A stretch of DNA of 64,000 nucleotides, from IMG/VR virus record IMGVR_UViG_3300037225_000138, positions 3,416 to 67,415 of that record, one strand, 5' to 3'. The DNA comes from a virus. The position numbers and the translations under genes are program-made. The notes below the pieces were generated by a model. It saw only the letters and a program-made list of their open reading frames with translations, was not told where the DNA came from and searched no databases. Positions 1 through 64,000 of this stretch are shown here, one piece after another; the stretch's first letter is position 1; every line of letters starts with the position of its first letter.

Positions 1-3000
1 AAAATGTTCAGCCGACAAGCAAGCCCGAAGATAGGTTCATCATGGACAAAATACCGTCCAAGCCTCCGTCAACTTATAAATCATCTTATCTGGATGCTGT
101 TTCAAGAGGCATTTTCAAAGGAACTGCCAATCTTATCCGGAATATAGGTTATCTTACCGTTGATCTCCCGCAACAATTAAAGACTACTGGCACGGAGACG
201 ATGGTTAAGGCAGCAGCAAAAATTTCAGGCATCAACTCTGATACAACTAAGAAATATGCCGGCAAGATTGCAGAGGCTATTAATAATGGGCTCTATGGAG
301 GTAACACCGCATCATTGGAAAAGGAAGGATATGAGAAGGCTGCAGATTTCCTTGATAAAACGTTAACCTCAATATTAAAAGCCACTCCCGAAGATAAAAG
401 GGGATTCGGAAAGGCCTTGGAAGGTACGGGTGAGTTCCTCCCTGATTTGATCTCTATGGCAGCAGTGCCGGAAGCCAAAGCACCTTTATTAGTGGAATAT
501 GGATTACAGGGCATGTTAAAAATGCTTGAATATTTTGGAGTGAAAAGTTATGTAGAGGGAATGAGGGAAGGGAAACCCGTTGGAGAGAATGTCATTCAGA
601 GCGCAGAATCAACAGCACAGGCTATGGCCTACAATAGTATTGGCGTGTGGTCAGGAGAGATGGGGCAGATTGCTAAGAGCATGGGTGCAGGAGTATGGAC
701 ATCAGAAGCAACAAAGTTATTTGCCAATTCACTCGGATTTGCAGGGATAGGCAAGCCGGAAGATGTCTTACAGAACCTATCTATGGGTGTGGCATTTTAT
801 GGACTAAGCGCCCCGGAAGTGCTTAAAGAGATGGTCAATAAGAGGGCTATGCTTGGTTATATGACTGCCACAAATAACAATATTCGCATGGTATCGGAGA
901 TGAATGTTGATCCTTTCAAAGCAAGGGAAGAATCATTCCGGTTATCCGTGCAGGCAGAGAATGAGACCGATCCTGCAAAGAAAGCAGAATTACTTCATCA
1001 GAAGACAATAGTGGATAATACTATTGACATCCATTCTGTAACCAATAACATTCTTAAAAATCCTGATGGTTTTATAAAGAGTATTCAGGATAATGATTTA
1101 TTGTCTGCCAGGGAGAAGAAGATATGGACTAACAAGATTCGCACTACGATAGAGGAAACAGACCCCAGAAAGAAGGAAGCAGCACCCGTGGTGGAGAACA
1201 TTGACCAGATGCAAAAGGAGCTTAATGACGCTAAAAACGATGAAAATGCGAATCCTACGGAGAAAGAGGCTAAAGTAAATGGATTACAGAAGAAGATTAA
1301 TGAGGAAAAGGGTAAGGCAGAGAAAATCTTTGGCAAGTCCGTGGATGAGTATAATGAGTTAAGCCCGGAGAATAAACAGAGGGATATTGAGCAGATAGCC
1401 AAAGAAACTGCCGACAAAGCACAGAAAGAGGTAGAGGCAAAACAAGTTGAGGAAACCAAAAAGGCTGAGGAAGAGAAGGCCAATATCCCAGCTAAGGAAG
1501 AATGGGAATCATGGGATAAGAAAGCCCGGGATGAGAAAGCAAAGAGTCTCTTGCCCACATCGGGGCAGAAAGCGCTTAATGAAAAGCAGAAGGAAAAACT
1601 GTATTCCGACATCAAGAAATGGGATGAGAGGAATAAGGTGCAGAAATCCGAAGTCAAAGGAGAAGAATCTCCTCTTCAAAAACGGATGAGGGAAGCCAAA
1701 GAAGAGGCCGTATCAAAAGTTGATTACCAGGGATTTTTAAATGATATTAATAAACAAGTCAAAGAACCAGCCACGAAAGAAGAGAAGGCTGACTTGATGG
1801 GACGGATTGAAAAGACAGTTGAAAAGGCAGGCTATAAGTTTGAAGTTGATCCTGACGAAGATCCTGATTTTAGTTCTGTCAACATATCTTTTGAGGGGGA
1901 AGATGTTGAACCCGAACAATTGCCTCCGGTGATGCAAAAAATCTTCGACAATTACGCAAAACTAATGCATGAGTCGCATGAAAATGCGATAGAAGCCAAA
2001 CCTGAACTTAAACTTGGAGAGAATAATTTTGCAAACAGAGATGAGTTATTCGCACACCTTGAGAAAAATGCCGTAGATGAAAACGGAGAATTAAATAAGA
2101 CATGGTTTGATCGGGAGTTGGATGCATGGCCTAATATCGAAACAGTAAAAGCAATTAATGAATGGACAGTTGATAAAAAAGCAGAGATAAAGGCCAAGGC
2201 TGAGGCAGCCAAACCAAAAGAAGAAATTCCTACACCGATAAAAGAGAAAGAGGAAAGGACTCTCACGATAAGGAAAAAACGATCTGCAGCATTTAAACCC
2301 GGTAGCCGGACATACAAAGCAGTTACTCAACCGACCAATAACTTCGATGAAGCAGCATTGCAATTCTTTGTAAGTGGAGGAAGGTTAAAAATAGATGATT
2401 TCATTGCACACACAGGATATACAAAGGGTGGCGCAGAATATAAAAAATACTTCCAGCTATTATCCAATAAAGGGACAAGACTTGATGTGTTCCATGAAGC
2501 CGTTCCTGAGAGTTTTGGCATGGAAGATAAGGGTGCTATGGATATGACTAATGCTGTCATTGATTTAATGAAATCATATCCCTCAAGGGGCAAGATGCTT
2601 GATGAACTTGAACGCAGGCAGCAAGAACCGATGCAATACGAACCTACCGAAGAGGAGATACAGTATGAAAGAGATCAACTTCTAAAATCGAATAAGGATC
2701 TTGACAATTACGATATAAGTGAATATGAACAAGCATTTGCAGATGGAAAACTTAATAAAAACGACTATGAAGAACTTAAAAAATGGCTCGGAGAAGATGA
2801 GCAAAGAAGGACAGAACAACAAAATCTCGATTCTGAATTATATGGCAAAGAAGAGGGCTCAGGTAAAGGGGAACATGAAAAGAAACCTCTCAGAACTGCA
2901 GGGACTAATGAAGAAAAGCCAAGCGTAAGGCTTTGGAAGAATGAGAAGGATACCCCTGAGAGTGTCAGGGCAAGGTTTGGAGTAGCAGATCAGGAGTTCA

Positions 3001-6000
3001 CCCCTGAAGATGTAGATAACATTCCCAGCACCCCTCTATGGAAGCAGAATGGGCGCAATGTCATTGGCGTTGATGATAGTTACATGAAAACTCATTTTTA
3101 TTCTAATTGGACAGAAGGAGGCAACAGTGCGGTATATCCGGAATGGAATCCTCATGGAGATATTCATGTAGCCAATAATGTTGATGACGAGTATAAACCA
3201 TTTGTCGCAGCACATGAGATATGGGAGGAATATAAGGTAGAGAAAAAAGGATTACTGTATTCATCCGCACAGGGATCGGCACACGAACAGTCAAATAAGA
3301 TGGAGATACCTCTGAGGCGATTCTATGATGAGAAACTAAAGCCAAATGGAGGCAAGGTATTATCTATTAATGTCACCGATGAAGGATTCAACTTCAAGTA
3401 TAAAGAGACTGCCGATGGACCGGAGAAAGAGGCGACTATGTTCCCCGATGGGCACATGGAAGATGGTAAGCATGGAAATGATTTAGGAACTGAAATTGAA
3501 AACAAACCGAACAAAAATATTTCAGTAAGGGATTTGAGTAATAAAACCGTTCCTGAATTAGATAACCTTGTTACTCAACTTGAATCTGGGATGAAGGATA
3601 TTTTAGATCAGGGAGATACTAAGCGTGCTGAAAAATTAAATGAACTTATTGGGAAGGTTATAGATGCCCGTAACGAAAGAAAAACTATAAATGAAAAACC
3701 TAACAAACCAAATCCTCCTACTGGCAAAGGAGAAGAAAATAAGTTACCAGGAAGCGCAGAGACAGGTAAGGGCCCAGTTGCTTCAAAAGGTGAGGAGAAA
3801 CCTAATAAGTACACCCCAGAGCAACAAAAAGCCGTAGATGCCATAAACAAGGACTATGAGACACAGATAGCAGAAAAAGAAGCCATAATCCCGAAAGCAG
3901 AGGAGGACATGCGTAAAGCCTTATTAGAGGCAGATAAGCGTAATGGATTGTTTGGTGACACTAAACCACTCGAGCCGGATGAAATCATCAAGAGAGAGGA
4001 TCAGGGCTTCAAATACGATGAAGAAACACGCAATGCAGTTAAGAAACCTTTTGAGGAGAAGATTGCTGAAGCCAAAAAGGATATTGCCAGTCTGAAAAAA
4101 GAGCAAAAATCCAAGATTGGAGAAGTGGAGAAACAAACTTCATTATTTCCCGCAGAAGAAAAACCTACTGAGAAGCCTGAAATAAAACAAGGGATAGAGT
4201 TCAAAGGCAAAACCTATACTGATGTGGATGAGGTACAGGATGCTTTCGATAAAGGAGAATTAACTTTTGAAGAGCAGAAACCCCTTATTGAGAAAGTCAG
4301 GAAATTTGAAGATGATCTTAAAAAAGGAGCTCAGGAGCAGGCAAAGAACATAGGTAAAAGACTTGGTTCCACCGCAGATGAGGCAGAGATTAATTTGAAA
4401 AAGAGTGCTGATGACAAGAACACGCTTTTTATGAAGTTTCTTCCTAATTTCGGGATAAGCAAAGGGAATACCGTTCTTTGGAAGAACGTGTTTATGCCAC
4501 TCAGGGATAATTTAAGTAATTGGGTTGCAGGTAAGATGCAGGCAGGGCTTCAATCGCAAAACAATGCTCTACGATGGTTGGCAAAGGCCGGAGAGATGTC
4601 TTATCGTGGACTTGCACGAACACAGGCAGAGACTTTTGGCAAGAAAGGTCAGATGGGAGAACTGGAGATGAGAGGCACCACAGGTATCTATGCAACGAAT
4701 GAAAGCAATGATGTACTGAATAAACTCCGTGCCATAGTAGGGGGCGATCACGAATCATGGGAAAGAGCACGGAACGCATTGGATCCGGAAATATCAGCAA
4801 CACCATTGAAATATGGAGATTTAAGTGTTCCTGAAAAGAATCTCTATTGGGCAGTAAGGGATTGGAATACATGGGTACATGAGACGACCTATGCTTTAGA
4901 CTTGATTGATGCTAAAACATATCTGAAGTTTAAAGACCCACATACCGGAGAGGTATTATATCTCGGCAGGGCTTATGACACTCATATAACCATGCCCGAT
5001 GATAATGAGATAAAAGCATTCATAGGTAAGGGTGCGAATACTATCAGCGCAGACATATATAAGATGCGTCAGGAAGTGGATGAGTGGAAACAGGCTCATG
5101 CCATCAAAGACCCTACATATCTGACTGCACTTAGAGTAAGGCAGACCATTCAAAATAAAGCTATCAAAGAATACATGGATGGTATAATTGCAGATCATCC
5201 AGAATTTGTCAGGGATATTAAGCCGGGGGAAGCAATTCCAAAGGGATTCACTCAGTTAAGCCGGGCTCGTAGTTGGGGACCACTAAGAGGTAAGGCTGTG
5301 GCACAGCATATTATCGAGGACTTTACAGGATTCCATTATGCAAATCACATGGCGAATAGTATCTATGACGGATTGAAGTTATGGAACCGGCAGAAACTAA
5401 ATCAGTTTTACAGAGCATGGAGGACAACGCTTAATCCTTTCGTACAGACAGGAAACTACACAGGTTCACATTTCTTTGGTGCCATTAATGGATTTAACCC
5501 CTTGGAGATACTTGCCAGAAAAGGAGATTGGAAAAAAGAAGCAAAAGCAAGGACACCTTTATATAAGGCAGTGGAGAGATCGGGTGTTCTCTTGGAGTCC
5601 GGTGTCACAGGTGAGAAAATACCTGATTTTGCCAAAAAGACAAATATCTATAAAACGCTTACCGGAGATCAGACCACAATAGATAAGGCAAGGGACTTAT
5701 TTAACCGGGGGCAGAAACTCGCAGGGGAGAACTACATCAACGTGGAGAATAATGTCAAGGGTGCTGCTTATATGATCTGCAGAGACCAGGGATTAACTCA
5801 CGAACAAGCTATCCGGAGGGTTTATGACTCATTCCGTAACTATGCTCACATAGGAAAGATATGGGATGTAGCAGCTAAAGTACCGCTTGTAGGGCCTACA
5901 TTTATCAAGTTCCAAGCCGATATGCAGAGGATAATGCTTAATGGGATCACGATGAATCCACTTACCACAATAGGTAATTTTGCATTGATAAGTGCAGTAG

Positions 6001-7253
6001 GAACGTTATTTGCTGCCATGTCGGGGGAGTCAAAGGAGGAACAGGATATAAGAGAACACCGGAAGGGAATACCGTCTATTCCTCTGCCATTCAAGACATC
6101 AATACCATTAAGTTTCAAGATAGGTAAGTCTGAGATTAACCTTGCAAGATATCTTACTCCGTGGTATGCTTATCAGAGTGAGGATAACGCACAGGATATT
6201 TCCGACATGAGTAAGTTCTTGCCATTTGAAATTAAGAAGTTCGATAGTCCTCTCGAGGGAGAAAAGAAATATGGGCTTGGTTTTGGCGATGCCACATGGG
6301 GATGGATAGGATCTGTCCTTGCAGATAGGGATTTCCGTGGCATGTCAATACAGAATCCCTCAGCGAACAAATATCATAACCCTAATCCCACTACCGAGGA
6401 ACGCATTATGAACGTTCTGAACTATGTAGGAAGAAGTCAGGTGCCATTCTGGAGGTCAGGACAGGACATATATGATGGAGTGACGGGTAAGTTGGATTTC
6501 TATGGTAGAAAAAGAACATGGGAGCAGGCAATACTTAATAATGTCGTAAAGATTCAACAATTTGATAAGCCTGAACTCAAATCGTACATGGAACGCAATA
6601 TAACCTATCTCACAGGGAAATTTGCCGATTTGTCAAAACGTATGGGTGATGCTAATTCTGAGTTCCTGAGAGAAGTAAACAGGGCACAGGAGCAAGGTGT
6701 CTCTGATGAGGTATTGTCAAACATATATAAGTCTGCAGACAAAACAAGGTCAGGAAGGTTACAGAAGTCATTGGATGAGCAGGTACCAGTGATGAAGGAA
6801 CTCGAAAGACTTACTAATGTATATAAGAACTGGCACCCAGACGATCCATTCATCCAGGAGAACTATAAGCAGATAGAGGAGGGTAAGAGCCGAAGGTTTA
6901 ATGTTATGGACAACATTGACCTGCAGAAAAACTATCCACAGGAATTTAATCTTCTCAAGTCAAATGGACTCCTCAAAGAGCCGATAATACCTAAGTATTA
7001 CATGGGAGAGGAAGTCACAGACGATGAGAAAAAAGAATATGCCAATGTTTATTGGAGAGAGTATCTGCAAAATCTCGATTCATTCGTAGGTCTTACTAAG
7101 GAGCAGTTTGAGGAAGCCAAGAAACAAACCGTAGATCAGGGCATGTCGATTACTTCAGAAGGGCCACGAACGCAAACCATATTGCAGATACAGGCATCAG
7201 AATCCGCTCGTATTGCTTCGCAATGGGCAAAAATGATGTTCCGTTCAAAATAA
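1..7253 (+). CDS. Giant (>2400 aa) virion/ejection-type polyvalent protein, 5'-truncated by the window
   Basis: The frame is open from position 3 through the ATG at 42 to TAA 7253. It has Ala/Gly-rich helical N- and C-terminal parts, long charged coiled-coil stretches and an internal HExxE...AHE domain. A terminator follows. Confidence 0.6.
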   Translation, partial: NVQPTSKPEDRFIMDKIPSKPPSTYKSSYLDAVSRGIFKGTANLIRNIGYLTVDLPQQLKTTGTETMVKAAAKISGINSDTTKKYAGKIAEAINNGLYGGNTASLEKEGYEKAADFLDKTLTSILKATPEDKRGFGKALEGTGEFLPDLISMAAVPEAKAPLLVEYGLQGMLKMLEYFGVKSYVEGMREGKPVGENVIQSAESTAQAMAYNSIGVWSGEMGQIAKSMGAGVWTSEATKLFANSLGFAGIGKPEDVLQNLSMGVAFYGLSAPEVLKEMVNKRAMLGYMTATNNNIRMVSEMNVDPFKAREESFRLSVQAENETDPAKKAELLHQKTIVDNTIDIHSVTNNILKNPDGFIKSIQDNDLLSAREKKIWTNKIRTTIEETDPRKKEAAPVVENIDQMQKELNDAKNDENANPTEKEAKVNGLQKKINEEKGKAEKIFGKSVDEYNELSPENKQRDIEQIAKETADKAQKEVEAKQVEETKKAEEEKANIPAKEEWESWDKKARDEKAKSLLPTSGQKALNEKQKEKLYSDIKKWDERNKVQKSEVKGEESPLQKRMREAKEEAVSKVDYQGFLNDINKQVKEPATKEEKADLMGRIEKTVEKAGYKFEVDPDEDPDFSSVNISFEGEDVEPEQLPPVMQKIFDNYAKLMHESHENAIEAKPELKLGENNFANRDELFAHLEKNAVDENGELNKTWFDRELDAWPNIETVKAINEWTVDKKAEIKAKAEAAKPKEEIPTPIKEKEERTLTIRKKRSAAFKPGSRTYKAVTQPTNNFDEAALQFFVSGGRLKIDDFIAHTGYTKGGAEYKKYFQLLSNKGTRLDVFHEAVPESFGMEDKGAMDMTNAVIDLMKSYPSRGKMLDELERRQQEPMQYEPTEEEIQYERDQLLKSNKDLDNYDISEYEQAFADGKLNKNDYEELKKWLGEDEQRRTEQQNLDSELYGKEEGSGKGEHEKKPLRTAGTNEEKPSVRLWKNEKDTPESVRARFGVADQEFTPEDVDNIPSTPLWKQNGRNVIGVDDSYMKTHFYSNWTEGGNSAVYPEWNPHGDIHVANNVDDEYKPFVAAHEIWEEYKVEKKGLLYSSAQGSAHEQSNKMEIPLRRFYDEKLKPNGGKVLSINVTDEGFNFKYKETADGPEKEATMFPDGHMEDGKHGNDLGTEIENKPNKNISVRDLSNKTVPELDNLVTQLESGMKDILDQGDTKRAEKLNELIGKVIDARNERKTINEKPNKPNPPTGKGEENKLPGSAETGKGPVASKGEEKPNKYTPEQQKAVDAINKDYETQIAEKEAIIPKAEEDMRKALLEADKRNGLFGDTKPLEPDEIIKREDQGFKYDEETRNAVKKPFEEKIAEAKKDIASLKKEQKSKIGEVEKQTSLFPAEEKPTEKPEIKQGIEFKGKTYTDVDEVQDAFDKGELTFEEQKPLIEKVRKFEDDLKKGAQEQAKNIGKRLGSTADEAEINLKKSADDKNTLFMKFLPNFGISKGNTVLWKNVFMPLRDNLSNWVAGKMQAGLQSQNNALRWLAKAGEMSYRGLARTQAETFGKKGQMGELEMRGTTGIYATNESNDVLNKLRAIVGGDHESWERARNALDPEISATPLKYGDLSVPEKNLYWAVRDWNTWVHETTYALDLIDAKTYLKFKDPHTGEVLYLGRAYDTHITMPDDNEIKAFIGKGANTISADIYKMRQEVDEWKQAHAIKDPTYLTALRVRQTIQNKAIKEYMDGIIADHPEFVRDIKPGEAIPKGFTQLSRARSWGPLRGKAVAQHIIEDFTGFHYANHMANSIYDGLKLWNRQKLNQFYRAWRTTLNPFVQTGNYTGSHFFGAINGFNPLEILARKGDWKKEAKARTPLYKAVERSGVLLESGVTGEKIPDFAKKTNIYKTLTGDQTTIDKARDLFNRGQKLAGENYINVENNVKGAAYMICRDQGLTHEQAIRRVYDSFRNYAHIGKIWDVAAKVPLVGPTFIKFQADMQRIMLNGITMNPLTTIGNFALISAVGTLFAAMSGESKEEQDIREHRKGIPSIPLPFKTSIPLSFKIGKSEINLARYLTPWYAYQSEDNAQDISDMSKFLPFEIKKFDSPLEGEKKYGLGFGDATWGWIGSVLADRDFRGMSIQNPSANKYHNPNPTTEERIMNVLNYVGRSQVPFWRSGQDIYDGVTGKLDFYGRKRTWEQAILNNVVKIQQFDKPELKSYMERNITYLTGKFADLSKRMGDANSEFLREVNRAQEQGVSDEVLSNIYKSADKTRSGRLQKSLDEQVPVMKELERLTNVYKNWHPDDPFIQENYKQIEEGKSRRFNVMDNIDLQKNYPQEFNLLKSNGLLKEPIIPKYYMGEEVTDDEKKEYANVYWREYLQNLDSFVGLTKEQFEEAKKQTVDQGMSITSEGPRTQTILQIQASESARIASQWAKMMFRSK

Positions 7254-7276
7254 TTAAATCTCACGTATCGTCATAC

Positions 7277-7314
7277 AAATAAGGGGATGCCGTAATGGTT
7301 TCTCCTTATTTTTT
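7277..7314 (+). terminator. Rho-independent terminator
   Basis: AAATAAGGGGA...TCTCCTTATTT stem followed by a T run, after the giant ORF. Confidence 0.75.
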
Positions 7315-7343
7315 GAATAGCACAAACAAATATTGTAAAAAGA

Positions 7344-7375
7344 TTTGTTTATAAGCAAAAGTGTTTATATCTTTG
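7344..7375 (+). promoter_or_regulatory. Bacteroidota sigma-A type promoter
   Basis: TTTG (7344-7347), 20-nt spacer, TATCTTTG (7368-7375), upstream of the replication operon. Confidence 0.8.
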
Positions 7376-7397
7376 TTTCGTTAAATTTAATTATGAC

Positions 7398-7730
7398 ATG
7401 GAAGAACAATACGGATTAATAAAAGGGATTGAGTGTAAATTCGCAAAAACGGAACCTGCACTTATTGATGCGATCTCAAGAAAGACAGAGATTGGCATAG
7501 AAAGAGTAAAGACGATGATGCGTTATAATGTCTTTACCGTAAGTCAATTTGCTGATCTTACGGGATTGGCTATCTCCACGATCACTAATAAGACAAGGCC
7601 TTCTATAAACAAGGCCACTGGAGGTCTGGGAACAGAGCTCGATTATTGTTTTCCTTATCCTGATAAGCATAATCCAGGTCCCAAATTTATTATTCGGAAT
7701 GAGAAAGCAGAAGAAATCCTTAAAGGATGA
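7398..7730 (+). CDS. Small putative HTH DNA-binding protein
   Basis: 110 aa; TVSQFADLTGLAISTITN resembles a helix-turn-helix. Confidence 0.55.
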   Translation: MEEQYGLIKGIECKFAKTEPALIDAISRKTEIGIERVKTMMRYNVFTVSQFADLTGLAISTITNKTRPSINKATGGLGTELDYCFPYPDKHNPGPKFIIRNEKAEEILKG

Positions 7731-9691
7731 CGTTTAAGGAACTAAATATCAAAACACAGCCTGGGAAAGTAAGATATAGTGTTTTATGTCCTAAATGTTC
7801 CCATTTGCGTCAGCATCATAAAACAACTCCATGTCTAACAGTTAATGACGAACCAGGGAATCAGTGGTATTGTTGTTCGCATTGCAATTGGAAGGGGAAC
7901 TTAGGTAGTATGGAGCAATATGCCAAAGTTCAAGAGAACTCCAGGATGCCAAAACAGATTGCTGAGACTTATTCCAAGGAGGTCAGGGATTATTGGGAAA
8001 GCCGAGGTATTGATATGAAGATACCAAAGAGGCATGGTGTGTACGAATTTTCCATGGCAAAAAAACCGATATTAGGATTCCCTACATATATTGGGCATAC
8101 GCTTGTAGATTCTAAATTCCTTGATATAAGATGGCAACCCGGGCAAGACTCTTCAAAGTGGTGGAATATACCCAAGAAGTTTGGTTCAAGAACGCTTCCA
8201 TGGGGATTGGAGGACCTTAATTTCATTCCCGATGAACCAAAAATAGTTATCTGGACAGAAGGACATGTGGACAGGATGACATGGGAACAGGCAGGATATA
8301 AGAACATCTTGAGTGTGCCATCAGGAGCCCCTAGTCCTGATGCAAAGAACTTCGAGCATGAATTTGACTATATCAACGATAAATACACTCAGAGTAAGAT
8401 CGCAGAGGTTGATTTACATATTTTTTCTACGGATGGTGATGTTCCGGGGATGAAGTTAAAAAATCAACTTGCTCTTATTCTTGGTAAGGAGAAATGCAAG
8501 TACATCAACTATCCGGTAGGCTATAAAGACATTAATGAGGTGTGGAATGGGGATAAGAAAAAAGGGTTGAAAGCATTAGTGCAGGAAGGTGTTGATAAAT
8601 GTTACAAGAATCTATCTTCATTTCCTATTGCCGGGATTATTAGCGTCCATGATGTAAGAGAAGATTTAAAGATACTTGCAGAGAAAGGATTCATCGGAGG
8701 ATTAAAATGTGGCATTGCTGAGATAGATGCACTTTACACCGAGAAATCAAAGCACCTACAGGTGGTTACGGGACTACCGGGAAGTGGAAAAAGTACATAC
8801 GTTAGGTGGCATGAGACAGAGGTGGTAAGGCATAATGCAGACCTTGACCTGAAATACGGATGGTTCTCCCCTGAGAATAGACCCGTAGCAAGGGAATATG
8901 CAAAGATGGCAGAGGTTGTCACCGGACAGTTTTTTAAAGAAGGATGGAAAAATTCGATGACACCTGCATTAAGGGATAAGACATTAAGATGGATAGAGAA
9001 GCATTTTTTCATAATATCTCCTGACCGTAAGAATTTTGATACTTTTAATGGTGAGATAAAATCAGATAAGGTCAATACTCTAAATTCGTTATTTAAGTAC
9101 CTTGTGTATCTCAAAAAAACTGAGAACATCTGTGCCTACGTTATTGATGCATGGAATAAGATTGAGCACGAACAGCCAAGAAATCAAACGGAGACACAGT
9201 ACATCAGTTCTCAGCTTGACTTAATCCTGGACTTCAATGAATATTACGATCTGCACGGTATTATCATAGCTCATCCCACAAAAGTTGAGAAGATAGGGAT
9301 AAACTACCGCATACCAAACTTATACGACATCAAAGGATCTTCAGCATGGAAAGAAAAGAGCGATGTAGGGATTATTCTGCATAGGAATGTGAATAAAAAG
9401 ATAAGGAAAGAGGATATCACAGATACCATGGATGATGACGATAAATATTATGTTGACCCAAATGCGCCTACCATACTAAGAACTGAAAGGATAAGGTTTG
9501 AGGAAGAAGGCACCATGGATAGGATCAAGCTGACCATGGACAGCAGTAAGGGAGGAAGATTCTTTGTGTTCAAAGATGAGAAATCCAAGACAGAACCTTT
9601 GCCGGAGAAACTGAATCCTTCCAAGGGAAGTAATGAAGAAGATGAGACATTCAATGGGCATGATGAAACTTTGGAAAATCTTCCATTTTAA
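7727..9691 (+). CDS. DNA primase-helicase (T7 gp4/Twinkle-like)
   Basis: N-terminal Zn finger (CPKC...CSHC), TOPRIM motifs (WTEGHVD, STDGDVPG, KDINE), Walker A GLPGSGKST and SF4 motifs VIDAWN and IIAHP. Confidence 0.92.
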   Translation: MTFKELNIKTQPGKVRYSVLCPKCSHLRQHHKTTPCLTVNDEPGNQWYCCSHCNWKGNLGSMEQYAKVQENSRMPKQIAETYSKEVRDYWESRGIDMKIPKRHGVYEFSMAKKPILGFPTYIGHTLVDSKFLDIRWQPGQDSSKWWNIPKKFGSRTLPWGLEDLNFIPDEPKIVIWTEGHVDRMTWEQAGYKNILSVPSGAPSPDAKNFEHEFDYINDKYTQSKIAEVDLHIFSTDGDVPGMKLKNQLALILGKEKCKYINYPVGYKDINEVWNGDKKKGLKALVQEGVDKCYKNLSSFPIAGIISVHDVREDLKILAEKGFIGGLKCGIAEIDALYTEKSKHLQVVTGLPGSGKSTYVRWHETEVVRHNADLDLKYGWFSPENRPVAREYAKMAEVVTGQFFKEGWKNSMTPALRDKTLRWIEKHFFIISPDRKNFDTFNGEIKSDKVNTLNSLFKYLVYLKKTENICAYVIDAWNKIEHEQPRNQTETQYISSQLDLILDFNEYYDLHGIIIAHPTKVEKIGINYRIPNLYDIKGSSAWKEKSDVGIILHRNVNKKIRKEDITDTMDDDDKYYVDPNAPTILRTERIRFEEEGTMDRIKLTMDSSKGGRFFVFKDEKSKTEPLPEKLNPSKGSNEEDETFNGHDETLENLPF

Positions 9692-9719
9692 TTTGCATTT
9701 TAATTACCTTTTTAACTAT

Positions 9720-10406
9720 ATGAAAAGCTCAATTAAGGAACACAAGGGCAATATGTATGAAGGGGTGGTGACCTATAATCCACTCGGTGGAGAATGTTCC
9801 CATATATGTTCTTACTGTTCGACCAATGCGCTTAAAAAACGATATGAGGCAGTTAAGAATAAGTATTCTGGCCCACTCCAGTTGTATTTTGATTATCCGA
9901 AGGGAACCGACAGGACTGTTTTTGTTGTGGCTCAAAATGATCTATTTGCTGAGAATGTGCCAACGGCATGGATTGTAAACATACTTCAGAGATGCAAGGC
10001 AAAGGATAACATTTACCTATTTCAATCAAAGAATCCGGCAAGGATGAAACAGTTTGCTCCCCTGTTCCCTGAAAAGTCGATCCTCTGTACTACTATTGAA
10101 ACGAATCGCAGATATGCACAGATGGGTAATACTCCCGATGTTTATGACCGGGCAAAAGCGATGAATGAACACTGGCTTGCAGGTTTTAAAATTCAAGTGA
10201 CTCTTGAACCTTTGTTCGATTTTGATTTAAAGGAACTTGTTTGGTTAATTCAGGAATGTCACCCCGACCAAATAAACATCGGCGCCGATAGCAAGCATCA
10301 CAACTTACCGGAACCGTCAAAAGATAAAGTCCTGGCATTGATAGATGAACTTCAGAAGTTTACTACGATAGCCCGTAAAACGAATTTAGCGAGGTTGCTG
10401 AAATGA
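9720..10406 (+). CDS. DUF5131/Gp37Gp68 radical-SAM-like phage protein
   Basis: YNPLGGECSHICSYC (CxxxCxxC), FQSKNPAR and TLEPL motifs; start placed at ATG 9720. Confidence 0.8.
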   Translation: MKSSIKEHKGNMYEGVVTYNPLGGECSHICSYCSTNALKKRYEAVKNKYSGPLQLYFDYPKGTDRTVFVVAQNDLFAENVPTAWIVNILQRCKAKDNIYLFQSKNPARMKQFAPLFPEKSILCTTIETNRRYAQMGNTPDVYDRAKAMNEHWLAGFKIQVTLEPLFDFDLKELVWLIQECHPDQINIGADSKHHNLPEPSKDKVLALIDELQKFTTIARKTNLARLLK

Positions 10407-10421
10407 ATTTAAAAAACAACA

Positions 10422-11210
10422 ATGAATATGGAAAAGTATAAATTGACTTCCGAAACAATCAATGTCTATGGTAGAATACTTTACCGCATTGAGACACTTA
10501 TTTCTTTCTCTGATATAAACAAGGGGGAAAAGGGTGGTTTTGTCGAGAGTCTTAAAAATCTCGATCAGTCCGGTGATGCATGGGTGTCCGGTGATGCACG
10601 GGTGTACGGTGATGCATGGGTGTCCGGTGATGCATGGGTGTACGGTGATGCATGGGTGTCCGGTGATGCATGGGTGTACGGTAATGCACGGGTGTACGGT
10701 GATGCACGGGTGTACGGTGATGCAAGGGTGTACGGTGATGCAATGGTGTACGGTAATGCATGGGTGTACGGTGATGCACGGGTGTACGGTGATGCACAGG
10801 TGTACGGTAATGCACGGGTGTACGGTGATGCACAGGTGTACGGTAATGCACGGGTGTACGGTAATGCACGGGTGTACGGTGATGCACAGGTGTACGGTAA
10901 TGCATGGGTGTACGGTAATGCACGGGTGTACGGTGATGCACAGGTGTACGGTAATGCACGGGTGTCCGGTAATGCACTGGTGTACGGTGATGCAATACTA
11001 CGATCACAAAAACACAATAATTGCAAAACGTATCTAACCATCGGGCCAGTTGGATCAGATAGATTTATTACCATTGAAAAGGAAGGAGGTATAATCAATG
11101 CCGGATGTTTTTCAGGAACGATCAAAGAGTTTGAAAAAGCAGTAAAAGAGAAATACGGGAATGAAAGCGACTATTATCCGGTAATTAAATTTCTGAAGTC
11201 TTTGAAATAA
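10422..11210 (+). CDS. Phage hexapeptide-repeat (left-handed beta-helix) protein
   Basis: About 23 tandem (V-Y/S-G-D/N-A-x) repeats between the typical N-terminus LYRI...GEKGGFVES and C-terminus GCFSGT. Confidence 0.85.
   Translation: MNMEKYKLTSETINVYGRILYRIETLISFSDINKGEKGGFVESLKNLDQSGDAWVSGDARVYGDAWVSGDAWVYGDAWVSGDAWVYGNARVYGDARVYGDARVYGDAMVYGNAWVYGDARVYGDAQVYGNARVYGDAQVYGNARVYGNARVYGDAQVYGNAWVYGNARVYGDAQVYGNARVSGNALVYGDAILRSQKHNNCKTYLTIGPVGSDRFITIEKEGGIINAGCFSGTIKEFEKAVKEKYGNESDYYPVIKFLKSLK
10570..10995 (+). repeat. 18-bp coding tandem repeat (GTGTACGGTRATGCANNG)n
   Basis: Directly visible; no unique spacers. Confidence 0.95.
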
Positions 11211-11441
11211 TCACTAAAGAAACTAACCATGAATAAAACAGATTATTTAAGACCCAAAACACGAGGCGAATTGCGTGACTATTTGCAATTAGGTATTAAG
11301 TGTGAGGTAGTCGCATCAAATGTAGAAATAACATCTATTTGTTTGGATGGATGGTTGAAATTTAAGGGGCAATATAAAACAAGTCCCTCTGAAAATATAG
11401 GATGGGTTGTTTTTGAGAGAGTAATTTAATCACTAAAGAAA
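11208..11441 (+). repeat. 15-bp direct repeat TAATCACTAAAGAAA flanking a 66-aa ORF
   Basis: Copies at 11208-11222 and 11427-11441, each starting at a stop codon. Confidence 0.9.
11229..11429 (+). CDS. Hypothetical protein
   Basis: 66-aa ORF with an A-rich leader, co-oriented with its neighbours. Confidence 0.6.
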   Translation: MNKTDYLRPKTRGELRDYLQLGIKCEVVASNVEITSICLDGWLKFKGQYKTSPSENIGWVVFERVI

Positions 11442-11443
11442 TA

Positions 11444-11475
11444 TTTGCATAATTGAAATACTTTGTTTATCTTTG
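11444..11475 (+). promoter_or_regulatory. Bacteroidota-type promoter
   Basis: TTTG (11444-47), 20 nt, TATCTTTG (11468-75). Confidence 0.75.
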
Positions 11476-11560
11476 GAATTGGATAGTCAGGAATAAGCTC
11501 CCTGATGAACGAGGAACCGAACGCCTCTTCCAATTCCATTCACGGATAATAAAATGTGAT

Positions 11561-11956
11561 ATGCGAGATGAACTCTTGCGTGTTTTTGCCAGTCAGTTCA
11601 CCCTGCCGGGGAAAGAAAAAATCGTGGAAATACTAAAAAAGAGAGTGCAAAATCTTATAGTATCAGATTTAATTAGTCCTCTTTATTGGGATGACTTTGC
11701 CGATGAACTTCTTGCCTTCCTCCCTGTCGAGGAGAAGAAAGATGATGATGAACCACCAAAGTATCCTACAAGTTACCGGGATTTTACCATGACAGATAAG
11801 GAACCCGCCGAAAGGGTTAAGCTTTCCGATCTTCCGACAGACATGGAAATAAATAAATGGGCAACTTCTTATGCAAAAAGATCAGCTGGCAATAAGATAG
11901 ACTGCATGGTTGGTGCAATGTGGATGCGTGACAGACTAAAGAACAAAAACAAATGA
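11561..11956 (+). CDS. Hypothetical protein
   Basis: Start moved to ATG 11561 because the TTG at 11453 lies inside the promoter and structured leader. Confidence 0.55.
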   Translation: MRDELLRVFASQFTLPGKEKIVEILKKRVQNLIVSDLISPLYWDDFADELLAFLPVEEKKDDDEPPKYPTSYRDFTMTDKEPAERVKLSDLPTDMEINKWATSYAKRSAGNKIDCMVGAMWMRDRLKNKNK

Positions 11957-11985
11957 TTTATATTAATAATTTAAACTTAGAAAAA

Positions 11986-12321
11986 ATGTCAAAAACAGAA
12001 ATTAATGAAGTAGAGATTAACGGCATTCAGTATGTCCGTAAAGATTCATTAAATGTCCCAAAAGAATTTGATGGAGACATTAAAATTGTTGTTCTTCAAA
12101 GAGGGTGGATTTATATTGGTCGTTTTGAAAGAGATGGCAATGACTGTAAGCTCCATAATGCTTATAACATTCGTTCATGGGGTACGACAAAAGGACTCCC
12201 CGAACTTGTAAATGGTGCAACAAAAGATACAAAACTCGACAAGTGTGAGGGTATTGTAGAATTTGATTGGCTAACGGTCGTGCATACTATTACAGTAAAT
12301 GCAAAAAAATGGGTACTGTAA
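11986..12321 (+). CDS. Small phage beta-barrel protein (DUF6948-like), typically paired with a Gly-rich repeat gene
   Basis: IVVLQRGWIYIG...AYNIRSWGTTKGLPEL motif; directly followed by a GDGYG-repeat ORF. Confidence 0.6.
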   Translation: MSKTEINEVEINGIQYVRKDSLNVPKEFDGDIKIVVLQRGWIYIGRFERDGNDCKLHNAYNIRSWGTTKGLPELVNGATKDTKLDKCEGIVEFDWLTVVHTITVNAKKWVL

Positions 12322-12614
12322 GAATTGCGGGTAATTTTGATGATTCTCAGAATACTCACGGCAACGGCTACGGCGACGGCTACGGCTACGGCTACGGCTA
12401 CGGCGACGGCGACGGCTACGGCGACGGCAACGGCTACGGCTACGGCAAAGCCAACGGCAACGGCTACGGCGACGGCAACGGCTACGGCGACGGCAACGGC
12501 TACGGCAACGGCAACGGCTACGGCGACGGCCACGGCCACGGCGACGGCTACGGCTACGGCAACGGCAACGGCTACGGCAACGGCTACGGCTACGGCAACG
12601 GCTACGGCTATTAA
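12309..12614 (+). CDS. Glycine-rich (G-D/N/Y)n repeat protein
   Basis: ATG 12309, MGTVRIAGN..., then GNGYGDG repeats up to TAA 12614. Confidence 0.7.
   Translation: MGTVRIAGNFDDSQNTHGNGYGDGYGYGYGYGDGDGYGDGNGYGYGKANGNGYGDGNGYGDGNGYGNGNGYGDGHGHGDGYGYGNGNGYGNGYGYGNGYGY
12357..12611 (+). repeat. Hexanucleotide (NACGGC)n coding repeat
   Basis: About 42 consecutive units visible. Confidence 0.95.
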
Positions 12615-12797
12615 CGGGACTCAACGGGTAAGTAAGTATTTACGAGGCAATTAGGTTCGAGTTTTGATCAGGCGTTTTATTCTGCAAAGGAATATTTAAT
12701 GACCAATCAGAAAAAAGGACTTACTGTTGGTAATATTTGGTTTTCAATCACTATAAGAAAGTAATTCCCCTCATCGGGACAAATAAAAGACAAAACT

Positions 12798-13121
12798 ATG
12801 ATAAACGAAACTGAAAAATTTGCAGCATGGGCAATTATTGAATTGTTCGGACATAATCAGATTGCCGGTATGTGTACAGAACAGAATATTGCCGGAACGA
12901 ATATGTTACGGGTCGATGTTCCAGAGACAACAGAGCATCCACCGTTCACTCGCTTTTTAGGTAGTGGTGCAATTTATGCTATTAATCCCGTAACGGAAGA
13001 AATTGCAAAACATTGGGCTGAATCATTACAAGTATCTCCGGTTCATGCATGGGATATTCGGCAGTTTATGGAGAAAAACAAATTAGCACTCAATAAAGGC
13101 GAAGAAGATTTACCTATTTAG
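12798..13121 (+). CDS. Conserved phage hypothetical protein
   Basis: WAIIELFGH..IAG...MLRVDVP...AIYAINP pattern, common in phages. Confidence 0.7.
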   Translation: MINETEKFAAWAIIELFGHNQIAGMCTEQNIAGTNMLRVDVPETTEHPPFTRFLGSGAIYAINPVTEEIAKHWAESLQVSPVHAWDIRQFMEKNKLALNKGEEDLPI

Positions 13122-13140
13122 CCCCTCAAAAGCATGAAAG

Positions 13141-13239
13141 ATGACTGCAATTATTATCTTAATCGGATTCCTGGCATTATTGATCGGATATATCGTTTCT
13201 AAAGCAATAATAAATAAAAAAAGAAGACTTAAATTATGA
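13141..13239 (+). CDS. 32-aa single-pass membrane peptide (not in the ORF track)
   Basis: MTAIIILIGFLALLIGYIVSKAIINKKRRLKL; its stop overlaps the next ATG (ATGA). Confidence 0.55.
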   Translation: MTAIIILIGFLALLIGYIVSKAIINKKRRLKL

Positions 13240-13493
13240 CAACATTAGGGAATAGTGTTTTAATACTTCCGGACAAGTTACCTGAGAAAACAAGGAATGG
13301 TGTTCTTGTAATACCACAGAACTCAAAAGAGATGCTTCCGGGAGAGGGGGTAGTTATACAAGTGGGTCCCGCATGTGAGCAAGTGAAAGCGGGTAACCAT
13401 GTCAAGTTCAATCGCAAGCCGGCATCGGTCATCATCATTGATGAGATAGAGCATTATTTAGTTGAAGAACATAATATTTTATACCATGAATAA
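13236..13493 (+). CDS. GroES-like co-chaperonin
   Basis: LGNSVLI...EKTRNGVLVIP...GVVIQVGP...VKAG.HV.F, a Cpn10 pattern. Confidence 0.85.
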   Translation: MTTLGNSVLILPDKLPEKTRNGVLVIPQNSKEMLPGEGVVIQVGPACEQVKAGNHVKFNRKPASVIIIDEIEHYLVEEHNILYHE

Positions 13494-13914
13494 CGTAAAT
13501 GATTTTAAGTATGCCGAACTGTTAAAACAGTATCAGGCAAAAGTTCTTGCACCACAGATCAAAAGAAGGGCAGATGCGCAATCTGACTTCGAGAAAGTAT
13601 CTAAGGGCACAGACAGGGAAGCAATAGAGGTCGCAAAGGCTAAAGTGGGTAATTACGATGCCTGGTTGAAGTTCTACGAACAGTTCTATGACGAGGGATT
13701 AAGGCTATGCACACAGCATGAATCTTTAACAAATAAGATGTCGAAGATTTATGATCGGTGGTACTCTGACATCAGCAACGAGGGGAAACAAGAAATTGAA
13801 TTAATGTCATCCCAGGCAGACCTTCTATGTGAGCTTATGGGGGAACTGTACAAAGAGTTATTACCATTGAACTTACCGGGGATGAAACCTCCGTCACCAT
13901 TAAACATGAAATAA
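13486..13914 (+). CDS. Hypothetical coiled-coil protein
   Basis: ORF in the operon, with an overlapping start. Confidence 0.6.
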   Translation: MNNVNDFKYAELLKQYQAKVLAPQIKRRADAQSDFEKVSKGTDREAIEVAKAKVGNYDAWLKFYEQFYDEGLRLCTQHESLTNKMSKIYDRWYSDISNEGKQEIELMSSQADLLCELMGELYKELLPLNLPGMKPPSPLNMK

Positions 13915-13915
13915 T

Positions 13916-14374
13916 ATGAATGACATCGCAAAAAAATCAGTAGCCGACAGATTCCTTACTGCTATTAAGAAGGAGAATCTTGTTGCAAAAGAGGCAGGAG
14001 CCATAGTCGGTATTCTGCCTGCTTACATCTCAATGATGAAGAACCCTAAATATTGGGCTAATTGTCCTGCCAAAGCATGGGATGCCGTACTGGCATGGGT
14101 AAAAAGTGGCTATACTCTACATGGCTGGAAAACAAAGAAACCGGTAAAAGAGGTTGTGGAGAAAGTTGAAAAACCTGTTCCTCCGAAGGAAGAGGAAATA
14201 TATGAGCCGGAATTTGAGGAAACTCCGATAGCGAAAGAAAAATCCAAAGAGGATGCTATTGATGATAAAAGTCTGGTTCAGATAATCACTTTTCTTAAGA
14301 TGAAAGCAACGGAACATCGGGAACTCGCAGATGCCTTTGATAAAGCAGCGAATAGTTTCCTTAATAAAAATTAG
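13916..14374 (+). CDS. Hypothetical protein, possible XRE-like HTH at the N-terminus
   Basis: AKEAGAIVGILPAYISMMKN resembles an HTH. Confidence 0.5.
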   Translation: MNDIAKKSVADRFLTAIKKENLVAKEAGAIVGILPAYISMMKNPKYWANCPAKAWDAVLAWVKSGYTLHGWKTKKPVKEVVEKVEKPVPPKEEEIYEPEFEETPIAKEKSKEDAIDDKSLVQIITFLKMKATEHRELADAFDKAANSFLNKN

Positions 14375-14376
14375 CC

Positions 14377-15480
14377 ATGAGAAGTGATTTAATAATAACA
14401 AGGATACCTCCTCACACTCCTGCTTGGTTTGATTACCGTAGGTCAGGAATAGGAGGAAGTGAGATGAGTACGGTACTCGGCTTGAATAAATACGATACAG
14501 TAACCCGAACTTTTTATGAAAAAATAGGTTCAGTCGAGCCACGGCAAATGGACAATGCGAAGATGTTTTTTGGTCGATATATGGAGGATAACATTGCCGA
14601 ACTCTGGAAATACTACGATGGAACTTCTGAAGGATGGATAGAGAATTACAAGAACAAAAAGATAATTCGTGATTGTAGGGCCGTAAATGGGTTTGTGGTC
14701 AATCCTGCTTATCCGTGGTTATTTGGGTCCTTTGACCGGGTACAAAACATTAAAGGTGGTATTAACCTTCTTACGGGAGAAAAACTAAAGACAGAAGCGG
14801 TGCTTGAAATCAAAACACTTTCTTACTGGAGTTCTCAAATGTGGGCTGATGGGATTCCAATTAGTTATCTGATCCAGATTCATGTTTATATGATAATCCT
14901 TGAGACAAGTTATGCGGAAATAGCCATACTCAAGGATGGAAATATGTTCGAAGTGGAGAAATACACGAGGGATGACAGTCTTTGTCAGAGAATCATTGAC
15001 ATAAGTAAGAGTTTTTGGGAAAATCGTGTTTTACCCGCAAAAGAAGCGTTTTCCAAGAAGCAGGAGGCAGAGAGGGCAGGTAACATCTCTGAGATGGAGA
15101 AATGGGATGCAGAAATAGTTCGTTATGAGCCTGAACCCGATAATTCAGAATCCTACACTGAGTTCATGTCAGAAAGATTCTTGAAAGAGCGTCAATATGT
15201 CGAAGGGAACATCGAACTATACGATCTCTGCAAGAAAGATAAGGTGCTCAATGGCATCAAGGGTATTATTGATGATGAGAGAACAGGGATTAAGAACATC
15301 CTGATAAAAACCTTAACACAAGCCGGAGCCGAACAGATTGACTTCGGCAAGCTGGGGACCGCGGATTGGTCCGAACGCAAGGGAGCCAAGAACAGAACGT
15401 TCAACAATAGAATAAAGGAGAAACCAACGGACGATCAGTTAATGAATGAGTTCAAGAAAATTGATTTAGACTGTTATTAA
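14377..15480 (+). CDS. YqaJ/lambda-type exonuclease
   Basis: WFDYRRSGIGGSE..VLGLNKY, GSFDR, LEIKT and YLIQIHVYM motifs. Confidence 0.9.
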   Translation: MRSDLIITRIPPHTPAWFDYRRSGIGGSEMSTVLGLNKYDTVTRTFYEKIGSVEPRQMDNAKMFFGRYMEDNIAELWKYYDGTSEGWIENYKNKKIIRDCRAVNGFVVNPAYPWLFGSFDRVQNIKGGINLLTGEKLKTEAVLEIKTLSYWSSQMWADGIPISYLIQIHVYMIILETSYAEIAILKDGNMFEVEKYTRDDSLCQRIIDISKSFWENRVLPAKEAFSKKQEAERAGNISEMEKWDAEIVRYEPEPDNSESYTEFMSERFLKERQYVEGNIELYDLCKKDKVLNGIKGIIDDERTGIKNILIKTLTQAGAEQIDFGKLGTADWSERKGAKNRTFNNRIKEKPTDDQLMNEFKKIDLDCY

Positions 15481-15481
15481 A

Positions 15482-15721
15482 ATGAAGAACATAGAAATAG
15501 AATTTGTTATAAACGAGAATCATTTAAAAGTCAATGATATTGTTTTATTCCCCGATAATCAAAGGGTGCTGATTGTTGATAATAATAAAAATGGCATTTA
15601 TTATGAGATTACAGCATATCCTTTTCCTATATCGAAATATTGGATTGTTGCAATGATAAGATTTGCTTGGATAAAAGTAAGATACTCATTGATTAAGTTA
15701 TGGAGAAAGACAGGGTTGTAA
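15482..15721 (+). CDS. Hypothetical protein
   Basis: 79-aa ORF in the operon. Confidence 0.5.
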   Translation: MKNIEIEFVINENHLKVNDIVLFPDNQRVLIVDNNKNGIYYEITAYPFPISKYWIVAMIRFAWIKVRYSLIKLWRKTGL

Positions 15722-16035
15722 ACAAGGTTATCAGGGACATGAAGGCATTTGAGATACTCCAAGAAGGCAAGGAGGGGGAGGCCCGGATATTAGTAAATGC
15801 CGTATGGGTGGCAGCGCACGAACATACAATAAAGGAATTATTGGCACATAATAAAAAAGCAGTCATTCAATTTAATCAGGAGGGGCAAGAGATGGCTTCT
15901 TACCCCTCTATAATAGAAGCTGCATTAGCGAATCATTGTAGCAGGGATGTTGTGGATGATTCAATTACAGGGAGAGTACCATTTACCAGGAAGGGAAAAT
16001 ATTATTTTAGATACGCAGATAATGTCAAGGCTTAA
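15700..16035 (+). CDS. NUMOD1-like DNA-binding domain protein
   Basis: KAVIQFNQEGQEMASYPSIIEAA...YYFRY. Confidence 0.7.
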   Translation: MEKDRVVNKVIRDMKAFEILQEGKEGEARILVNAVWVAAHEHTIKELLAHNKKAVIQFNQEGQEMASYPSIIEAALANHCSRDVVDDSITGRVPFTRKGKYYFRYADNVKA

Positions 16036-16261
16036 AACATACTGTGAGGTCACTATTGATACAGGGGAAGTGGATGATGAGGGCAATGAGATATACCAGA
16101 AGGATTATTACTTTTTGCTTCATTGGGGCATCCGTTATGACATAGTAAGCGACCAGGCAGTGAGTTATACGGTAGGAATCATGCAGAATGTCAAGACAGG
16201 ACAGATCGAACTGCACGAACCTACGTCAATTAGAATTATTGGAAACGAAATAAAAGAGTAA
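16022..16261 (+). CDS. Hypothetical protein
   Basis: ATG 16022; in the operon. Confidence 0.55.
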   Translation: MSRLKTYCEVTIDTGEVDDEGNEIYQKDYYFLLHWGIRYDIVSDQAVSYTVGIMQNVKTGQIELHEPTSIRIIGNEIKE

Positions 16262-16274
16262 GACTACGATAAAA

Positions 16275-16550
16275 ATGCTTAATGATTTTGTAAAAACGCC
16301 AATTCCTGTTACGGAAGCTTTATTGAAATATGAAACATTTGTTGGATCAATACTTGAACCTTGTTGTGGAGATGGCGCTATTGCAAATGTTTTAAAACAG
16401 CAATACATCGTTGATTGTTCAGATAAAATTGATTGGGTTGAAACGAAACTTGGATGGTTGTTTGCTTGGTATATATGGGATAAGGAATATTCTGGCGATG
16501 TTATTGTGAAGAGAATTGATTATAAACAATCTCAAAATAAGTTGTTCTAA
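16275..16550 (+). pseudogene. Internally deleted phage DNA methyltransferase
   Basis: Keeps DF..TP..VTEALL, the SAM motif ILEPCCGDGAI and the C-terminal FAWYIWDK, but lacks the central NPP(F/Y) catalytic region; only 91 aa. Confidence 0.7.
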
Positions 16551-16576
16551 AAAATATAGTAAAAAATAAATTAAGA

Positions 16577-16996
16577 ATGACAGAGATTAAATTAATTGTG
16601 TTGGGTGAGCCTAAAGCACAGGCAAGGCATAGGCATTTTACACGTGGTACGTTTTCGGGTACCTATGATCCTTCAAAAGACAAGAAGGAGACCTTTGCCA
16701 GTATTCTTCAAAGCCAAGCCCCAAAAGAGCCTATTTCTGACCCGATAGCCTTGGAGTTGGTGTTCTACATGTCCAGACCCCGGAATCATTACGGTAGTGG
16801 CAAGAAACAAGGGATTTTAAAGGATTCAGCACCGGAGTATCATTCAGGTCGTCCTGATCTCGATAATTTAACCAAATTTGTGCAGGATAGCTTGAATAAG
16901 ATATTCTATCGGGATGACAGCCTAATATGCCAACTGACAGCAGAAAAGAAATACTCGGAAAATCCGAGAACAGAGATAACTATAACAATAATTTAA
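16577..16996 (+). CDS. rusA: RusA-family Holliday junction resolvase
   Basis: GEPKAQARHR...RPDLDNLTKFVQDSLNKIFYRDDSLI...KKYSENPRTEI. Confidence 0.92.
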   Translation: MTEIKLIVLGEPKAQARHRHFTRGTFSGTYDPSKDKKETFASILQSQAPKEPISDPIALELVFYMSRPRNHYGSGKKQGILKDSAPEYHSGRPDLDNLTKFVQDSLNKIFYRDDSLICQLTAEKKYSENPRTEITITII

Positions 16997-17007
16997 CAAC
17001 TAAAAAC

Positions 17008-17322
17008 ATGTCACAAAACAAGCAAGAACCAAATTTAACTATGTCAGGCAAAGTTCTTTGTCTGGGTATGCCAGAGGATTACCAAGCAAAGAATGGCACG
17101 ACAAAAACAACGAGAATCATCACATTGGAAGTATTTCACGGCGGCACTTATGCTGATGAGATACCTTTTGAGTTTAACCAGGTTAATATGAAGTCCCTCC
17201 AAGACATCAAAGAGGGTGAATGGGTGACAATTAATTTTCAACTCAGATCGAACAAGAGTGTTAAGGATGGCAGAACGAGATACTATCCGAGGCTGGAGGG
17301 ATTAACCTGCATAAAAGGGTAA
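17008..17322 (+). CDS. DUF3127 OB-fold single-stranded DNA-binding protein
   Basis: GKV...NG.....I.L....Y...IPFEF...VTINFQLRS......RYYPRLEG. Confidence 0.75.
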   Translation: MSQNKQEPNLTMSGKVLCLGMPEDYQAKNGTTKTTRIITLEVFHGGTYADEIPFEFNQVNMKSLQDIKEGEWVTINFQLRSNKSVKDGRTRYYPRLEGLTCIKG

Positions 17323-17326
17323 AGAC

Positions 17327-17572
17327 ATGAAAGCAAAAAAGAAAATAGCTATTGATATGAGCTCAATCAGTAGCCTTACGATAGGAGGGCATAAGATTGC
17401 TCCTATGGAGATAATAAATGAAATGGTAAGAACAGGAATACTTTTATACGATGGTAAAAGAGGGAACGCACCCGTTCTCTTGGATGCCAATGCTGATATA
17501 AAGCTCTTTGATAGCAATTCAGAAGAGGGTCGTAAATTTATGGAAGATTTTGCAAAACATCTTAAAGAATAA
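17327..17572 (+). CDS. Hypothetical protein
   Basis: 81-aa ORF in the operon. Confidence 0.55.
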   Translation: MKAKKKIAIDMSSISSLTIGGHKIAPMEIINEMVRTGILLYDGKRGNAPVLLDANADIKLFDSNSEEGRKFMEDFAKHLKE

Positions 17573-17574
17573 TT

Positions 17575-17919
17575 ATGAACGCACAAACAGAAATGGTATT
17601 TCACGACAGTGTGCCATTGGAGGAAGAAAAACTCCCTGAGGCAAGGGCAAAAGCAACCAAGCAGAAGGATATCATATTGGAGATATTCAAAGGGAAACCA
17701 AATTATGCCTGGACTCCTTATGATGTTCTATCAGCCATGGAAAAATATGGCATTCCGATGCTCATTACCTCAATAAGAAGGAGTATTACCGATCTGACAA
17801 AAGAAGGAAAATTGATCAAGTGTGACTATTCAGATCGGAAAGAAGGGAAGTATGGGACCACGAACAGAACGTGGCGATATAACAGCGAATACATTGAACC
17901 TTTAAATCCAAAAAAATGA
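17575..17919 (+). CDS. Winged-helix DNA-binding protein
   Basis: ILEIF....WTPYDV....ITSIRRSITDLTKEGKLIK...GKYG. Confidence 0.7.
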   Translation: MNAQTEMVFHDSVPLEEEKLPEARAKATKQKDIILEIFKGKPNYAWTPYDVLSAMEKYGIPMLITSIRRSITDLTKEGKLIKCDYSDRKEGKYGTTNRTWRYNSEYIEPLNPKK

Positions 17920-18290
17920 AAATATTAAGTTGGTTATTTAAGAACAAACCTCCTTATAATGTAGGAGATAAAGTATGTTTAGATAAATGGAAGGTTTTAG
18001 ATTTCCCTGAATTTGTCAAATGGTATGGATTCTCTAATCACGTAGTTAACAAGATAAAGAGAGGTCCATTAAAGGCAGGTGGATGGCTTGTTTATCTTGA
18101 TAGAGATAATATTTGTGGATTATATTCTAATTATTTTAAGTTCTCGTGCAGAAAGGATACCCTATCAGAAGAAAAAAGAGGGGAGGGAAGTTATTTTGAT
18201 AAACGATTATTCCGTTTTATTGTGCCTCGCAGTATGGATGGATGTGATGAGGAAATTTCAGATTTAATTAAACCATTAAATAAAAAATAG
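17916..18290 (+). CDS. Hypothetical protein
   Basis: 124-aa ORF with an ATGA overlap. Confidence 0.5.
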   Translation: MKILSWLFKNKPPYNVGDKVCLDKWKVLDFPEFVKWYGFSNHVVNKIKRGPLKAGGWLVYLDRDNICGLYSNYFKFSCRKDTLSEEKRGEGSYFDKRLFRFIVPRSMDGCDEEISDLIKPLNKK

Positions 18291-18295
18291 AAAAC

Positions 18296-19918
18296 ATGGA
18301 AAACGAATTAGTAGCAAAAGCAGAAGGATCAGCGATGACAAAATTCAGATCCTTATTAAGTCAGGATGTCATAAAGAAAAAATTTGAGGAAGCACTCGGG
18401 AAAAAAGCTCCAATGTTTGTGAGTAATCTCACGACTATTATGAGTGGAAGTGCGGAACTTCAAAAATGCGATCAGATGAGCGTAATATCATCTGCACTAA
18501 TGGCAGCAAGTATGGACTTACCTCTTACTCCGGGACTTGGATTTGCAGGGATTGTTCCTTACTTTGATGGACCATCACAGTTAATGAAAGCCCAATTTCA
18601 GGTAATGAAAAAGGGATTTATTCAGCTTGCACAGAGAACAGGTCTCTTTAAGATCATAAATGTATCAGAGGTTTATGAAGGAGAACTTAAAAGCCACAAT
18701 AAATTTACCGGAGAATATATTTTTGATGAGACAGGCAAGAAATCTGATAATGTCATCGGATATGTTTCTTATTTCCGGCTTATCAATGGTTTTGAGAAGT
18801 ATTATTACATGCCTATTGAGAAACTGGATATTCACGCCAAGAGATACAGCAAATCATTTCAGAGAGGCAAGGGCAAGTGGACAGACAAGGAAGAGGGTGG
18901 TTATGAACAAATGTGCGAAAAAACGGTTCTTAAACTTAATCTTTCGACTTATGCTCCTCTTTCTGTGGACATCAATATGATGAATGCTATTGTTTATGAC
19001 CAGGCAGAAATCAGGGATGTTGAGGGGAAAGATTTCGATTATGTGGATAATGAGGAATCCCATAAACTTGAAGAAAAGGACACAATAACCACAGAGGCAG
19101 GAAAGACAATCATTGTCAATAAAACCGATGCTTCCAAGTCTGAAGGTAGGACAACAAGAGCTACGAGTAAGATCAATCCTGATAAGTTCGCTGATAATAA
19201 GAACATTCAGGATGCAGAGATTATCCCTTCAATTCCGGTTAAAGAAGAACCTCCTATCAAAGCAAACAGGGGGTCTGGAGAATACATGAATGGAGTTAAG
19301 GTCATCAGGGATGAGGCAAAGAACATACTTAATCAAGATGAAATCGAGAAGGGAGACACTTCAAAGGATGTATTTCCTGAGAAAAAAGCGGGTGCATTTA
19401 CCGAGGGTGATCTTATGGACATGAAAGTGGAGGATCTTCTTAAAATCGTCAATGATGACATGGACATGATGGAAGCCATGAACCTAATACCCGGGAAGAA
19501 CACGAATAAGAAGCTCAGGGGAATTATCTTGGCTCATCAGGAGGAAAGGCTTACTGAATATACTGCACCCTTCCTGGATAAAGAAACAGGGGAAATTAAG
19601 GATGATAAAATGAATACAACTGGAGAACCAACAATTTTCGGTGAACCATCGGGAACTGCAGACATCAAACCTCTGGAGAAAAAAGGAGGAAATAAGTATA
19701 ATATTGAGGTTCCTGAGTTCGACAAGGGGCAATCCCGGGAATTTAGCACAACAAAATCTCTCTTCAATAAGTTGATGGGTGTCGAGCCTCAGATAACAAC
19801 TCCGAGATACATGACTCTTGCCGAGAAATTGGGATTGCTTACAAAATATCCTGATAAGGAGACTTTCGTAAAACTTGCAAGCACATCGGAAATCAATTTG
19901 CTATTGAATAGTAATTAA
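18296..19918 (+). CDS. recT: RecT-family single-strand annealing protein with a long C-terminal extension
   Basis: LQKCDQMSVI..ALMAASMDL...GLGFAGIVPY..AQFQVMKKGFIQLAQRTG, HAKRYSKSF and MCEKTVLK motifs; about 290 extra aa. Confidence 0.9.
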   Translation: MENELVAKAEGSAMTKFRSLLSQDVIKKKFEEALGKKAPMFVSNLTTIMSGSAELQKCDQMSVISSALMAASMDLPLTPGLGFAGIVPYFDGPSQLMKAQFQVMKKGFIQLAQRTGLFKIINVSEVYEGELKSHNKFTGEYIFDETGKKSDNVIGYVSYFRLINGFEKYYYMPIEKLDIHAKRYSKSFQRGKGKWTDKEEGGYEQMCEKTVLKLNLSTYAPLSVDINMMNAIVYDQAEIRDVEGKDFDYVDNEESHKLEEKDTITTEAGKTIIVNKTDASKSEGRTTRATSKINPDKFADNKNIQDAEIIPSIPVKEEPPIKANRGSGEYMNGVKVIRDEAKNILNQDEIEKGDTSKDVFPEKKAGAFTEGDLMDMKVEDLLKIVNDDMDMMEAMNLIPGKNTNKKLRGIILAHQEERLTEYTAPFLDKETGEIKDDKMNTTGEPTIFGEPSGTADIKPLEKKGGNKYNIEVPEFDKGQSREFSTTKSLFNKLMGVEPQITTPRYMTLAEKLGLLTKYPDKETFVKLASTSEINLLLNSN

Positions 19919-19927
19919 CTATCTTTG
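19897..19927 (+). promoter_or_regulatory. Bacteroidota-type promoter
   Basis: TTTG (19897-900), 19 nt, TATCTTTG (19920-27). Confidence 0.75.
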
Positions 19928-20015
19928 CATCAGACTTCTTGTTTTTACTGGACAACAGAAACTAAAGAGCGGATGGCTGAGATAGCTTGAAGCTCTTTTT
20001 TAATCTCATACAGAA

Positions 20016-20504
20016 ATGGATAACATAATCGAATTACCAAAGCCAAGTGATGTCACTCAGATTATGATTTTCAGGATGCTCTGGCATTACTCTGACAGAA
20101 AATCATTCTTATCAGGACTATGGTTGCGGGAATACATGGACACACCATTATTCCCGAATTGCTTTGCTCATGTGCTTCCGAAGGGGATGAATAAATACCC
20201 GTATTTTAAATTCTATGCCAAAAACGTGATTTTGCTAAGCCCCGGCGAACACGCCCTCTACGATCAGGGTACAGAAGAGGCTCGCATATCATACGCCATA
20301 GACTTAGAGGAGAAATCAGGAGGCAAGAACACCGCACGATGGGATAAGATCAAAGCCTTGGAGGATGAATTGCTCAAAGAGTATCAGAAATGGTTCCCGT
20401 CAACACGTGGCATGATGGTAGGGTGTAAATATTCTCTGGCAGAGCAACAGATAATCATTGGAGCTCTCAACCAGGAGTTTTTTGATCAGTTAAAAAAGAA
20501 ATGA
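20016..20504 (+). CDS. HNH-like nuclease-fold phage protein
   Basis: FAHVLPKG..KYP......NVILL...EH..YD pattern. Confidence 0.55.
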   Translation: MDNIIELPKPSDVTQIMIFRMLWHYSDRKSFLSGLWLREYMDTPLFPNCFAHVLPKGMNKYPYFKFYAKNVILLSPGEHALYDQGTEEARISYAIDLEEKSGGKNTARWDKIKALEDELLKEYQKWFPSTRGMMVGCKYSLAEQQIIIGALNQEFFDQLKKK

Positions 20505-20641
20505 TGTACGAATGTATCAGGGATCCAGAAGAAGATGATGAGCCGACTCCGGAATCGGATCCTATGGTTATAATGGCAAGACTTGATGAGTGGTGGAAGA
20601 TCGAGGAGAGTCTTAAAGCAAATAAAGAAGGGGCCGAATGA
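20501..20641 (+). CDS. Small acidic hypothetical protein (46 aa)
   Basis: ATGA overlap with the previous gene; ends in the terminator. Confidence 0.4.
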   Translation: MMYECIRDPEEDDEPTPESDPMVIMARLDEWWKIEESLKANKEGAE

Positions 20642-20654
20642 AGCCCCTTCTTTT
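20624..20654. terminator. Bidirectional Rho-independent terminator
   Basis: AAAGAAGGGGC-cgaatgaa-GCCCCTTCTTTT, between convergent gene blocks. Confidence 0.85.
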
Positions 20655-20805
20655 AATCATCATATTTCAGTTGAAATAGTTTTTTGAGTCCTGCAAGCGG
20701 ATTATTCCTTTCCTTCTCTCTTGCATGCTTACGGGAAATAGTGCCGTGTATTAATCGCAATCTCTTGATATGCGTTTTTTGTTTCTTTTTATTTTTATAT
20801 GCCAT
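20653..20805 (-). CDS. Small basic hypothetical protein (50 aa)
   Basis: MAYKNKKKQKTHIKRLRL...; not in the ORF track. Confidence 0.45.
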   Translation of the reverse strand: MAYKNKKKQKTHIKRLRLIHGTISRKHAREKERNNPLAGLKKLFQLKYDD

Positions 20806-20826
20806 AGTATAGTTATTAAGGGTTAA

Positions 20827-21105
20827 TTATTCCATCTCTGGTAAGTTCTCTTTGTCGAGAATAGCCTCCAGTTCTGCTATCTCCCCGACAGGGACCTCTT
20901 TAAATTCCTTCTTTTCGGGGTAATTAGGTGTGCCCTGGCGACAAGCCATGTAAAGCATTCTTTTCTCTGCATAGTGCTGAATGGCTTCTGCATTGGATAT
21001 TCTTGCATCAACCAAGATCACCGTTCTGCCATCAACACGTACACTTTTCATCTGTCTGACAGGCATAACGGCTTTTTTCTTGGCAGGCGTGAATGTGTGG
21101 CTCAT
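20827..21105 (-). CDS. Hypothetical protein
   Basis: 92 aa; part of the overlapping minus-strand block. Confidence 0.6.
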   Translation of the reverse strand: MSHTFTPAKKKAVMPVRQMKSVRVDGRTVILVDARISNAEAIQHYAEKRMLYMACRQGTPNYPEKKEFKEVPVGEIAELEAILDKENLPEME

Positions 21106-21296
21106 GGTTTTTTAGATTTAGAATATTTAATAGCAAGTCCATGCCGATCTATTTCAGTATTGTAATCAGGATGTTTTTCTGGGATGAAAGAAGTGTTATG
21201 ATATAATACGCGTCCTTTCCTATTCCTAATTACAGTCTCAATAAATAAAAATTTCTGTCGGATCATGGTCTGAAATGATTTATGAACATACAACAC
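21102..21296 (-). CDS. Hypothetical protein
   Basis: Overlaps both neighbours; start uncertain. Confidence 0.45.
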   Translation of the reverse strand: MLYVHKSFQTMIRQKFLFIETVIRNRKGRVLYHNTSFIPEKHPDYNTEIDRHGLAIKYSKSKKP

Positions 21297-21490
21297 AGGA
21301 TAACAATTACAGCTATTATCGCAAATGCGACAATGACATGAAAGATTCGTTTAGCCAGAGGAGGCTCAGGAGGAACAACCCTGCTATTAAGCCGGTAGTG
21401 AGAACAGGCTTCGCAGATGTAAAGAGTAGTGCTATCATAGTTTTCCAGATAGCTACAAATGACTTTCTTGTTGTACGGACATTTCATCAT
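21263..21490 (-). CDS. Cys-rich protein with a C-terminal TM helix
   Basis: KCPY....C...CEACSH plus a hydrophobic IFHVIVAFAIIAVIVIL segment. Confidence 0.55.
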   Translation of the reverse strand: MMKCPYNKKVICSYLENYDSTTLYICEACSHYRLNSRVVPPEPPLAKRIFHVIVAFAIIAVIVILCCMFINHFRP

Positions 21491-21499
21491 AAATTTTAT

Positions 21500-21952
21500 T
21501 TAAAGATTTGATTGGATTAATTTCCAGTATTTGATAGTTTTCTTATTCTGCCATCCTTTTTCTCCTCCATTCCAAGAACGTGCTACAACTTCCAAGTCCG
21601 GGGACTGACAGTAGTACATAAATATCTTTTTTGATATTTCTGGGTTAAAGAGGTCTTTAATCGTGTAGTGCATCCCGTTCTTTTTGTTGTAGTCCTTCAG
21701 CCGGGACTCTCTTATTTGTACTATGCCAAAAGAGTGCTTTTTTAACTGTTTGTCTCCTATTGCATAGGGATTAAAGCCACTCTCAACAGCACAAGTCGCA
21801 TGGAAGAGGGCTTCAAAGGGCATTATTGCTTCTGTCTCTGGGATATACACCGCATGGTTAGGCGGGGCGCTCAGGACGAAGCAAAAAAAGCTAATTATAA
21901 AAGTCAAAGTGATCATTTTCATCGTTGTATTATTAGTTAATACTCTGTGCAT
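21500..21952 (-). CDS. Lysozyme-fold muramidase/transglycosylase (i-type/destabilase-like) with an N-terminal hydrophobic segment
   Basis: AVESGFNPYAIGD....FGIVQIR and ARSWNGG..GW....T..YW motifs. Confidence 0.75.
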   Translation of the reverse strand: MHRVLTNNTTMKMITLTFIISFFCFVLSAPPNHAVYIPETEAIMPFEALFHATCAVESGFNPYAIGDKQLKKHSFGIVQIRESRLKDYNKKNGMHYTIKDLFNPEISKKIFMYYCQSPDLEVVARSWNGGEKGWQNKKTIKYWKLIQSNL

Positions 21953-22009
21953 CGTGTTTTTATCAATAAAAAAGACCGGGAAGGAACACACAAACCCGCC
22001 CGGTCCTAA

Positions 22010-22438
22010 TTAGCCCATGTAATTTAATTGGGCGTTTTTATCGTGTTCAATAGCCCATTGATATACCAATAGGCCGGTAATATCTTTTAAAGTCAAATAA
22101 AGCGGTTTGTTCTCTTTCTCGGTCACCATATCCATCCATCGCTGAAAATAGCCACAGAGTTCACGCAAATCATTCCAGGCGTAAATTATAAGCCTATTAT
22201 CCTTGTCATTAATACCAAACGGAGCTTTATAGAGTATTAAAATAACAATCTCATCCATTTCCGACTTATGAACATATTGCCAGGTCTCCTGGTTGCCATA
22301 ATTAATGAATCTTTGCAGGGCGTGGATCGGTTCCCGGTCGAGAAGGTCTGCCAGAAAGTCAAGGCAGGAGCAGTCATCATTTGCAATTACCCTGATATGT
22401 TTTATGGTCCCTGATGTTGCCATTACTTGTTTATTCAT
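22010..22438 (-). CDS. Hypothetical protein
   Basis: 142 aa; TACCTTTG on the minus strand at 22443-22450, just upstream. Confidence 0.6.
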   Translation of the reverse strand: MNKQVMATSGTIKHIRVIANDDCSCLDFLADLLDREPIHALQRFINYGNQETWQYVHKSEMDEIVILILYKAPFGINDKDNRLIIYAWNDLRELCGYFQRWMDMVTEKENKPLYLTLKDITGLLVYQWAIEHDKNAQLNYMG

Positions 22439-22457
22439 AGAACAAAGGTACGATTTT

Positions 22458-22757
22458 TTAATATTTCAAGTATTTATGTACTCGCAAGGCTTTGATTAAA
22501 GCAAAATTTCTGTATTGATCATATTTTGCCCGGAGTTTATTGTCGCACATCTCACACAGCTCTTCATCGAGTTTTATCTTATCGTTTTCCGGATCATCGA
22601 GCAATAACTGACCGCATGACCGGCATTTGCCGATTTCAAAAGACTTTCTTTTTTTCGTCTTTTTTGGAATGACAACCGGTTCCGGGACCTCTTCAATGAT
22701 CTCCGGTTCCGGTCGTGCATCCTGTTCCAATTCTCCAAAGATGTTATACTGAGGCAT
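22458..22757 (-). CDS. Zn-ribbon hypothetical protein
   Basis: CRSCG...LCEMCD. Confidence 0.6.
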   Translation of the reverse strand: MPQYNIFGELEQDARPEPEIIEEVPEPVVIPKKTKKRKSFEIGKCRSCGQLLLDDPENDKIKLDEELCEMCDNKLRAKYDQYRNFALIKALRVHKYLKY

Positions 22758-23032
22758 TATTCAGTCGCTTTTTCGATTGCTTTATTCAGCATGATAATTT
22801 TATCCTTTAGAACCCCATTCCCCACAAGAAAGCTAATTGCTTCGAGAATAGTTACCACGTTACTCGCAGCTTCAAGTAAATCCGGCGCTGCAGCAATGAG
22901 CTTTGCATTTGCTTCCTGCTCTTTATCCTCTTTGTCAAAATAGGGGATCAGTGCAAGTGTTTTTCCTGTTTCAATCGGATAGATTTGCCCTTCTTTGGCA
23001 AACCATTCTCCCTTTGTGTGTAGTGTTTCCAT
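22757..23032 (-). CDS. Conserved phage protein (HTxGxW...ANAKLIAAAPDLLEA family)
   Basis: Family motif recognisable by eye. Confidence 0.75.
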   Translation of the reverse strand: METLHTKGEWFAKEGQIYPIETGKTLALIPYFDKEDKEQEANAKLIAAAPDLLEAASNVVTILEAISFLVGNGVLKDKIIMLNKAIEKATE

Positions 23033-23064
23033 TTTTTCGCTTTTTATGTGTTTTTAAATTCAAA

Positions 23065-23301
23065 TTAATTCTGTGCATCGAGTTTGAAAAATTCCGAGGC
23101 TTCCATTACCTCATCCCATCCCGTTTCGAAATTCTGATCGGTTTTAGCTTCGCCCATCGAGTTGTATAAGTAGGGCAGACCTTTACGGGGTCCTTCATTA
23201 TATCTAACGCAATCGCGGGCGGGACGTTTACCGGAGAGAAGCACAAAGGAAACAATAAATTTTCCTTGTAGCTCTTCAGGTGTGTAAATTGGCGCGCTCA
23301 T
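23065..23301 (-). CDS. Hypothetical protein
   Basis: 78 aa in the minus-strand block. Confidence 0.55.
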   Translation of the reverse strand: MSAPIYTPEELQGKFIVSFVLLSGKRPARDCVRYNEGPRKGLPYLYNSMGEAKTDQNFETGWDEVMEASEFFKLDAQN

Positions 23302-23474
23302 CGTTTAACCGGTTTGAAGGGTTTAACTGCAGGTGTGCAGATCATAACCAGGCACACAATAACAAAAAGAATAAGTAAATATGACATATCGTTTAAATTT
23401 TGTGGTTTAATCCTGGTAATTGCCCCCGATCAAAGGAACGACCGGAGGCACACCAAGACAAACCAATTAAAAAA

Positions 23475-24350
23475 TTATTTTAAAGAAAATTTTATCCCGT
23501 TAGGCAATTCGGCCAAGTTTACGACCTTCATAAATTGCGTGAATTGTTCCGGGTTTACTCTTTTGGCATAAGGGGAATCATACCAGTTAAAAACCCCCTC
23601 ATTTGAATGATCGTAATAAATAAAATTATCAATAGGTACTCCTGCAGACAACACCGCAAGTTTAACGGCTTTTTCGTTGTTAATCTTTTGGATCTCTTTT
23701 TCTGCGCGGTCTTTTACTTCTTGGATCGTTTTTTCTCTTTGATCTTCAACGGCTTTTATTTTGCGCTCGTTTATTTCCTTCTCCGAATAATAGCCGGACT
23801 CAATTTTTTGAACAATCGCGGCGCGGTCTTCTGCCGTTAGTCTTGGCATTGTTTCTTTAGTGCTGGAATCCGTGTAAACTTCGCCGGTCATCTTCTCCAG
23901 TAATTTAATAGCTTTGTTTGCTTCTTCCTGCCAACGGTCCACGATACCCAAATTTTCAAGCTGAAGCCAAAAATGTAACTTATCCCCGCTATTTTTTAAT
24001 ATATCGTATTCATTTGAAGTAACACGCATATAATTAACGGCCTTTTCTTTTGTGTCCGTTGTCATAATATAGTAACTGTTTTCAATCGGGTACATTGGCG
24101 CACCCTTAGAGCTACATAAATGAAGATCAACAAACGGCTGAAGATCGGGCCGGAGTTTTAAAATTTCCTCATGTACGCATCCGCAAACGTCACAATCCCG
24201 GCGCCTGCTACCTTTCTCCCATCCTTCTCCGGTAATACTAAAATCATCGTGCCCGTTGTTACATTCATCATCCAGGCGAATCGAAATATTAAACCTTCCA
24301 AAGTCTGAGCCCTTAAGCTCTTCTGATGTTAAATAAATTTTTGTTTTCAT
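23475..24350 (-). CDS. Conserved early phage protein with a His/Cys/Asp metal-binding N-terminal domain
   Basis: IRLDDECNNGHDDFSITG...CGCVHEEI...FVDLHLC...GAPMY; first gene after the leftward promoter. Confidence 0.7.
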   Translation of the reverse strand: MKTKIYLTSEELKGSDFGRFNISIRLDDECNNGHDDFSITGEGWEKGSRRRDCDVCGCVHEEILKLRPDLQPFVDLHLCSSKGAPMYPIENSYYIMTTDTKEKAVNYMRVTSNEYDILKNSGDKLHFWLQLENLGIVDRWQEEANKAIKLLEKMTGEVYTDSSTKETMPRLTAEDRAAIVQKIESGYYSEKEINERKIKAVEDQREKTIQEVKDRAEKEIQKINNEKAVKLAVLSAGVPIDNFIYYDHSNEGVFNWYDSPYAKRVNPEQFTQFMKVVNLAELPNGIKFSLK

Positions 24351-24379
24351 TGTCGTGTGTTTTTAATTGGTTTACAGAT

Positions 24380-24411
24380 CAAAGATAACACCTATATATA
24401 TAACTACCAAA
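24380..24411 (-). promoter_or_regulatory. Leftward Bacteroidota-type promoter
   Basis: On the minus strand: TTTG (24408-11), 20 nt, TATCTTTG (24380-87). Confidence 0.8.
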
Positions 24412-24461
24412 CAAAAAGCAATAATAATAATATAAAATAGTAAAATAAATGTATTAATATA

Positions 24462-24493
24462 TTTGTTTATATGGATATTGTATTTTATCTTTA
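24462..24493 (+). promoter_or_regulatory. Rightward near-consensus promoter
   Basis: TTTG (24462-65), 20 nt, TATCTTTA (24486-93). Confidence 0.6.
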
Positions 24494-24525
24494 CTGATCA
24501 TTAATATTAATTAATTCATACGACA

Positions 24526-24831
24526 ATGAAAAACACACTTAACAACATCTTTTTAAATGATTGTCAGATTGATACAGTTATTGACCTCCTGGAGGAGGAA
24601 ATAAAAGCCAAGCGCCACAGCTTGCGGAAGAGTGCAGAAATTGCGATCCGTCATTATGTCGGAACGTTGGCGCACCTCAGGAGCGTAAAAAAGACCTTAA
24701 CAGCTCAGCAATGGTTAAAGGAACAAGAGGAGGCCGGAATAATGCAGGCCGAAGAGTCCGAAAATTCAAACCTTTACGACTTCTTTACAATAGGAGTACG
24801 GGAAGCAGAACGCAGAAAAGCAGTAGTTTAA
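24526..24831 (+). CDS. Hypothetical protein, monocistronic
   Basis: Has its own promoter and a downstream terminator. Confidence 0.65.
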   Translation: MKNTLNNIFLNDCQIDTVIDLLEEEIKAKRHSLRKSAEIAIRHYVGTLAHLRSVKKTLTAQQWLKEQEEAGIMQAEESENSNLYDFFTIGVREAERRKAVV

Positions 24832-24844
24832 TCTTAATATTAAT

Positions 24845-25474
24845 CTATTTATCAGCCCTGGGCCTCATGTTCCGGGGCTTTTTCTTTGTTCCTTTCAGAT
24901 CATCAAGGCAATTATTAACTAAAACTTTATAGAGATCCTTCTCCATATCTTCTATTAACCGCACCCCAGAAGATGACAAGCGAATAAAAACCGGTTGCCG
25001 GGAATAGGACCGGGAAAGGAAAGGCGCGGACGTGTCACGGGTTGACCTGGTAATATATCCGGCTTTCTTTAACTTCCTGAAGACATAGTTACGGCCCTTC
25101 ACCGTCATATAATCGAGCGCAACGCACCCCAGAACCTTCGAGGAGTTAATTATTTCCCGCCCTTTACCCGTCACAGAGTAAAGAAACGCAAGCACGGAGA
25201 GTTCAGCGGGGGAAATATTGAGCCTGATCCGGAGAAAGTCCACCGCATAATAAGAATATAACACCCCCCCGAACCCCGTAAACCGGGAAGCAGGCGCCAC
25301 AACATCCCAGAGAAAACGGAACACCTTAACAAATATCCGCTTATTATTAAACTCTAATGATTGATATATACTATTTAGTTCAGGAGAGAGAGAAGGAGAA
25401 CAGCCGCCGGAGGCCGTTATTTCTTCTAATTCTTCTCTTTTGCCTTCAAATTCGCCGTTTGCCGCTTCTACCAT
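24845..25474 (-). CDS. MarR-like winged-helix regulator
   Basis: ISPAELSVLAFLY...FRKLKKAGYITR...IRLSSSGVRLIEDM; TATCTTTG on the minus strand at 25499-25506. Confidence 0.6.
   Translation of the reverse strand: MVEAANGEFEGKREELEEITASGGCSPSLSPELNSIYQSLEFNNKRIFVKVFRFLWDVVAPASRFTGFGGVLYSYYAVDFLRIRLNISPAELSVLAFLYSVTGKGREIINSSKVLGCVALDYMTVKGRNYVFRKLKKAGYITRSTRDTSAPFLSRSYSRQPVFIRLSSSGVRLIEDMEKDLYKVLVNNCLDDLKGTKKKPRNMRPRADK
24854..24883 (+). terminator. Rho-independent terminator
   Basis: AGCCCTGG...CCGGGGCT followed by TTTT. Confidence 0.7.
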
Positions 25475-25968
25475 ACTATACTATTGAATTAACAACTACA
25501 AAGATATGATTTTAATAGGTAACACCGACTGTTTTATATATATTACTAATGTATTCAGTATCAAGCAGAACACAAAAACGGGCTTTAAGATCGGCAAGAT
25601 TGAAACGTTCAAAGCTATTCGCACAGCCTCAATACATGGGCACATACGCACACGCTAAAAAGTCCTATAATAATTATTATGTAAAATAGAATTAAATTGT
25701 ATAGAAATGTTTATTTGTTTCCTGGTTCCTCCCCTACCCTATTATTCAGGGCTTGCGAGCTCTTTATATTGCCCTGATCAGATCAATAAAGCGCTTTTTT
25801 GGCTTTGTGTTTCCGCTCTCTGGGGCGCAATGTATGGGGGGGCGGGTCCGCAAAAACCGTTTTTCTTTTGGGCGCGGAGGCGCTATGCATATTAGTCGTC
25901 ACGCGGGTATAGTCACTATGGTTGGGCAGTTATTTTTAAAATTAAAAGTGCCAATATGTGTAAGCTGA

Positions 25969-26000
25969 TTTGGAAGTCTAATTAGTTAGATTTATATTTG
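25969..26000 (+). promoter_or_regulatory. Bacteroidota-type promoter
   Basis: TTTG (25969-72), 20 nt, TATATTTG (25993-26000). Confidence 0.75.
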
Positions 26001-26026
26001 TACAGTTATTGGCAATTATATTAGAT

Positions 26027-26320
26027 ATGGTAAATATAAAGAGGAGAGACACGGGGGCGGATTACACCATAATTGAGTTAAAGGATAAGAGGGTGGAGGA
26101 TGATCTTGAGGAGTGTTTTAAGACACGCTGTACGAATAAGAGTATGTTGGAAGAGATAACGGGGATAAAGTACAACAGGTTGGTTTATTTGTTTGCTAAG
26201 AGGCATAAGAGTTATCTTGTAGAGAATGGGTATATGATAATAAAGACGACAACGGTATTTAAGGGGAGACAGCCTGGGGGGATAAGGAATAAGGGGTTAT
26301 ATCGAAGGGGGAATGGTTAG
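26027..26320 (+). CDS. Hypothetical basic protein
   Basis: ATG 26027 downstream of the promoter. Confidence 0.55.
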   Translation: MVNIKRRDTGADYTIIELKDKRVEDDLEECFKTRCTNKSMLEEITGIKYNRLVYLFAKRHKSYLVENGYMIIKTTTVFKGRQPGGIRNKGLYRRGNG

Positions 26321-26374
26321 GGTACCTTTCTTTAGAACGTGGCATGGGAAGGAATTACTAATTACAGATAAGAT

Positions 26375-27205
26375 ATGAATAAGATTGATACTGCCATACA
26401 AACTATTCGCAAAGCTGAATCACTGGCTCTGAAATATCAGGATTATGGTTTTCATTTGGCTTTTTCAGGTGGAAAAGATTCGCAGGTTATTTATGAATTA
26501 TGCAAAATGGCAGGGGTTAAGTTTCGTCCGGTTATGCAAGTAACTACGCTCGATCCACCGGAACTGATGAAGTTTGTCAGAAAGAATTATCCTGATGTGA
26601 TTATGGAGAGGCCCGAAATTAACTTTTATAAACTGATTGAGAAGAAAAAATCACTCCCATTAATGCACTCAAGATATTGTTGCCATTATCTAAAAGAACA
26701 GGCAGGGGCTGGGACGGTAACTATTATTGGAGTGAGAAGACAGGAAAGTTTAAGGAGGTCAAAAAGGAATGAGATAGAAATTCAAGGTAATAAATACTCA
26801 AATACTCTCGATCAGTTTAATATTGATAATCAAAATCAAATTATCTGCATAGGTGGGAAGGACAAGATAATGTTATTACCAATTTTAATGTGGACTTATT
26901 CAGATGTATGGAAATTTATAAGGGATAAAAATTTAGAATATTGCAATCTATATGATCGGGGTTACCAGAGAATTGGCTGTATGTTTTGTCCTATGGCATC
27001 AGTAAAAGTTAAACGATTAGACAGAAAAAATTATCCGGGGGTTGAAAGGCAAATTAAAAAAAGTATCAAAGTTATTGTTGATTCAAACGATTATGGGAAG
27101 GATAATCTCGGCTCCAACGTTGACGACATATTCAACTGGTGGATTTCAAATGATTCAGTAGCAAAATATATGGCAAAAAAACTTCAATATAAAATAGAAT
27201 TATGA
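26375..27205 (+). CDS. Phosphoadenosine phosphosulfate reductase-family protein
   Basis: PP-loop AFSGGKDS, RYCC..LKE, GVRRQES..R and RIGCMFCP motifs. Confidence 0.9.
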   Translation: MNKIDTAIQTIRKAESLALKYQDYGFHLAFSGGKDSQVIYELCKMAGVKFRPVMQVTTLDPPELMKFVRKNYPDVIMERPEINFYKLIEKKKSLPLMHSRYCCHYLKEQAGAGTVTIIGVRRQESLRRSKRNEIEIQGNKYSNTLDQFNIDNQNQIICIGGKDKIMLLPILMWTYSDVWKFIRDKNLEYCNLYDRGYQRIGCMFCPMASVKVKRLDRKNYPGVERQIKKSIKVIVDSNDYGKDNLGSNVDDIFNWWISNDSVAKYMAKKLQYKIEL

Positions 27206-27324
27206 AACAGAAAGTTTATTTATCAGGAGGCATTGAACTAACAGATGAAAATTGGTTCCCCTCTTTGAAAAAGAAAAATTGTATTATTTGTAAAAAATGC
27301 AATAATGATAAAAAGCAATTATAA
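27202..27324 (+). pseudogene. 40-aa chimeric gene remnant
   Basis: MKQKVYLSGGI (nucleoside deoxyribosyltransferase/DUF4406-like start) joined to GIELTDENW....CKKC (zinc-finger-like). Confidence 0.4.
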
Positions 27325-27387
27325 GATCGAAAACTTTCCCTGGTATAGCAAAAACTATGGCAACTCAGTGGGGATGAAAATGAATAT

Positions 27388-27418
27388 TTTGTTTTGTGGA
27401 GAATATCGCATAACTTTG
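27388..27418 (+). promoter_or_regulatory. Promoter (TAACTTTG variant)
   Basis: TTTG (27388-91), 19 nt, TAACTTTG (27411-18). Confidence 0.7.
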
Positions 27419-27456
27419 ATGTCTGTAATTAAATGTTAAACCAATAAGGGGAAATC

Positions 27457-27993
27457 ATGGCAATCATTCACGATGTATCAGTAACGATGAAAGTTGTTAT
27501 CACTCAGACAGAACTTCTTGACCAGGATAACACATCGAGACCTCCAAAGAAAAACTCAGGACAGTCCAAGTATGTCTTGGAACATAATAACGACCTTCCT
27601 GCACTGCGCATAACCTCAGCCGAATTAAAAACACGTATCAGTAATATGATGGCGTGTTTGTATTATGGCTTTCAGGTTAATCCTCTCGACTCACCTCCTG
27701 TTGTGGAGACGGTACCCGCATCTTCAATAACAGCAATATCAGCAGTCCTTAATGGTAATGTGACAGGTGCCGGGTGTACTGCAGGATTCCAGATAGGTAC
27801 AGACAGAAACCTTTCAACAGGTACTGTGGTAGGTGTTGGTAGCCCTACGGGTGTTCTGGCAACTATCAAGGCAATAACCTATCCATGGGTAGGCTTGACC
27901 ACCAAGACAAAGTATTATTACCGGTTCTTTGCTCAGTACACGGCCACGGGGAATACTCAGTACGGCCTCATCAAGTCATTTACTACATTGTAA
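27457..27993 (+). CDS. Putative virion decoration protein with a C-terminal FN3-like domain
   Basis: P.VET.....IT..SA.LNGNV.....GF......GL...TKYYYR.FA.....TQYG....FTT. Confidence 0.7.
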   Translation: MAIIHDVSVTMKVVITQTELLDQDNTSRPPKKNSGQSKYVLEHNNDLPALRITSAELKTRISNMMACLYYGFQVNPLDSPPVVETVPASSITAISAVLNGNVTGAGCTAGFQIGTDRNLSTGTVVGVGSPTGVLATIKAITYPWVGLTTKTKYYYRFFAQYTATGNTQYGLIKSFTTL

Positions 27994-28036
27994 TTTTTTT
28001 CTCAACATAGTTTCTAAACTTTAAATTTTTTCAATC

Positions 28037-28330
28037 ATGGCAAATGTTAGAGCTTACATTGCGCTGAAGGCCCGAGTCGCTGTTATAAACACGACTCCGC
28101 TATCTTCTGCTGGACTGCCAACCGGTGGACCTACTGAAGGCGCACAGTGGCACAATATTCATCATTGTGTCACCAAAACTATTGATCTCAACGAATGGAA
28201 ATGGAGATTCGCTACTGCGAAAGCAGTCCTCTGCGGCGGTACGGCTCCCTACGGTACTACCTATGGTGGTGCAATAGGGTTATACGCACTGGCATACGGT
28301 GGCTCTGTGGTGGACGATTCATACATGTAG
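28037..28330 (+). CDS. Hypothetical small protein, probably structural
   Basis: Gly/Ala/Thr-rich, 97 aa. Confidence 0.55.
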   Translation: MANVRAYIALKARVAVINTTPLSSAGLPTGGPTEGAQWHNIHHCVTKTIDLNEWKWRFATAKAVLCGGTAPYGTTYGGAIGLYALAYGGSVVDDSYM

Positions 28331-28342
28331 CCCATTCAAGCT

Positions 28343-29236
28343 ATGATCGAGAAAGCAGTATTTTCATATTTCAACCCGGATGAATCCTTCGGCAATACAT
28401 GTGGGTTTGCCCGGTATAGTGATTTTCTCTTCACTACGACATTAGCAATACTCTGCGCCTCCCGTCATTTTAAGGAGGTGCAGTTTATTTCTTCCGACTG
28501 GGGTATTGATATGATCAAACAACTTGGATTGCCCATAACAAGTTATTCCAATAAGCTCAATGAACTAAAAACAATACCAAGAGAGTTCTGGGCCTATGGC
28601 AAGATACTTGCTTATAACGAGCAGACAGTTCCTTTTGTCCATGTGGACAATGACGTGTTCATCTGGAAGCCACTACCTGACCGTATTCTCAAAGCAAGAC
28701 TATGTTTTCAAAGTAAAGAACCATTTGCCCTTCCTGGATATGAATGGTATAACTCGCTCCGTAAATGTTGGGACAAAGCACCATATAGACCACAATCAAT
28801 AGTGGATAACCCTGTGATGGACCATGCTTACAACTGTGGTATATGCGGAGGGTATGATCTGGAGTTCTTCAAGGAATGGATGGCAAACAGTAAGGCATAT
28901 ATCTTTGCTCCCGAGAACCAGGAACACTTCTTTAAGAAATACAAGAAGATCATCATTCATCAAAACCTTTGGCACGAACAATACTTTGCCTCAAGCCTTA
29001 TCAAGAAGCATGATCTCAGGAAACAAGTGAGGGTGCTTTTAAAAGATCCTATGGATTTACAATCTCAAACGGATTGTAGTTATACTCATATATGGGGTAA
29101 CACGAAGCAGAGTCACGGAGATATGGCATTGGTTCAGATAAGGATATTAGAGAAGGACACCGAGTTGTTTATGCGGGTAAGGAAGTTTTGTCTGGAGAAT
29201 CATGTGAATAGATTGAGTTATAAAATTCCTATGTAA
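28343..29236 (+). CDS. DUF6734-like nucleotide-diphospho-sugar transferase-fold protein
   Basis: FWAYGKILAY..Q..PFVHVDNDVFIW (DxD), YNCGICGG, EQY and YTHIWG motifs. Confidence 0.75.
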   Translation: MIEKAVFSYFNPDESFGNTCGFARYSDFLFTTTLAILCASRHFKEVQFISSDWGIDMIKQLGLPITSYSNKLNELKTIPREFWAYGKILAYNEQTVPFVHVDNDVFIWKPLPDRILKARLCFQSKEPFALPGYEWYNSLRKCWDKAPYRPQSIVDNPVMDHAYNCGICGGYDLEFFKEWMANSKAYIFAPENQEHFFKKYKKIIIHQNLWHEQYFASSLIKKHDLRKQVRVLLKDPMDLQSQTDCSYTHIWGNTKQSHGDMALVQIRILEKDTELFMRVRKFCLENHVNRLSYKIPM

Positions 29237-29437
29237 TTATTAACTAATACTTAGAAACCATGAAAAATTTCATTCTCAATTGCCCTACAAACAGGATCAA
29301 TGGATGCTGGTACATATACCTCCATTATCAAATCCTGACTCACTAATTCCATAAGATCCCCCTGTGCGTTCTTTTCATTTCCGGATAGGTTCAGTTTTTT
29401 AGAATTTGTTTTCATTCAATGCCGGGGATCTTTTTTA

Positions 29438-29468
29438 TTTGCAGAATTAAAAAACATTCTTATATTTG
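29438..29468 (+). promoter_or_regulatory. Bacteroidota-type promoter
   Basis: TTTG (29438-41), 19 nt, TATATTTG (29461-68). Confidence 0.8.
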
Positions 29469-29476
29469 CAGAGTAA

Positions 29477-29602
29477 AACACTGTGACGTTAAAATGACAA
29501 TCACCAATAAAATATAAACGAAGTGCGCCCCGGAGGGATGTTCTCCCGAATATCCGTCACAGCTCCGGGGTTGTACTTCACCCTTTTAACACTGTGACGT
29601 TA
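29477..29602 (+). ncRNA. C4/CI-like structured antisense leader
   Basis: AACACTGTGACGTTA occurs at 29477-91 and 29588-602. The hairpin at 29520-29579 carries the complementary CGTCACAG, mostly in a bulge. Confidence 0.65.
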
Positions 29603-30135
29603 TGAAGTACTATCTCCATGATACGAGTTCGTTTGATGATGAAAAAATAACTGAATTATATTTAAAATTCGGGTATGAAGGATTGGGATTATTTTATACT
29701 TTACTTGAAAAAATAGCACGTCAGGAGAAACCTATAAAAACTGACGTCTTAAAAGCTCAGTTAGGCATAGGAAAACATCTGGATAAATGTTGGAATTTCA
29801 TGGAAGAGATTGGGCTTATTTCGTCAACAAACGGTGATACTTTCAACGGAAGATTGCTGAACTTTAGTGAAAGTTATGAAATAAAAAAAGAAAACACAAG
29901 GAAAAGAGTTTCAGAATGGCGTGAAAGACAACGTAATATAAAAAATGTAACAGATTACAAACCCGTTAGTAACGCTCCTAAAGTAAAGTTAAGTAAAGAA
30001 AAAGAAGAAGAAAAAGAAATTTTGATTTCAAAACCGAAAGGCTATAACGATATAGATTTTGCAAACATTCCAAAGAACGAAGATGATTTAAGTTTTCTTA
30101 ATGAACCTAAAGAAAAAGTTCCGGAAGGATTTTAA
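29602..30135 (+). CDS. DUF4373/Lin1244-type phage replication initiator
   Basis: MKYYLHD....DDEKI..L..KFGYEGLGLFY.LLEKI, followed by R.RV..WRE and KVKLSK. Confidence 0.8.
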   Translation: MKYYLHDTSSFDDEKITELYLKFGYEGLGLFYTLLEKIARQEKPIKTDVLKAQLGIGKHLDKCWNFMEEIGLISSTNGDTFNGRLLNFSESYEIKKENTRKRVSEWRERQRNIKNVTDYKPVSNAPKVKLSKEKEEEKEILISKPKGYNDIDFANIPKNEDDLSFLNEPKEKVPEGF

Positions 30136-30245
30136 AACATGAGAGCAGATATGAAATATTGTTTACCTTTGCATTGGTTCATTGCCGATGAACCAAGTCT
30201 GCTTTTCTTGTTTATAGCTTCCCGGGGCATCGTGTATGTCCCGGG

Positions 30246-30276
30246 TTTGCCGTCTCTGAAAAATAATTTAACTTTG
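30246..30276 (+). promoter_or_regulatory. Promoter (TAACTTTG variant)
   Basis: TTTG (30246-49), 19 nt, TAACTTTG (30269-76). Confidence 0.7.
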
Positions 30277-30281
30277 ATGCT

Positions 30282-30566
30282 ATGTTAAAAAAACTCAGGT
30301 ATTGGTTCTATAACCTTTTCAAACGGAAAACACTTATGGCTACGGAGGTTATAGATGAGTGGACGGTCATTGACTATCATCATCAGAAGATAAATCTCAG
30401 AAAGAGTGAAGTGTTGGCATGGAATGGCTTGTCAAGGTTTGACAAAAGAGCTATGGCTGATCGCTTCAAAAACCTTGAGAAGAAGAAACTGATTAAGTTT
30501 ATCGAGATAAATGGCAGGATGACATGTGTGAAAAATCTTAATTACGAAGCAAGGAATGGAAAATAA
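30282..30566 (+). CDS. Hypothetical protein
   Basis: 94 aa. Confidence 0.6.
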   Translation: MLKKLRYWFYNLFKRKTLMATEVIDEWTVIDYHHQKINLRKSEVLAWNGLSRFDKRAMADRFKNLEKKKLIKFIEINGRMTCVKNLNYEARNGK

Positions 30567-31257
30567 ACGAACATTTAATAACCAGGTTTTAATTAAACTC
30601 GACCCTGAGAATAAAACTATCCAGACAAAGAGTGGGCTTATATTGTACGTGGATGATACTTTTGAGATGGAGAAGAATATCACTGTATCGGGTGTGGTAT
30701 ATGGATTGCCGAGTCATCTGTCTTATTGCGGGGAACCGAACAAAGATATGCCATGGGAAACCCCACTTGAATTAAAATACGGTGATAAGGTGATTGTTTA
30801 TTATCTATCGGTCGTCAATGCCTTAAAACCAGAACACCACAGATACTTCATCGAGGGAGTTGATAGATATGTCTTGATAAGTTATCAGAGCATCTTCTGT
30901 ACTTATGGTGATGATTGGGTGAAGCCTATCAATGGTTATGTGTTTGTAGAACCAAGCGAAGACCCCGTTATTCTGACAGAGAAGGATAGGATGAGAAAGG
31001 CAGGATTAGAATTGGTTGTCTTAAAAACACAGTCAAATACAAACGTGTCCTATGGGAAAGTGAAGTATCTGGGAATACCAAACAGACGATACGTGGATTC
31101 GGAGTACACTGACGAGGGGGTGGATATTGCCATTGGTGATATTGTGGTGCTTAAAAAAGTTAATGACATACCCGTTCAATATAATCTTCACCAGCGAATA
31201 AACAACGGGGAATTATTGTGGAGGGTACAGAGGAAAAATATACTTGCAAAGCTATGA
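30556..31257 (+). CDS. Two-domain GroES-like protein
   Basis: Two Cpn10-like halves: NQVLI...TKSGLIL...LKYGDKV and KPINGYVFVEP...GKVKYLG...IGDIVV. Confidence 0.7.
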   Translation: MENKRTFNNQVLIKLDPENKTIQTKSGLILYVDDTFEMEKNITVSGVVYGLPSHLSYCGEPNKDMPWETPLELKYGDKVIVYYLSVVNALKPEHHRYFIEGVDRYVLISYQSIFCTYGDDWVKPINGYVFVEPSEDPVILTEKDRMRKAGLELVVLKTQSNTNVSYGKVKYLGIPNRRYVDSEYTDEGVDIAIGDIVVLKKVNDIPVQYNLHQRINNGELLWRVQRKNILAKL

Positions 31258-31355
31258 TTGAATTGAATAAAATCTATCAGGGTGATGCGCTGTCATTACT
31301 GAGAACTTTCCCCGAAAAGATTTTCAATACCTGCGAAATAGGATTATTCTTATGA
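31254..31355 (+). pseudogene. 33-aa remnant of an N4/N6 DNA methyltransferase
   Basis: MIELNKIYQGDALSLLRTFPEKIFNTC is the usual lead-in to the TSPPY motif, which is absent; ATGA overlaps at both ends. Confidence 0.7.
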
Positions 31356-31990
31356 TCTTACAGTTTCATCAAAAGGAGTATTCTCAAATGAGATTTGATC
31401 CGACAAAATTACCGGAGGGTAGTGATATTTTAAAATTCTACAAGGATCTCGCAAAGGTAAAAGAGTTCAGGCTTAATCCCGGAGAGGGTATTGACAACAA
31501 CAAGGTTATGCAATACATCATGTGCATGTATGATGCTCATTCGCCATACAGAACAAAATTTACCGATGTGCTTAAGAGAAAGATAGAGGTGGCGCACGAC
31601 TGCCAGTTCTCAGTACAGGATGATGGCACGTTTGAATCAGCAACAGAAGATTTTCTAAAAGGCAAGAATGATGTGGTGAACCGCAAGATAGTTCAGTATG
31701 TCATGCTCCACAAGTCTTATAAATATAGTTATCAAGTGAGCATCGAATCTGCATATTTTGATCTCATGGTGAGCATACAGAAAGAGGCCGACACCAAATC
31801 ACTATCTAAACTTGCGGAGTTAAGGGATGAGCTTGAGGAGAACCTTATGGACCTTCTCAGCCAGGACAATAACCCTTTCGTCAGAGACACTATGTTACGT
31901 TATCTTGAGGATGACCGGTTACAGTTGAGGCCGGAGGACATAGCAAGAAAATTACAGAATGGAGAACCACCTATATCAAAATCAAAATAA
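31352..31990 (+). CDS. Hypothetical helical protein, candidate terminase small subunit
   Basis: Helical 212-aa protein at the head of the morphogenesis region; inferred from position only. Confidence 0.4.
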   Translation: MILQFHQKEYSQMRFDPTKLPEGSDILKFYKDLAKVKEFRLNPGEGIDNNKVMQYIMCMYDAHSPYRTKFTDVLKRKIEVAHDCQFSVQDDGTFESATEDFLKGKNDVVNRKIVQYVMLHKSYKYSYQVSIESAYFDLMVSIQKEADTKSLSKLAELRDELEENLMDLLSQDNNPFVRDTMLRYLEDDRLQLRPEDIARKLQNGEPPISKSK

Positions 31991-32021
31991 TTGTTTAACT
32001 TTGAAATCAAATTAATCAATC

Positions 32022-32378
32022 GTGGCACAGGTTCGATTACATAATAATGCAAAACGCAACATAAAGGCAGGGGAGCTTGTGCGCATAGACCCATCAGATG
32101 AGAACTCTTTTCTTATCGCCAAATTAACAGACTTTGGTATCATTGGTAGTGTGGCATCAGATACATTAGCAGGACAGTATTGCTTAATCAATCTTATAGG
32201 GAGCGTTAATTGGGGGGATGTGATAGGTGCCCCGGCATCATCAGGGACCGATTTTGAGACTACGGTTGATTGGAGTGAGATTACCAACAAGCCGGATTAT
32301 CTCGGTGCAAAAATAACTTTCAGTCCAACACAACCGGTTAATCCTATTGTAAATGAAATTTGGATTCAAACAAACTAA
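32022..32378 (+). CDS. Putative structural/fibre protein
   Basis: W..V.G.P and WSEITNKP fibre-type repeats; C-terminal P.....IWI. Confidence 0.55.
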   Translation: MAQVRLHNNAKRNIKAGELVRIDPSDENSFLIAKLTDFGIIGSVASDTLAGQYCLINLIGSVNWGDVIGAPASSGTDFETTVDWSEITNKPDYLGAKITFSPTQPVNPIVNEIWIQTN

Positions 32379-32383
32379 ATACT

Positions 32384-32611
32384 ATGAGCAAGATTGTTAT
32401 TATCATTGAGGCAGATAAATCGAATGGCATGTTGAAACTTTCCGCACCCCTGGACACGGCACCAGAGAGGCAGGAGGTCATTGAGATACTTCAGGGTGCT
32501 ATCGGCGCAGCAAAGAACTACAAGGGAGTAGGGCTTCTTATTGCAAATAACGCATTGGTAACGCCAATGGCACAGGATAAAATCAATCATCAAACAAGTA
32601 TAAAACTTTAA
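32384..32611 (+). CDS. Hypothetical protein
   Basis: ATG 32384. Confidence 0.55.
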   Translation: MSKIVIIIEADKSNGMLKLSAPLDTAPERQEVIEILQGAIGAAKNYKGVGLLIANNALVTPMAQDKINHQTSIKL

Positions 32612-32624
32612 GGAGGAACATAAA

Positions 32625-33056
32625 ATGGCAATTTATTCAATCTCGCAAAGGACAATCAACACCACTGCTGCAACATGCGCATGGGAGATTATCAGTACAT
32701 CAGCACAGGTAAGACCAGCAATTCTTGAGTTCGGACTTACCCAAGTCACCGCAGTTGCGGCAACGCTTGGTTTAGGAAGACCACAAGCTAAAGGTGTTAC
32801 GCCCACTACACCACAGATATCACTTGCGGAGGACTATAACGAGGTAACGGGCAACACAACAGTTGCAGTAGCATGGGGTACTCCGCCAACCGTACCCACA
32901 AACTTCTTCCGAAGGATTACATGCCCGGCGACAATCGGTGCAGGAGTGATCTGGACGTTCCCAAGAGGATTGATAATACAGTCAAACTTTAGTATTATCC
33001 TCTGGGTTATAGCCACAGCACCAGTACTTGACGTGTACGCTGTGACTAACGAGTAA
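32625..33056 (+). CDS. Thr-rich beta protein, putative virion component
   Basis: 143 aa; GAGVIWTFPRGLII. Confidence 0.55.
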   Translation: MAIYSISQRTINTTAATCAWEIISTSAQVRPAILEFGLTQVTAVAATLGLGRPQAKGVTPTTPQISLAEDYNEVTGNTTVAVAWGTPPTVPTNFFRRITCPATIGAGVIWTFPRGLIIQSNFSIILWVIATAPVLDVYAVTNE

Positions 33057-33067
33057 CAAGTAAGGCC

Positions 33068-33544
33068 ATGAGCTTACTTGCATATTTACAGAACCCCTTT
33101 ACGGGTATCCTGAAGGATGACTCTGCGGTACGTCCTGATGCTGTCTATAAGCATATTGAGGTAAACAGATGGGATTCAATAGGTGCTCATTTATGGACAA
33201 AATCAGGATTCCTTGGAGCACTAGATTCGGGTCCGTCATTTAATCCATGTTATTCAGACGAAGACAGATGGGAATGGCCTGAGATTGACAATCCTAAGTA
33301 CGGAGGTCGTCAGAATGTCGTTTACAGGATTCAGGGGATAACCGAAGACTCAAATGGGAGTCCCCTTGGAAACTGTGTGGTTAAACTATTCCGTGCAGCA
33401 GATGACTCAAAGCAAGACCAGTGTACCTCCGATGCTGCAGGAAACTATATCCTCTGGACTCCATTCACGGACGCACATTATTGCGTGATGTTCTTAGACC
33501 CAAGTCTTGCAGGAGCCACAATCCGCACATTAACTCCAGTTTAA
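33068..33544 (+). CDS. Protein with a C-terminal prealbumin/carboxypeptidase-regulatory-like domain
   Basis: IQGITEDSNGSPLGNCVVKLFR......TSDAAGNY. Confidence 0.6.
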   Translation: MSLLAYLQNPFTGILKDDSAVRPDAVYKHIEVNRWDSIGAHLWTKSGFLGALDSGPSFNPCYSDEDRWEWPEIDNPKYGGRQNVVYRIQGITEDSNGSPLGNCVVKLFRAADDSKQDQCTSDAAGNYILWTPFTDAHYCVMFLDPSLAGATIRTLTPV

Positions 33545-33891
33545 TGGCATCAAGTCAACTCTATACTCCCGACAATCCGGTTGTAGCGCAGTCAGGCAGT
33601 GCGTCACAGCCATCAGTCGGGCAATTATACACTAAGGAGGCGACACCATCCAATGCTCGCCTCTTCAATGTTTCGGCAGGCACACCATCAACAATAACAA
33701 GTATTAATAGATATGGAATAAGGGGTCGTGTTGTTGTGAATGACACACCTCCAATACCTCCAATCCCAATCAGTGTGATATTATCATATTTGTATGCAGG
33801 ACAGGTTACACCGATGCCGGCAGGGAGTAAGATGAAGTATTGGGATGGATTACAATGGCAGGACATTGATACAACAGTTGTATTTCAATAA
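33544..33891 (+). CDS. Ser/Thr/Pro-rich putative structural protein
   Basis: TAATG coupling; C-terminal KYWDGLQW. Confidence 0.5.
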   Translation: MASSQLYTPDNPVVAQSGSASQPSVGQLYTKEATPSNARLFNVSAGTPSTITSINRYGIRGRVVVNDTPPIPPIPISVILSYLYAGQVTPMPAGSKMKYWDGLQWQDIDTTVVFQ

Positions 33892-33896
33892 AGCAG

Positions 33897-34520
33897 ATGA
33901 AGATTAAGATTTTCGTTCATATTTGGGCTATCAATCACTGGTATACCGTATTCACAGAGCAGATGCGCATATTACTCACATCAGGACTTTATGATGCGTG
34001 TGAGGAAATAAGCATCAGCCTCATCAGCAGTCCGGCAGAGAGGTATTTATTCGAGATGTACTTTGTAGATTGTTATTCAAAGATAAAGTTCAAAGTATGG
34101 TCAGAGCAACCCGGCAACTATGAATTTCCGGCACTCAGGCTTATAGAGGCAGACGATTCGCAATATGCAGGATTGTATTTTCATGTGAAAGGAGTAACAA
34201 GACCCTTTGAAACCGTGATCCAGCACTGGAGGTCAACACTTAATGAGGCAATTTTAAATCAATGGCAGACGCATTATCAGAATATCCTCAATGGCTATGA
34301 CGTGTCATCGGTAAATTTCAGGCAGAGCCCAGATCATTTCTCAGGTAACTTCTGGTGGTTCAATCGTGAGTATATCAAAAGGCTACCTCCGGTGAATGGG
34401 CTCGACCTAACGAACAGATGGCACGCAGAACAGTACATTTGCATGGCACAGGGTAAGTTTTGGTATCCTCCATTCATAGAGCCTGGAGATAATCTTTTTC
34501 AAATGCAATATAGGCCATGA
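33897..34520 (+). CDS. Glycosyltransferase-like protein of the type seen in viral glycan clusters
   Basis: YEFPAL, YFHVKGVT, HFSGNFWW and R..AEQYI motifs. Confidence 0.6.
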   Translation: MKIKIFVHIWAINHWYTVFTEQMRILLTSGLYDACEEISISLISSPAERYLFEMYFVDCYSKIKFKVWSEQPGNYEFPALRLIEADDSQYAGLYFHVKGVTRPFETVIQHWRSTLNEAILNQWQTHYQNILNGYDVSSVNFRQSPDHFSGNFWWFNREYIKRLPPVNGLDLTNRWHAEQYICMAQGKFWYPPFIEPGDNLFQMQYRP

Positions 34521-35584
34521 AGGTAATTTCCCTTACAGGCACCCGTCCTGAGATCATAAGGCTCTCAGTAATTCTTAATAAACTCGATGATTTGGTAGAT
34601 CATATCCATGTCTTCACCCGTCAGAATTTTGACACAAACCTAAGCGACATATTTTTCAAAGAACTTATGGTTCGTAAACCGGATTATATTTTTGAGAAAG
34701 CAAACTCACTTGGAGATTTTCTTGGTAAAGGGTTTGAATATTTTGAGCACATCCTCAATAAAGAAAGACCGGATAAGATTTTAATACTTGGAGATACCAA
34801 CTCGGTGATATTTGGAATCCTTGCAGCGAAGCGAGGCATACCCATTTATCACATGGAGGCAGGGAGCAGGTGTCTGGATAATGATGTGCCAGAGGAAACA
34901 AACCGGAGGCTCATTGATGTAATGGCTGCTTGTAACATGCCATACACGGAAAACTCGAAAGAGAATCTTATCAGGGAAGGACACGATAAGAACCATGTGT
35001 TCAAGATAGGCAATCCTATCCTCGAGGTATTGCAGTATTATGCTGACGACATAAATGGAAGTACCATTATGGACAGGCTTGGCATATTTGCAACTAAGTA
35101 TGCTCTATTGACATTTCATCGCACAGAGAACGTGGATAATCCAGAGAGAGCAAAGAATGTAGTAGATGCGATAAATGAGATTTCAAAAAAATTACCCGTG
35201 GTATTTCCCATGCATCCAAGAACAAAAGATCAATTATTTAAGCATGGATTACTCTTTTCGGATGGAGTGATAGTCACTGAACCTATTGGATTCTTTGATT
35301 GCGTAAAACTTGAGAAACATGCCAAGGTAGTTTTCACAGACAGTGGCACCATCCCGGAGGAGACATCATTATTTCATGTGCCCACGATTGTCCTGAGAAG
35401 AACCATTGAGAGGCAAGAACTTATAGAAAATGGGTCTATCATACTCGCAGGGACAGATAAGAAGGATATTCTGAGGGCTTATAATGCTATTGGAGACATG
35501 AAACAGAAGTGGCCGGTGCTAGAAGATTACTACAAAGAGAATGTGTCGGATACAGTAATAAGAATTTTAATAGGAAGTATATGA
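34517..35584 (+). CDS. Non-hydrolysing UDP-HexNAc 2-epimerase (FnlC/WbjD/QnlB-like)
   Basis: GTRPEIIRLS, LGDTNS, HMEAGSRC.D..VPEETNRR, HRTENVD, HPRT and TDSGT motifs. Confidence 0.92.
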   Translation: MKVISLTGTRPEIIRLSVILNKLDDLVDHIHVFTRQNFDTNLSDIFFKELMVRKPDYIFEKANSLGDFLGKGFEYFEHILNKERPDKILILGDTNSVIFGILAAKRGIPIYHMEAGSRCLDNDVPEETNRRLIDVMAACNMPYTENSKENLIREGHDKNHVFKIGNPILEVLQYYADDINGSTIMDRLGIFATKYALLTFHRTENVDNPERAKNVVDAINEISKKLPVVFPMHPRTKDQLFKHGLLFSDGVIVTEPIGFFDCVKLEKHAKVVFTDSGTIPEETSLFHVPTIVLRRTIERQELIENGSIILAGTDKKDILRAYNAIGDMKQKWPVLEDYYKENVSDTVIRILIGSI

Positions 35585-36204
35585 GAATATCTGTTATCAT
35601 GGCAGTAAACTTGGGTTACTATGATGTTGGCTTTACACATAGCGCATCAGACCCTACAATAAGATTTCGTCACGCAGTAGAATCATTCCGGAAACAACAC
35701 TTCAAAGATGCGGAACTTCTCATTGTCTCCGATGGATGCAAGGTGTCGGAAGCGATCTATTACGATAGTTATTTCGGTGATCCGTCAATGCGATTCAGGT
35801 ATATTGATAAGCAGGAAGTCTTTAGCGGTGTGCCGAGGAACACTGGCCTGCTAATGGCAAAGGGCGACATAATATGCTATCTTGACCACGATGATGCCTT
35901 TGGCCCAAATCATTTGCAAATCATCAACGATAATTTCGACACAGAGAAGAATGATTGGGTGTGGTATAATGATTATGTCGTTGACACCATACTCGCTGAG
36001 AAGGTAGAGAGAAACGTGTTCCCTGCCCTCAATGTGATAGGAACAAGTGCAATTGCTCATAAGAGAAACGTAGGTGTCGTTTGGGAGGGGGAATACGCAC
36101 ATGACTGGCGCATGATTGAGAAATGCTTATTACCATTGCCAGGAATGAAGATACCCACGCCGGAATATTATGTCTGTCATTTCAGAAGAATCGAGGACTT
36201 ATGA
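35581..36204 (+). CDS. GT2-family glycosyltransferase
   Basis: ISVIM, ELLIVSDG and RNTGL..AKGDIICYLDHDD motifs. Confidence 0.85.
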   Translation: MRISVIMAVNLGYYDVGFTHSASDPTIRFRHAVESFRKQHFKDAELLIVSDGCKVSEAIYYDSYFGDPSMRFRYIDKQEVFSGVPRNTGLLMAKGDIICYLDHDDAFGPNHLQIINDNFDTEKNDWVWYNDYVVDTILAEKVERNVFPALNVIGTSAIAHKRNVGVVWEGEYAHDWRMIEKCLLPLPGMKIPTPEYYVCHFRRIEDL

Positions 36205-36845
36205 TTAAAGCACTCATCATAAATTACAATAGAATTTCACTTCCGGTGGCGATGGCAACATGGCTTTCGCAAAGGCAATGTGAGCCGATATTTGTGGACA
36301 ACAATTCCGATTATCCTCCTTTACTCGAATACTACAAGACCTGCCCATTTGAAGTGATTAAGATGGATGCTAATTATGTTCAGACGGTTATCTGGCATAA
36401 GAATATATTGTCTCAGTTAGGGATAAAAGGAAATTACATAGTCACCGACCCCGACCTTGACCTGTCAGGAGTTCCGGATGATTTTGTAGAGGTGATGGAG
36501 GAGGGACTGAGGCGCTACCCTCAGTATGACAAATGCGGTCTATCGCTTGAGATAAATGACATCCCAGATCAGGTGACTATTGATTGGGAGATGCAATTCT
36601 GGCAGCGGCCACTCGATCCGCAATATTTTCATGCCGATATTGATACTACATTTGCGTTATATAAGCATCCATATCCTTCACTCAATGCCATCAGGACAAA
36701 CAGACCATATACAGTTCGCCATGTGCCATGGTATTACATGTTGTATGATAGGCTACCTGCAGACGAGATGTATTACTACAGGACTCAATGCAAAGAGATA
36801 AAGGCACACTCTAACATACTTGATAGAAAAATATGGTTACAATAG
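36201..36845 (+). CDS. GT2-like glycosyltransferase
   Basis: IINYNR, VDNNSDYPPLLEYY, VTDPD and ADIDTTFALY motifs. Confidence 0.75.
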   Translation: MIKALIINYNRISLPVAMATWLSQRQCEPIFVDNNSDYPPLLEYYKTCPFEVIKMDANYVQTVIWHKNILSQLGIKGNYIVTDPDLDLSGVPDDFVEVMEEGLRRYPQYDKCGLSLEINDIPDQVTIDWEMQFWQRPLDPQYFHADIDTTFALYKHPYPSLNAIRTNRPYTVRHVPWYYMLYDRLPADEMYYYRTQCKEIKAHSNILDRKIWLQ

Positions 36846-37591
36846 TCATCACATACTACCAAAGACAGGCGCAGTTAAATAAAACACTGCAATCATTCAT
36901 GCAATATGATCCAAAAGATTTTAATATCGTGATTGTTGATGATGCAAGTCCTGATGAGGTTAAGATACCACATTTTACAGACTTTAAGATTGATGTCATT
37001 CGTATAACAAACAAGGCATGGAAGAACGCATCAATTCCATTTAATATCGGGTTCAATAAGGCACTTGAAAAGAATCCTAATATTATCATCATCCAGAATG
37101 CGGAGAGTTGTCACATGGGTGATATCCTTGCGTATGCCAAGACCGTGACAGACGAGAATTATATTTCTTTCCCTTGTTATTCTCAGGGTAAGGGAGAAGC
37201 ACCGGGATCGGCGATGAATCATAAATGCGCCACCTTTGAAGGCGAGAGTGCTTGGTATAATCATCCTTTTCATAATCCGCGATACTATCATTTCTGTTCC
37301 GCGATAACGACAAATAATCTTATCAAGTTGAATGGATTTGATGAGAGGTTCGCAGATGGATTTGCATACGATGACGATTATTTTGTTCATCAGATAAGAT
37401 GCCTCAAACTGAGGATAGACTTACCTGGAGAACCGTTTGTTGTTCATCAATGGCATTATGATAACTTCTCAGCACCAAATGGAGGCGAACTTTGTGCAAA
37501 CAATAAAGCAGTATATGACAGATTAGTCCCTGAGAATAATTACAGAGCTCAACATCACATAACACCAGACTTGCAATGGAATCAGAAATAG
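36833..37591 (+). CDS. GT2 glycosyltransferase with a GT7-C-like region
   Basis: IVITYYQR, IVIVDDAS, LNGFDERF..G.AYDD and VVHQWH motifs. Confidence 0.85.
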   Translation: MVTIVITYYQRQAQLNKTLQSFMQYDPKDFNIVIVDDASPDEVKIPHFTDFKIDVIRITNKAWKNASIPFNIGFNKALEKNPNIIIIQNAESCHMGDILAYAKTVTDENYISFPCYSQGKGEAPGSAMNHKCATFEGESAWYNHPFHNPRYYHFCSAITTNNLIKLNGFDERFADGFAYDDDYFVHQIRCLKLRIDLPGEPFVVHQWHYDNFSAPNGGELCANNKAVYDRLVPENNYRAQHHITPDLQWNQK

Positions 37592-38832
37592 TAATAATCG
37601 GTGCCGGAGTTACCGGACTTGCTGCAGGAATGTTATTGCAGGATAAGGCTGTTATCTTGGAGAAGGATGACCGGCCGGGAGGCATTGTGAAGTCATTTCA
37701 ATTTGATGATGGTTATTGGTTCGATAATGTAGTTCATCTGTTTCACATCAGGAATGAGAATACGTTTGATTGGGCCCATGCTTTATTGGGTGACGTACTC
37801 AGGCCGTGTCCTCCGGTTGGATATGTGGAGACAAAGGAGGGTATGACGCGCTATCCTATTCAATCGAATATTAATCAACTGAACGAGGCTGCAGCAGAAG
37901 CATGTTGGGCAGGACTACAAGACGCACATCCAAACAGACAATCATCTTCATATAGAGAGTTCTTGTTAAATACTTTTGGGCAGGCACTTTGCGACATTTT
38001 CTTTTTCCCCTACAATGAGAAGTGTTGGAAATATCCTTTGGGCGATATGACAAGCGAAGGTCAGACATGGAATATCAATAAACCCTTTGATGCAGGAAAG
38101 ACTTATAATGCTGAAGGCTATTATCCCATGCCACACAAGCGGGCCCCATTTAGAGGCATGGAGATATTACCAAGGGAGATGGCAAAGAAAGTATCCCGAT
38201 TAGAATTAGATTGTGAAGTGACTTCTATTGACATGCAAAAACACGAAGTTCGTACAAGTGAAGGATTGTTCCGCTATGATTTAGAATGCCTGTCAACGAT
38301 CCCTTTACCCTATCTGGCTCAATTATGTGATATTCCAAGGAGTCTTAAAAGCGACATCAGTAAGCTAAGATGGAATAAAGTGATCTCAGTAGGCATAACC
38401 ATACAGGGCGAGAGGCCAAGGAACACAGGACACTGGCATTATTATGCACAACCGGAATTTCCTTTTTCAAAACTAATATACATGACGGAGTTCGATGAGT
38501 ATAATGCTCCGGCTGATGGATTCGGCATATTGGCCGAGATACCCGAGATGGCAAATGACCGTTCATTCTCCGTACAGCGATTACTACCCTCATTACAGAA
38601 ACTTAATATCCTCAATAGTAAAAACAGATTATTGGGCATGCATGTATGGGAGGTAAATCCGGCTTATGTGGTGTTCACAAAAGAAACACCATCCATTGTG
38701 GATAACTGCATCGAATATTTTGATAAATTTGGCATCAGGTTACTTGGCAGATATGGTAACTGGGAATATTCATCCATGGCAGAGAACATAGAGTCAGGAT
38801 TCAATTACGCATCAAAAATTATAAAGAGATGA
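37576..38832 (+). CDS. FAD-dependent oxidoreductase, UDP-galactopyranose-mutase-like
   Basis: IIGAGVTG...LEK...PGG, FFFPYNEKCW, STIPL and GRYGNWEY motifs. Confidence 0.75.
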   Translation: MESEIVIIGAGVTGLAAGMLLQDKAVILEKDDRPGGIVKSFQFDDGYWFDNVVHLFHIRNENTFDWAHALLGDVLRPCPPVGYVETKEGMTRYPIQSNINQLNEAAAEACWAGLQDAHPNRQSSSYREFLLNTFGQALCDIFFFPYNEKCWKYPLGDMTSEGQTWNINKPFDAGKTYNAEGYYPMPHKRAPFRGMEILPREMAKKVSRLELDCEVTSIDMQKHEVRTSEGLFRYDLECLSTIPLPYLAQLCDIPRSLKSDISKLRWNKVISVGITIQGERPRNTGHWHYYAQPEFPFSKLIYMTEFDEYNAPADGFGILAEIPEMANDRSFSVQRLLPSLQKLNILNSKNRLLGMHVWEVNPAYVVFTKETPSIVDNCIEYFDKFGIRLLGRYGNWEYSSMAENIESGFNYASKIIKR

Positions 38833-39656
38833 TATACCTATCACCAGAGAACCGATCAGCATTCGGAGATGAGACATTCTGGGTGTGGTTTGAAAGAAAC
38901 TTTCCAAACACATCATACATACTGCCTCAATGGTATGGAGAGACTGATGTAGTTCTCCGATATTCAACCCTTGGTGCGATATTCTGCAAACCCGGAAAGT
39001 CAATAGCAATGTGTTGGGAGCTTCTACCAGAGATGAAGAAAGTCTTTGGTTTGGATGCTTGGGATGCTAAGATTCAGGCTACATTCGAGACAGCAGTAAG
39101 TTCAGATAGGATAGTTATTGCCTCTGAGTTCTCAAGGCCATATTATGAACCTTATGGCAAGGTTGATTATCTGCCTCTTGGTGTAGATACGGACTTATTC
39201 AGACCTTACTCAGTGGAAGAAAAATATGATCTAAGAAGAAAGTATGGAGTGCCACTAAATATGGAAGTAGGCTTCTGGTGCGGGACAACACACCCGATGA
39301 AAGGATACCAGAACCTTGTCCGGTATGCAAGGGAGAACCCGAATATCTATTGGATACTTGTATGGTACTCACCGCAAGGCGAACTGCTGCCAAACTCACA
39401 GAACCACGGGGTCGTCACTCAGCAGGTATTGTCCGAACTGATGAATTGTGCAGACTTTCAGTTAGGAGTAAGCCTTTTGAGACCCTATTACGTGGTTGAA
39501 TATGAAGGCATGGCATGTAACCTCAAACAACGTAAGATAACCGGATTGGAGAAAGATTTTGAGGGAGGTGATAATCCCAGAGATGTTATCTTTGAGAAAC
39601 AATGGGACAGGCACACCTGCAAGACACTGTATGAAAATTATATTAAAAACTTATGA
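38829..39656 (+). CDS. GT4 (GT-B)-like glycosyltransferase
   Basis: PLGVDTDLFRP, HPMKG, LMNCAD and VEYEGMACN motifs. Confidence 0.75.
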   Translation: MIYLSPENRSAFGDETFWVWFERNFPNTSYILPQWYGETDVVLRYSTLGAIFCKPGKSIAMCWELLPEMKKVFGLDAWDAKIQATFETAVSSDRIVIASEFSRPYYEPYGKVDYLPLGVDTDLFRPYSVEEKYDLRRKYGVPLNMEVGFWCGTTHPMKGYQNLVRYARENPNIYWILVWYSPQGELLPNSQNHGVVTQQVLSELMNCADFQLGVSLLRPYYVVEYEGMACNLKQRKITGLEKDFEGGDNPRDVIFEKQWDRHTCKTLYENYIKNL

Positions 39657-40126
39657 ATCTTAATCTAGGAAGCGGAGAACGCAACAGGGAAGGCTACGTC
39701 AATATTGATGCAGTCAAACGGACAGAGGAAACAATTGTCGGAGATATTCTTCATTTAGAATATGCCGATGGCTCTATTGATAAGATATTCAGTGAGCATG
39801 TTATTGAACATTTTAATCGGGTAGATTTGGATAGATTTTTCAGCGAGTGTCGCAGGATGCTGAAGCAAGGAGGCGAGATAGAATTTATTGCACCTTGTAT
39901 TAAAACATGGATACAGAGATATGTGCGTGGTGAGATAGATATAGTTCATCTGGACTTATTTCTCTATGGCCCTCAATTACACCCATACGATTTTCATAGG
40001 GGAGGTATTTTTAATGAGATGCTGGAATATCTTTGTAACAGGCATGGATTTGAGATTGTGGAGTTGCATTATCAGGACAGAATACATAGCGTGTGGGAGG
40101 TTTATCTGAGAGCAATTAAAAAATAA
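39653..40126 (+). CDS. Class I SAM-dependent methyltransferase (glycan-cluster type)
   Basis: LNLGSG....GYVNID, SEHVIEH and ECRRMLKQGG motifs. Confidence 0.88.
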   Translation: MNLNLGSGERNREGYVNIDAVKRTEETIVGDILHLEYADGSIDKIFSEHVIEHFNRVDLDRFFSECRRMLKQGGEIEFIAPCIKTWIQRYVRGEIDIVHLDLFLYGPQLHPYDFHRGGIFNEMLEYLCNRHGFEIVELHYQDRIHSVWEVYLRAIKK

Positions 40127-40130
40127 AAAT

Positions 40131-41120
40131 ATGTTCACTGACAAAACCCTATTGATAACAGGAGGTACCGGTTCATTCGGGAATGCTGTTTTAAAGCGAT
40201 TTCTGACATCCGGCATTAAAGAGATTCGGATATTCAGTCGTGACGAGAAGAAGCAGGATGATATGCGCCAGGCATACAGGAACGATAAGATCAAGTATTA
40301 CATCGGGGACGTGCGGGACTATGAGAGCCTCCGTAATGCAACTAAGGGTGTTGACTTTATCTTTCATGCTGCAGCTTTGAAACAGGTACCCTCATGTGAG
40401 TTCTTCCCCATAGAGGCTGTACGGACAAATGTTTTGGGCTGTGCCAATGTGCTTAATGCAGCCATTGAGAATGGAGTGAAGAAGGTAATAGTACTAAGTA
40501 CCGACAAGGCAGTATATCCTATCAATGCCATGGGCTTAACCAAAGCCCTCAGTGAAAAGACTATGATTGCCATATCACGCGATCTGATTAATACAAACAC
40601 GGTATTCTGTGGAACAAGATATGGTAATGTCATGGGATCGAGAGGATCCGTCATACCTCTTTTTGCAGATCAGATAAAAAGCGGAAGCGAGATAACCATA
40701 ACCGATCCAAACATGACAAGGTTTATGATGTCACTTGATGATGCAGTTAATCTTGTACTCTATGCATTCCTTAATGGCAAGCAGGGAGATATATTTGTTC
40801 AGAAGTCACCGGCTGCTACAATTGAGATGATAGCAAATGCGCTCATGGTCATCCTTGATAAAAAAGTCTCAATTAAAATTATTGGAACACGTCATGGGGA
40901 GAAATTGCATGAGACACTTGTTAATAGGGAGGAGATGGTTAAGTCGGAAGACTTGGGAGAGTATTTCTGTATTCCTGCAGATAATCGTGATCTGAATTAT
41001 GGCAAATATACTCATGTAGGGGAAGCACGCATAGCACAGATGGAGGAATATACTTCCAATAACACGCACCGATTGACTCTTGAGGAGACAATAGTTCTGC
41101 TGAAAACACTCAATCTATGA
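40131..41120 (+). CDS. fnlA: UDP-GlcNAc 4,6-dehydratase/5-epimerase (FnlA/CapE/WbjB)
   Basis: TGGTGSFG, FSRDEKKQDDMR, HAAALKQVPSCEFFP, STDKAVYPINAMG, RYGNVMGSRGSVIP and C-terminal ADNRDLNY..EYTS.NT motifs. Confidence 0.93.
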   Translation: MFTDKTLLITGGTGSFGNAVLKRFLTSGIKEIRIFSRDEKKQDDMRQAYRNDKIKYYIGDVRDYESLRNATKGVDFIFHAAALKQVPSCEFFPIEAVRTNVLGCANVLNAAIENGVKKVIVLSTDKAVYPINAMGLTKALSEKTMIAISRDLINTNTVFCGTRYGNVMGSRGSVIPLFADQIKSGSEITITDPNMTRFMMSLDDAVNLVLYAFLNGKQGDIFVQKSPAATIEMIANALMVILDKKVSIKIIGTRHGEKLHETLVNREEMVKSEDLGEYFCIPADNRDLNYGKYTHVGEARIAQMEEYTSNNTHRLTLEETIVLLKTLNL

Positions 41121-41884
41121 ATGAGAAAGTTTCAATAATATGTCTCATCTACCAATCACCGGAGTATGCGGAATACCTGTATGATAACATCATGGCATAT
41201 ACACCGGAGATAGAATCAGGAGAAGCAGAGTTTTTCTTTGTTGCCAATGATGCCACGGAGGAAGTGCTGAATTTTTTAAAAGCACAGAACTATCCGCATC
41301 ATGTGAACAATAATCCTCATTATACCAATGAGGAACTATTTGCAAGAGGATATTCATTCCCGGAATATATGGCAAGGGTTTATATGGGATATAACTTTGG
41401 GATGCGTGTAGCTAAGAACCCGATACTGATGCTTGTGAGTAGTGACAACTGTTTCTCAGTAGGCTGGCTTCAGAATCTTAAAAAGAGGCTTACTATGGCA
41501 AATGTCGTTTCGCCAAGAATTGTGCAGCCGACATACACCTTTCCTAATCCCATAAATCACACGGAATGTGAAGTGATTGATTTTGGGGCAGGGATAGACA
41601 GTTTTAAGGAATGTCCCTTCACAGATTGGGCTTTTGCAAATAAGATTGATAGTGAATCTATGGGTAATGCTTTTATGCCTCTGATGATACATAAGAACAA
41701 CGCGGAGGCAATAGGCTATTATCCGGAAGGCAATCTTCATAATGGCAGTTTTCAATGGATGTTAAGGACGGGAGACACGGAGTTTTATCTGAAACTCGCA
41801 GAGAAAGGGATAAAGCATATCACATCCAATGACTCTATTGTGTATCATTTTGATCAAGGAGAGAGATTACTAAAAAAGGAATAA
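41117..41884 (+). CDS. GT2-like glycosyltransferase
   Basis: VSIICLIY, FVANDAT, YNFG....LVSSDN.F..GWL, IGYYPEG, GD.EF and IVYHF motifs. Confidence 0.7.
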   Translation: MNEKVSIICLIYQSPEYAEYLYDNIMAYTPEIESGEAEFFFVANDATEEVLNFLKAQNYPHHVNNNPHYTNEELFARGYSFPEYMARVYMGYNFGMRVAKNPILMLVSSDNCFSVGWLQNLKKRLTMANVVSPRIVQPTYTFPNPINHTECEVIDFGAGIDSFKECPFTDWAFANKIDSESMGNAFMPLMIHKNNAEAIGYYPEGNLHNGSFQWMLRTGDTEFYLKLAEKGIKHITSNDSIVYHFDQGERLLKKE

Positions 41885-41885
41885 T

Positions 41886-42680
41886 ATGAAAATATTTATC
41901 TTCGGAGCAAATGGCATGTTGGGCACATACCTACATAAGTATTTTGAAGGTTCTGTCCCCGTAACCAGGAAAGAAGTTGATGCGCTGATTATTCAGTATG
42001 AATGTTTCCATTCGCAATTAACCAACCTGGCTATAAAGAAAGGAGATGTGATAATAAATGCAACAGGGATCATCAATAAAAGAAATGAATCACCCCTGGA
42101 TTTCATAACGGTCAATGCTCTTTTCCCACGATTACTTGCAGACTATTGTGAGAAACGTGGGATTAAATTAATACATGTGTCCACAGATTGCGTGTTTGAT
42201 GGCAATAAGGGTGATTATACTGAAGATGATTTATCTGATGACACAAGTGTTTATGGCATGTCTAAGGCAGCAGGGGAGCCTCTTAACTGTACGGTGATAA
42301 GGGCGTCCATAATAGGAGAAAATAAGAATAACAGCAAAGACCTTCTTGAATGGGTAAGGACTCATCATAACACGACAATAGAAGGATGGACGAATCATCT
42401 TTGGAACGGTATCACCTGTTTACAACTTGCCAAGATATGTGAGTGGGTTATGGCAAACAACTATTTATGGAGAGGGACAAGACATTTTTTTTCTCCTTCA
42501 CCAATAAGCAAGGCCGATCTGGTGGAGATGATAAGTGATATATATGAATTGAATAATAAGATTAAAAAGATAGAGGGCCCTTCTGATTGTGACAGGACAC
42601 TGGATTCAATTTATGCCAGTGAGATTTTCATACCTGATCTGAAAACACAAATCATAGAACAGAAAAATTTTGAACTCTAA
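41886..42680 (+). CDS. RmlD-like NDP-4-keto-6-deoxyhexose reductase (QnlA/WbvR-like)
   Basis: GANGMLG, VSTDCVFDG, YGMSKAAGE (YxxxK), RASIIG and WNGITCLQLA motifs. Confidence 0.88.
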   Translation: MKIFIFGANGMLGTYLHKYFEGSVPVTRKEVDALIIQYECFHSQLTNLAIKKGDVIINATGIINKRNESPLDFITVNALFPRLLADYCEKRGIKLIHVSTDCVFDGNKGDYTEDDLSDDTSVYGMSKAAGEPLNCTVIRASIIGENKNNSKDLLEWVRTHHNTTIEGWTNHLWNGITCLQLAKICEWVMANNYLWRGTRHFFSPSPISKADLVEMISDIYELNNKIKKIEGPSDCDRTLDSIYASEIFIPDLKTQIIEQKNFEL

Positions 42681-44923
42681 TGAATCATCTCGCATTACTC
42701 AAACGCTATTACAAGGAAGTTGACCCTCAGATACTCGCACAGTATCAGGATGCGCCTAAAAGCGTATGGGTTAATACGGACGATAAAGACCTTATCCCAA
42801 TAGAGATTGATCTTCCTGAACCCCCAGAACTACATCTGATAGATAATTGGGGATTACCCGCAGAGGAACAGATGTGGCACCCTCCCAAACTGTCAAGGAA
42901 ATTAAAAGAATTACAGTCCAAATATGAAACACTGGATGAGATATGGGAGGAGTTGGAGAACAATAAAGACATTTACGGAGATGAGATTAAGTTCATCAAA
43001 CAGCAATGGGAACGCAGGCTGCATGGTTATTGGTTCTGGAATAATGGTGTCCCTACATATATGGATGGATGGCATTATTTCTATTGCGGATGGTGGAAGA
43101 TTGATACTGGATTACCAGAATATCGTGACCGGGATAGTAAGTTTTTCTTGTTTGCCAGGAAGATTTATACGGAGACCAAATATCCAAAATGTAATAAAGA
43201 GGGTTATGCGATAAAGGATTCAAAGGGTAATTATGAATGGATAGAGACAGGACACCGGCTATTTTACGGATTCAACTATCCCAAACACAGACGTGAAGGA
43301 GCAACGTATAAGGCTGAATGTATCAATTATGAGATCATAAGTCGGACGATAGGAGCATGGGGTGGTATTCAGTCCATGAATGACGTGCAAGCTCGTAAAT
43401 GCTTCTTAAAACATCTTGTGGGGCCATGGAAACAATTACCATTCTTCTTTAAGCCGAATTATGAAGGTTCTACGTCCCCGAAAACAGAATTATCATTCAC
43501 TCCTCCGGCAATAAGGCTTTCATCTAAGGGTGCACTTTCAAGTTCAGAACTAGGACTGGAATCTAAGATAGATTATGAGATGGCTGACCCGTCTGCCTAT
43601 GATGGCGATAAACTTTATTTTCACCATGACGATGAGGTGGGAAAACTGAAGAAAGGATTGGATTGCTGGACACGTCATGCGGTTGTCAGGGAGTGTCTGT
43701 CAATAGGGGGTAGTATAATAGGCTTCACAATAAAAACCTCAACGGTAGGCGAGATGGAAAAAGGTGGAGGGAAGGCATTTAAGGAACAGTGCCAGCTAAG
43801 TGATTATTATAAACGAAATCTTAATGGGCAAACAGAGTCAGGACTTGCGACATTATTCATGCCTGCTGATGAAGGGTTAGAGGAGTTTATTGATCCTTAT
43901 GGAATGAGTATTGTCGGAACACCAAACAAGAAACAGGCAGAGTTCATTAAAAGGAAAATAGGAGCAAGAGAATATCTCTTAAATGAGAGGGCGAGTCTTG
44001 TGAATGATCAGAATAAACTATCTGAGAGGATAAGATTATTCCCCCTAAAATTTACCGAATGTTTCAGGACCTCATCTAAGTCATCAGGGTTTAATATGAA
44101 TAAGTTGGAGACTTATATTGACAATTTAAGGCTATCAAAACAGGCAATAGTTCGAGGGAATTTTGTCTGGGCAGATGGCAAGCGCGATACTAAAGTAGAG
44201 TTTAAAGAAAATCCACAGGGCAAATTTTTAGTAAGCCATCAATTGAATGTTAATGAATCGAACCTCAAGTTTTGGGATGAAAGCGAGGAATCATGGATGC
44301 CGGGTAACTCTCATTGGGGATGTGCAGGAGGAGACCCGTTTAAATTCAATATTGTCAAAAGCAATAGAAAATCTAACGGAGGTGGTGCAGTAGTGCGCAA
44401 GGGGAAGATTAAGGATGGCGATTTCACGATGAAGCGTAAGTTTGTCTGTACTTATAATTTCAGAACCTATGATAAGGATATTTACGCAGAGGACATGCTT
44501 GTGATGTGTGTCTATTATGGAGTGCAGATGTTTCCCGAGATAAACGTACCCCTACTTTGGGATTACTTCATAAAAAGGAGATATGGAGGATTCTTGAGAT
44601 ATAGAGTTGACCCGAGAACCTTTGAATTTAGCAAGACCCCTGGCGAACAAACAGGAGAGAAGATCAAACAGTCTATCTTTACGGAATGGGATTCATGGAT
44701 TGAGAACGAGGCTGATCAGGAGACGCATATTGAGGTATTGGAGGAGTGTAGGGATATTGACGGACCGGAAGACATGACTAATTATGACCTATTTACAGCA
44801 GGCGGCTATGCCCTTCTTGGGACGCTCGACATCTATGATGAGGTGGAGATTCTGAACGAGAAGGAGTACACCCTTGATAATTATTTGAGTAAAAAAACAT
44901 ATAGTCCCGTAAAAAATTATTAA
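42680..44923 (+). CDS. terL: Terminase large subunit (crAss-like/Bacteroidota podovirus type)
   Basis: PEYRDRD, KHRREGAT (variant Walker A), DDEVGK (Walker B), nuclease GGDPF, EIN and YD motifs. Confidence 0.88.
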   Translation: MNHLALLKRYYKEVDPQILAQYQDAPKSVWVNTDDKDLIPIEIDLPEPPELHLIDNWGLPAEEQMWHPPKLSRKLKELQSKYETLDEIWEELENNKDIYGDEIKFIKQQWERRLHGYWFWNNGVPTYMDGWHYFYCGWWKIDTGLPEYRDRDSKFFLFARKIYTETKYPKCNKEGYAIKDSKGNYEWIETGHRLFYGFNYPKHRREGATYKAECINYEIISRTIGAWGGIQSMNDVQARKCFLKHLVGPWKQLPFFFKPNYEGSTSPKTELSFTPPAIRLSSKGALSSSELGLESKIDYEMADPSAYDGDKLYFHHDDEVGKLKKGLDCWTRHAVVRECLSIGGSIIGFTIKTSTVGEMEKGGGKAFKEQCQLSDYYKRNLNGQTESGLATLFMPADEGLEEFIDPYGMSIVGTPNKKQAEFIKRKIGAREYLLNERASLVNDQNKLSERIRLFPLKFTECFRTSSKSSGFNMNKLETYIDNLRLSKQAIVRGNFVWADGKRDTKVEFKENPQGKFLVSHQLNVNESNLKFWDESEESWMPGNSHWGCAGGDPFKFNIVKSNRKSNGGGAVVRKGKIKDGDFTMKRKFVCTYNFRTYDKDIYAEDMLVMCVYYGVQMFPEINVPLLWDYFIKRRYGGFLRYRVDPRTFEFSKTPGEQTGEKIKQSIFTEWDSWIENEADQETHIEVLEECRDIDGPEDMTNYDLFTAGGYALLGTLDIYDEVEILNEKEYTLDNYLSKKTYSPVKNY

Positions 44924-44945
44924 CTTTGAATCAAATTTCAGCAAA

Positions 44946-47255
44946 ATGCCTCTCTCAATAGCGAAATATGTCACAAGCGGATATCCATTCCCATTGGATG
45001 ACATAGACCCAAAAGAAAAGGATAAAGATTGGGGAAAGAAATGGTGTGAAGCTATATATGCCTCTTGGAAACAAGGGGGAACGGCCATACCCTATAATCG
45101 CATTGAAGAGTTTCAATTACTAAGAGACCTTGCCGCTGGCAGACAAGATGTTCTGCAATACCAGAAAATATTACTTGACGAGAGCGATGAGAAGGGAGCG
45201 CAGACCGGTTATATGAATATTAATTGGGATATTCCTTCGGTCATGCCTAAATTCTTGCGTGTCGTTGAGGGGATGATGGAACAGACCGATCATCAGGTGG
45301 TAGCCACGGCTGTTGATCCGACAAGCACTGATGACAAAGAGGCTGCAAAACTCGATATGCAGTATCGTATGAAATTTAAAGAAGCTCTCAATTACATTGA
45401 TAAAGCAATGGGTGTTGACAAGTCGGATGAATACATCCCTGAGTCAATGGAGGAGTTAAACTTATATGAGGGAGCCGGCGGCTTTAAGTTGGCAAGAGAA
45501 AGGGAGATAGAAGAGGTTCTTGATTATTCATTTTACATATCAGAATGGAAGGAAACGAAGAAAAAGATCATCCGTGATCTTTGTGTGATTAATTGTTGTG
45601 CAACAAAAGACTACACTGACAAATATACCCGTAAAGTAAAAGCGAGATATGTTGACCCTGCAAAATTCATAGGTCAGTATTCGAGATTCCAGAATCATAA
45701 GAATATGGAATTTGGAGGAGAATTAACTCAGATTCTCATATCTGATATCCGTAAACTCAATCCAGACGTTCCTGAATCCACATTAAGGGAGTTAGCAGAT
45801 AATTATAATGGGATACGTGGGAACATATCTCTCGACACGCTAACTTATAACGCAGACATCCGGAGTGCTAATTATGACAGTTTCCTTGTAGATGTCATGG
45901 ATGCAGAGTGGATGTCTATAAATAGTGAGTATAAGACCAAGCGCAAGACTCAATATGGCTTCGACATCATGTATGATGAGGATTGGGGAAAGGTAGTCAA
46001 CACTGAGAAGAAGAAAACCGAGAAATATGATATAAAAGTCGTTTATAAATGCAAGTGGATCATAGGTACTGATTATGTGTACGACTTTGGACTTCAGTTT
46101 GACGTTCCTCGCCCGGGCAAGAAAGAAGTGGAATTATCCTATCATCTTTATAAACTTCCTTACAGATCGCTTGTAAGCCTTTCGGAGACACATATTCATC
46201 AGATGGTACTTGCTTATTTCAAGTTACAGAATGCCATTGCGATGTCAGCACCTAAGGGACTTGCTATTGAGTTCACATCTTTGCAGAACATGGCTCTTGG
46301 CGCAAAGAAACTCCAACCTCTCGACCTCATAAAAATAAAAACTCAGACAGGAACATTACTTTATAAGTCCACAACGCATAAGGGAGTTCCTAATGTGCCC
46401 GGAGGATTTAAACCTATCCAGGAATTAGAGGGAGGTATCGGGAATCAGTTAGTAGAGTTCATAAAGGTATGGGAGTTCAATGCGGAAGACATACGTGAGA
46501 CCACAGGTATCAATCAGGCTGCCGATGCTTCAAGTCCTGATCCCAATGCACCGGTAGGAAGTAATAAGATGGCTATTGCAGCGACAAATAACGCTTTAAG
46601 ACCTATTTATAGCGCATATCTAAACATCAAAGAAAAGACTGCCAAGAATTTATCTCTCAGGATTCAGTTGTTAATAAAGCACGACAAAGAAGCCTATGAA
46701 GGTTATATGCCGGTGTTAGGATCAATGGGTGTGCAGATAGTAAGTGCAGGTGCAGACACCGTGGATGCAGATTATTACATCAAATATGAAGCAAAGCCAA
46801 CGGATGAGAGGCGCGATGTGATTATGAAAGCGGCGATGCAGGCTATGACCCCGGATAAGGATGGTTCTACGAGTATTGGACTTCCTGACTTCTTAATGAT
46901 AGAAAGGCTCTTGGAATCGGGTAATCTTAAATATGCGGAAGTTTATCTGAACTATAAGAGCAAGAAAAACAAGGATAAACAACTTCAACTTCAGAGGGAG
47001 AACATGCAACTTGACAGTCAACGTGAGCAAGAGGCTATTAAGATAAAAGAACAACTTTCTCAGGCAACGGAGAAGATCAAGACTGATGAGGCAATAAGGC
47101 TTTATCAGGCAAAGAAAGCCATTGACGAACAGTATGCTCAGGCAGATCGCGAACATGAGAAAGAGATGATCCAATTGAAGGGAAGCATGGGATTAGTTCA
47201 GACCGTTGGTAAAATTCATGCACAGACGGCAGCCGAACAAGGAGCACAGCAATAA
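44946..47255 (+). CDS. Portal protein
   Basis: 769 aa after terL; NINWDIP.VMPKF..VV, IRETTGINQA.D.S.PD and a C-terminal coiled coil. Confidence 0.85.
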   Translation: MPLSIAKYVTSGYPFPLDDIDPKEKDKDWGKKWCEAIYASWKQGGTAIPYNRIEEFQLLRDLAAGRQDVLQYQKILLDESDEKGAQTGYMNINWDIPSVMPKFLRVVEGMMEQTDHQVVATAVDPTSTDDKEAAKLDMQYRMKFKEALNYIDKAMGVDKSDEYIPESMEELNLYEGAGGFKLAREREIEEVLDYSFYISEWKETKKKIIRDLCVINCCATKDYTDKYTRKVKARYVDPAKFIGQYSRFQNHKNMEFGGELTQILISDIRKLNPDVPESTLRELADNYNGIRGNISLDTLTYNADIRSANYDSFLVDVMDAEWMSINSEYKTKRKTQYGFDIMYDEDWGKVVNTEKKKTEKYDIKVVYKCKWIIGTDYVYDFGLQFDVPRPGKKEVELSYHLYKLPYRSLVSLSETHIHQMVLAYFKLQNAIAMSAPKGLAIEFTSLQNMALGAKKLQPLDLIKIKTQTGTLLYKSTTHKGVPNVPGGFKPIQELEGGIGNQLVEFIKVWEFNAEDIRETTGINQAADASSPDPNAPVGSNKMAIAATNNALRPIYSAYLNIKEKTAKNLSLRIQLLIKHDKEAYEGYMPVLGSMGVQIVSAGADTVDADYYIKYEAKPTDERRDVIMKAAMQAMTPDKDGSTSIGLPDFLMIERLLESGNLKYAEVYLNYKSKKNKDKQLQLQRENMQLDSQREQEAIKIKEQLSQATEKIKTDEAIRLYQAKKAIDEQYAQADREHEKEMIQLKGSMGLVQTVGKIHAQTAAEQGAQQ

Positions 47256-47292
47256 AAAAATCATATATTTGTAAAACTTAATTTTAAAAGTT

Positions 47293-48483
47293 ATGGCAAA
47301 ACAAGACGGCAGAGATGATGAGATTGACGCATTACTTGAGGGCAATGATGTTGACCCAGAAAAAGTAGCAGCACAGATCAAAACAAAAAGAGGAGGCGGC
47401 ACTCCTGAACCGGAGAAACCGGAAGATAAAAAACCGGATAAGTCAGAAGAAAAGAAACCGGATGAGAAAAAGCCGGATGAACATAAAGAAGTACCAGATC
47501 CAGAGATTATCAAGGCTGCCATGCTGAACGAGATGTTCGGAGAGCAGTTCAAGACTGTCGAGGATTTTAAAAAAGCAAATATACCCGATCAGCTTCAGGA
47601 ATTGGCGACTCTGAGACGGAAGAACCAAGAGCTTGAGACTCAAGTTAAGGCAAAGCCGAAACATGCATTCGCGAATGATGACATTGCTAAATTTAACGAG
47701 TTTGTACGCGAGACGGGGATAAAAGATGCGGGAATCTTCAATAAATTAAGTGCTTCGGATGTGGCAAACATGAAACCCATGGATGCTTTAGTCCTTCAGC
47801 GTATTATTGATGATCCTACATTGGCTGGGAAGGAACCACAGGTACAACGCAGTCTCGAGAGGAGATTCAATGTGGACCCTAAGAAAGTAGAGGCAGGAGA
47901 ACTCACTCAGGAGGAATTTGATGACAACCTATTGGAAGTAAACTCGGAAGGGAATAAGGCCAAGGCGAAACTTCAGGACCTCAAGGGGAAGATCAAAATG
48001 CCAGAGATTCCAGCAGATTTACCACCTGACGGAAAAATAAAATGGACGCCTGAGATTGAAAAGGCTCAAAAGGACGGATGGACAAAAACTACTGAAGCTA
48101 TGGTAAAGGAGTTTTCAACGATTCCAATACCAATTAAAGGGAGTAAGGAACCTATCGTCACCTTTGTTTTACCAGAGGAGACGAGAAAGTTAATTATGGA
48201 CAAATATTCTAATCTTGCAGTTAGCAACCAAATGGAAGTTAATGATGCAGCAAATGTTAAGAATGTTGCCATACAAATGTACTCTGAAGCGATACTTTCT
48301 AATCTTGAGGAGATCACACACGCCATATTTGATCGTGCGAGGTCTATGAAGGAGGAGGAATATCTTGAGAAATACAGTCATCCATCGTCTAAGAACACCG
48401 ACAAGCCCGACATGAGAGAAGGGCCGTTATCGGATGAGGAAAAAGCCGACAAAGCATTTCAGGCAGAACTAAACGGTAGGTAA
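47293..48483 (+). CDS. Scaffolding-type protein
   Basis: Acidic, KP-rich helical protein between the portal and capsid genes. Confidence 0.65.
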   Translation: MAKQDGRDDEIDALLEGNDVDPEKVAAQIKTKRGGGTPEPEKPEDKKPDKSEEKKPDEKKPDEHKEVPDPEIIKAAMLNEMFGEQFKTVEDFKKANIPDQLQELATLRRKNQELETQVKAKPKHAFANDDIAKFNEFVRETGIKDAGIFNKLSASDVANMKPMDALVLQRIIDDPTLAGKEPQVQRSLERRFNVDPKKVEAGELTQEEFDDNLLEVNSEGNKAKAKLQDLKGKIKMPEIPADLPPDGKIKWTPEIEKAQKDGWTKTTEAMVKEFSTIPIPIKGSKEPIVTFVLPEETRKLIMDKYSNLAVSNQMEVNDAANVKNVAIQMYSEAILSNLEEITHAIFDRARSMKEEEYLEKYSHPSSKNTDKPDMREGPLSDEEKADKAFQAELNGR

Positions 48484-48548
48484 TTATTTTTTTGTAAGAC
48501 AGTAATCACAAGAGGCATTATTAATATTAACTTCTAAAAATTAATACA

Positions 48549-49922
48549 ATGGGACCAGAAGCAATTGCTCAAATATATGCCTCTGATATAGTTTCGGGCT
48601 TCGATATTCACAAGCCTCAGAAAATGAACGTACTCTTTAGCAGGTACGGAGATCAGGGCGCCTCTTACTTCCAGTTACTCAGATCCATGGGATTTGAAGA
48701 GCCGGTAGCCTTAGACACTTATGGACATTATGAAGAAAATCATATCCATACTACTATTCATGCTTTAAATGCTGTTGCAGCATCAGCAGCAGGAGCAGTA
48801 TCTCTCATCACACTCGACCCGCAGGACCTTGATGCGAACAACAACTTCTATGTACGCAAAGGAGATGTTCTTATGTTCCCCAATGAGGTCATGGGTTATG
48901 TCTATGATATTGTTAAGACCGTGCCAACAGCACCCGTGTTGTGGGTATATCCGGTCAACCAGGCAGATAACATTCCCGCTATAACCGCAGGGCAGACGAT
49001 CATCATTAGGACTGGCGCCTTCTCAGAAGGATCAGGACAGCCCGATCCGGCTCTCTCTGGCACATGGGAATATGAAAACGATGCTCAGATCATCAAGGAG
49101 ACTATCGGTTACACTGGTACAGAGATGACCAGTCAGGATTGGTTTGATGTCACAAGCAAAGGGCAGTCAATACCTGCATATTATTTCAAAGGGCAGATTG
49201 ATATTGACTACCGTATGGCACTCAAGATTGATGGTGCACTTCTTTGGGGAAGACGTGGTGATGGTTCGATAACCGATCCTGTCACCGGAAGGCCAATCAA
49301 ATTCACCGAGGGTGCAATTCCTTACATCAGGAGAGTGGGGAACGAGCAGACTTATATTGATGGTGCATTTGATGTCGGAGCATTCGACACTATGGATAAT
49401 ACTCTTGACCGTAACTTTGCAGGAGAATATACTCTTGGCCTGTTAGGTATCAGTTTACATCAGCAGATGGAAAATGCGCTGAAGGTTTACTTTGCAAATA
49501 CAAACATTCAGTTTGCAAAAGAAGCAGTCAATGATGTTCTTTTCCATAAGGACGGAAGCCTTGCAGCCTCAGTGAACTTTCTTTATCTGCAGAAGTCAGA
49601 GAGGACATTTCTATTCAAAAGAATGGGTGCATTCAACAATCCTCAGATTGAAGGTGCTACTGGCTACAGTGCTGGTAAACTTGGCATCTTTATGCCTATC
49701 AACAAGAAAAAAGACCCAGTATCAGGCAATATGGTTGATTCCATAGGAACCCGTTACCGTGCTCTTGGCAAATACTCCCGCAGGATGGAAGTATGGAAAG
49801 TTGGTGGTGCAGGAGAAGGATTAAAAGTCACCGAATTTGATAAGGTGAATACATACCAGAGATGCCACATTGGAGGTCATTTCCGTGGAGGCAATCAGAT
49901 GGTAATTATGGAGACAACTTAG
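48549..49922 (+). CDS. Major capsid protein
   Basis: 457 aa with an inserted beta domain and NDAQIIKE, LLWG and TEG.IP motifs; position after portal/scaffold; followed by a hairpin. Confidence 0.85.
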   Translation: MGPEAIAQIYASDIVSGFDIHKPQKMNVLFSRYGDQGASYFQLLRSMGFEEPVALDTYGHYEENHIHTTIHALNAVAASAAGAVSLITLDPQDLDANNNFYVRKGDVLMFPNEVMGYVYDIVKTVPTAPVLWVYPVNQADNIPAITAGQTIIIRTGAFSEGSGQPDPALSGTWEYENDAQIIKETIGYTGTEMTSQDWFDVTSKGQSIPAYYFKGQIDIDYRMALKIDGALLWGRRGDGSITDPVTGRPIKFTEGAIPYIRRVGNEQTYIDGAFDVGAFDTMDNTLDRNFAGEYTLGLLGISLHQQMENALKVYFANTNIQFAKEAVNDVLFHKDGSLAASVNFLYLQKSERTFLFKRMGAFNNPQIEGATGYSAGKLGIFMPINKKKDPVSGNMVDSIGTRYRALGKYSRRMEVWKVGGAGEGLKVTEFDKVNTYQRCHIGGHFRGGNQMVIMETT

Positions 49923-49935
49923 TAACCACAGGATA

Positions 49936-49970
49936 AGGATGCCTCGAAATGGGGCATCCTATTTCCTTTA
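49936..49970 (+). terminator. Hairpin/leaky terminator after the MCP gene
   Basis: AGGATGCCTC-gaaat-GGGGCATCCT with a weak T tail. Confidence 0.65.
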
Positions 49971-49985
49971 AAAACCAAATAAGCT

Positions 49986-50903
49986 ATGTTATACAAGAAT
50001 GACGAACCGTACAAATTGGCAGCAACAGAGATCAAGGCATTGGAGGACTATTTTCATAATAAATTTCCCGTGAAAGTTGTTTATCCGGCAGATCGTGTAG
50101 TAAAAAGCAGGTCGCCACATAATCGGCTACCGGACAAGCCTGCATCCATAACCTTTCCATTGAGATCAACAGTCAAGAATGATAAGGGCTCGGAGTTGTG
50201 GAGATATGCAGAGAATATCATTATTGACAATGTAGGGAGGAAGACATACGTTCCTACAGACTTCATGTTTGAAGGAGAAAGATTTATTGATCGTGCGGAC
50301 ATTGAGCTCATCTATTTCCTTTTAAAAAAATCAGAATACCGATTTAAGAGCGAGGAAGATTTACAAGATAAAGGTGAGAAACAGTCACCCAGACCCAAGT
50401 TCATGTTTCAGGATCTTGTTTCTGATGCAGAGAAAAGAGTGGAGAAGAAAAAGATACAGCAGAAGGTGGACGCTCTCATCTTTGGTGATATGGCATTTCC
50501 TGAAGATAAACTAAGAGAGGTTCTTGGAGCATACTTTGTTCCTAATGTCAATGAATTAGCATTCTCCCAGGTACGCATGGCTTTGAATGATAAGGTATGG
50601 TCAACGAAAGACGGCCCAACCAAATTCTTTAATATGGTCAATGCGGATGATGAACTGGAAGCGAGGACATCAATTCAGAAAGTCATAGACATGAAATTGC
50701 TTGAATGTAGTGGGCCGGGCAAGACATGGTACTGGAAAGCAGTAGGGGGGAAAGATCAGAAGGTATTCACAGTACCGCCAAATAAGGACAATGCCACAGA
50801 AGCATTATATGAATACTACAAGGGCAACGAGGAGTTCAGGGAGGACGTGAAGGCTGTTCTTATAAGTAAGAAAACACCTGTAAAAGAGAAGGTGACAAAT
50901 TAG
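49986..50903 (+). CDS. Conserved post-capsid protein of crAss-like structural modules
   Basis: 305 aa directly after the MCP gene; called mainly from position. Confidence 0.55.
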   Translation: MLYKNDEPYKLAATEIKALEDYFHNKFPVKVVYPADRVVKSRSPHNRLPDKPASITFPLRSTVKNDKGSELWRYAENIIIDNVGRKTYVPTDFMFEGERFIDRADIELIYFLLKKSEYRFKSEEDLQDKGEKQSPRPKFMFQDLVSDAEKRVEKKKIQQKVDALIFGDMAFPEDKLREVLGAYFVPNVNELAFSQVRMALNDKVWSTKDGPTKFFNMVNADDELEARTSIQKVIDMKLLECSGPGKTWYWKAVGGKDQKVFTVPPNKDNATEALYEYYKGNEEFREDVKAVLISKKTPVKEKVTN

Positions 50904-50931
50904 TTCCCCCCTCTTCTAATCTTAATATCTG

Positions 50932-50972
50932 ATAAGGGTAAGTTAAATAAAAATAGCTTGCCCTTATTTTTT
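50932..50972 (+). terminator. Rho-independent terminator
   Basis: ATAAGGGTAAGTTA...TAGCTTGCCCTTAT followed by TTTTT. Confidence 0.75.
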
Positions 50973-51038
50973 ATCAAATAATTAGATTAACTTTGATGTG
51001 ATTTTCTGTCAGTTCGTTAATTCTTAAAACGCAATATC

Positions 51039-51350
51039 ATGGCAACGCCCCGTCAGTTTAAGCAAAAAGTAGATTTTAATGGTGATCCTGTACCTATAAT
51101 CCCATTAAATGATCCACAATCTGTTACCGGGACACTCGTTTCTGCGCAGAGTGTGGCAATCAATGGAACAGCAGTAAGGATAGTGGCATCAACTGGTCCC
51201 CTCTATTTCTTAATAGGCGCAAATCCCGTGGCAAGTGCAGTAACAGGGCATTATTTGGCAGATCAACAGGAAATTTATCAAAACTGTAATGTCGGCGATA
51301 TTGTGGCCATCTTTGGTGGCATAGCCCAAATATCAACTTGTGGGGTGTAA
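51039..51350 (+). CDS. Small beta-rich structural protein
   Basis: AVRIVAST......IGANPVAS pattern; sits ahead of the fibre gene. Confidence 0.55.
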   Translation: MATPRQFKQKVDFNGDPVPIIPLNDPQSVTGTLVSAQSVAINGTAVRIVASTGPLYFLIGANPVASAVTGHYLADQQEIYQNCNVGDIVAIFGGIAQISTCGV

Positions 51351-51371
51351 TAATTCTTATTTTAAGAATCC

Positions 51372-53333
51372 ATGGCCATCAATAAACTGAATATTATTAA
51401 TCGGTTAAATAAACTTTCCACTATTGGAGGAGGGATTTCTCCTCAATCGTACTGGACGAATATGATTTCGGCAACGGTTGAAAATGCAGCCCCGACTCAT
51501 GTAGTATTAACTTTTGCAAGTCCAAAGAATTTGGTTGCAAGTGATATAACTATTGCAGGATTTACAGTTAATTCTGCATCATGGGCGGGGTCAGTGATGA
51601 CTTTGGTTCTTTCGACTTCTGTTATTTACGGGGATTCGGTTGTAGCAACATTCGTAAAGACAGGACAAACGAAAACAGTAACAAATAATGTTGCGGTTAT
51701 TGCAGAATATCTTGCTGTTAAAACTGCAATGGGAACTCAACCATCAACTGCTGATGCAGTGATTCAAAATAAGTTATTAAAATATTTAGTGGATAATGGG
51801 TATTATGCGAAGGCAGAGTTTATTGATATTTTTGCAACTCATACAGGAGGACAAAACGTAAACTGGCGTAATCCCGGTACGCATGACCCAGCACCTGTTA
51901 ATGCGCCACCATTTGCAGCCTACGAGGGATATACAGGAGTCCCTGTGGGTAGTAAATATGTCAGGTCTCATTTTAATATGTCTACTGATGCAACGGTTAT
52001 TGGAAAAGATAATGTATGTGTAATATTAGGATTCGGACTTGACGTTATATCAGCAAGTTATGATTTTGGGAGTCAAGGGGCTTCGTTTTTCTTGGTGCAG
52101 ATAAAATCAGGGGTGACTAATGTTTTCTGTAATGATATGACAGCACAGTCAATAGCCATTACAAGTGGGAAAACACACTTTGCAATGAGCAGGGGGGCAT
52201 CTGGAAGTTATTATAAGGGGAATAATTTATTTATTGATAGTTCTCCTATTAATTCAACAGTTATTTCAGATCAGGAATTATTTATATGTGCAAGGAATAT
52301 AAGTGGTTCACCAAGTGTTTCAAATAATCAATGTCGTTATGCGATGTTGTTTTCTTATCTTAATGACTATGAAATAAGAGACGTTATAGGAGCAATGGAG
52401 GAATATTTGGCAAACTATTCGACACAGTTAATGGCCTATACTATTGCCTATCCTGTTAATAGCACAAAACAAGCACTCTCAATACCCACGTCTGTGGTTG
52501 GGAATGATGAATGTTTACATCCTTCTGTTGTTAATATTGGTGCTAAATGGAATGGTTATCAGTATTGGATGGTTTGTACTCCATATCCATTTGGTGATAG
52601 ATCGTATGAAGACCCTGAGATATTTGTGTCGGATGATGGGATTAATTGGATCGTCCCTGTCGGAGGGTCAAACCCAATTCTCCCCCATATAGATTCCAGC
52701 CCATCGGAGTATTCTGACCCCGATTTATATTATGAAGCAGGCACTCTTTATTTGACATATAGAAGCACGGAAATTGCCGGGCGTAGTCAAATACGCATGA
52801 TTAAATCAACTGACGGCATAACATGGAATGTGGGGAATCCTGCAATAATATATGATTCAAGTGTTTCTGGATATATAATGGGGGCAGGGACTTTGGTTAA
52901 AGTAGGTGCAACATACTATTATTATGCAGAATCTAATAATCCTGCATTTGCTCCGAGTACGCTTGGGAGGATTTCGTGTGCTACGATAGATGGTACTTAT
53001 TCAAATGAACAGGCACTTAGTGTTACTTATACCGCTGTTGCCGTACACGAGGGATTAAAAATTATAGGTGGTAAATATTATTTAGTAACGGCTGAATCAT
53101 TGGCGAATAATTTACAAATAGCAATGCGAGTAAGTAATGATGGTGTAACCTTTACAAATGATGGAGTTAACTTGCCATTAGTATATAATACAAAAGTAGC
53201 AGAGATCGTACCTAAATTTTACAAAAAACCACATTTATGTTATGTTGGAAGCCGACTGATGTGTTATCATTCCATTGAAAATACAGGGGGTGCTGGCACA
53301 TATATACAAGTTGAAGAAATAAAATTAGTATAA
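51372..53333 (+). CDS. Tail fibre/spike with a C-terminal glycoside-hydrolase-like beta-propeller
   Basis: N-terminal Ig/SwmB-like domain; HPSVV..WNGYQYWM..TPYP...EDPEIFVSDDGINW, SDPDL and STDGITW (Asp-box) motifs. Confidence 0.7.
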   Translation: MAINKLNIINRLNKLSTIGGGISPQSYWTNMISATVENAAPTHVVLTFASPKNLVASDITIAGFTVNSASWAGSVMTLVLSTSVIYGDSVVATFVKTGQTKTVTNNVAVIAEYLAVKTAMGTQPSTADAVIQNKLLKYLVDNGYYAKAEFIDIFATHTGGQNVNWRNPGTHDPAPVNAPPFAAYEGYTGVPVGSKYVRSHFNMSTDATVIGKDNVCVILGFGLDVISASYDFGSQGASFFLVQIKSGVTNVFCNDMTAQSIAITSGKTHFAMSRGASGSYYKGNNLFIDSSPINSTVISDQELFICARNISGSPSVSNNQCRYAMLFSYLNDYEIRDVIGAMEEYLANYSTQLMAYTIAYPVNSTKQALSIPTSVVGNDECLHPSVVNIGAKWNGYQYWMVCTPYPFGDRSYEDPEIFVSDDGINWIVPVGGSNPILPHIDSSPSEYSDPDLYYEAGTLYLTYRSTEIAGRSQIRMIKSTDGITWNVGNPAIIYDSSVSGYIMGAGTLVKVGATYYYYAESNNPAFAPSTLGRISCATIDGTYSNEQALSVTYTAVAVHEGLKIIGGKYYLVTAESLANNLQIAMRVSNDGVTFTNDGVNLPLVYNTKVAEIVPKFYKKPHLCYVGSRLMCYHSIENTGGAGTYIQVEEIKLV

Positions 53334-53436
53334 TGTAAATAGTTGTATCCGGTTCTCGACGACACTTATAATGAATGATTAAAATGTGTTCGTCGGTAGT
53401 AACCTCCAATAAATGACTGATTAATATAACAAGAAC

Positions 53437-53937
53437 ATGAGTGATAAGGAAGTTTTCGAGGCCATCAATAAAATAGTCGGGACTCATGTCTCAAGCCTAA
53501 CGCTTCTATTAACACAAGAGACGCAGGATATTCGTCATTCAGTTGATCAACTGACAGAAAGGGTTAAACGGCAAAACGGGTCGGTAAGGGATTTGAATGA
53601 ATGGAAGTCAAAATGCGAAGGTGAGAAAGAAGCAAATAAGGACATTAAAAAAACAGCATTGGAGATCAGATCAGAAAAACGTGCAGCTACTCAAAAGACA
53701 CTTCAGATGATTGCAACGGTAATAATGGCAATAGGTCTTTGTATCACGGCTTATTCTAGTTTTTTTGGGAGCAAACAGAGCAAAGCAAACAGTGTAGAGA
53801 TTCAGTTAACGAATAAGAAAGTTGATGAACTTGGTACTCCGGTAGTAACGAATCCGAGAGGCGAATCGGTGAATTTGCCAAAAGGGTATGCTATTAAAAT
53901 GTTCCCAAAAGACTTTTTAAATGATACGATAATATGA
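53437..53937 (+). CDS. Coiled-coil membrane protein (lysis-associated/holin-like)
   Basis: RQNGSV.DL..W coiled coil plus one TM segment; overlaps the lysozyme gene. Confidence 0.55.
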   Translation: MSDKEVFEAINKIVGTHVSSLTLLLTQETQDIRHSVDQLTERVKRQNGSVRDLNEWKSKCEGEKEANKDIKKTALEIRSEKRAATQKTLQMIATVIMAIGLCITAYSSFFGSKQSKANSVEIQLTNKKVDELGTPVVTNPRGESVNLPKGYAIKMFPKDFLNDTII

Positions 53938-54338
53938 AAGATATTCAATCACTTTTAATAAAACATGAGGCTCTTAAACTTTTCGTCTATAAAGACACGA
54001 AAGGTATAGATACTATCGGTGTAGGCAGGAATCTTGTAAATCGAGGTATTTCAACAGATGAAGCAATGATAATGTTAGACAATGATATCCAGTATTTCAC
54101 AAATCAGTTAAAAACTGTGATCCCTTGGTTTGATTCAAAACCGGATAAAGTTAAAACAGTATTAATTGATATGGCTTTTAACCTTGGCATTACAGGTCTT
54201 TTAAACTTCAAAAACACGCTTCATTTTATTGAGATTGGAGATTACAAAAGTGCTGCGGTGGCAATGTTAGAAAGCCAGTGGGCAAAACAAGTCGGAACAA
54301 GGGCAACAGAAGATGCGGATATTTTAAAATCAATATGA
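53934..54338 (+). CDS. Endolysin, GH24 phage lysozyme
   Basis: HEALKL.VYKDTKG..TIGVGRNL, DMAFNLG and S.WAKQVG.RA motifs. Confidence 0.92.
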   Translation: MKDIQSLLIKHEALKLFVYKDTKGIDTIGVGRNLVNRGISTDEAMIMLDNDIQYFTNQLKTVIPWFDSKPDKVKTVLIDMAFNLGITGLLNFKNTLHFIEIGDYKSAAVAMLESQWAKQVGTRATEDADILKSI

Positions 54339-54339
54339 T

Positions 54340-55065
54340 ATGGGAAAAATACTTTGCTTTGGGAAAAATCCGAAGAAAACGAAAGTCAAGACAATTCAAC
54401 TGGCTAAATATATGGCATCACTGCCCACTCCGGATCCTGCATTTGAGAATCTTAAAAAGGTTTATATAAGGGCAGGCACTACTGATGCGAGTACATTATT
54501 TCCTATGGACGGTAATGACCGGAAAGGTGACTGTACGGTTGCAGGCATAGCTCATGCAATAACAGTATTTCAGGCAATAAGTAATCCTGGGGGGATAGTC
54601 ATACCTACATCGAAGTCTGTAATCTCTCTTTACAACAGACTCACCTGTTATCGTGACCGTGGATATAATGAACTTGACCTCCTGACTAAATGGAGAAAAC
54701 ATAAATATCTTGGCGAGGAGATTGTTGTTTTTGGTGAACTCGATCCAAAGAACCATACTCATATCATGCAGGCAATTCAATTCTATGGAGGCGTTTACAT
54801 GGGATTCCAGGTTCAGGCAAATGCTATTGACGATTTTAATAATCATCACGTCATCTGGACTCCAGGAAAACTTCTTGATGAAGGTCATGCGATGTTTACA
54901 ACCGGTTATGATCAGGCAAATGTAAATAACATTACATGGGCTGCAGAACAGAAAGGTACCTGGGACTGGGTTGATCAGACATGGGATGAGGCTTATGCGA
55001 TTGTTCCTCCTGAACTGATGACTGAAGAATTAATTGAAGAACTTACTTATATAACTAAAAATTAA
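54340..55065 (+). CDS. Papain-like cysteine peptidase (phage lysis-cassette type)
   Basis: GND..GDCTVAG..H, EGHAM...GYD and ITW motifs. Confidence 0.7.
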   Translation: MGKILCFGKNPKKTKVKTIQLAKYMASLPTPDPAFENLKKVYIRAGTTDASTLFPMDGNDRKGDCTVAGIAHAITVFQAISNPGGIVIPTSKSVISLYNRLTCYRDRGYNELDLLTKWRKHKYLGEEIVVFGELDPKNHTHIMQAIQFYGGVYMGFQVQANAIDDFNNHHVIWTPGKLLDEGHAMFTTGYDQANVNNITWAAEQKGTWDWVDQTWDEAYAIVPPELMTEELIEELTYITKN

Positions 55066-55069
55066 AATT

Positions 55070-55261
55070 ATGAAAAGTTGGAAGACAACTCTGTTTGGAT
55101 GTTTGGCAGCCGTCATGGTTGCTATTGCTCCTATTCTCCAAACTGGTAAACCAGATTGGAAGGCTCTTATTATAGCTGGCTTGCTGGCTGCATTCTCATT
55201 CGTTGCTAAAGATAGCAATGTAACCGGCGGAACTGTATCAAACAAAGAAACCATTAAATAA
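55070..55261 (+). CDS. Holin
   Basis: MKSWKTT..G, two TM helices and a C-terminal AKD. Confidence 0.75.
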   Translation: MKSWKTTLFGCLAAVMVAIAPILQTGKPDWKALIIAGLLAAFSFVAKDSNVTGGTVSNKETIK

Positions 55262-55267
55262 ATAGTT

Positions 55268-55723
55268 ATGAAAAAATTACTTATTGCACTATCGTTACTT
55301 TTAACAGTAACACTTTGTCAGGCTCAGTCTATATGGCAGCCTGTTCCCTCAACGCTTTTCAAAGCAAAATCAGCCCCGTTTGGGGTAGTCGCAACTCCAG
55401 GAACCTGGTTATGGAGGTTTTCTGCTGAAGTAACAGCCGAGGAACTTACATGGAATAAAACTACAAAGCAATTTGATTCAGCACCACTCAGTTCGGTTGG
55501 TCCGGCAATCGGGTACAGACATTTTGTGCCACTTGCTGACGGAACACCTTATAATGACTTTGGAATAAGCCTGGCTGCACTTTTAGGTACTGACATTAAT
55601 CAGATTAATCCTGCTACAATAAAACTGGCATTATTAATCAATGCTTTTCAATTCGTAAATATAGGTGTCGATACTAATTTTAAGACAGTTGGCATTTTAC
55701 TTGGCGCATCAATAAACTTCTAA
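55268..55723 (+). CDS. Signal-peptide-bearing, outer-membrane beta-type protein
   Basis: MKKLLIALSLLLTVTLCQAQ signal peptide, alternating beta strands and a C-terminal Phe. Confidence 0.6.
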   Translation: MKKLLIALSLLLTVTLCQAQSIWQPVPSTLFKAKSAPFGVVATPGTWLWRFSAEVTAEELTWNKTTKQFDSAPLSSVGPAIGYRHFVPLADGTPYNDFGISLAALLGTDINQINPATIKLALLINAFQFVNIGVDTNFKTVGILLGASINF

Positions 55724-55738
55724 TCAGGAGGTACGGCA

Positions 55739-56464
55739 ATGACTCTTTGGGATATATATAACTTGGTGAACCTTATTGTGAATAAGGACTTTGGTGGCAA
55801 CATTATTACTCCGGAACAATTCAAGGATCTCATCAAGGTAGTGAATATTGACCTTTTCCGGAATAAATATGGACTGCCGGAGGAATATCAGCCAGGGAGA
55901 CCTATCCCAAAAGAGTATGCCGAGATAACCCTCAAGAACATGGACGACCTGAAGGCCTTCAAGGTGTTCCTGAAGAACGTGCCTCTTGTCAATGGCACAA
56001 TACCTTATCCGGCTGACTACTGTCATAGAATTGAACTAACAAACAATTTCACCATAAAGATCAATAAGGTTGACACAGTGCTCCCGAAAGGAATAGAGGT
56101 GCTTACGGAGTCACAGCTATCGAGCAGGCTTGGAAACTACACCAAGAGGCCGGTTTCAAGGATGCCGATATGCACCTTCAGAAGTGATGCGATTTACATT
56201 TGGCCATTCGAGGTATCAGATATAGTTCCCGATCCTATAACTCAGGTAGATTTTGCATACTTCAGATGGCCGCATGATCCAGTGTTTGCTTATGTCATCG
56301 GAGATGGTGAGATTACTTATGATGCTGTCAATTCAGTGGAACCAGAATGGCCTCAAGACGAATACATCACTCTCACTGCGATGCTTCTCAAATATATCGG
56401 AATCAATCTTCGTGCCGAGGAGATAGTTCAGATTGCTAATCAACAAATTCAAACAGGTCAATAA
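55739..56464 (+). CDS. Tail ring/adaptor protein 1
   Basis: IY..V..I.NK...G.ITP..F...Y.R.P..P...Y pattern of crAss-like ring proteins. Confidence 0.7.
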   Translation: MTLWDIYNLVNLIVNKDFGGNIITPEQFKDLIKVVNIDLFRNKYGLPEEYQPGRPIPKEYAEITLKNMDDLKAFKVFLKNVPLVNGTIPYPADYCHRIELTNNFTIKINKVDTVLPKGIEVLTESQLSSRLGNYTKRPVSRMPICTFRSDAIYIWPFEVSDIVPDPITQVDFAYFRWPHDPVFAYVIGDGEITYDAVNSVEPEWPQDEYITLTAMLLKYIGINLRAEEIVQIANQQIQTGQ

Positions 56465-56475
56465 AACTCAAAACT

Positions 56476-56619
56476 ATGTGCCCCTATGTCTCAAATGCTC
56501 AGCGCCGGAAATTTCATCAACTTGAAAGTGAAGGCAAAATCTCACATAAGACAGTGAGAGAGTTCGATAAGGCAAGTAAAAATAAGCACTTACCAGAACA
56601 CGTAAAGAAAAGAAAGTAA
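56476..56619 (+). CDS. Small basic conserved phage protein (47 aa, not in the ORF track)
   Basis: PYVSNAQRRKF....GKIS..TVREFD.ASK...LPEHV. Confidence 0.65.
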   Translation: MCPYVSNAQRRKFHQLESEGKISHKTVREFDKASKNKHLPEHVKKRK

Positions 56620-56646
56620 GCCATGCAGAAACGTAACTAACTGATT

Positions 56647-57300
56647 ATGCGCATAATAGAATATGTTGACTTGGTTCAGGACTTCTTTGCAAATGATGTT
56701 GTAGGGGATATGAAATCCGTTTATCATCCGGGGGTGATCATTGGTCATCTACGCGATGTATTCCGTCAGATAGTCTATGAGACATGGGAGAAGGGTAAGA
56801 GGGAGAGTGACTTCAGTCAACTGGACGCATGGAGTCGTACATATACGGCTGATGTATTTAGTCAGACGGGCAAGAGTGCTTATGCGTTTCTACCCATTAC
56901 GCCTATTCTACTGCCAGACGGACTTGGAATAAGGCAAGTCTGTGACAATGCCGATAACACAAACGTCTTTGCACCTATTGAAGCAGGGGCTAATGTGGTG
57001 TTTGCGGAATTGGAAGTTGACACGATGGATGACACGCCTACATACAGGCTCGAGCAGAATAACCTTGCCACAACGGATGGAGAGCAAAGCCATATACTCA
57101 AACTTGACAGATTGCCTGTTGCTCCAAATGCAATAACAAAACTTGATATTCTTATGATAGTTTCGTTAGAACAACTCGGAGACTACGATGAGGCCCCGAT
57201 ACCGGCAGGAGAAGAGGATAACATTGTGCAGAGAGTCATTGATGTGATGATGCACAAGCCGAAGCCTGACCCTACTATTGATAATGAACCCATAACCTGA
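56647..57300 (+). CDS. Tail ring/adaptor protein 2
   Basis: Position, plus LP..PI.LP.GLGI. Confidence 0.6.
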   Translation: MRIIEYVDLVQDFFANDVVGDMKSVYHPGVIIGHLRDVFRQIVYETWEKGKRESDFSQLDAWSRTYTADVFSQTGKSAYAFLPITPILLPDGLGIRQVCDNADNTNVFAPIEAGANVVFAELEVDTMDDTPTYRLEQNNLATTDGEQSHILKLDRLPVAPNAITKLDILMIVSLEQLGDYDEAPIPAGEEDNIVQRVIDVMMHKPKPDPTIDNEPIT

Positions 57301-57305
57301 TAGCC

Positions 57306-58115
57306 ATGAGTAACGCTATACCTAAGACCCCTGGATTCGTCACGATAAGATATGTCGTGATGTCTATTTTAAATAGGTTGGGGGAATACAGCATGAAATC
57401 GTATAAAAGATTATGTCAGATAGCGATAGAGGGATATACAGAGGAACTTGCGTTATTTCACATAAATAACTCTCTTGAAGTTGTATATCTTCATATGAGT
57501 ACGGCCAAGACAGTTGACCTTCCTGCCGACTTCATTACATATACAAAAATAGGGATTCCTGTCAACGGTAAGTTAAGAGTATTGACTCAACATGATCAAC
57601 TCTTATTCCCGAGAGTATTTGATGATACACAAGTGGCAATAGGGAATACTACAGTTAATAGTGGTACCGGAATTTCTGATGCCCTTTTCTTTACCGATCA
57701 CTGGAGGAATGGCCAATTTGTCGGAGGACTCTATGGGTTGCCAGGAGGTCTTGATCGTGCTTATTATCGTGTTGACATGGAAAGAAGGCAGATAGTCTTT
57801 TCAGGAAGCACCCCGAGGTCTGAAATCGTCCTTGAATACATCGGTACCGCATTAAAGCCAGATGGGTCATCGCTGATACCCCGTGAATGTGTTGATGCTC
57901 TTCGTAATTATGTTCTGTGGCAGATGGTTATTAACGACATGACAGGGTTTATGACTGGCCGGGCTCAGATGAAAACAGCAATGGCTGAGATAGGAAGGCG
58001 CAAACAGGAGTTCACCGAATCCATAGCAGCGTTACGTTCCTTTAATTTTGAGTTTACTGCGAATGAACTATTAAGTGTACTTAGATCAGGTTATATGCAA
58101 TCACCTAAACGATGA
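57306..58115 (+). CDS. Tail tubular/ring protein 3
   Basis: LPADFITYTKIG, YRVD..RRQIVFS, IVLEYI and EC.DALRNYV.W motifs. Confidence 0.7.
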   Translation: MSNAIPKTPGFVTIRYVVMSILNRLGEYSMKSYKRLCQIAIEGYTEELALFHINNSLEVVYLHMSTAKTVDLPADFITYTKIGIPVNGKLRVLTQHDQLLFPRVFDDTQVAIGNTTVNSGTGISDALFFTDHWRNGQFVGGLYGLPGGLDRAYYRVDMERRQIVFSGSTPRSEIVLEYIGTALKPDGSSLIPRECVDALRNYVLWQMVINDMTGFMTGRAQMKTAMAEIGRRKQEFTESIAALRSFNFEFTANELLSVLRSGYMQSPKR

Positions 58116-58183
58116 AAAATCAATCTGGCATATATCAAATGAAAAAGGCGATAATTAATCAGGAGGCTTCGCTGTGCAACTGA
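58112..58183 (+). pseudogene. 23-aa remnant, probably of a GIY-YIG endonuclease gene
   Basis: MKNQSGIYQ start with the YIG half missing; overlaps both neighbours. Confidence 0.5.
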
Positions 58184-59781
58184 AAGATGTAAAACGATTT
58201 TTAGCATTGAACAGTGATGCGATCCCTGCTGATTTAAAACCAGAGGAGATAACCCACGCTCTGAATATGAGGATGGCGAGTAGCAACGAGAAGCAGGGTG
58301 CCGGTGATGCTGAGACGTTACAGGGAGAAGTTGAAATACCTATCAATGCTACTGCAGACATCACTTATTATGGGCAGGCCATCGGTGGCAACTTTCTATA
58401 TCAGGGATGGGATGAAATAAAAATAGGCACTCAAGTTTGGATGCGGAGGAATTGGGATGTCGCTTATCCGGGGAGCAAGGTTTATAATGATAATGAGGCA
58501 AACAGGGCCATCTATGGAGGTCTTTACACATGGAACCAGATAATGTCAGTTGATTTTGCACCTGATGGATGGCATGTGCCTACGGATGCAGAGATAACTG
58601 TTTTATTGACTTATATGGGGGGGTTGATGCTTGCCGGAGGACACATGAAAGAAGTGGGGGAAGAACATTGGACTGATCCGAATACAGGAGCCGATGACTC
58701 ATTTGGCTTCAGAGCATTGCCTGGAGGTAAGTTTGATAGCGTATTTGAGTTACTCGGAGCTAATGGGTTATTCTGGTTACAGGATGAGAGTATATTTGCT
58801 GTTTCGATAGTCACCACTAAGAATGGTAGTTATTCTATGGATATAGCTGGTGACGGTCCGATAAATATTACTTGGGGTGACGGTTCCGCAGATACACCAT
58901 ATACACTTACGGGGACACCGCATACTTTTACTCATGCTTATACAGGGGTAGCAAAGACGATTACTATTTCCAATCCGGAAAATATAACCAAATTTTTTGC
59001 ACTTAATGATAACATAACAAGTATCACTGGTCTCAATCTATGCGATGGGCTCATCAATACCAATCTGAATAACAATCTAATTAGTTCTTTAGTGCTTGGG
59101 TCATGGCCTTCGTTAGAAAGTTTTAATGTGGGGTCAAATTTATTAACAAGTTTCATCGGATTACCGAGTTGGGTAAACCTGACAGATTTGACTATTGACG
59201 ATAATCCTATTACTACTGTTTTATTTTGTGCTGAATGGGTGAATCTTGTGGCCTTGTATTCCTACGGTGGCTTATTTGCAAGTGTTACGTTACATAAAGA
59301 ATGGGTGAATTTGACCAATCTGGAGATAGCTGATAATCCGAATGTGGCGAGTGTGGGTACTTTTAAAGAATGGGTTAATCTATATTCTATTAATGTGAGT
59401 TATACGAACATAACACACCTTGATACATTTGTTGAATGGATAAACCTTGCCCGGCTATACACAAGAGACTGTCCCAATATGGGTAATGTGACTGTGTTCC
59501 CGGCATGGGTTCACATGGAAACTCTTTATTTAGCCAGTTGTCCAAACATAACATCTCTCGTCAATTATGCAACATGGACTGTACTCGTATTTTTGACTGT
59601 AAATGGATGTTCGATAACTGTGGCTAATGTGATTAACCAAATATTGATTGTATTGGATTCTTCGGGCATTACGACTGGGAATATAGACTTAGCAGGGGGG
59701 ACAAATGCAGCACCGGCAGGATTGGGTATCACCGCAAAGAATAACCTCATTGCAAAAGGAGTAACCGTAACTACAAATTAA
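58174..59781 (+). CDS. Tail stabilisation (muzzle) fragment 1, fused to the N-terminal part of a FISUMP domain and a PKD/LRR adhesin module
   Basis: LNSD......PEE..HALNMR.....G.AE...G (muzzle start); IGTQVWM..N...YGGLYTW...P.GWHVPTDAE...GFRALPGG...FW (FISUMP); WGDG; WVNL LRRs. Confidence 0.7.
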   Translation: MQLKDVKRFLALNSDAIPADLKPEEITHALNMRMASSNEKQGAGDAETLQGEVEIPINATADITYYGQAIGGNFLYQGWDEIKIGTQVWMRRNWDVAYPGSKVYNDNEANRAIYGGLYTWNQIMSVDFAPDGWHVPTDAEITVLLTYMGGLMLAGGHMKEVGEEHWTDPNTGADDSFGFRALPGGKFDSVFELLGANGLFWLQDESIFAVSIVTTKNGSYSMDIAGDGPINITWGDGSADTPYTLTGTPHTFTHAYTGVAKTITISNPENITKFFALNDNITSITGLNLCDGLINTNLNNNLISSLVLGSWPSLESFNVGSNLLTSFIGLPSWVNLTDLTIDDNPITTVLFCAEWVNLVALYSYGGLFASVTLHKEWVNLTNLEIADNPNVASVGTFKEWVNLYSINVSYTNITHLDTFVEWINLARLYTRDCPNMGNVTVFPAWVHMETLYLASCPNITSLVNYATWTVLVFLTVNGCSITVANVINQILIVLDSSGITTGNIDLAGGTNAAPAGLGITAKNNLIAKGVTVTTN

Positions 59782-61532
59782 TGAGTTTATCAGCCGAAAT
59801 ATTATCCCTTTCTTATGGTAGTGCGGTAGCCACAAAAACTTCTGCCTTAAAAACCGATTATTTGTCGGTAAGGCTTATAAAGAACATTGGTTTTCTTAAT
59901 CCCAAGCAACCGTCATACGTAACCAATATACTGCTTTGTGGTAACTGCGTGGATCCTACAACAAGAAACCTTTATGTCTTTTATATTGACACCTTCTATG
60001 GTTCTGCATGGATTATAGAGATAAACGTTGATACAAGAGTTCAGTCAGTGGTTTATTACGACAAGTACAATGCCATTGGCTTTGATCCTCTACATAAATT
60101 CCAGAATGCAAAAGTAGTCTTTGGCCGGTTGGTGTGGACGGATAATAATGCTCCCATCTATCAGATGGACATTAAAAGGGCCAAAAACTCATTCTATTAC
60201 AAGATTGGCTATGGTCAGTACCCAAATACGGCAGAATGGAATGCGGTAACATCTTATGGCATTGATCAGATAGTTTCCAATGGTAATTATTTCTATAAGA
60301 GTATTGTTGATCATAATGTAGGATACGAACCATGGTCGGATAATGGGATTCATTGGGCAAGGCTCTGCATGATAGAAGACGCTTATTATTCTATGAATAT
60401 TGAGAATTTCTATTTTGAGCCTATGCCTCCCAAACATGCCCCGGTAGTGCAATATTATTCCGATGTAAGCCGTCAGGTCAATAGTCTCCGACAGACATTA
60501 TTCCAGATTGCCTACCGATATGTTTATATGGATTGGAGAAGGAGTACGTTTTCTCCCGCAAGTATCGTCCCTATGCCAAATGGAGAAGAAGAGACAGCTA
60601 CAGGCTTGGCTAATGAGATGACATCTCTTAATAATGCCTTAAATATCCTTGTTAATACTGGTGGTGAGGAGGTAAGACAGATAGAGATTGTCGCAAGAAG
60701 TAGTAGTGATATTTCTAAGTGGTTTCTTATTAAAACTATTGATAAGTTCAGCGTGCAAGAAAAGGGTGGTGAAATATCTGGTGTGGTAAAACCATCTTAT
60801 GTGGGACTTGGATTATCTATTCCTTACCCGAATGTGATGAATGGAACGGTGGGGAATCCTTCTCAGGTGGGTGCAACAATCACAATACCAACGCCTACTG
60901 TGGTAAATCATTATTTGACATCGAGCATCTTAGATATGCATTGGAATGCTAACGATTATGGCATAGTATTAGGGCAGGATGCCGTGATAAGCATATTTGG
61001 AGGTTCTGCTACTACATTAACATCATTCCCTTCATGGATAACGGTTTTCGAGACTATTCATAATACTCCATTATCGGCAGGTGCAACGATAATTAATGGG
61101 CAGACAATAGGCATTACTCCATCTTCAGTAAACACAGGGCCACAAAGATCAGGGATAGTCGTGATAACGGATGTTATGGGTAACTCAACGTCTATTATGG
61201 TGACTCAATATACCTCTGCATCTTCTCCTACGGTGTCAATTCTTATAAATCCTTTAGAAGCAGGGGGGATGACATTATCTAATACTTCGGGTAGTGCAAC
61301 AAATGGCTCTCCCGATGTTGATACTACTTTTACCCCGGACAATCCGGCTTATGGATATAACGTTCCAATAACGATATATTATTCCATAACGAAAAATGGT
61401 GCAAATGCGGGGTCTGGCAACATTTTAGTATCAAACAAGAGAAGTAATACCAAAACATTAGTTATGACAAGCAATGCTGCGCCAGGGGATGCTATAATAG
61501 TCTATCTAATCTCATCAATAATAATCGTATAA
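59781..61532 (+). CDS. Muzzle fragment 2: FISUMP C-terminal end, muzzle propeller segment, CBM5/12-like insert and BACON-like tail
   Basis: LSY...K.DYLSVRLIKN; LVWTDN; FQIAYRYVYMD..RSTFSP.S; NTG...VRQIEI.AR; SWITV...NTG.QRSG.V.IT....VTQ. Confidence 0.7.
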   Translation: MSLSAEILSLSYGSAVATKTSALKTDYLSVRLIKNIGFLNPKQPSYVTNILLCGNCVDPTTRNLYVFYIDTFYGSAWIIEINVDTRVQSVVYYDKYNAIGFDPLHKFQNAKVVFGRLVWTDNNAPIYQMDIKRAKNSFYYKIGYGQYPNTAEWNAVTSYGIDQIVSNGNYFYKSIVDHNVGYEPWSDNGIHWARLCMIEDAYYSMNIENFYFEPMPPKHAPVVQYYSDVSRQVNSLRQTLFQIAYRYVYMDWRRSTFSPASIVPMPNGEEETATGLANEMTSLNNALNILVNTGGEEVRQIEIVARSSSDISKWFLIKTIDKFSVQEKGGEISGVVKPSYVGLGLSIPYPNVMNGTVGNPSQVGATITIPTPTVVNHYLTSSILDMHWNANDYGIVLGQDAVISIFGGSATTLTSFPSWITVFETIHNTPLSAGATIINGQTIGITPSSVNTGPQRSGIVVITDVMGNSTSIMVTQYTSASSPTVSILINPLEAGGMTLSNTSGSATNGSPDVDTTFTPDNPAYGYNVPITIYYSITKNGANAGSGNILVSNKRSNTKTLVMTSNAAPGDAIIVYLISSIIIV

Positions 61533-61544
61533 AAAACAAATATC

Positions 61545-61970
61545 ATGGCAAGTTTAATTCCGAAGTTCGCAAAAAAAGAGATCACCGATAATTGGGTGAA
61601 CAATGAGACATGGAAACTCATGTTATTGAAAAACACCTTCACTCCAAATGCTGGCACTCAACAGTTTGTAGCAGATGTGTTGCCTGCAACGTATGAGATA
61701 ACTGATTCTGGAGGTGTATATACTGCAGGAGGTGTTGCTATATCAGGGAAAGCATCACTGGCCGATACTAATAACTATTCTCTTGATGCAAATGATGTAA
61801 GTATTGGTCCGGGGGCAACACTGACTTATCGCTATGGTATTCTTTTTAAAGACACAAGGAATCAGGCTACATCTCCGATTCGAGCCATTATTGACTTTGG
61901 AGATCAGTCAGTAGTCAATGGAACGAGTATCATTGAATGGAACGCACTTGGAATAATCTATTTGACATAA
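61545..61970 (+). CDS. Small phage tail-associated beta protein
   Basis: K.MLL...FTP.......DV....EI.....YTAGG...IDFG......GT..I.WNA.GI family motif. Confidence 0.75.
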   Translation: MASLIPKFAKKEITDNWVNNETWKLMLLKNTFTPNAGTQQFVADVLPATYEITDSGGVYTAGGVAISGKASLADTNNYSLDANDVSIGPGATLTYRYGILFKDTRNQATSPIRAIIDFGDQSVVNGTSIIEWNALGIIYLT

Positions 61971-61974
61971 TAAA

Positions 61975-64000
61975 ATGATCTTCTCTCACGACACGGATAT
62001 TGATTCAGCCTTTTATAACGATAAGGTCTTAGACATTATTGATGCTGGTACTATGGCTGAACCTTTTACTTATGTTCCTATAAAGGCGGGACACATGGAA
62101 CTTGTAGGGGGTAATGCTATTGTCTTTGGGAAGATCACCGAAGGAGAAGATATTATCACCCCTGAAATAACAACGGAGATATCTTATGTAGATGTCTCTG
62201 CCGGAGTATCGAGGAATGATCTTTTAATGGTTCCTCACATGTCATCTACGGTAATGACTCCAATTCCATTGACAGATCAAATAATAAGGACTGTATCTGG
62301 CTATCTAATAGTTTCTTTGCCGGCAACACCGATAGCAAATGACATATATTATATAACCATAGCGAGCATAACGCAGGGTATATCGAGCCGAACAGCCACT
62401 TATACAGTGTTAGCAGGAGATACCACGGCAGCCTTAAAAGCCGGATTGTTAGCCAGTCTTAATGATCCTGCTCATCTTTTTGTTGTAGCCCCGGGGTCTC
62501 CTGCAGGTGAGATTTGGTTATATAATGTGCATCGTGATTTTGGACAGATACCAACATATCAGGATGGTAATATCAATACTATTTTTGCAGATTACACTTA
62601 TAGTGCATACATATTAAGTCTTGGGAACACGATAAAATATCCTGAACTTAAATGTGGATCATCGCATGGATTCGGCATAGTGTATAAAGACAGGTCAGGC
62701 AGGCAATGTTCGGTGATGCCTATTGATCCTGTATATATTCCCTTTTACACAGAGCCAAATGGAGTATTGAATCTGCTCAGTTCTATTGTAAAATTAAAAT
62801 TCAAAATATTAAACGCACCTCCTGATTGGGCAGAGACTTATGAGATAGTCTATTTTGGCAATAACTCCATGGATTATTTCATGCAGATAAGAGAGAGTGA
62901 TGTAGCCAAACTTTCTTATGGCACTTATAGGTATTCTATGAATGTGCAGATGACATTTGATTGGACATACTTACAAAATAACAGGTGGAAAGTAGGCGCT
63001 TATGCTTGGGAGCCGGGAGACAGGGTAAGGCTTATCGGTATTATTGACCCTGCTACGGGCATTATTACAAAATACACGGTACTCTATGATTATGAAATTG
63101 AGAGTACGAGTACCCGTGATGGGAGTGCTATAAGTGGTGATTGGCTCATCTTCCAGGCGAAGAACCATCCACATGACCTTGATCTGGGAACTACCGCAAT
63201 AACTAATCTCACAGGCAATCTTAATGGGACGGTTGTTTATACTAAGGCCAATGATCCTACTGTTCCTACTGCGAGGATTGATACAATAACTCTTTCTGGT
63301 AGTAGTGGAACAGCAAAGATATGTGTAGGCACATTGGAGAAAACCGCCACATGGAATGTTGGCGGGTTGGCTGCAACAGTAACCGATTTCATTGCTTCAT
63401 GGCATGTCGCGTATGCTGCAATAGGTATTACATTATCTACTACAGGGATAGGCGACATTATCTTTACAGCATCGGTAGCGGGTGTTGATTTTCTTTCACC
63501 TACAAACATACTTGTCGAATTATATCGTCCAAAGAAAGGATTAGGCCAGACGATAGCTTATGGCACAGGGATGGTGTTTGATATTGCGGTTGATAGTAAT
63601 GGTCATCTATATCATAAAGGAGACGTGGATCAGGTTTTCGGTGTTACGGGCATCTGCACGACCCCGGCAACCGTTAATAACACCGCAAATGACTGTTGGA
63701 AATTTGACAGATTGAACTATGCTTATAATTCTGGCTCAGTAGAACCATTTTGGGCAGAGAGCATATTCCCGAGTGATTGGTGGGGCGGACAGGTTGTTGA
63801 TAATAAGTTGACATCATGTGGATTCCCATTTCTCTATGATCTCAGTTTAAGACAGGAAGTATTGGATGAGAGAATACGCAATGGAGGATTCTTGCTTACT
63901 GGAACGCGGACAAATAATATTGCACATTTCACCTATGATAGTTTTCGTGATCTTCCTGAGAAAGATGGCCCAATAACCGGATTAAGAGAGATAGGATATA
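61975..64000 (+). CDS. Muzzle fragment 3 (3'-truncated by the window; missing from the ORF track)
   Basis: Frame read from ATG 61975 with FYND, VP.KA..MEL..GN.IVFG.ITEG, KCG..HGFGIVYKD..GR and PPDWA..Y motifs; the window ends in the same frame with DLPE.DGPI. Confidence 0.75.
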   Translation, partial: MIFSHDTDIDSAFYNDKVLDIIDAGTMAEPFTYVPIKAGHMELVGGNAIVFGKITEGEDIITPEITTEISYVDVSAGVSRNDLLMVPHMSSTVMTPIPLTDQIIRTVSGYLIVSLPATPIANDIYYITIASITQGISSRTATYTVLAGDTTAALKAGLLASLNDPAHLFVVAPGSPAGEIWLYNVHRDFGQIPTYQDGNINTIFADYTYSAYILSLGNTIKYPELKCGSSHGFGIVYKDRSGRQCSVMPIDPVYIPFYTEPNGVLNLLSSIVKLKFKILNAPPDWAETYEIVYFGNNSMDYFMQIRESDVAKLSYGTYRYSMNVQMTFDWTYLQNNRWKVGAYAWEPGDRVRLIGIIDPATGIITKYTVLYDYEIESTSTRDGSAISGDWLIFQAKNHPHDLDLGTTAITNLTGNLNGTVVYTKANDPTVPTARIDTITLSGSSGTAKICVGTLEKTATWNVGGLAATVTDFIASWHVAYAAIGITLSTTGIGDIIFTASVAGVDFLSPTNILVELYRPKKGLGQTIAYGTGMVFDIAVDSNGHLYHKGDVDQVFGVTGICTTPATVNNTANDCWKFDRLNYAYNSGSVEPFWAESIFPSDWWGGQVVDNKLTSCGFPFLYDLSLRQEVLDERIRNGGFLLTGTRTNNIAHFTYDSFRDLPEKDGPITGLREIGY

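What the first reader, a model, noticed from the sequence alone, without database searches (positions are those of the whole stretch)
58174..64000. Tail muzzle gene split into three polypeptides by nested adhesin modules
Seen: motifs I recognise as consecutive parts of one crAss-like tail-stabilisation (muzzle) protein lie in the right order across three ORFs. The start (LNSD..ALNMR..G) is in 58174-59781, the WTDN/FQIAYRYVY/IEI segment is in 59781-61532, and FYND/VP..A..EL..GN/FGIVYKD..GR begins at 61975. Each break coincides with a foreign C-terminal module that brings its own stop codon: PKD/LRR at about 58792-59781, and IPxPxV repeats plus BACON at about 60765-61532 followed by a whole extra 141-aa tail gene. 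Known: muzzle proteins of this type are normally one long polypeptide. Inference: fibre tips were recombined into surface loops, and the muzzle now assembles from complementing fragments, or is rejoined by an unknown RNA/translation-level process. That would make the tail tip a modular receptor-binding platform.
Basis: partly seen in the sequence, partly recalled or inferred. Interest (0 to 1): 0.85.

Follow-up and report, generated by a model that had tools for sequence, protein, structure and literature searches.

The report
Phage tail muzzle split into three genes
In this peat-soil phage, the large protein that closes the tail tip in its relatives is encoded as three separate genes, two of which end in sticky surface-binding modules, so the tail tip probably assembles from pieces and doubles as a swappable host-recognition platform.

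Summary
Three adjacent genes carry consecutive, non-overlapping parts of one muzzle protein: ORF1 aa 1-56, ORF2 aa 52-327 and all of ORF4. They map to positions 1-57, 67-289 and 292-1128 of a 1134-position profile built from 70 single-chain relatives. That family is homologous to the phiCrAss001 muzzle gp44.

The split is real and old. All 11 related IMG/VR loci of this clade keep the same gene order at 39-79% identity. The genome holds no other muzzle copy.

No evidence supports rejoining. Rfam finds no intron, the frame relations differ between relatives, and in another clade the first piece lies up to 4.4 kb from the body.

The most likely mechanism is non-covalent assembly of three chains. 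ORF1 would display Fib_succ_major and LRR modules, and ORF2 would display Ig-like/BACON-like modules. This is inferred, not shown.

Fission recurs across the family at three or more sites and in separate clades.

A split nozzle was described for Pseudomonas phage A1002 in 2026, so this is a new variant of a known kind. PKD, and BACON in the window itself, were not confirmed.

The parts
58174..58341 (+). ORF1 aa 1-56: N-terminal segment of the muzzle (homologue of the gp44 N-terminus, called the ring-joining domain in phiCrAss001), here acting as the anchor of an adhesin protein
   Evidence: hhalign A5 vs A6: positions 1-57, probability 97.1%, E 6e-11. Anchor-only HMM hits ORF1 alone in the whole genome, E 2.9e-5. 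A6 profile 1-156 aligns to gp44 1-155, E 3e-12.
58417..58788 (+). ORF1 aa 82-205: Fib_succ_major domain, the first foreign module; conserved in position in relatives
   Evidence: Pfam PF09603, E 1.3e-20, 74.9 bits. The same domain is present in the ORF1 homologues of L003, L007, L011 and L028.
58789..59781 (+). ORF1 aa 206-535 plus TAA stop: variable tip. It holds a WGDG motif (PKD not confirmed) and leucine-rich repeats (about aa 312-428). The TAA overlaps the ATG of ORF2 (TAATG).
   Evidence: LRR_4 29.0 bits, LRR_8 E 1e-4. Only 6-15% identity to relatives over this part. Junction sequence read.
59781..59933 (+). ORF2 aa 1-51: clade-specific leader with no counterpart in single-chain muzzles
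   Evidence: hhalign A9 vs A6 and vs A5: probability 0.5% and 0.1%. Conserved within the clade.
59934..60761 (+). ORF2 aa 52-327: second muzzle segment (first propeller strands and the following beta domain)
   Evidence: hhalign A3 vs A6: positions 67-289 (P0035 69-340), E 5e-50. phrog_14478 positions 164-278. 58-79% identity to relatives.
60762..61532 (+). ORF2 aa 328-583 plus TAA stop: variable C-terminal extension with two IPxPxV motifs and a BACON-like stretch
   Evidence: Motifs at 60819-60836 and 60885-60902. 16-39% identity to relatives. BACON reaches the Pfam cutoff only in the L008 homologue and has no Pfam hit in the window.
61545..61970 (+). ORF3, 141 aa: small conserved protein found only in phages that have the second break; probable tail accessory protein
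   Evidence: phrog_644, E 3.5e-14. Homologues in 12 of 12 three-piece sources and in none of the other loci. Model pLDDT 68.6. BFVD fold matches to small phage proteins, E 2.4e-6. PDB best is a Bxb1 tail-tip chain, E 0.21, TM 0.67.
61975..64000 (+). ORF4 aa 1-675 (continues over the contig end to at least 974 aa): third and largest muzzle segment
   Evidence: hhalign A4 vs A6: positions 292-1128, E 3e-144. HMM positions 295-1133. Continuation across the contig end.
57306..58115 (+). Upstream 269-aa virion structural protein (context: gene just before the muzzle pieces; a ring or adaptor role is not shown)
   Evidence: phrog_13977 'virion structural protein', E 4.4e-9. Conserved in all related loci. 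No PDB sequence match.

Best explanation
This is a true, ancient gene fission of a phiCrAss001-gp44-type tail muzzle gene into three genes, plus one inserted small gene. The muzzle most likely forms by non-covalent assembly of the three chains.

Proposed roles of the pieces:
- ORF1 supplies the N-terminal segment that in gp44 joins the muzzle to the tail ring. It carries Fib_succ_major and LRR modules outward.
- ORF2 supplies the next roughly 275 residues (the first propeller strands and the following beta domain). It carries Ig-like/BACON-like modules outward.
- ORF4 supplies the remaining roughly 840 profile positions.

Both breaks lie between predicted beta strands, in linkers. The four genes are separated by -1 to +12 nt, so coupled translation could keep them in step.

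The variable modules at the two new C-termini would act as exchangeable host-binding tips on a conserved core.

Shown: homology, order, non-overlap, conservation of the split, absence of another copy, and variability of the tips. Inferred: physical assembly, stoichiometry, outward display, the receptor-binding role and the role of ORF3.
For: 1. The three pieces are consecutive and do not overlap. ORF1 1-56, ORF2 52-327 and ORF4 2-end map to profile positions 1-57, 67-289 and 292-1128 of 1134. An HMM search gives the same picture.
2. The family is the crAss muzzle family. The A6 profile hits PDB 7qok_A 'Muzzle protein gp44' at E 3.6e-34. The AF2 model of single-chain relative P0035 (pLDDT 89.6, pTM 0.81) has 7qol_P/7qok_A as top Foldseek hits (E 1e-34). 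Podophage nozzles follow: SU10, Pa223, P22, VP1, T7 gp12.
3. The split is conserved. All 11 IMG/VR loci of this clade (L003-L011, L028, L032) have the same ORF1/ORF2/ORF3/ORF4 order with intact ORFs. L094 again has ORF1 and ORF2 as separate ORFs. In the 1.84-billion-protein library, 25 of the 27 best rows begin with the ORF2 segment at residue 1-8.
4. There is no second muzzle gene in the 67.4-kb genome (1128 six-frame segments).
5. Near-identical DNA lies in four further runs. Their contigs bridge 61532-61545 and 61970-61975, with no indels and no joints.
6. The cores are conserved and the tips are variable. Relatives carry other modules in the same places: Lcl_C, fn3, Ig-like, BACON.
7. In the P0035 model, break A lies between strands 54-56 and 68-75, and break B (340/343) lies between strands 323-334 and 350-354.
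8. The same gene is split elsewhere in the family. The anchor is a free 62-63-aa gene in one clade, and the C-terminal roughly 180-320 residues are a separate gene in others, including cultured Maribacter phage Panino.
9. There is a published precedent for a nozzle built from two proteins in phage A1002 (PMC13730344, passages read).
Against: - No direct evidence of assembly exists. There is no structure, no proteomics and no RNA data for this phage.
- The window's own ORF1, ORF2 and ORF4 were not folded. The fold evidence rests on a single-chain relative with about 11% identity to gp44.
- ORF1's own match to the full-length HMM is weak: E 8e-5 and only with filters off. Its strength comes from the clade alignment.
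- The ORF2 leader (aa 1-51) is unexplained.
- The upstream proteins could not be linked to the phiCrAss001 ring proteins by sequence, so 'ring-joining' is carried over from gp44.
- The only covalently fused ORF1-ORF2 form (P0027) is a singleton record.
- Residue-level mapping of the breaks onto the gp44 domains was not possible.
Confidence: 0.8

Rival explanations
1. The pieces are rejoined into one chain after transcription, translation or folding. Candidate routes are intron splicing, ribosomal frameshift, bypass or readthrough, and protein trans-splicing by a split intein.
For: ORF2 and ORF3 are in the same frame with only 12 nt and one TAA between them. One database record (P0027) encodes ORF1-like and ORF2-like parts as one chain, so covalent continuity at break A is sterically possible.
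Against: - Rfam (E up to 1) finds no intron or other relevant RNA family in 56000-64000.
- Frame offsets differ among seven relatives: ORF1 to ORF2 is 2,2,2,0,0,1,2; ORF2 to ORF3 is 0,2,0,0,0,0,2; ORF3 to ORF4 is 1,1,1,1,1,0,0. Several spacers hold extra in-frame stops.
- All stops here are TAA, and the long ORFs of the window are open under table 11, so there is no sign of stop reassignment.
- No intein or Hint domain appears in Pfam.
- The material to be removed is 0.4-3 kb of conserved, domain-coding sequence.
- In another clade, anchor and body are up to 4.4 kb apart with other genes between them.
Confidence: 0.03
2. ORF1 is not a piece of the muzzle protomer. It is a tail fibre that copied the muzzle's N-terminal segment as an adaptor to dock on the ring. 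The muzzle body (ORF2 plus ORF4) attaches by another route, for example through the ORF2 leader.
For: - In the A-only clade, two or three genes per genome start with the anchor: 62-63-aa mini-genes plus 509-1068-aa genes. The anchor therefore behaves as a portable adaptor that can be duplicated.
- ORF2 has a conserved 51-aa leader of unknown origin.
- The phiCrAss001 ring has 12 subunits against 6 muzzle chains (PMC10172136, passages read), so spare docking sites are conceivable.
Against: - In this genome ORF1 is the only carrier of the segment.
- ORF2 lacks it.
- The segment maps exactly to the missing positions 1-57, with no overlap.
Confidence: 0.12
3. It is an artefact or decay: assembly or sequencing errors, or a muzzle gene broken by mutations in a defective phage.
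For: The window comes from a metagenome contig whose ends do not close exactly; about 15 conserved residues are missing in ORF4.
Against: - The same architecture appears in contigs from 12 different datasets, spanning 7 distinct lineages at 39-79% identity with all ORFs intact.
- Contigs at 99% identity or more from four other runs show no indels.
- Both fragment ends have acquired conserved functional domains.
Confidence: 0.02

Closest known systems
phiCrAss001 muzzle protein gp44 (PDB 7QOK/7QOL; Bayfield et al. 2023, PMC10172136, passages read)
   Same: It is homologous. The profile of the single-chain relatives hits gp44 at E 3.6e-34, with N-terminal (1-155) and C-terminal (1028-1286) blocks aligned. 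It is also the best fold match. Both have a propeller core with domains inserted in loops, and the paper notes length variation by insertions.
   Different: gp44 is one 1371-aa chain, whereas here there are three chains plus an inserted gene. Identity is about 11% at fold level. This phage has a genome of about 67 kb and groups with Cellulophaga phi38:1-like phages, not with gut Crassvirales. Presence of the 'crass fold' was not tested separately.
Split nozzle of Pseudomonas phage A1002 (gp39 nozzle-rope plus gp42 nozzle-base; PMC13730344, Nov 2026, passages read)
   Same: Two gene products jointly supply the platform and the seven-bladed propeller of a podophage nozzle. One of them also carries the fibre attachment. 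The authors propose partition of an ancestral single nozzle gene.
   Different: It belongs to a different nozzle lineage, and homology was not tested here. It has two pieces rather than three. It was shown by cryo-EM, whereas here the split is inferred from sequence. Here the fission is seen recurrently across a family, with single-chain sister lineages at hand.
Cellulophaga phage phi38:1 gp097 (Pervagoviridae, Callevirus), annotated virion structural protein
   Same: It is a cultured relative whose 1324-aa protein covers profile positions 4-1124 in one chain. The gene neighbourhood is the same: portal, structural proteins, then the muzzle.
   Different: It is unsplit and has no ORF3 homologue within the locus fetched.
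Maribacter phage Panino 946-aa and 320-aa proteins (PP540027)
   Same: It is a cultured podophage of the same family, and its muzzle homologue is also in pieces: profile 11-818 and 865-1130.
   Different: The break is near the C-terminus, not at the window's sites. The record annotates the two genes without linking them, and the paper (PMC11590407, passages read) does not mention it.
Receptor-binding proteins with a conserved N-terminal anchor and exchangeable C-terminal tips (general phage principle, recalled rather than tested)
   Same: A conserved N-terminal docking part is combined with variable distal modules.
   Different: Here the anchor is itself a detached part of the tail-tip gatekeeper protein rather than a dedicated fibre domain.

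Membership tests
phiCrAss001 gp44-type muzzle protein | Sequence homology to gp44 over the N-terminal ring-joining/propeller start and the C-terminal propeller part | tested here: met
   A6 profile vs PDB: 7qok_A at E 3.6e-34, with blocks 1-156 to 1-155 and 778-1043 to 1028-1286. The window's three pieces align to A6 at E 6e-11, 5e-50 and 3e-144. The link from window to gp44 is therefore transitive.
phiCrAss001 gp44-type muzzle protein | Overall fold: propeller with Ig-like insertions and the large 'crass' domain | tested here: inconclusive
   Only the single-chain relative P0035 was folded. Foldseek top hits are 7qol_P/7qok_A (E 1e-34, TM 0.43-0.48). Blade number and the crass domain were not checked separately because no coordinates were available.
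phiCrAss001 gp44-type muzzle protein | One polypeptide per protomer | tested here: not met
   There are three ORFs with their own starts and TAA stops, and this is conserved in relatives.
phiCrAss001 gp44-type muzzle protein | Hexameric assembly at the tail tip of the virion | not testable with these tools
   No virion data exist for this uncultured phage.
Split nozzle (A1002 gp39/gp42 type) | Two or more gene products that together complete the platform and propeller of one nozzle protomer | tested here: inconclusive
   Complementary, non-overlapping homology and the absence of a full-length copy fit this. Physical complementation is not shown.
Split nozzle (A1002 gp39/gp42 type) | Homology to A1002 gp39/gp42 | not tested
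   The A1002 chains did not appear in the PDB copies searched. No sequence was at hand.
Intron-, intein- or recoding-interrupted phage gene | A self-splicing RNA, an intein domain, a reassigned stop codon or a conserved frameshift site at the breaks | tested here: not met
   Rfam finds none. Pfam finds no intein. The stops are TAA and the frames vary between relatives.
Pervagoviridae-like (Cellulophaga phi38:1-like) podophages | Shared structural gene set and genome size of about 65-78 kb | tested here: inconclusive
   The only cultured phages with a tblastn match to the family are 7 Cellulophaga records and Panino. Related contigs are 40-78 kb. No whole-genome or marker phylogeny was made.

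The most novel reading that the evidence does not exclude
The roughly 60-residue N-terminal segment of this muzzle family is a free-standing, portable anchor. It has been released from the muzzle body at least twice independently and is used to hang alternative adhesins on the ring-muzzle junction.

In one clade it exists as 62-63-aa mini-proteins beside adhesin-fused copies. Different anchor carriers could therefore share or compete for the docking sites and give mixed tail tips.

More generally, the muzzle has a few fission-permissive linkers that evolution uses again and again to turn a gatekeeper protein into a plug-in receptor-binding platform.
Probability: 0.35. Interest if true: 0.8.

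Novelty: new variant of a known kind. Interest (0 to 1): 0.62.

Why it matters
The tail-tip muzzle or nozzle is the gatekeeper of DNA and protein ejection in podophages, and it is usually treated as one conserved chain.

Three points follow from this finding:
- It can be cut at defined linkers, and the cuts are reused in separate lineages.
- Each new C-terminus becomes a site for exchangeable binding modules. This explains how such phages diversify host recognition without touching the conserved core.
- It marks natural split sites that could guide engineering of tail tips.

It also warns annotators that 'virion structural protein' fragments next to each other may be parts of one structural unit. 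Cultured relatives with unsplit (phi38:1) and split (Panino) forms make the idea testable.

Tried and rejected
- **Complex prediction**. I submitted ORF2 1-335, the ORF4 C-terminal 298 aa and ORF1 1-85 as partner. The result was 'no answer', score 0.00, and the controls were not run. It is evidence neither for nor against binding. The full heterotrimer (about 1400 aa) exceeds the tool's 1000-residue limit.
- **The look-up of sequencing runs**. No RNA holder is listed, so nothing can be said about transcripts or splicing from reads.
- **Read laying**. The listed contig pieces do not bridge 59781 itself, and some bins have no cover in some runs. No conclusion is drawn from those gaps.
- **PDB sequence searches** with the clade-only profiles of ORF2, ORF4, ORF3 and the two upstream proteins found nothing useful. 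Only the 70-sequence profile reached gp44.
- **tblastn of ORF4** against cultured phages found no match.
- **ORF3.** Pfam found nothing. The atlas lead to GP4 fibre I gp80 scored only 0.87 and was not borne out by Pfam or PDB, so I dropped the idea that ORF3 is an A1002/GP4-type fibre dimer docking on the IPxPxV motifs.
- **ORF2 leader** as a degenerate copy of the anchor: rejected.
- **P0027's own contig** could not be retrieved. The viral scan found none, and the metagenome scan gave only a 46% relative, which is split.
- **Promoter and terminator scan**: counts are no higher than in shuffles.
- **Supplementary files** of the papers were not opened. They might hold proteomics for Panino or domain tables for gp44.


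Full report
**What is there**

The window is bases 3416-67415 of a single 67,415-bp contig. Between 58174 and the window end there are four tightly packed + strand ORFs:

| ORF | Coordinates | Length | Notes |
|---|---|---|---|
| ORF1 | 58174-59781 | 535 aa | GTG start |
| ORF2 | 59781-61532 | 583 aa | |
| ORF3 | 61545-61970 | 141 aa | |
| ORF4 | 61975 onward | at least 974 aa | runs off the window |

- ORF4 stays open when the contig is read as a circle.
- Compared with relatives, about 15 conserved residues are missing exactly at the contig junction, so the contig is not closed precisely.
- The ORF1 stop overlaps the ORF2 start (TAATG).
- ORF2 and ORF3 are 12 nt apart, and ORF3 and ORF4 are 4 nt apart.
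- All three stops are TAA.

**Are the three ORFs consecutive parts of one protein?**

Yes.

- A first hint came from PHROGs. ORF2 aa 208-322 and ORF4 aa 208-305 match positions 164-278 and 510-599 of the same 1474-position family, phrog_14478.
- A profile of the conserved N-part of ORF2 was searched against 1.84 billion representative proteins and found 1030 relatives.
  - The 27 best rows are short forms like ORF2. In 25 of the 27 the match starts at residue 1-8.
  - From the next tier on, the hits are proteins of about 1100-1400 aa in which the ORF2 segment lies at about residues 70-345.
- Seventy of these long proteins were aligned as A6.

Profile-profile comparison against A6 gave:

| Piece | Profile positions | Statistic |
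|---|---|---|
| ORF1 aa 1-56 | 1-57 | probability 97.1%, E 6e-11 |
| ORF2 aa 52-327 | 67-289 | E 5e-50 |
| ORF4 aa 2 to end | 292-1128 | E 3e-144 |

The pieces do not overlap, and together they cover all but about 15 of the 1134 positions.

Two further checks support this:
- An HMM made only from the first 62 residues of the 70 long proteins hits one place in the six-frame translation of the whole genome, the start of ORF1 (E 2.9e-5; next best 1.9).
- The genome holds no further copy of the muzzle.

**What protein is it?**

- The A6 profile hits the solved phiCrAss001 'Muzzle protein gp44' at E 3.6e-34. The aligned blocks are at the N-terminus (profile 1-156 to gp44 1-155) and in the C-terminal propeller part.
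- An AlphaFold2 model of the single-chain relative P0035 is confident (pLDDT 89.6, pTM 0.81).
- Its best PDB fold matches are the two phiCrAss001 muzzle entries (E about 1e-34, TM 0.43-0.48). The nozzles of SU10, Pa223, P22, VP1, E1004 and T7 follow.
- The Nature paper (PMC10172136, passages read) describes gp44 as a ring-joining domain plus a seven-bladed propeller, with Ig-like domains and a large 'crass' domain inserted in propeller loops. It also notes length variation by insertions.
- The only cultured phages with a match are Cellulophaga phi38:1-like phages (Pervagoviridae) and Maribacter phage Panino.
- phi38:1 gp097 (1324 aa) covers profile positions 4-1124 in one chain.

**Is the split real?**

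Yes.

- All 11 IMG/VR loci of this clade have the same four genes in the same order, all intact, at 39-79% identity. L003-L011 were found with ORF4 and L028 and L032 with A6.
- A metagenome relative (L094) again has ORF1 and ORF2 as separate ORFs.
- Contigs at 99% identity or more from four further peat or permafrost runs show no indels and no joints. They bridge the ORF2/ORF3 and ORF3/ORF4 junctions.

**What sits at the breaks?**

- Break A. After the anchor, ORF1 continues with a Fib_succ_major domain (aa 82-205, E 1.3e-20). This domain is conserved in position among relatives.
  - A tip with leucine-rich repeats follows. It is only 6-15% identical to the tips of relatives. Those relatives carry Lcl_C, a second Fib_succ_major, fn3 or other modules instead.
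  - PKD was not confirmed.
- ORF2 starts with a 51-aa leader that is conserved in the clade but has no counterpart in single-chain muzzles or in the anchor.
- Break B. The conserved part of ORF2 ends at aa 327, which corresponds to P0035 residue 340. ORF4 aa 2 corresponds to P0035 residue 343, so the cut is seamless.
  - Against Panino the same seam appears: ORF2 324 to 282, and ORF4 4 to 286.
  - The ORF2 C-terminal 250 aa are variable (16-39% identity).
  - BACON reaches the Pfam cutoff only in the L008 homologue, not in the window.
- In the P0035 model both breaks fall between beta strands: 54-56 | 68-75 and 323-334 | 350-354.

**ORF3**

- Homologues occur in 12 of 12 three-piece sources and in none of the other loci examined. 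ORF3 therefore came with break B, or is kept with it.
- Its model is of moderate confidence (pLDDT 68.6).
- It resembles small uncharacterised phage proteins and the N-terminal part of an Agrobacterium phage 7-7-1 structural protein (BFVD, E 2.4e-6 to 9e-4).
- More weakly, it resembles a chain of the mycobacteriophage Bxb1 tail tip (E 0.21, TM 0.67).
- A role as a small tail accessory protein is a reasonable guess. Its partner is unknown.

**Rejoining?**

I found nothing in favour and several things against.

- Rfam at E up to 1 finds no intron.
- Pfam finds no intein.
- The ORFs of the window are long and open under table 11, and the three stops are TAA, so stop reassignment does not apply.
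- Frame offsets at each junction differ among the seven lineages, and several spacers contain extra stops. That excludes a conserved frameshift or readthrough device.
- One record, P0027 (861 aa), has the ORF1-like and ORF2-like parts in one chain. This shows that an insertion without fission is possible at break A. It is a singleton from one contig, so I treat it as a lead.

**The wider family**

I ran the A6 HMM over the + strand ORFs of 92 sources: 91 loci plus the window's own region. The set is biased and partly redundant. L003-L011 were fetched with ORF4, and L013-L092 are the best 80 of 351 hits to a profile built from single-chain proteins.

| Class | Sources |
|---|---|
| One ORF spanning the profile | 46 |
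| Three-piece form (own region included; its ORF1 piece passes only with filters off) | 12 |
| Only the anchor detached (L035 ambiguous at a contig start; L047 has two tandem mini-genes) | 9 |
| C-terminal roughly 180-320 residues as a separate ORF (includes Panino) | 10 |
| Single ORF cut by a contig end | 10 |
| Single ORF with partial profile coverage | 5 |

- In the anchor-detached clade the anchor is a 62-63-aa gene, or 210 aa in L046 and L053. It lies up to 4.4 kb upstream of the body.
- In that clade a second gene of 509-1068 aa begins with the same anchor.
- A tree of profile columns 300-940 places the three-piece clade next to single-chain lineages (clade support 1.0; parent node 0.986). 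The anchor-detached clade (0.997) lies elsewhere, and the C-terminal splits fall in two clades.
- The fewest changes of state are 2 for break A and 3 for the C-terminal break.
- An AU test rejects one clade for all break-A rows (delta lnL 380.9, p 3.5e-10). The group was named after a first tree had been seen.
- Fission of this gene is therefore recurrent and reuses the same linkers.

**How it most likely works**

Shown:
- complementary homology of the three pieces;
- long-term conservation of the split;
- no other muzzle copy in the genome;
- variable tips on conserved cores.

Inferred:
- The three chains assemble non-covalently into one muzzle protomer.
- The ORF1 N-terminus occupies the place of the gp44 ring-joining segment.
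- The Fib_succ_major/LRR and Ig-like/BACON-like modules point outward as host-binding tips.
- Close spacing of the genes favours matched amounts of the pieces.

A published cryo-EM precedent exists. The nozzle of Pseudomonas phage A1002 is built from two proteins that share the platform and the propeller, and one of them carries the fibres (PMC13730344, passages read). The main rival that keeps some weight is that ORF1 is a fibre using a copied anchor rather than a true piece of the protomer. In this genome the two readings nearly coincide, because ORF1 carries the only copy.

**Novelty**

- Searches for 'muzzle protein', 'crAss001 + muzzle', 'nozzle protein + gene fission', 'nozzle + podovirus + split into two' and 'crAss-like + tail + gene fission' found no description of a split muzzle in crAss-type or Pervagoviridae-like phages.
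- The two crAss papers that mention the muzzle do not discuss a split, nor does the Panino paper.
- Because a split nozzle as such is now known, I rate this as a new variant of a known kind. It is three-part, lies in the crAss muzzle family, couples each break to an adhesin module, and recurs in evolution.

**Limits**

- The window's own ORF1, ORF2 and ORF4 were not folded.
- The complex prediction gave no answer.
- No RNA runs hold this DNA.
- Supplementary files were not opened.

Noticed in passing
L030, L040, L043, L047, L049, L062 (e.g. L040:3009-3197 and 3202-5739; L047:4480-4665, 4677-4862, 4869-7385): In a separate clade the muzzle's N-terminal anchor is encoded as free 62-63-aa mini-genes (two in tandem in L047). 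Directly after them lies a 509-1068-aa gene that starts with the same anchor, and the muzzle body begins at profile position 63 up to 4.4 kb downstream.
   Followed up: partly
L001 (Maribacter phage Panino) 7521-10358 and 10472-11431; also L042, L055, L064, L075, L078, L079, L081, L085, L091: The muzzle homologue is split near its C-terminus. The large ORF often has a long extra C-terminal extension, and it is followed by a 181-320-aa ORF carrying the last roughly 180-270 profile positions. Panino is cultured, so this can be tested.
   Followed up: partly
window 63999/contig end and L002:1-3: ORF4 crosses the contig end. About 15 residues conserved in all relatives (pattern xLKVIQxxKETSIYx) are missing at the junction, so the contig is probably short by about 45 nt.
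   Followed up: partly
window 63172-63480 (ORF4 aa about 400-500): An insertion of about 100 aa in ORF4 is shared with L003-L006 and absent from L007, L008 and L011. It is another loop that tolerates extra sequence.
   Followed up: no
window 60225-60368 (ORF2 aa about 149-196): A motif of about 45 aa inside the muzzle piece (W..Y..DQIV..G..YK....G..P....W) matches as tandem repeats in giant proteins of the library: P0053 (2781 aa, 12 stretches), P0072 and P0076. It may be a small binding repeat embedded in a propeller loop.
   Followed up: no
L008:4775-5587 (also L009, L010): A 270-aa ORF with an N-terminus that looks like a GIY-YIG homing endonuclease (by eye, not tested) is inserted between the upstream structural gene and the ORF1 homologue.
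   Followed up: no
window 42-7253: A 2403-aa ORF lies downstream of the muzzle on the circular map and has no PHROG match at E 1e-5. In phi38:1 and Panino a very large gene occupies the corresponding position.
   Followed up: no
P0040 (1404 aa), residues about 105-280: A single-chain muzzle homologue has an Lcl_C-like module inserted after the first blade (Pfam E 1.3e-3, below cutoff). This is an insertion without fission, at yet another site.
   Followed up: partly
A6 profile positions 367-477: This sub-domain of the muzzle body also matches PDB chains 9c39_H and 9mt4_Q, labelled 'structural protein' (E 1e-3 and 4e-3), so part of the distal domain is shared with other solved phage proteins.
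   Followed up: no
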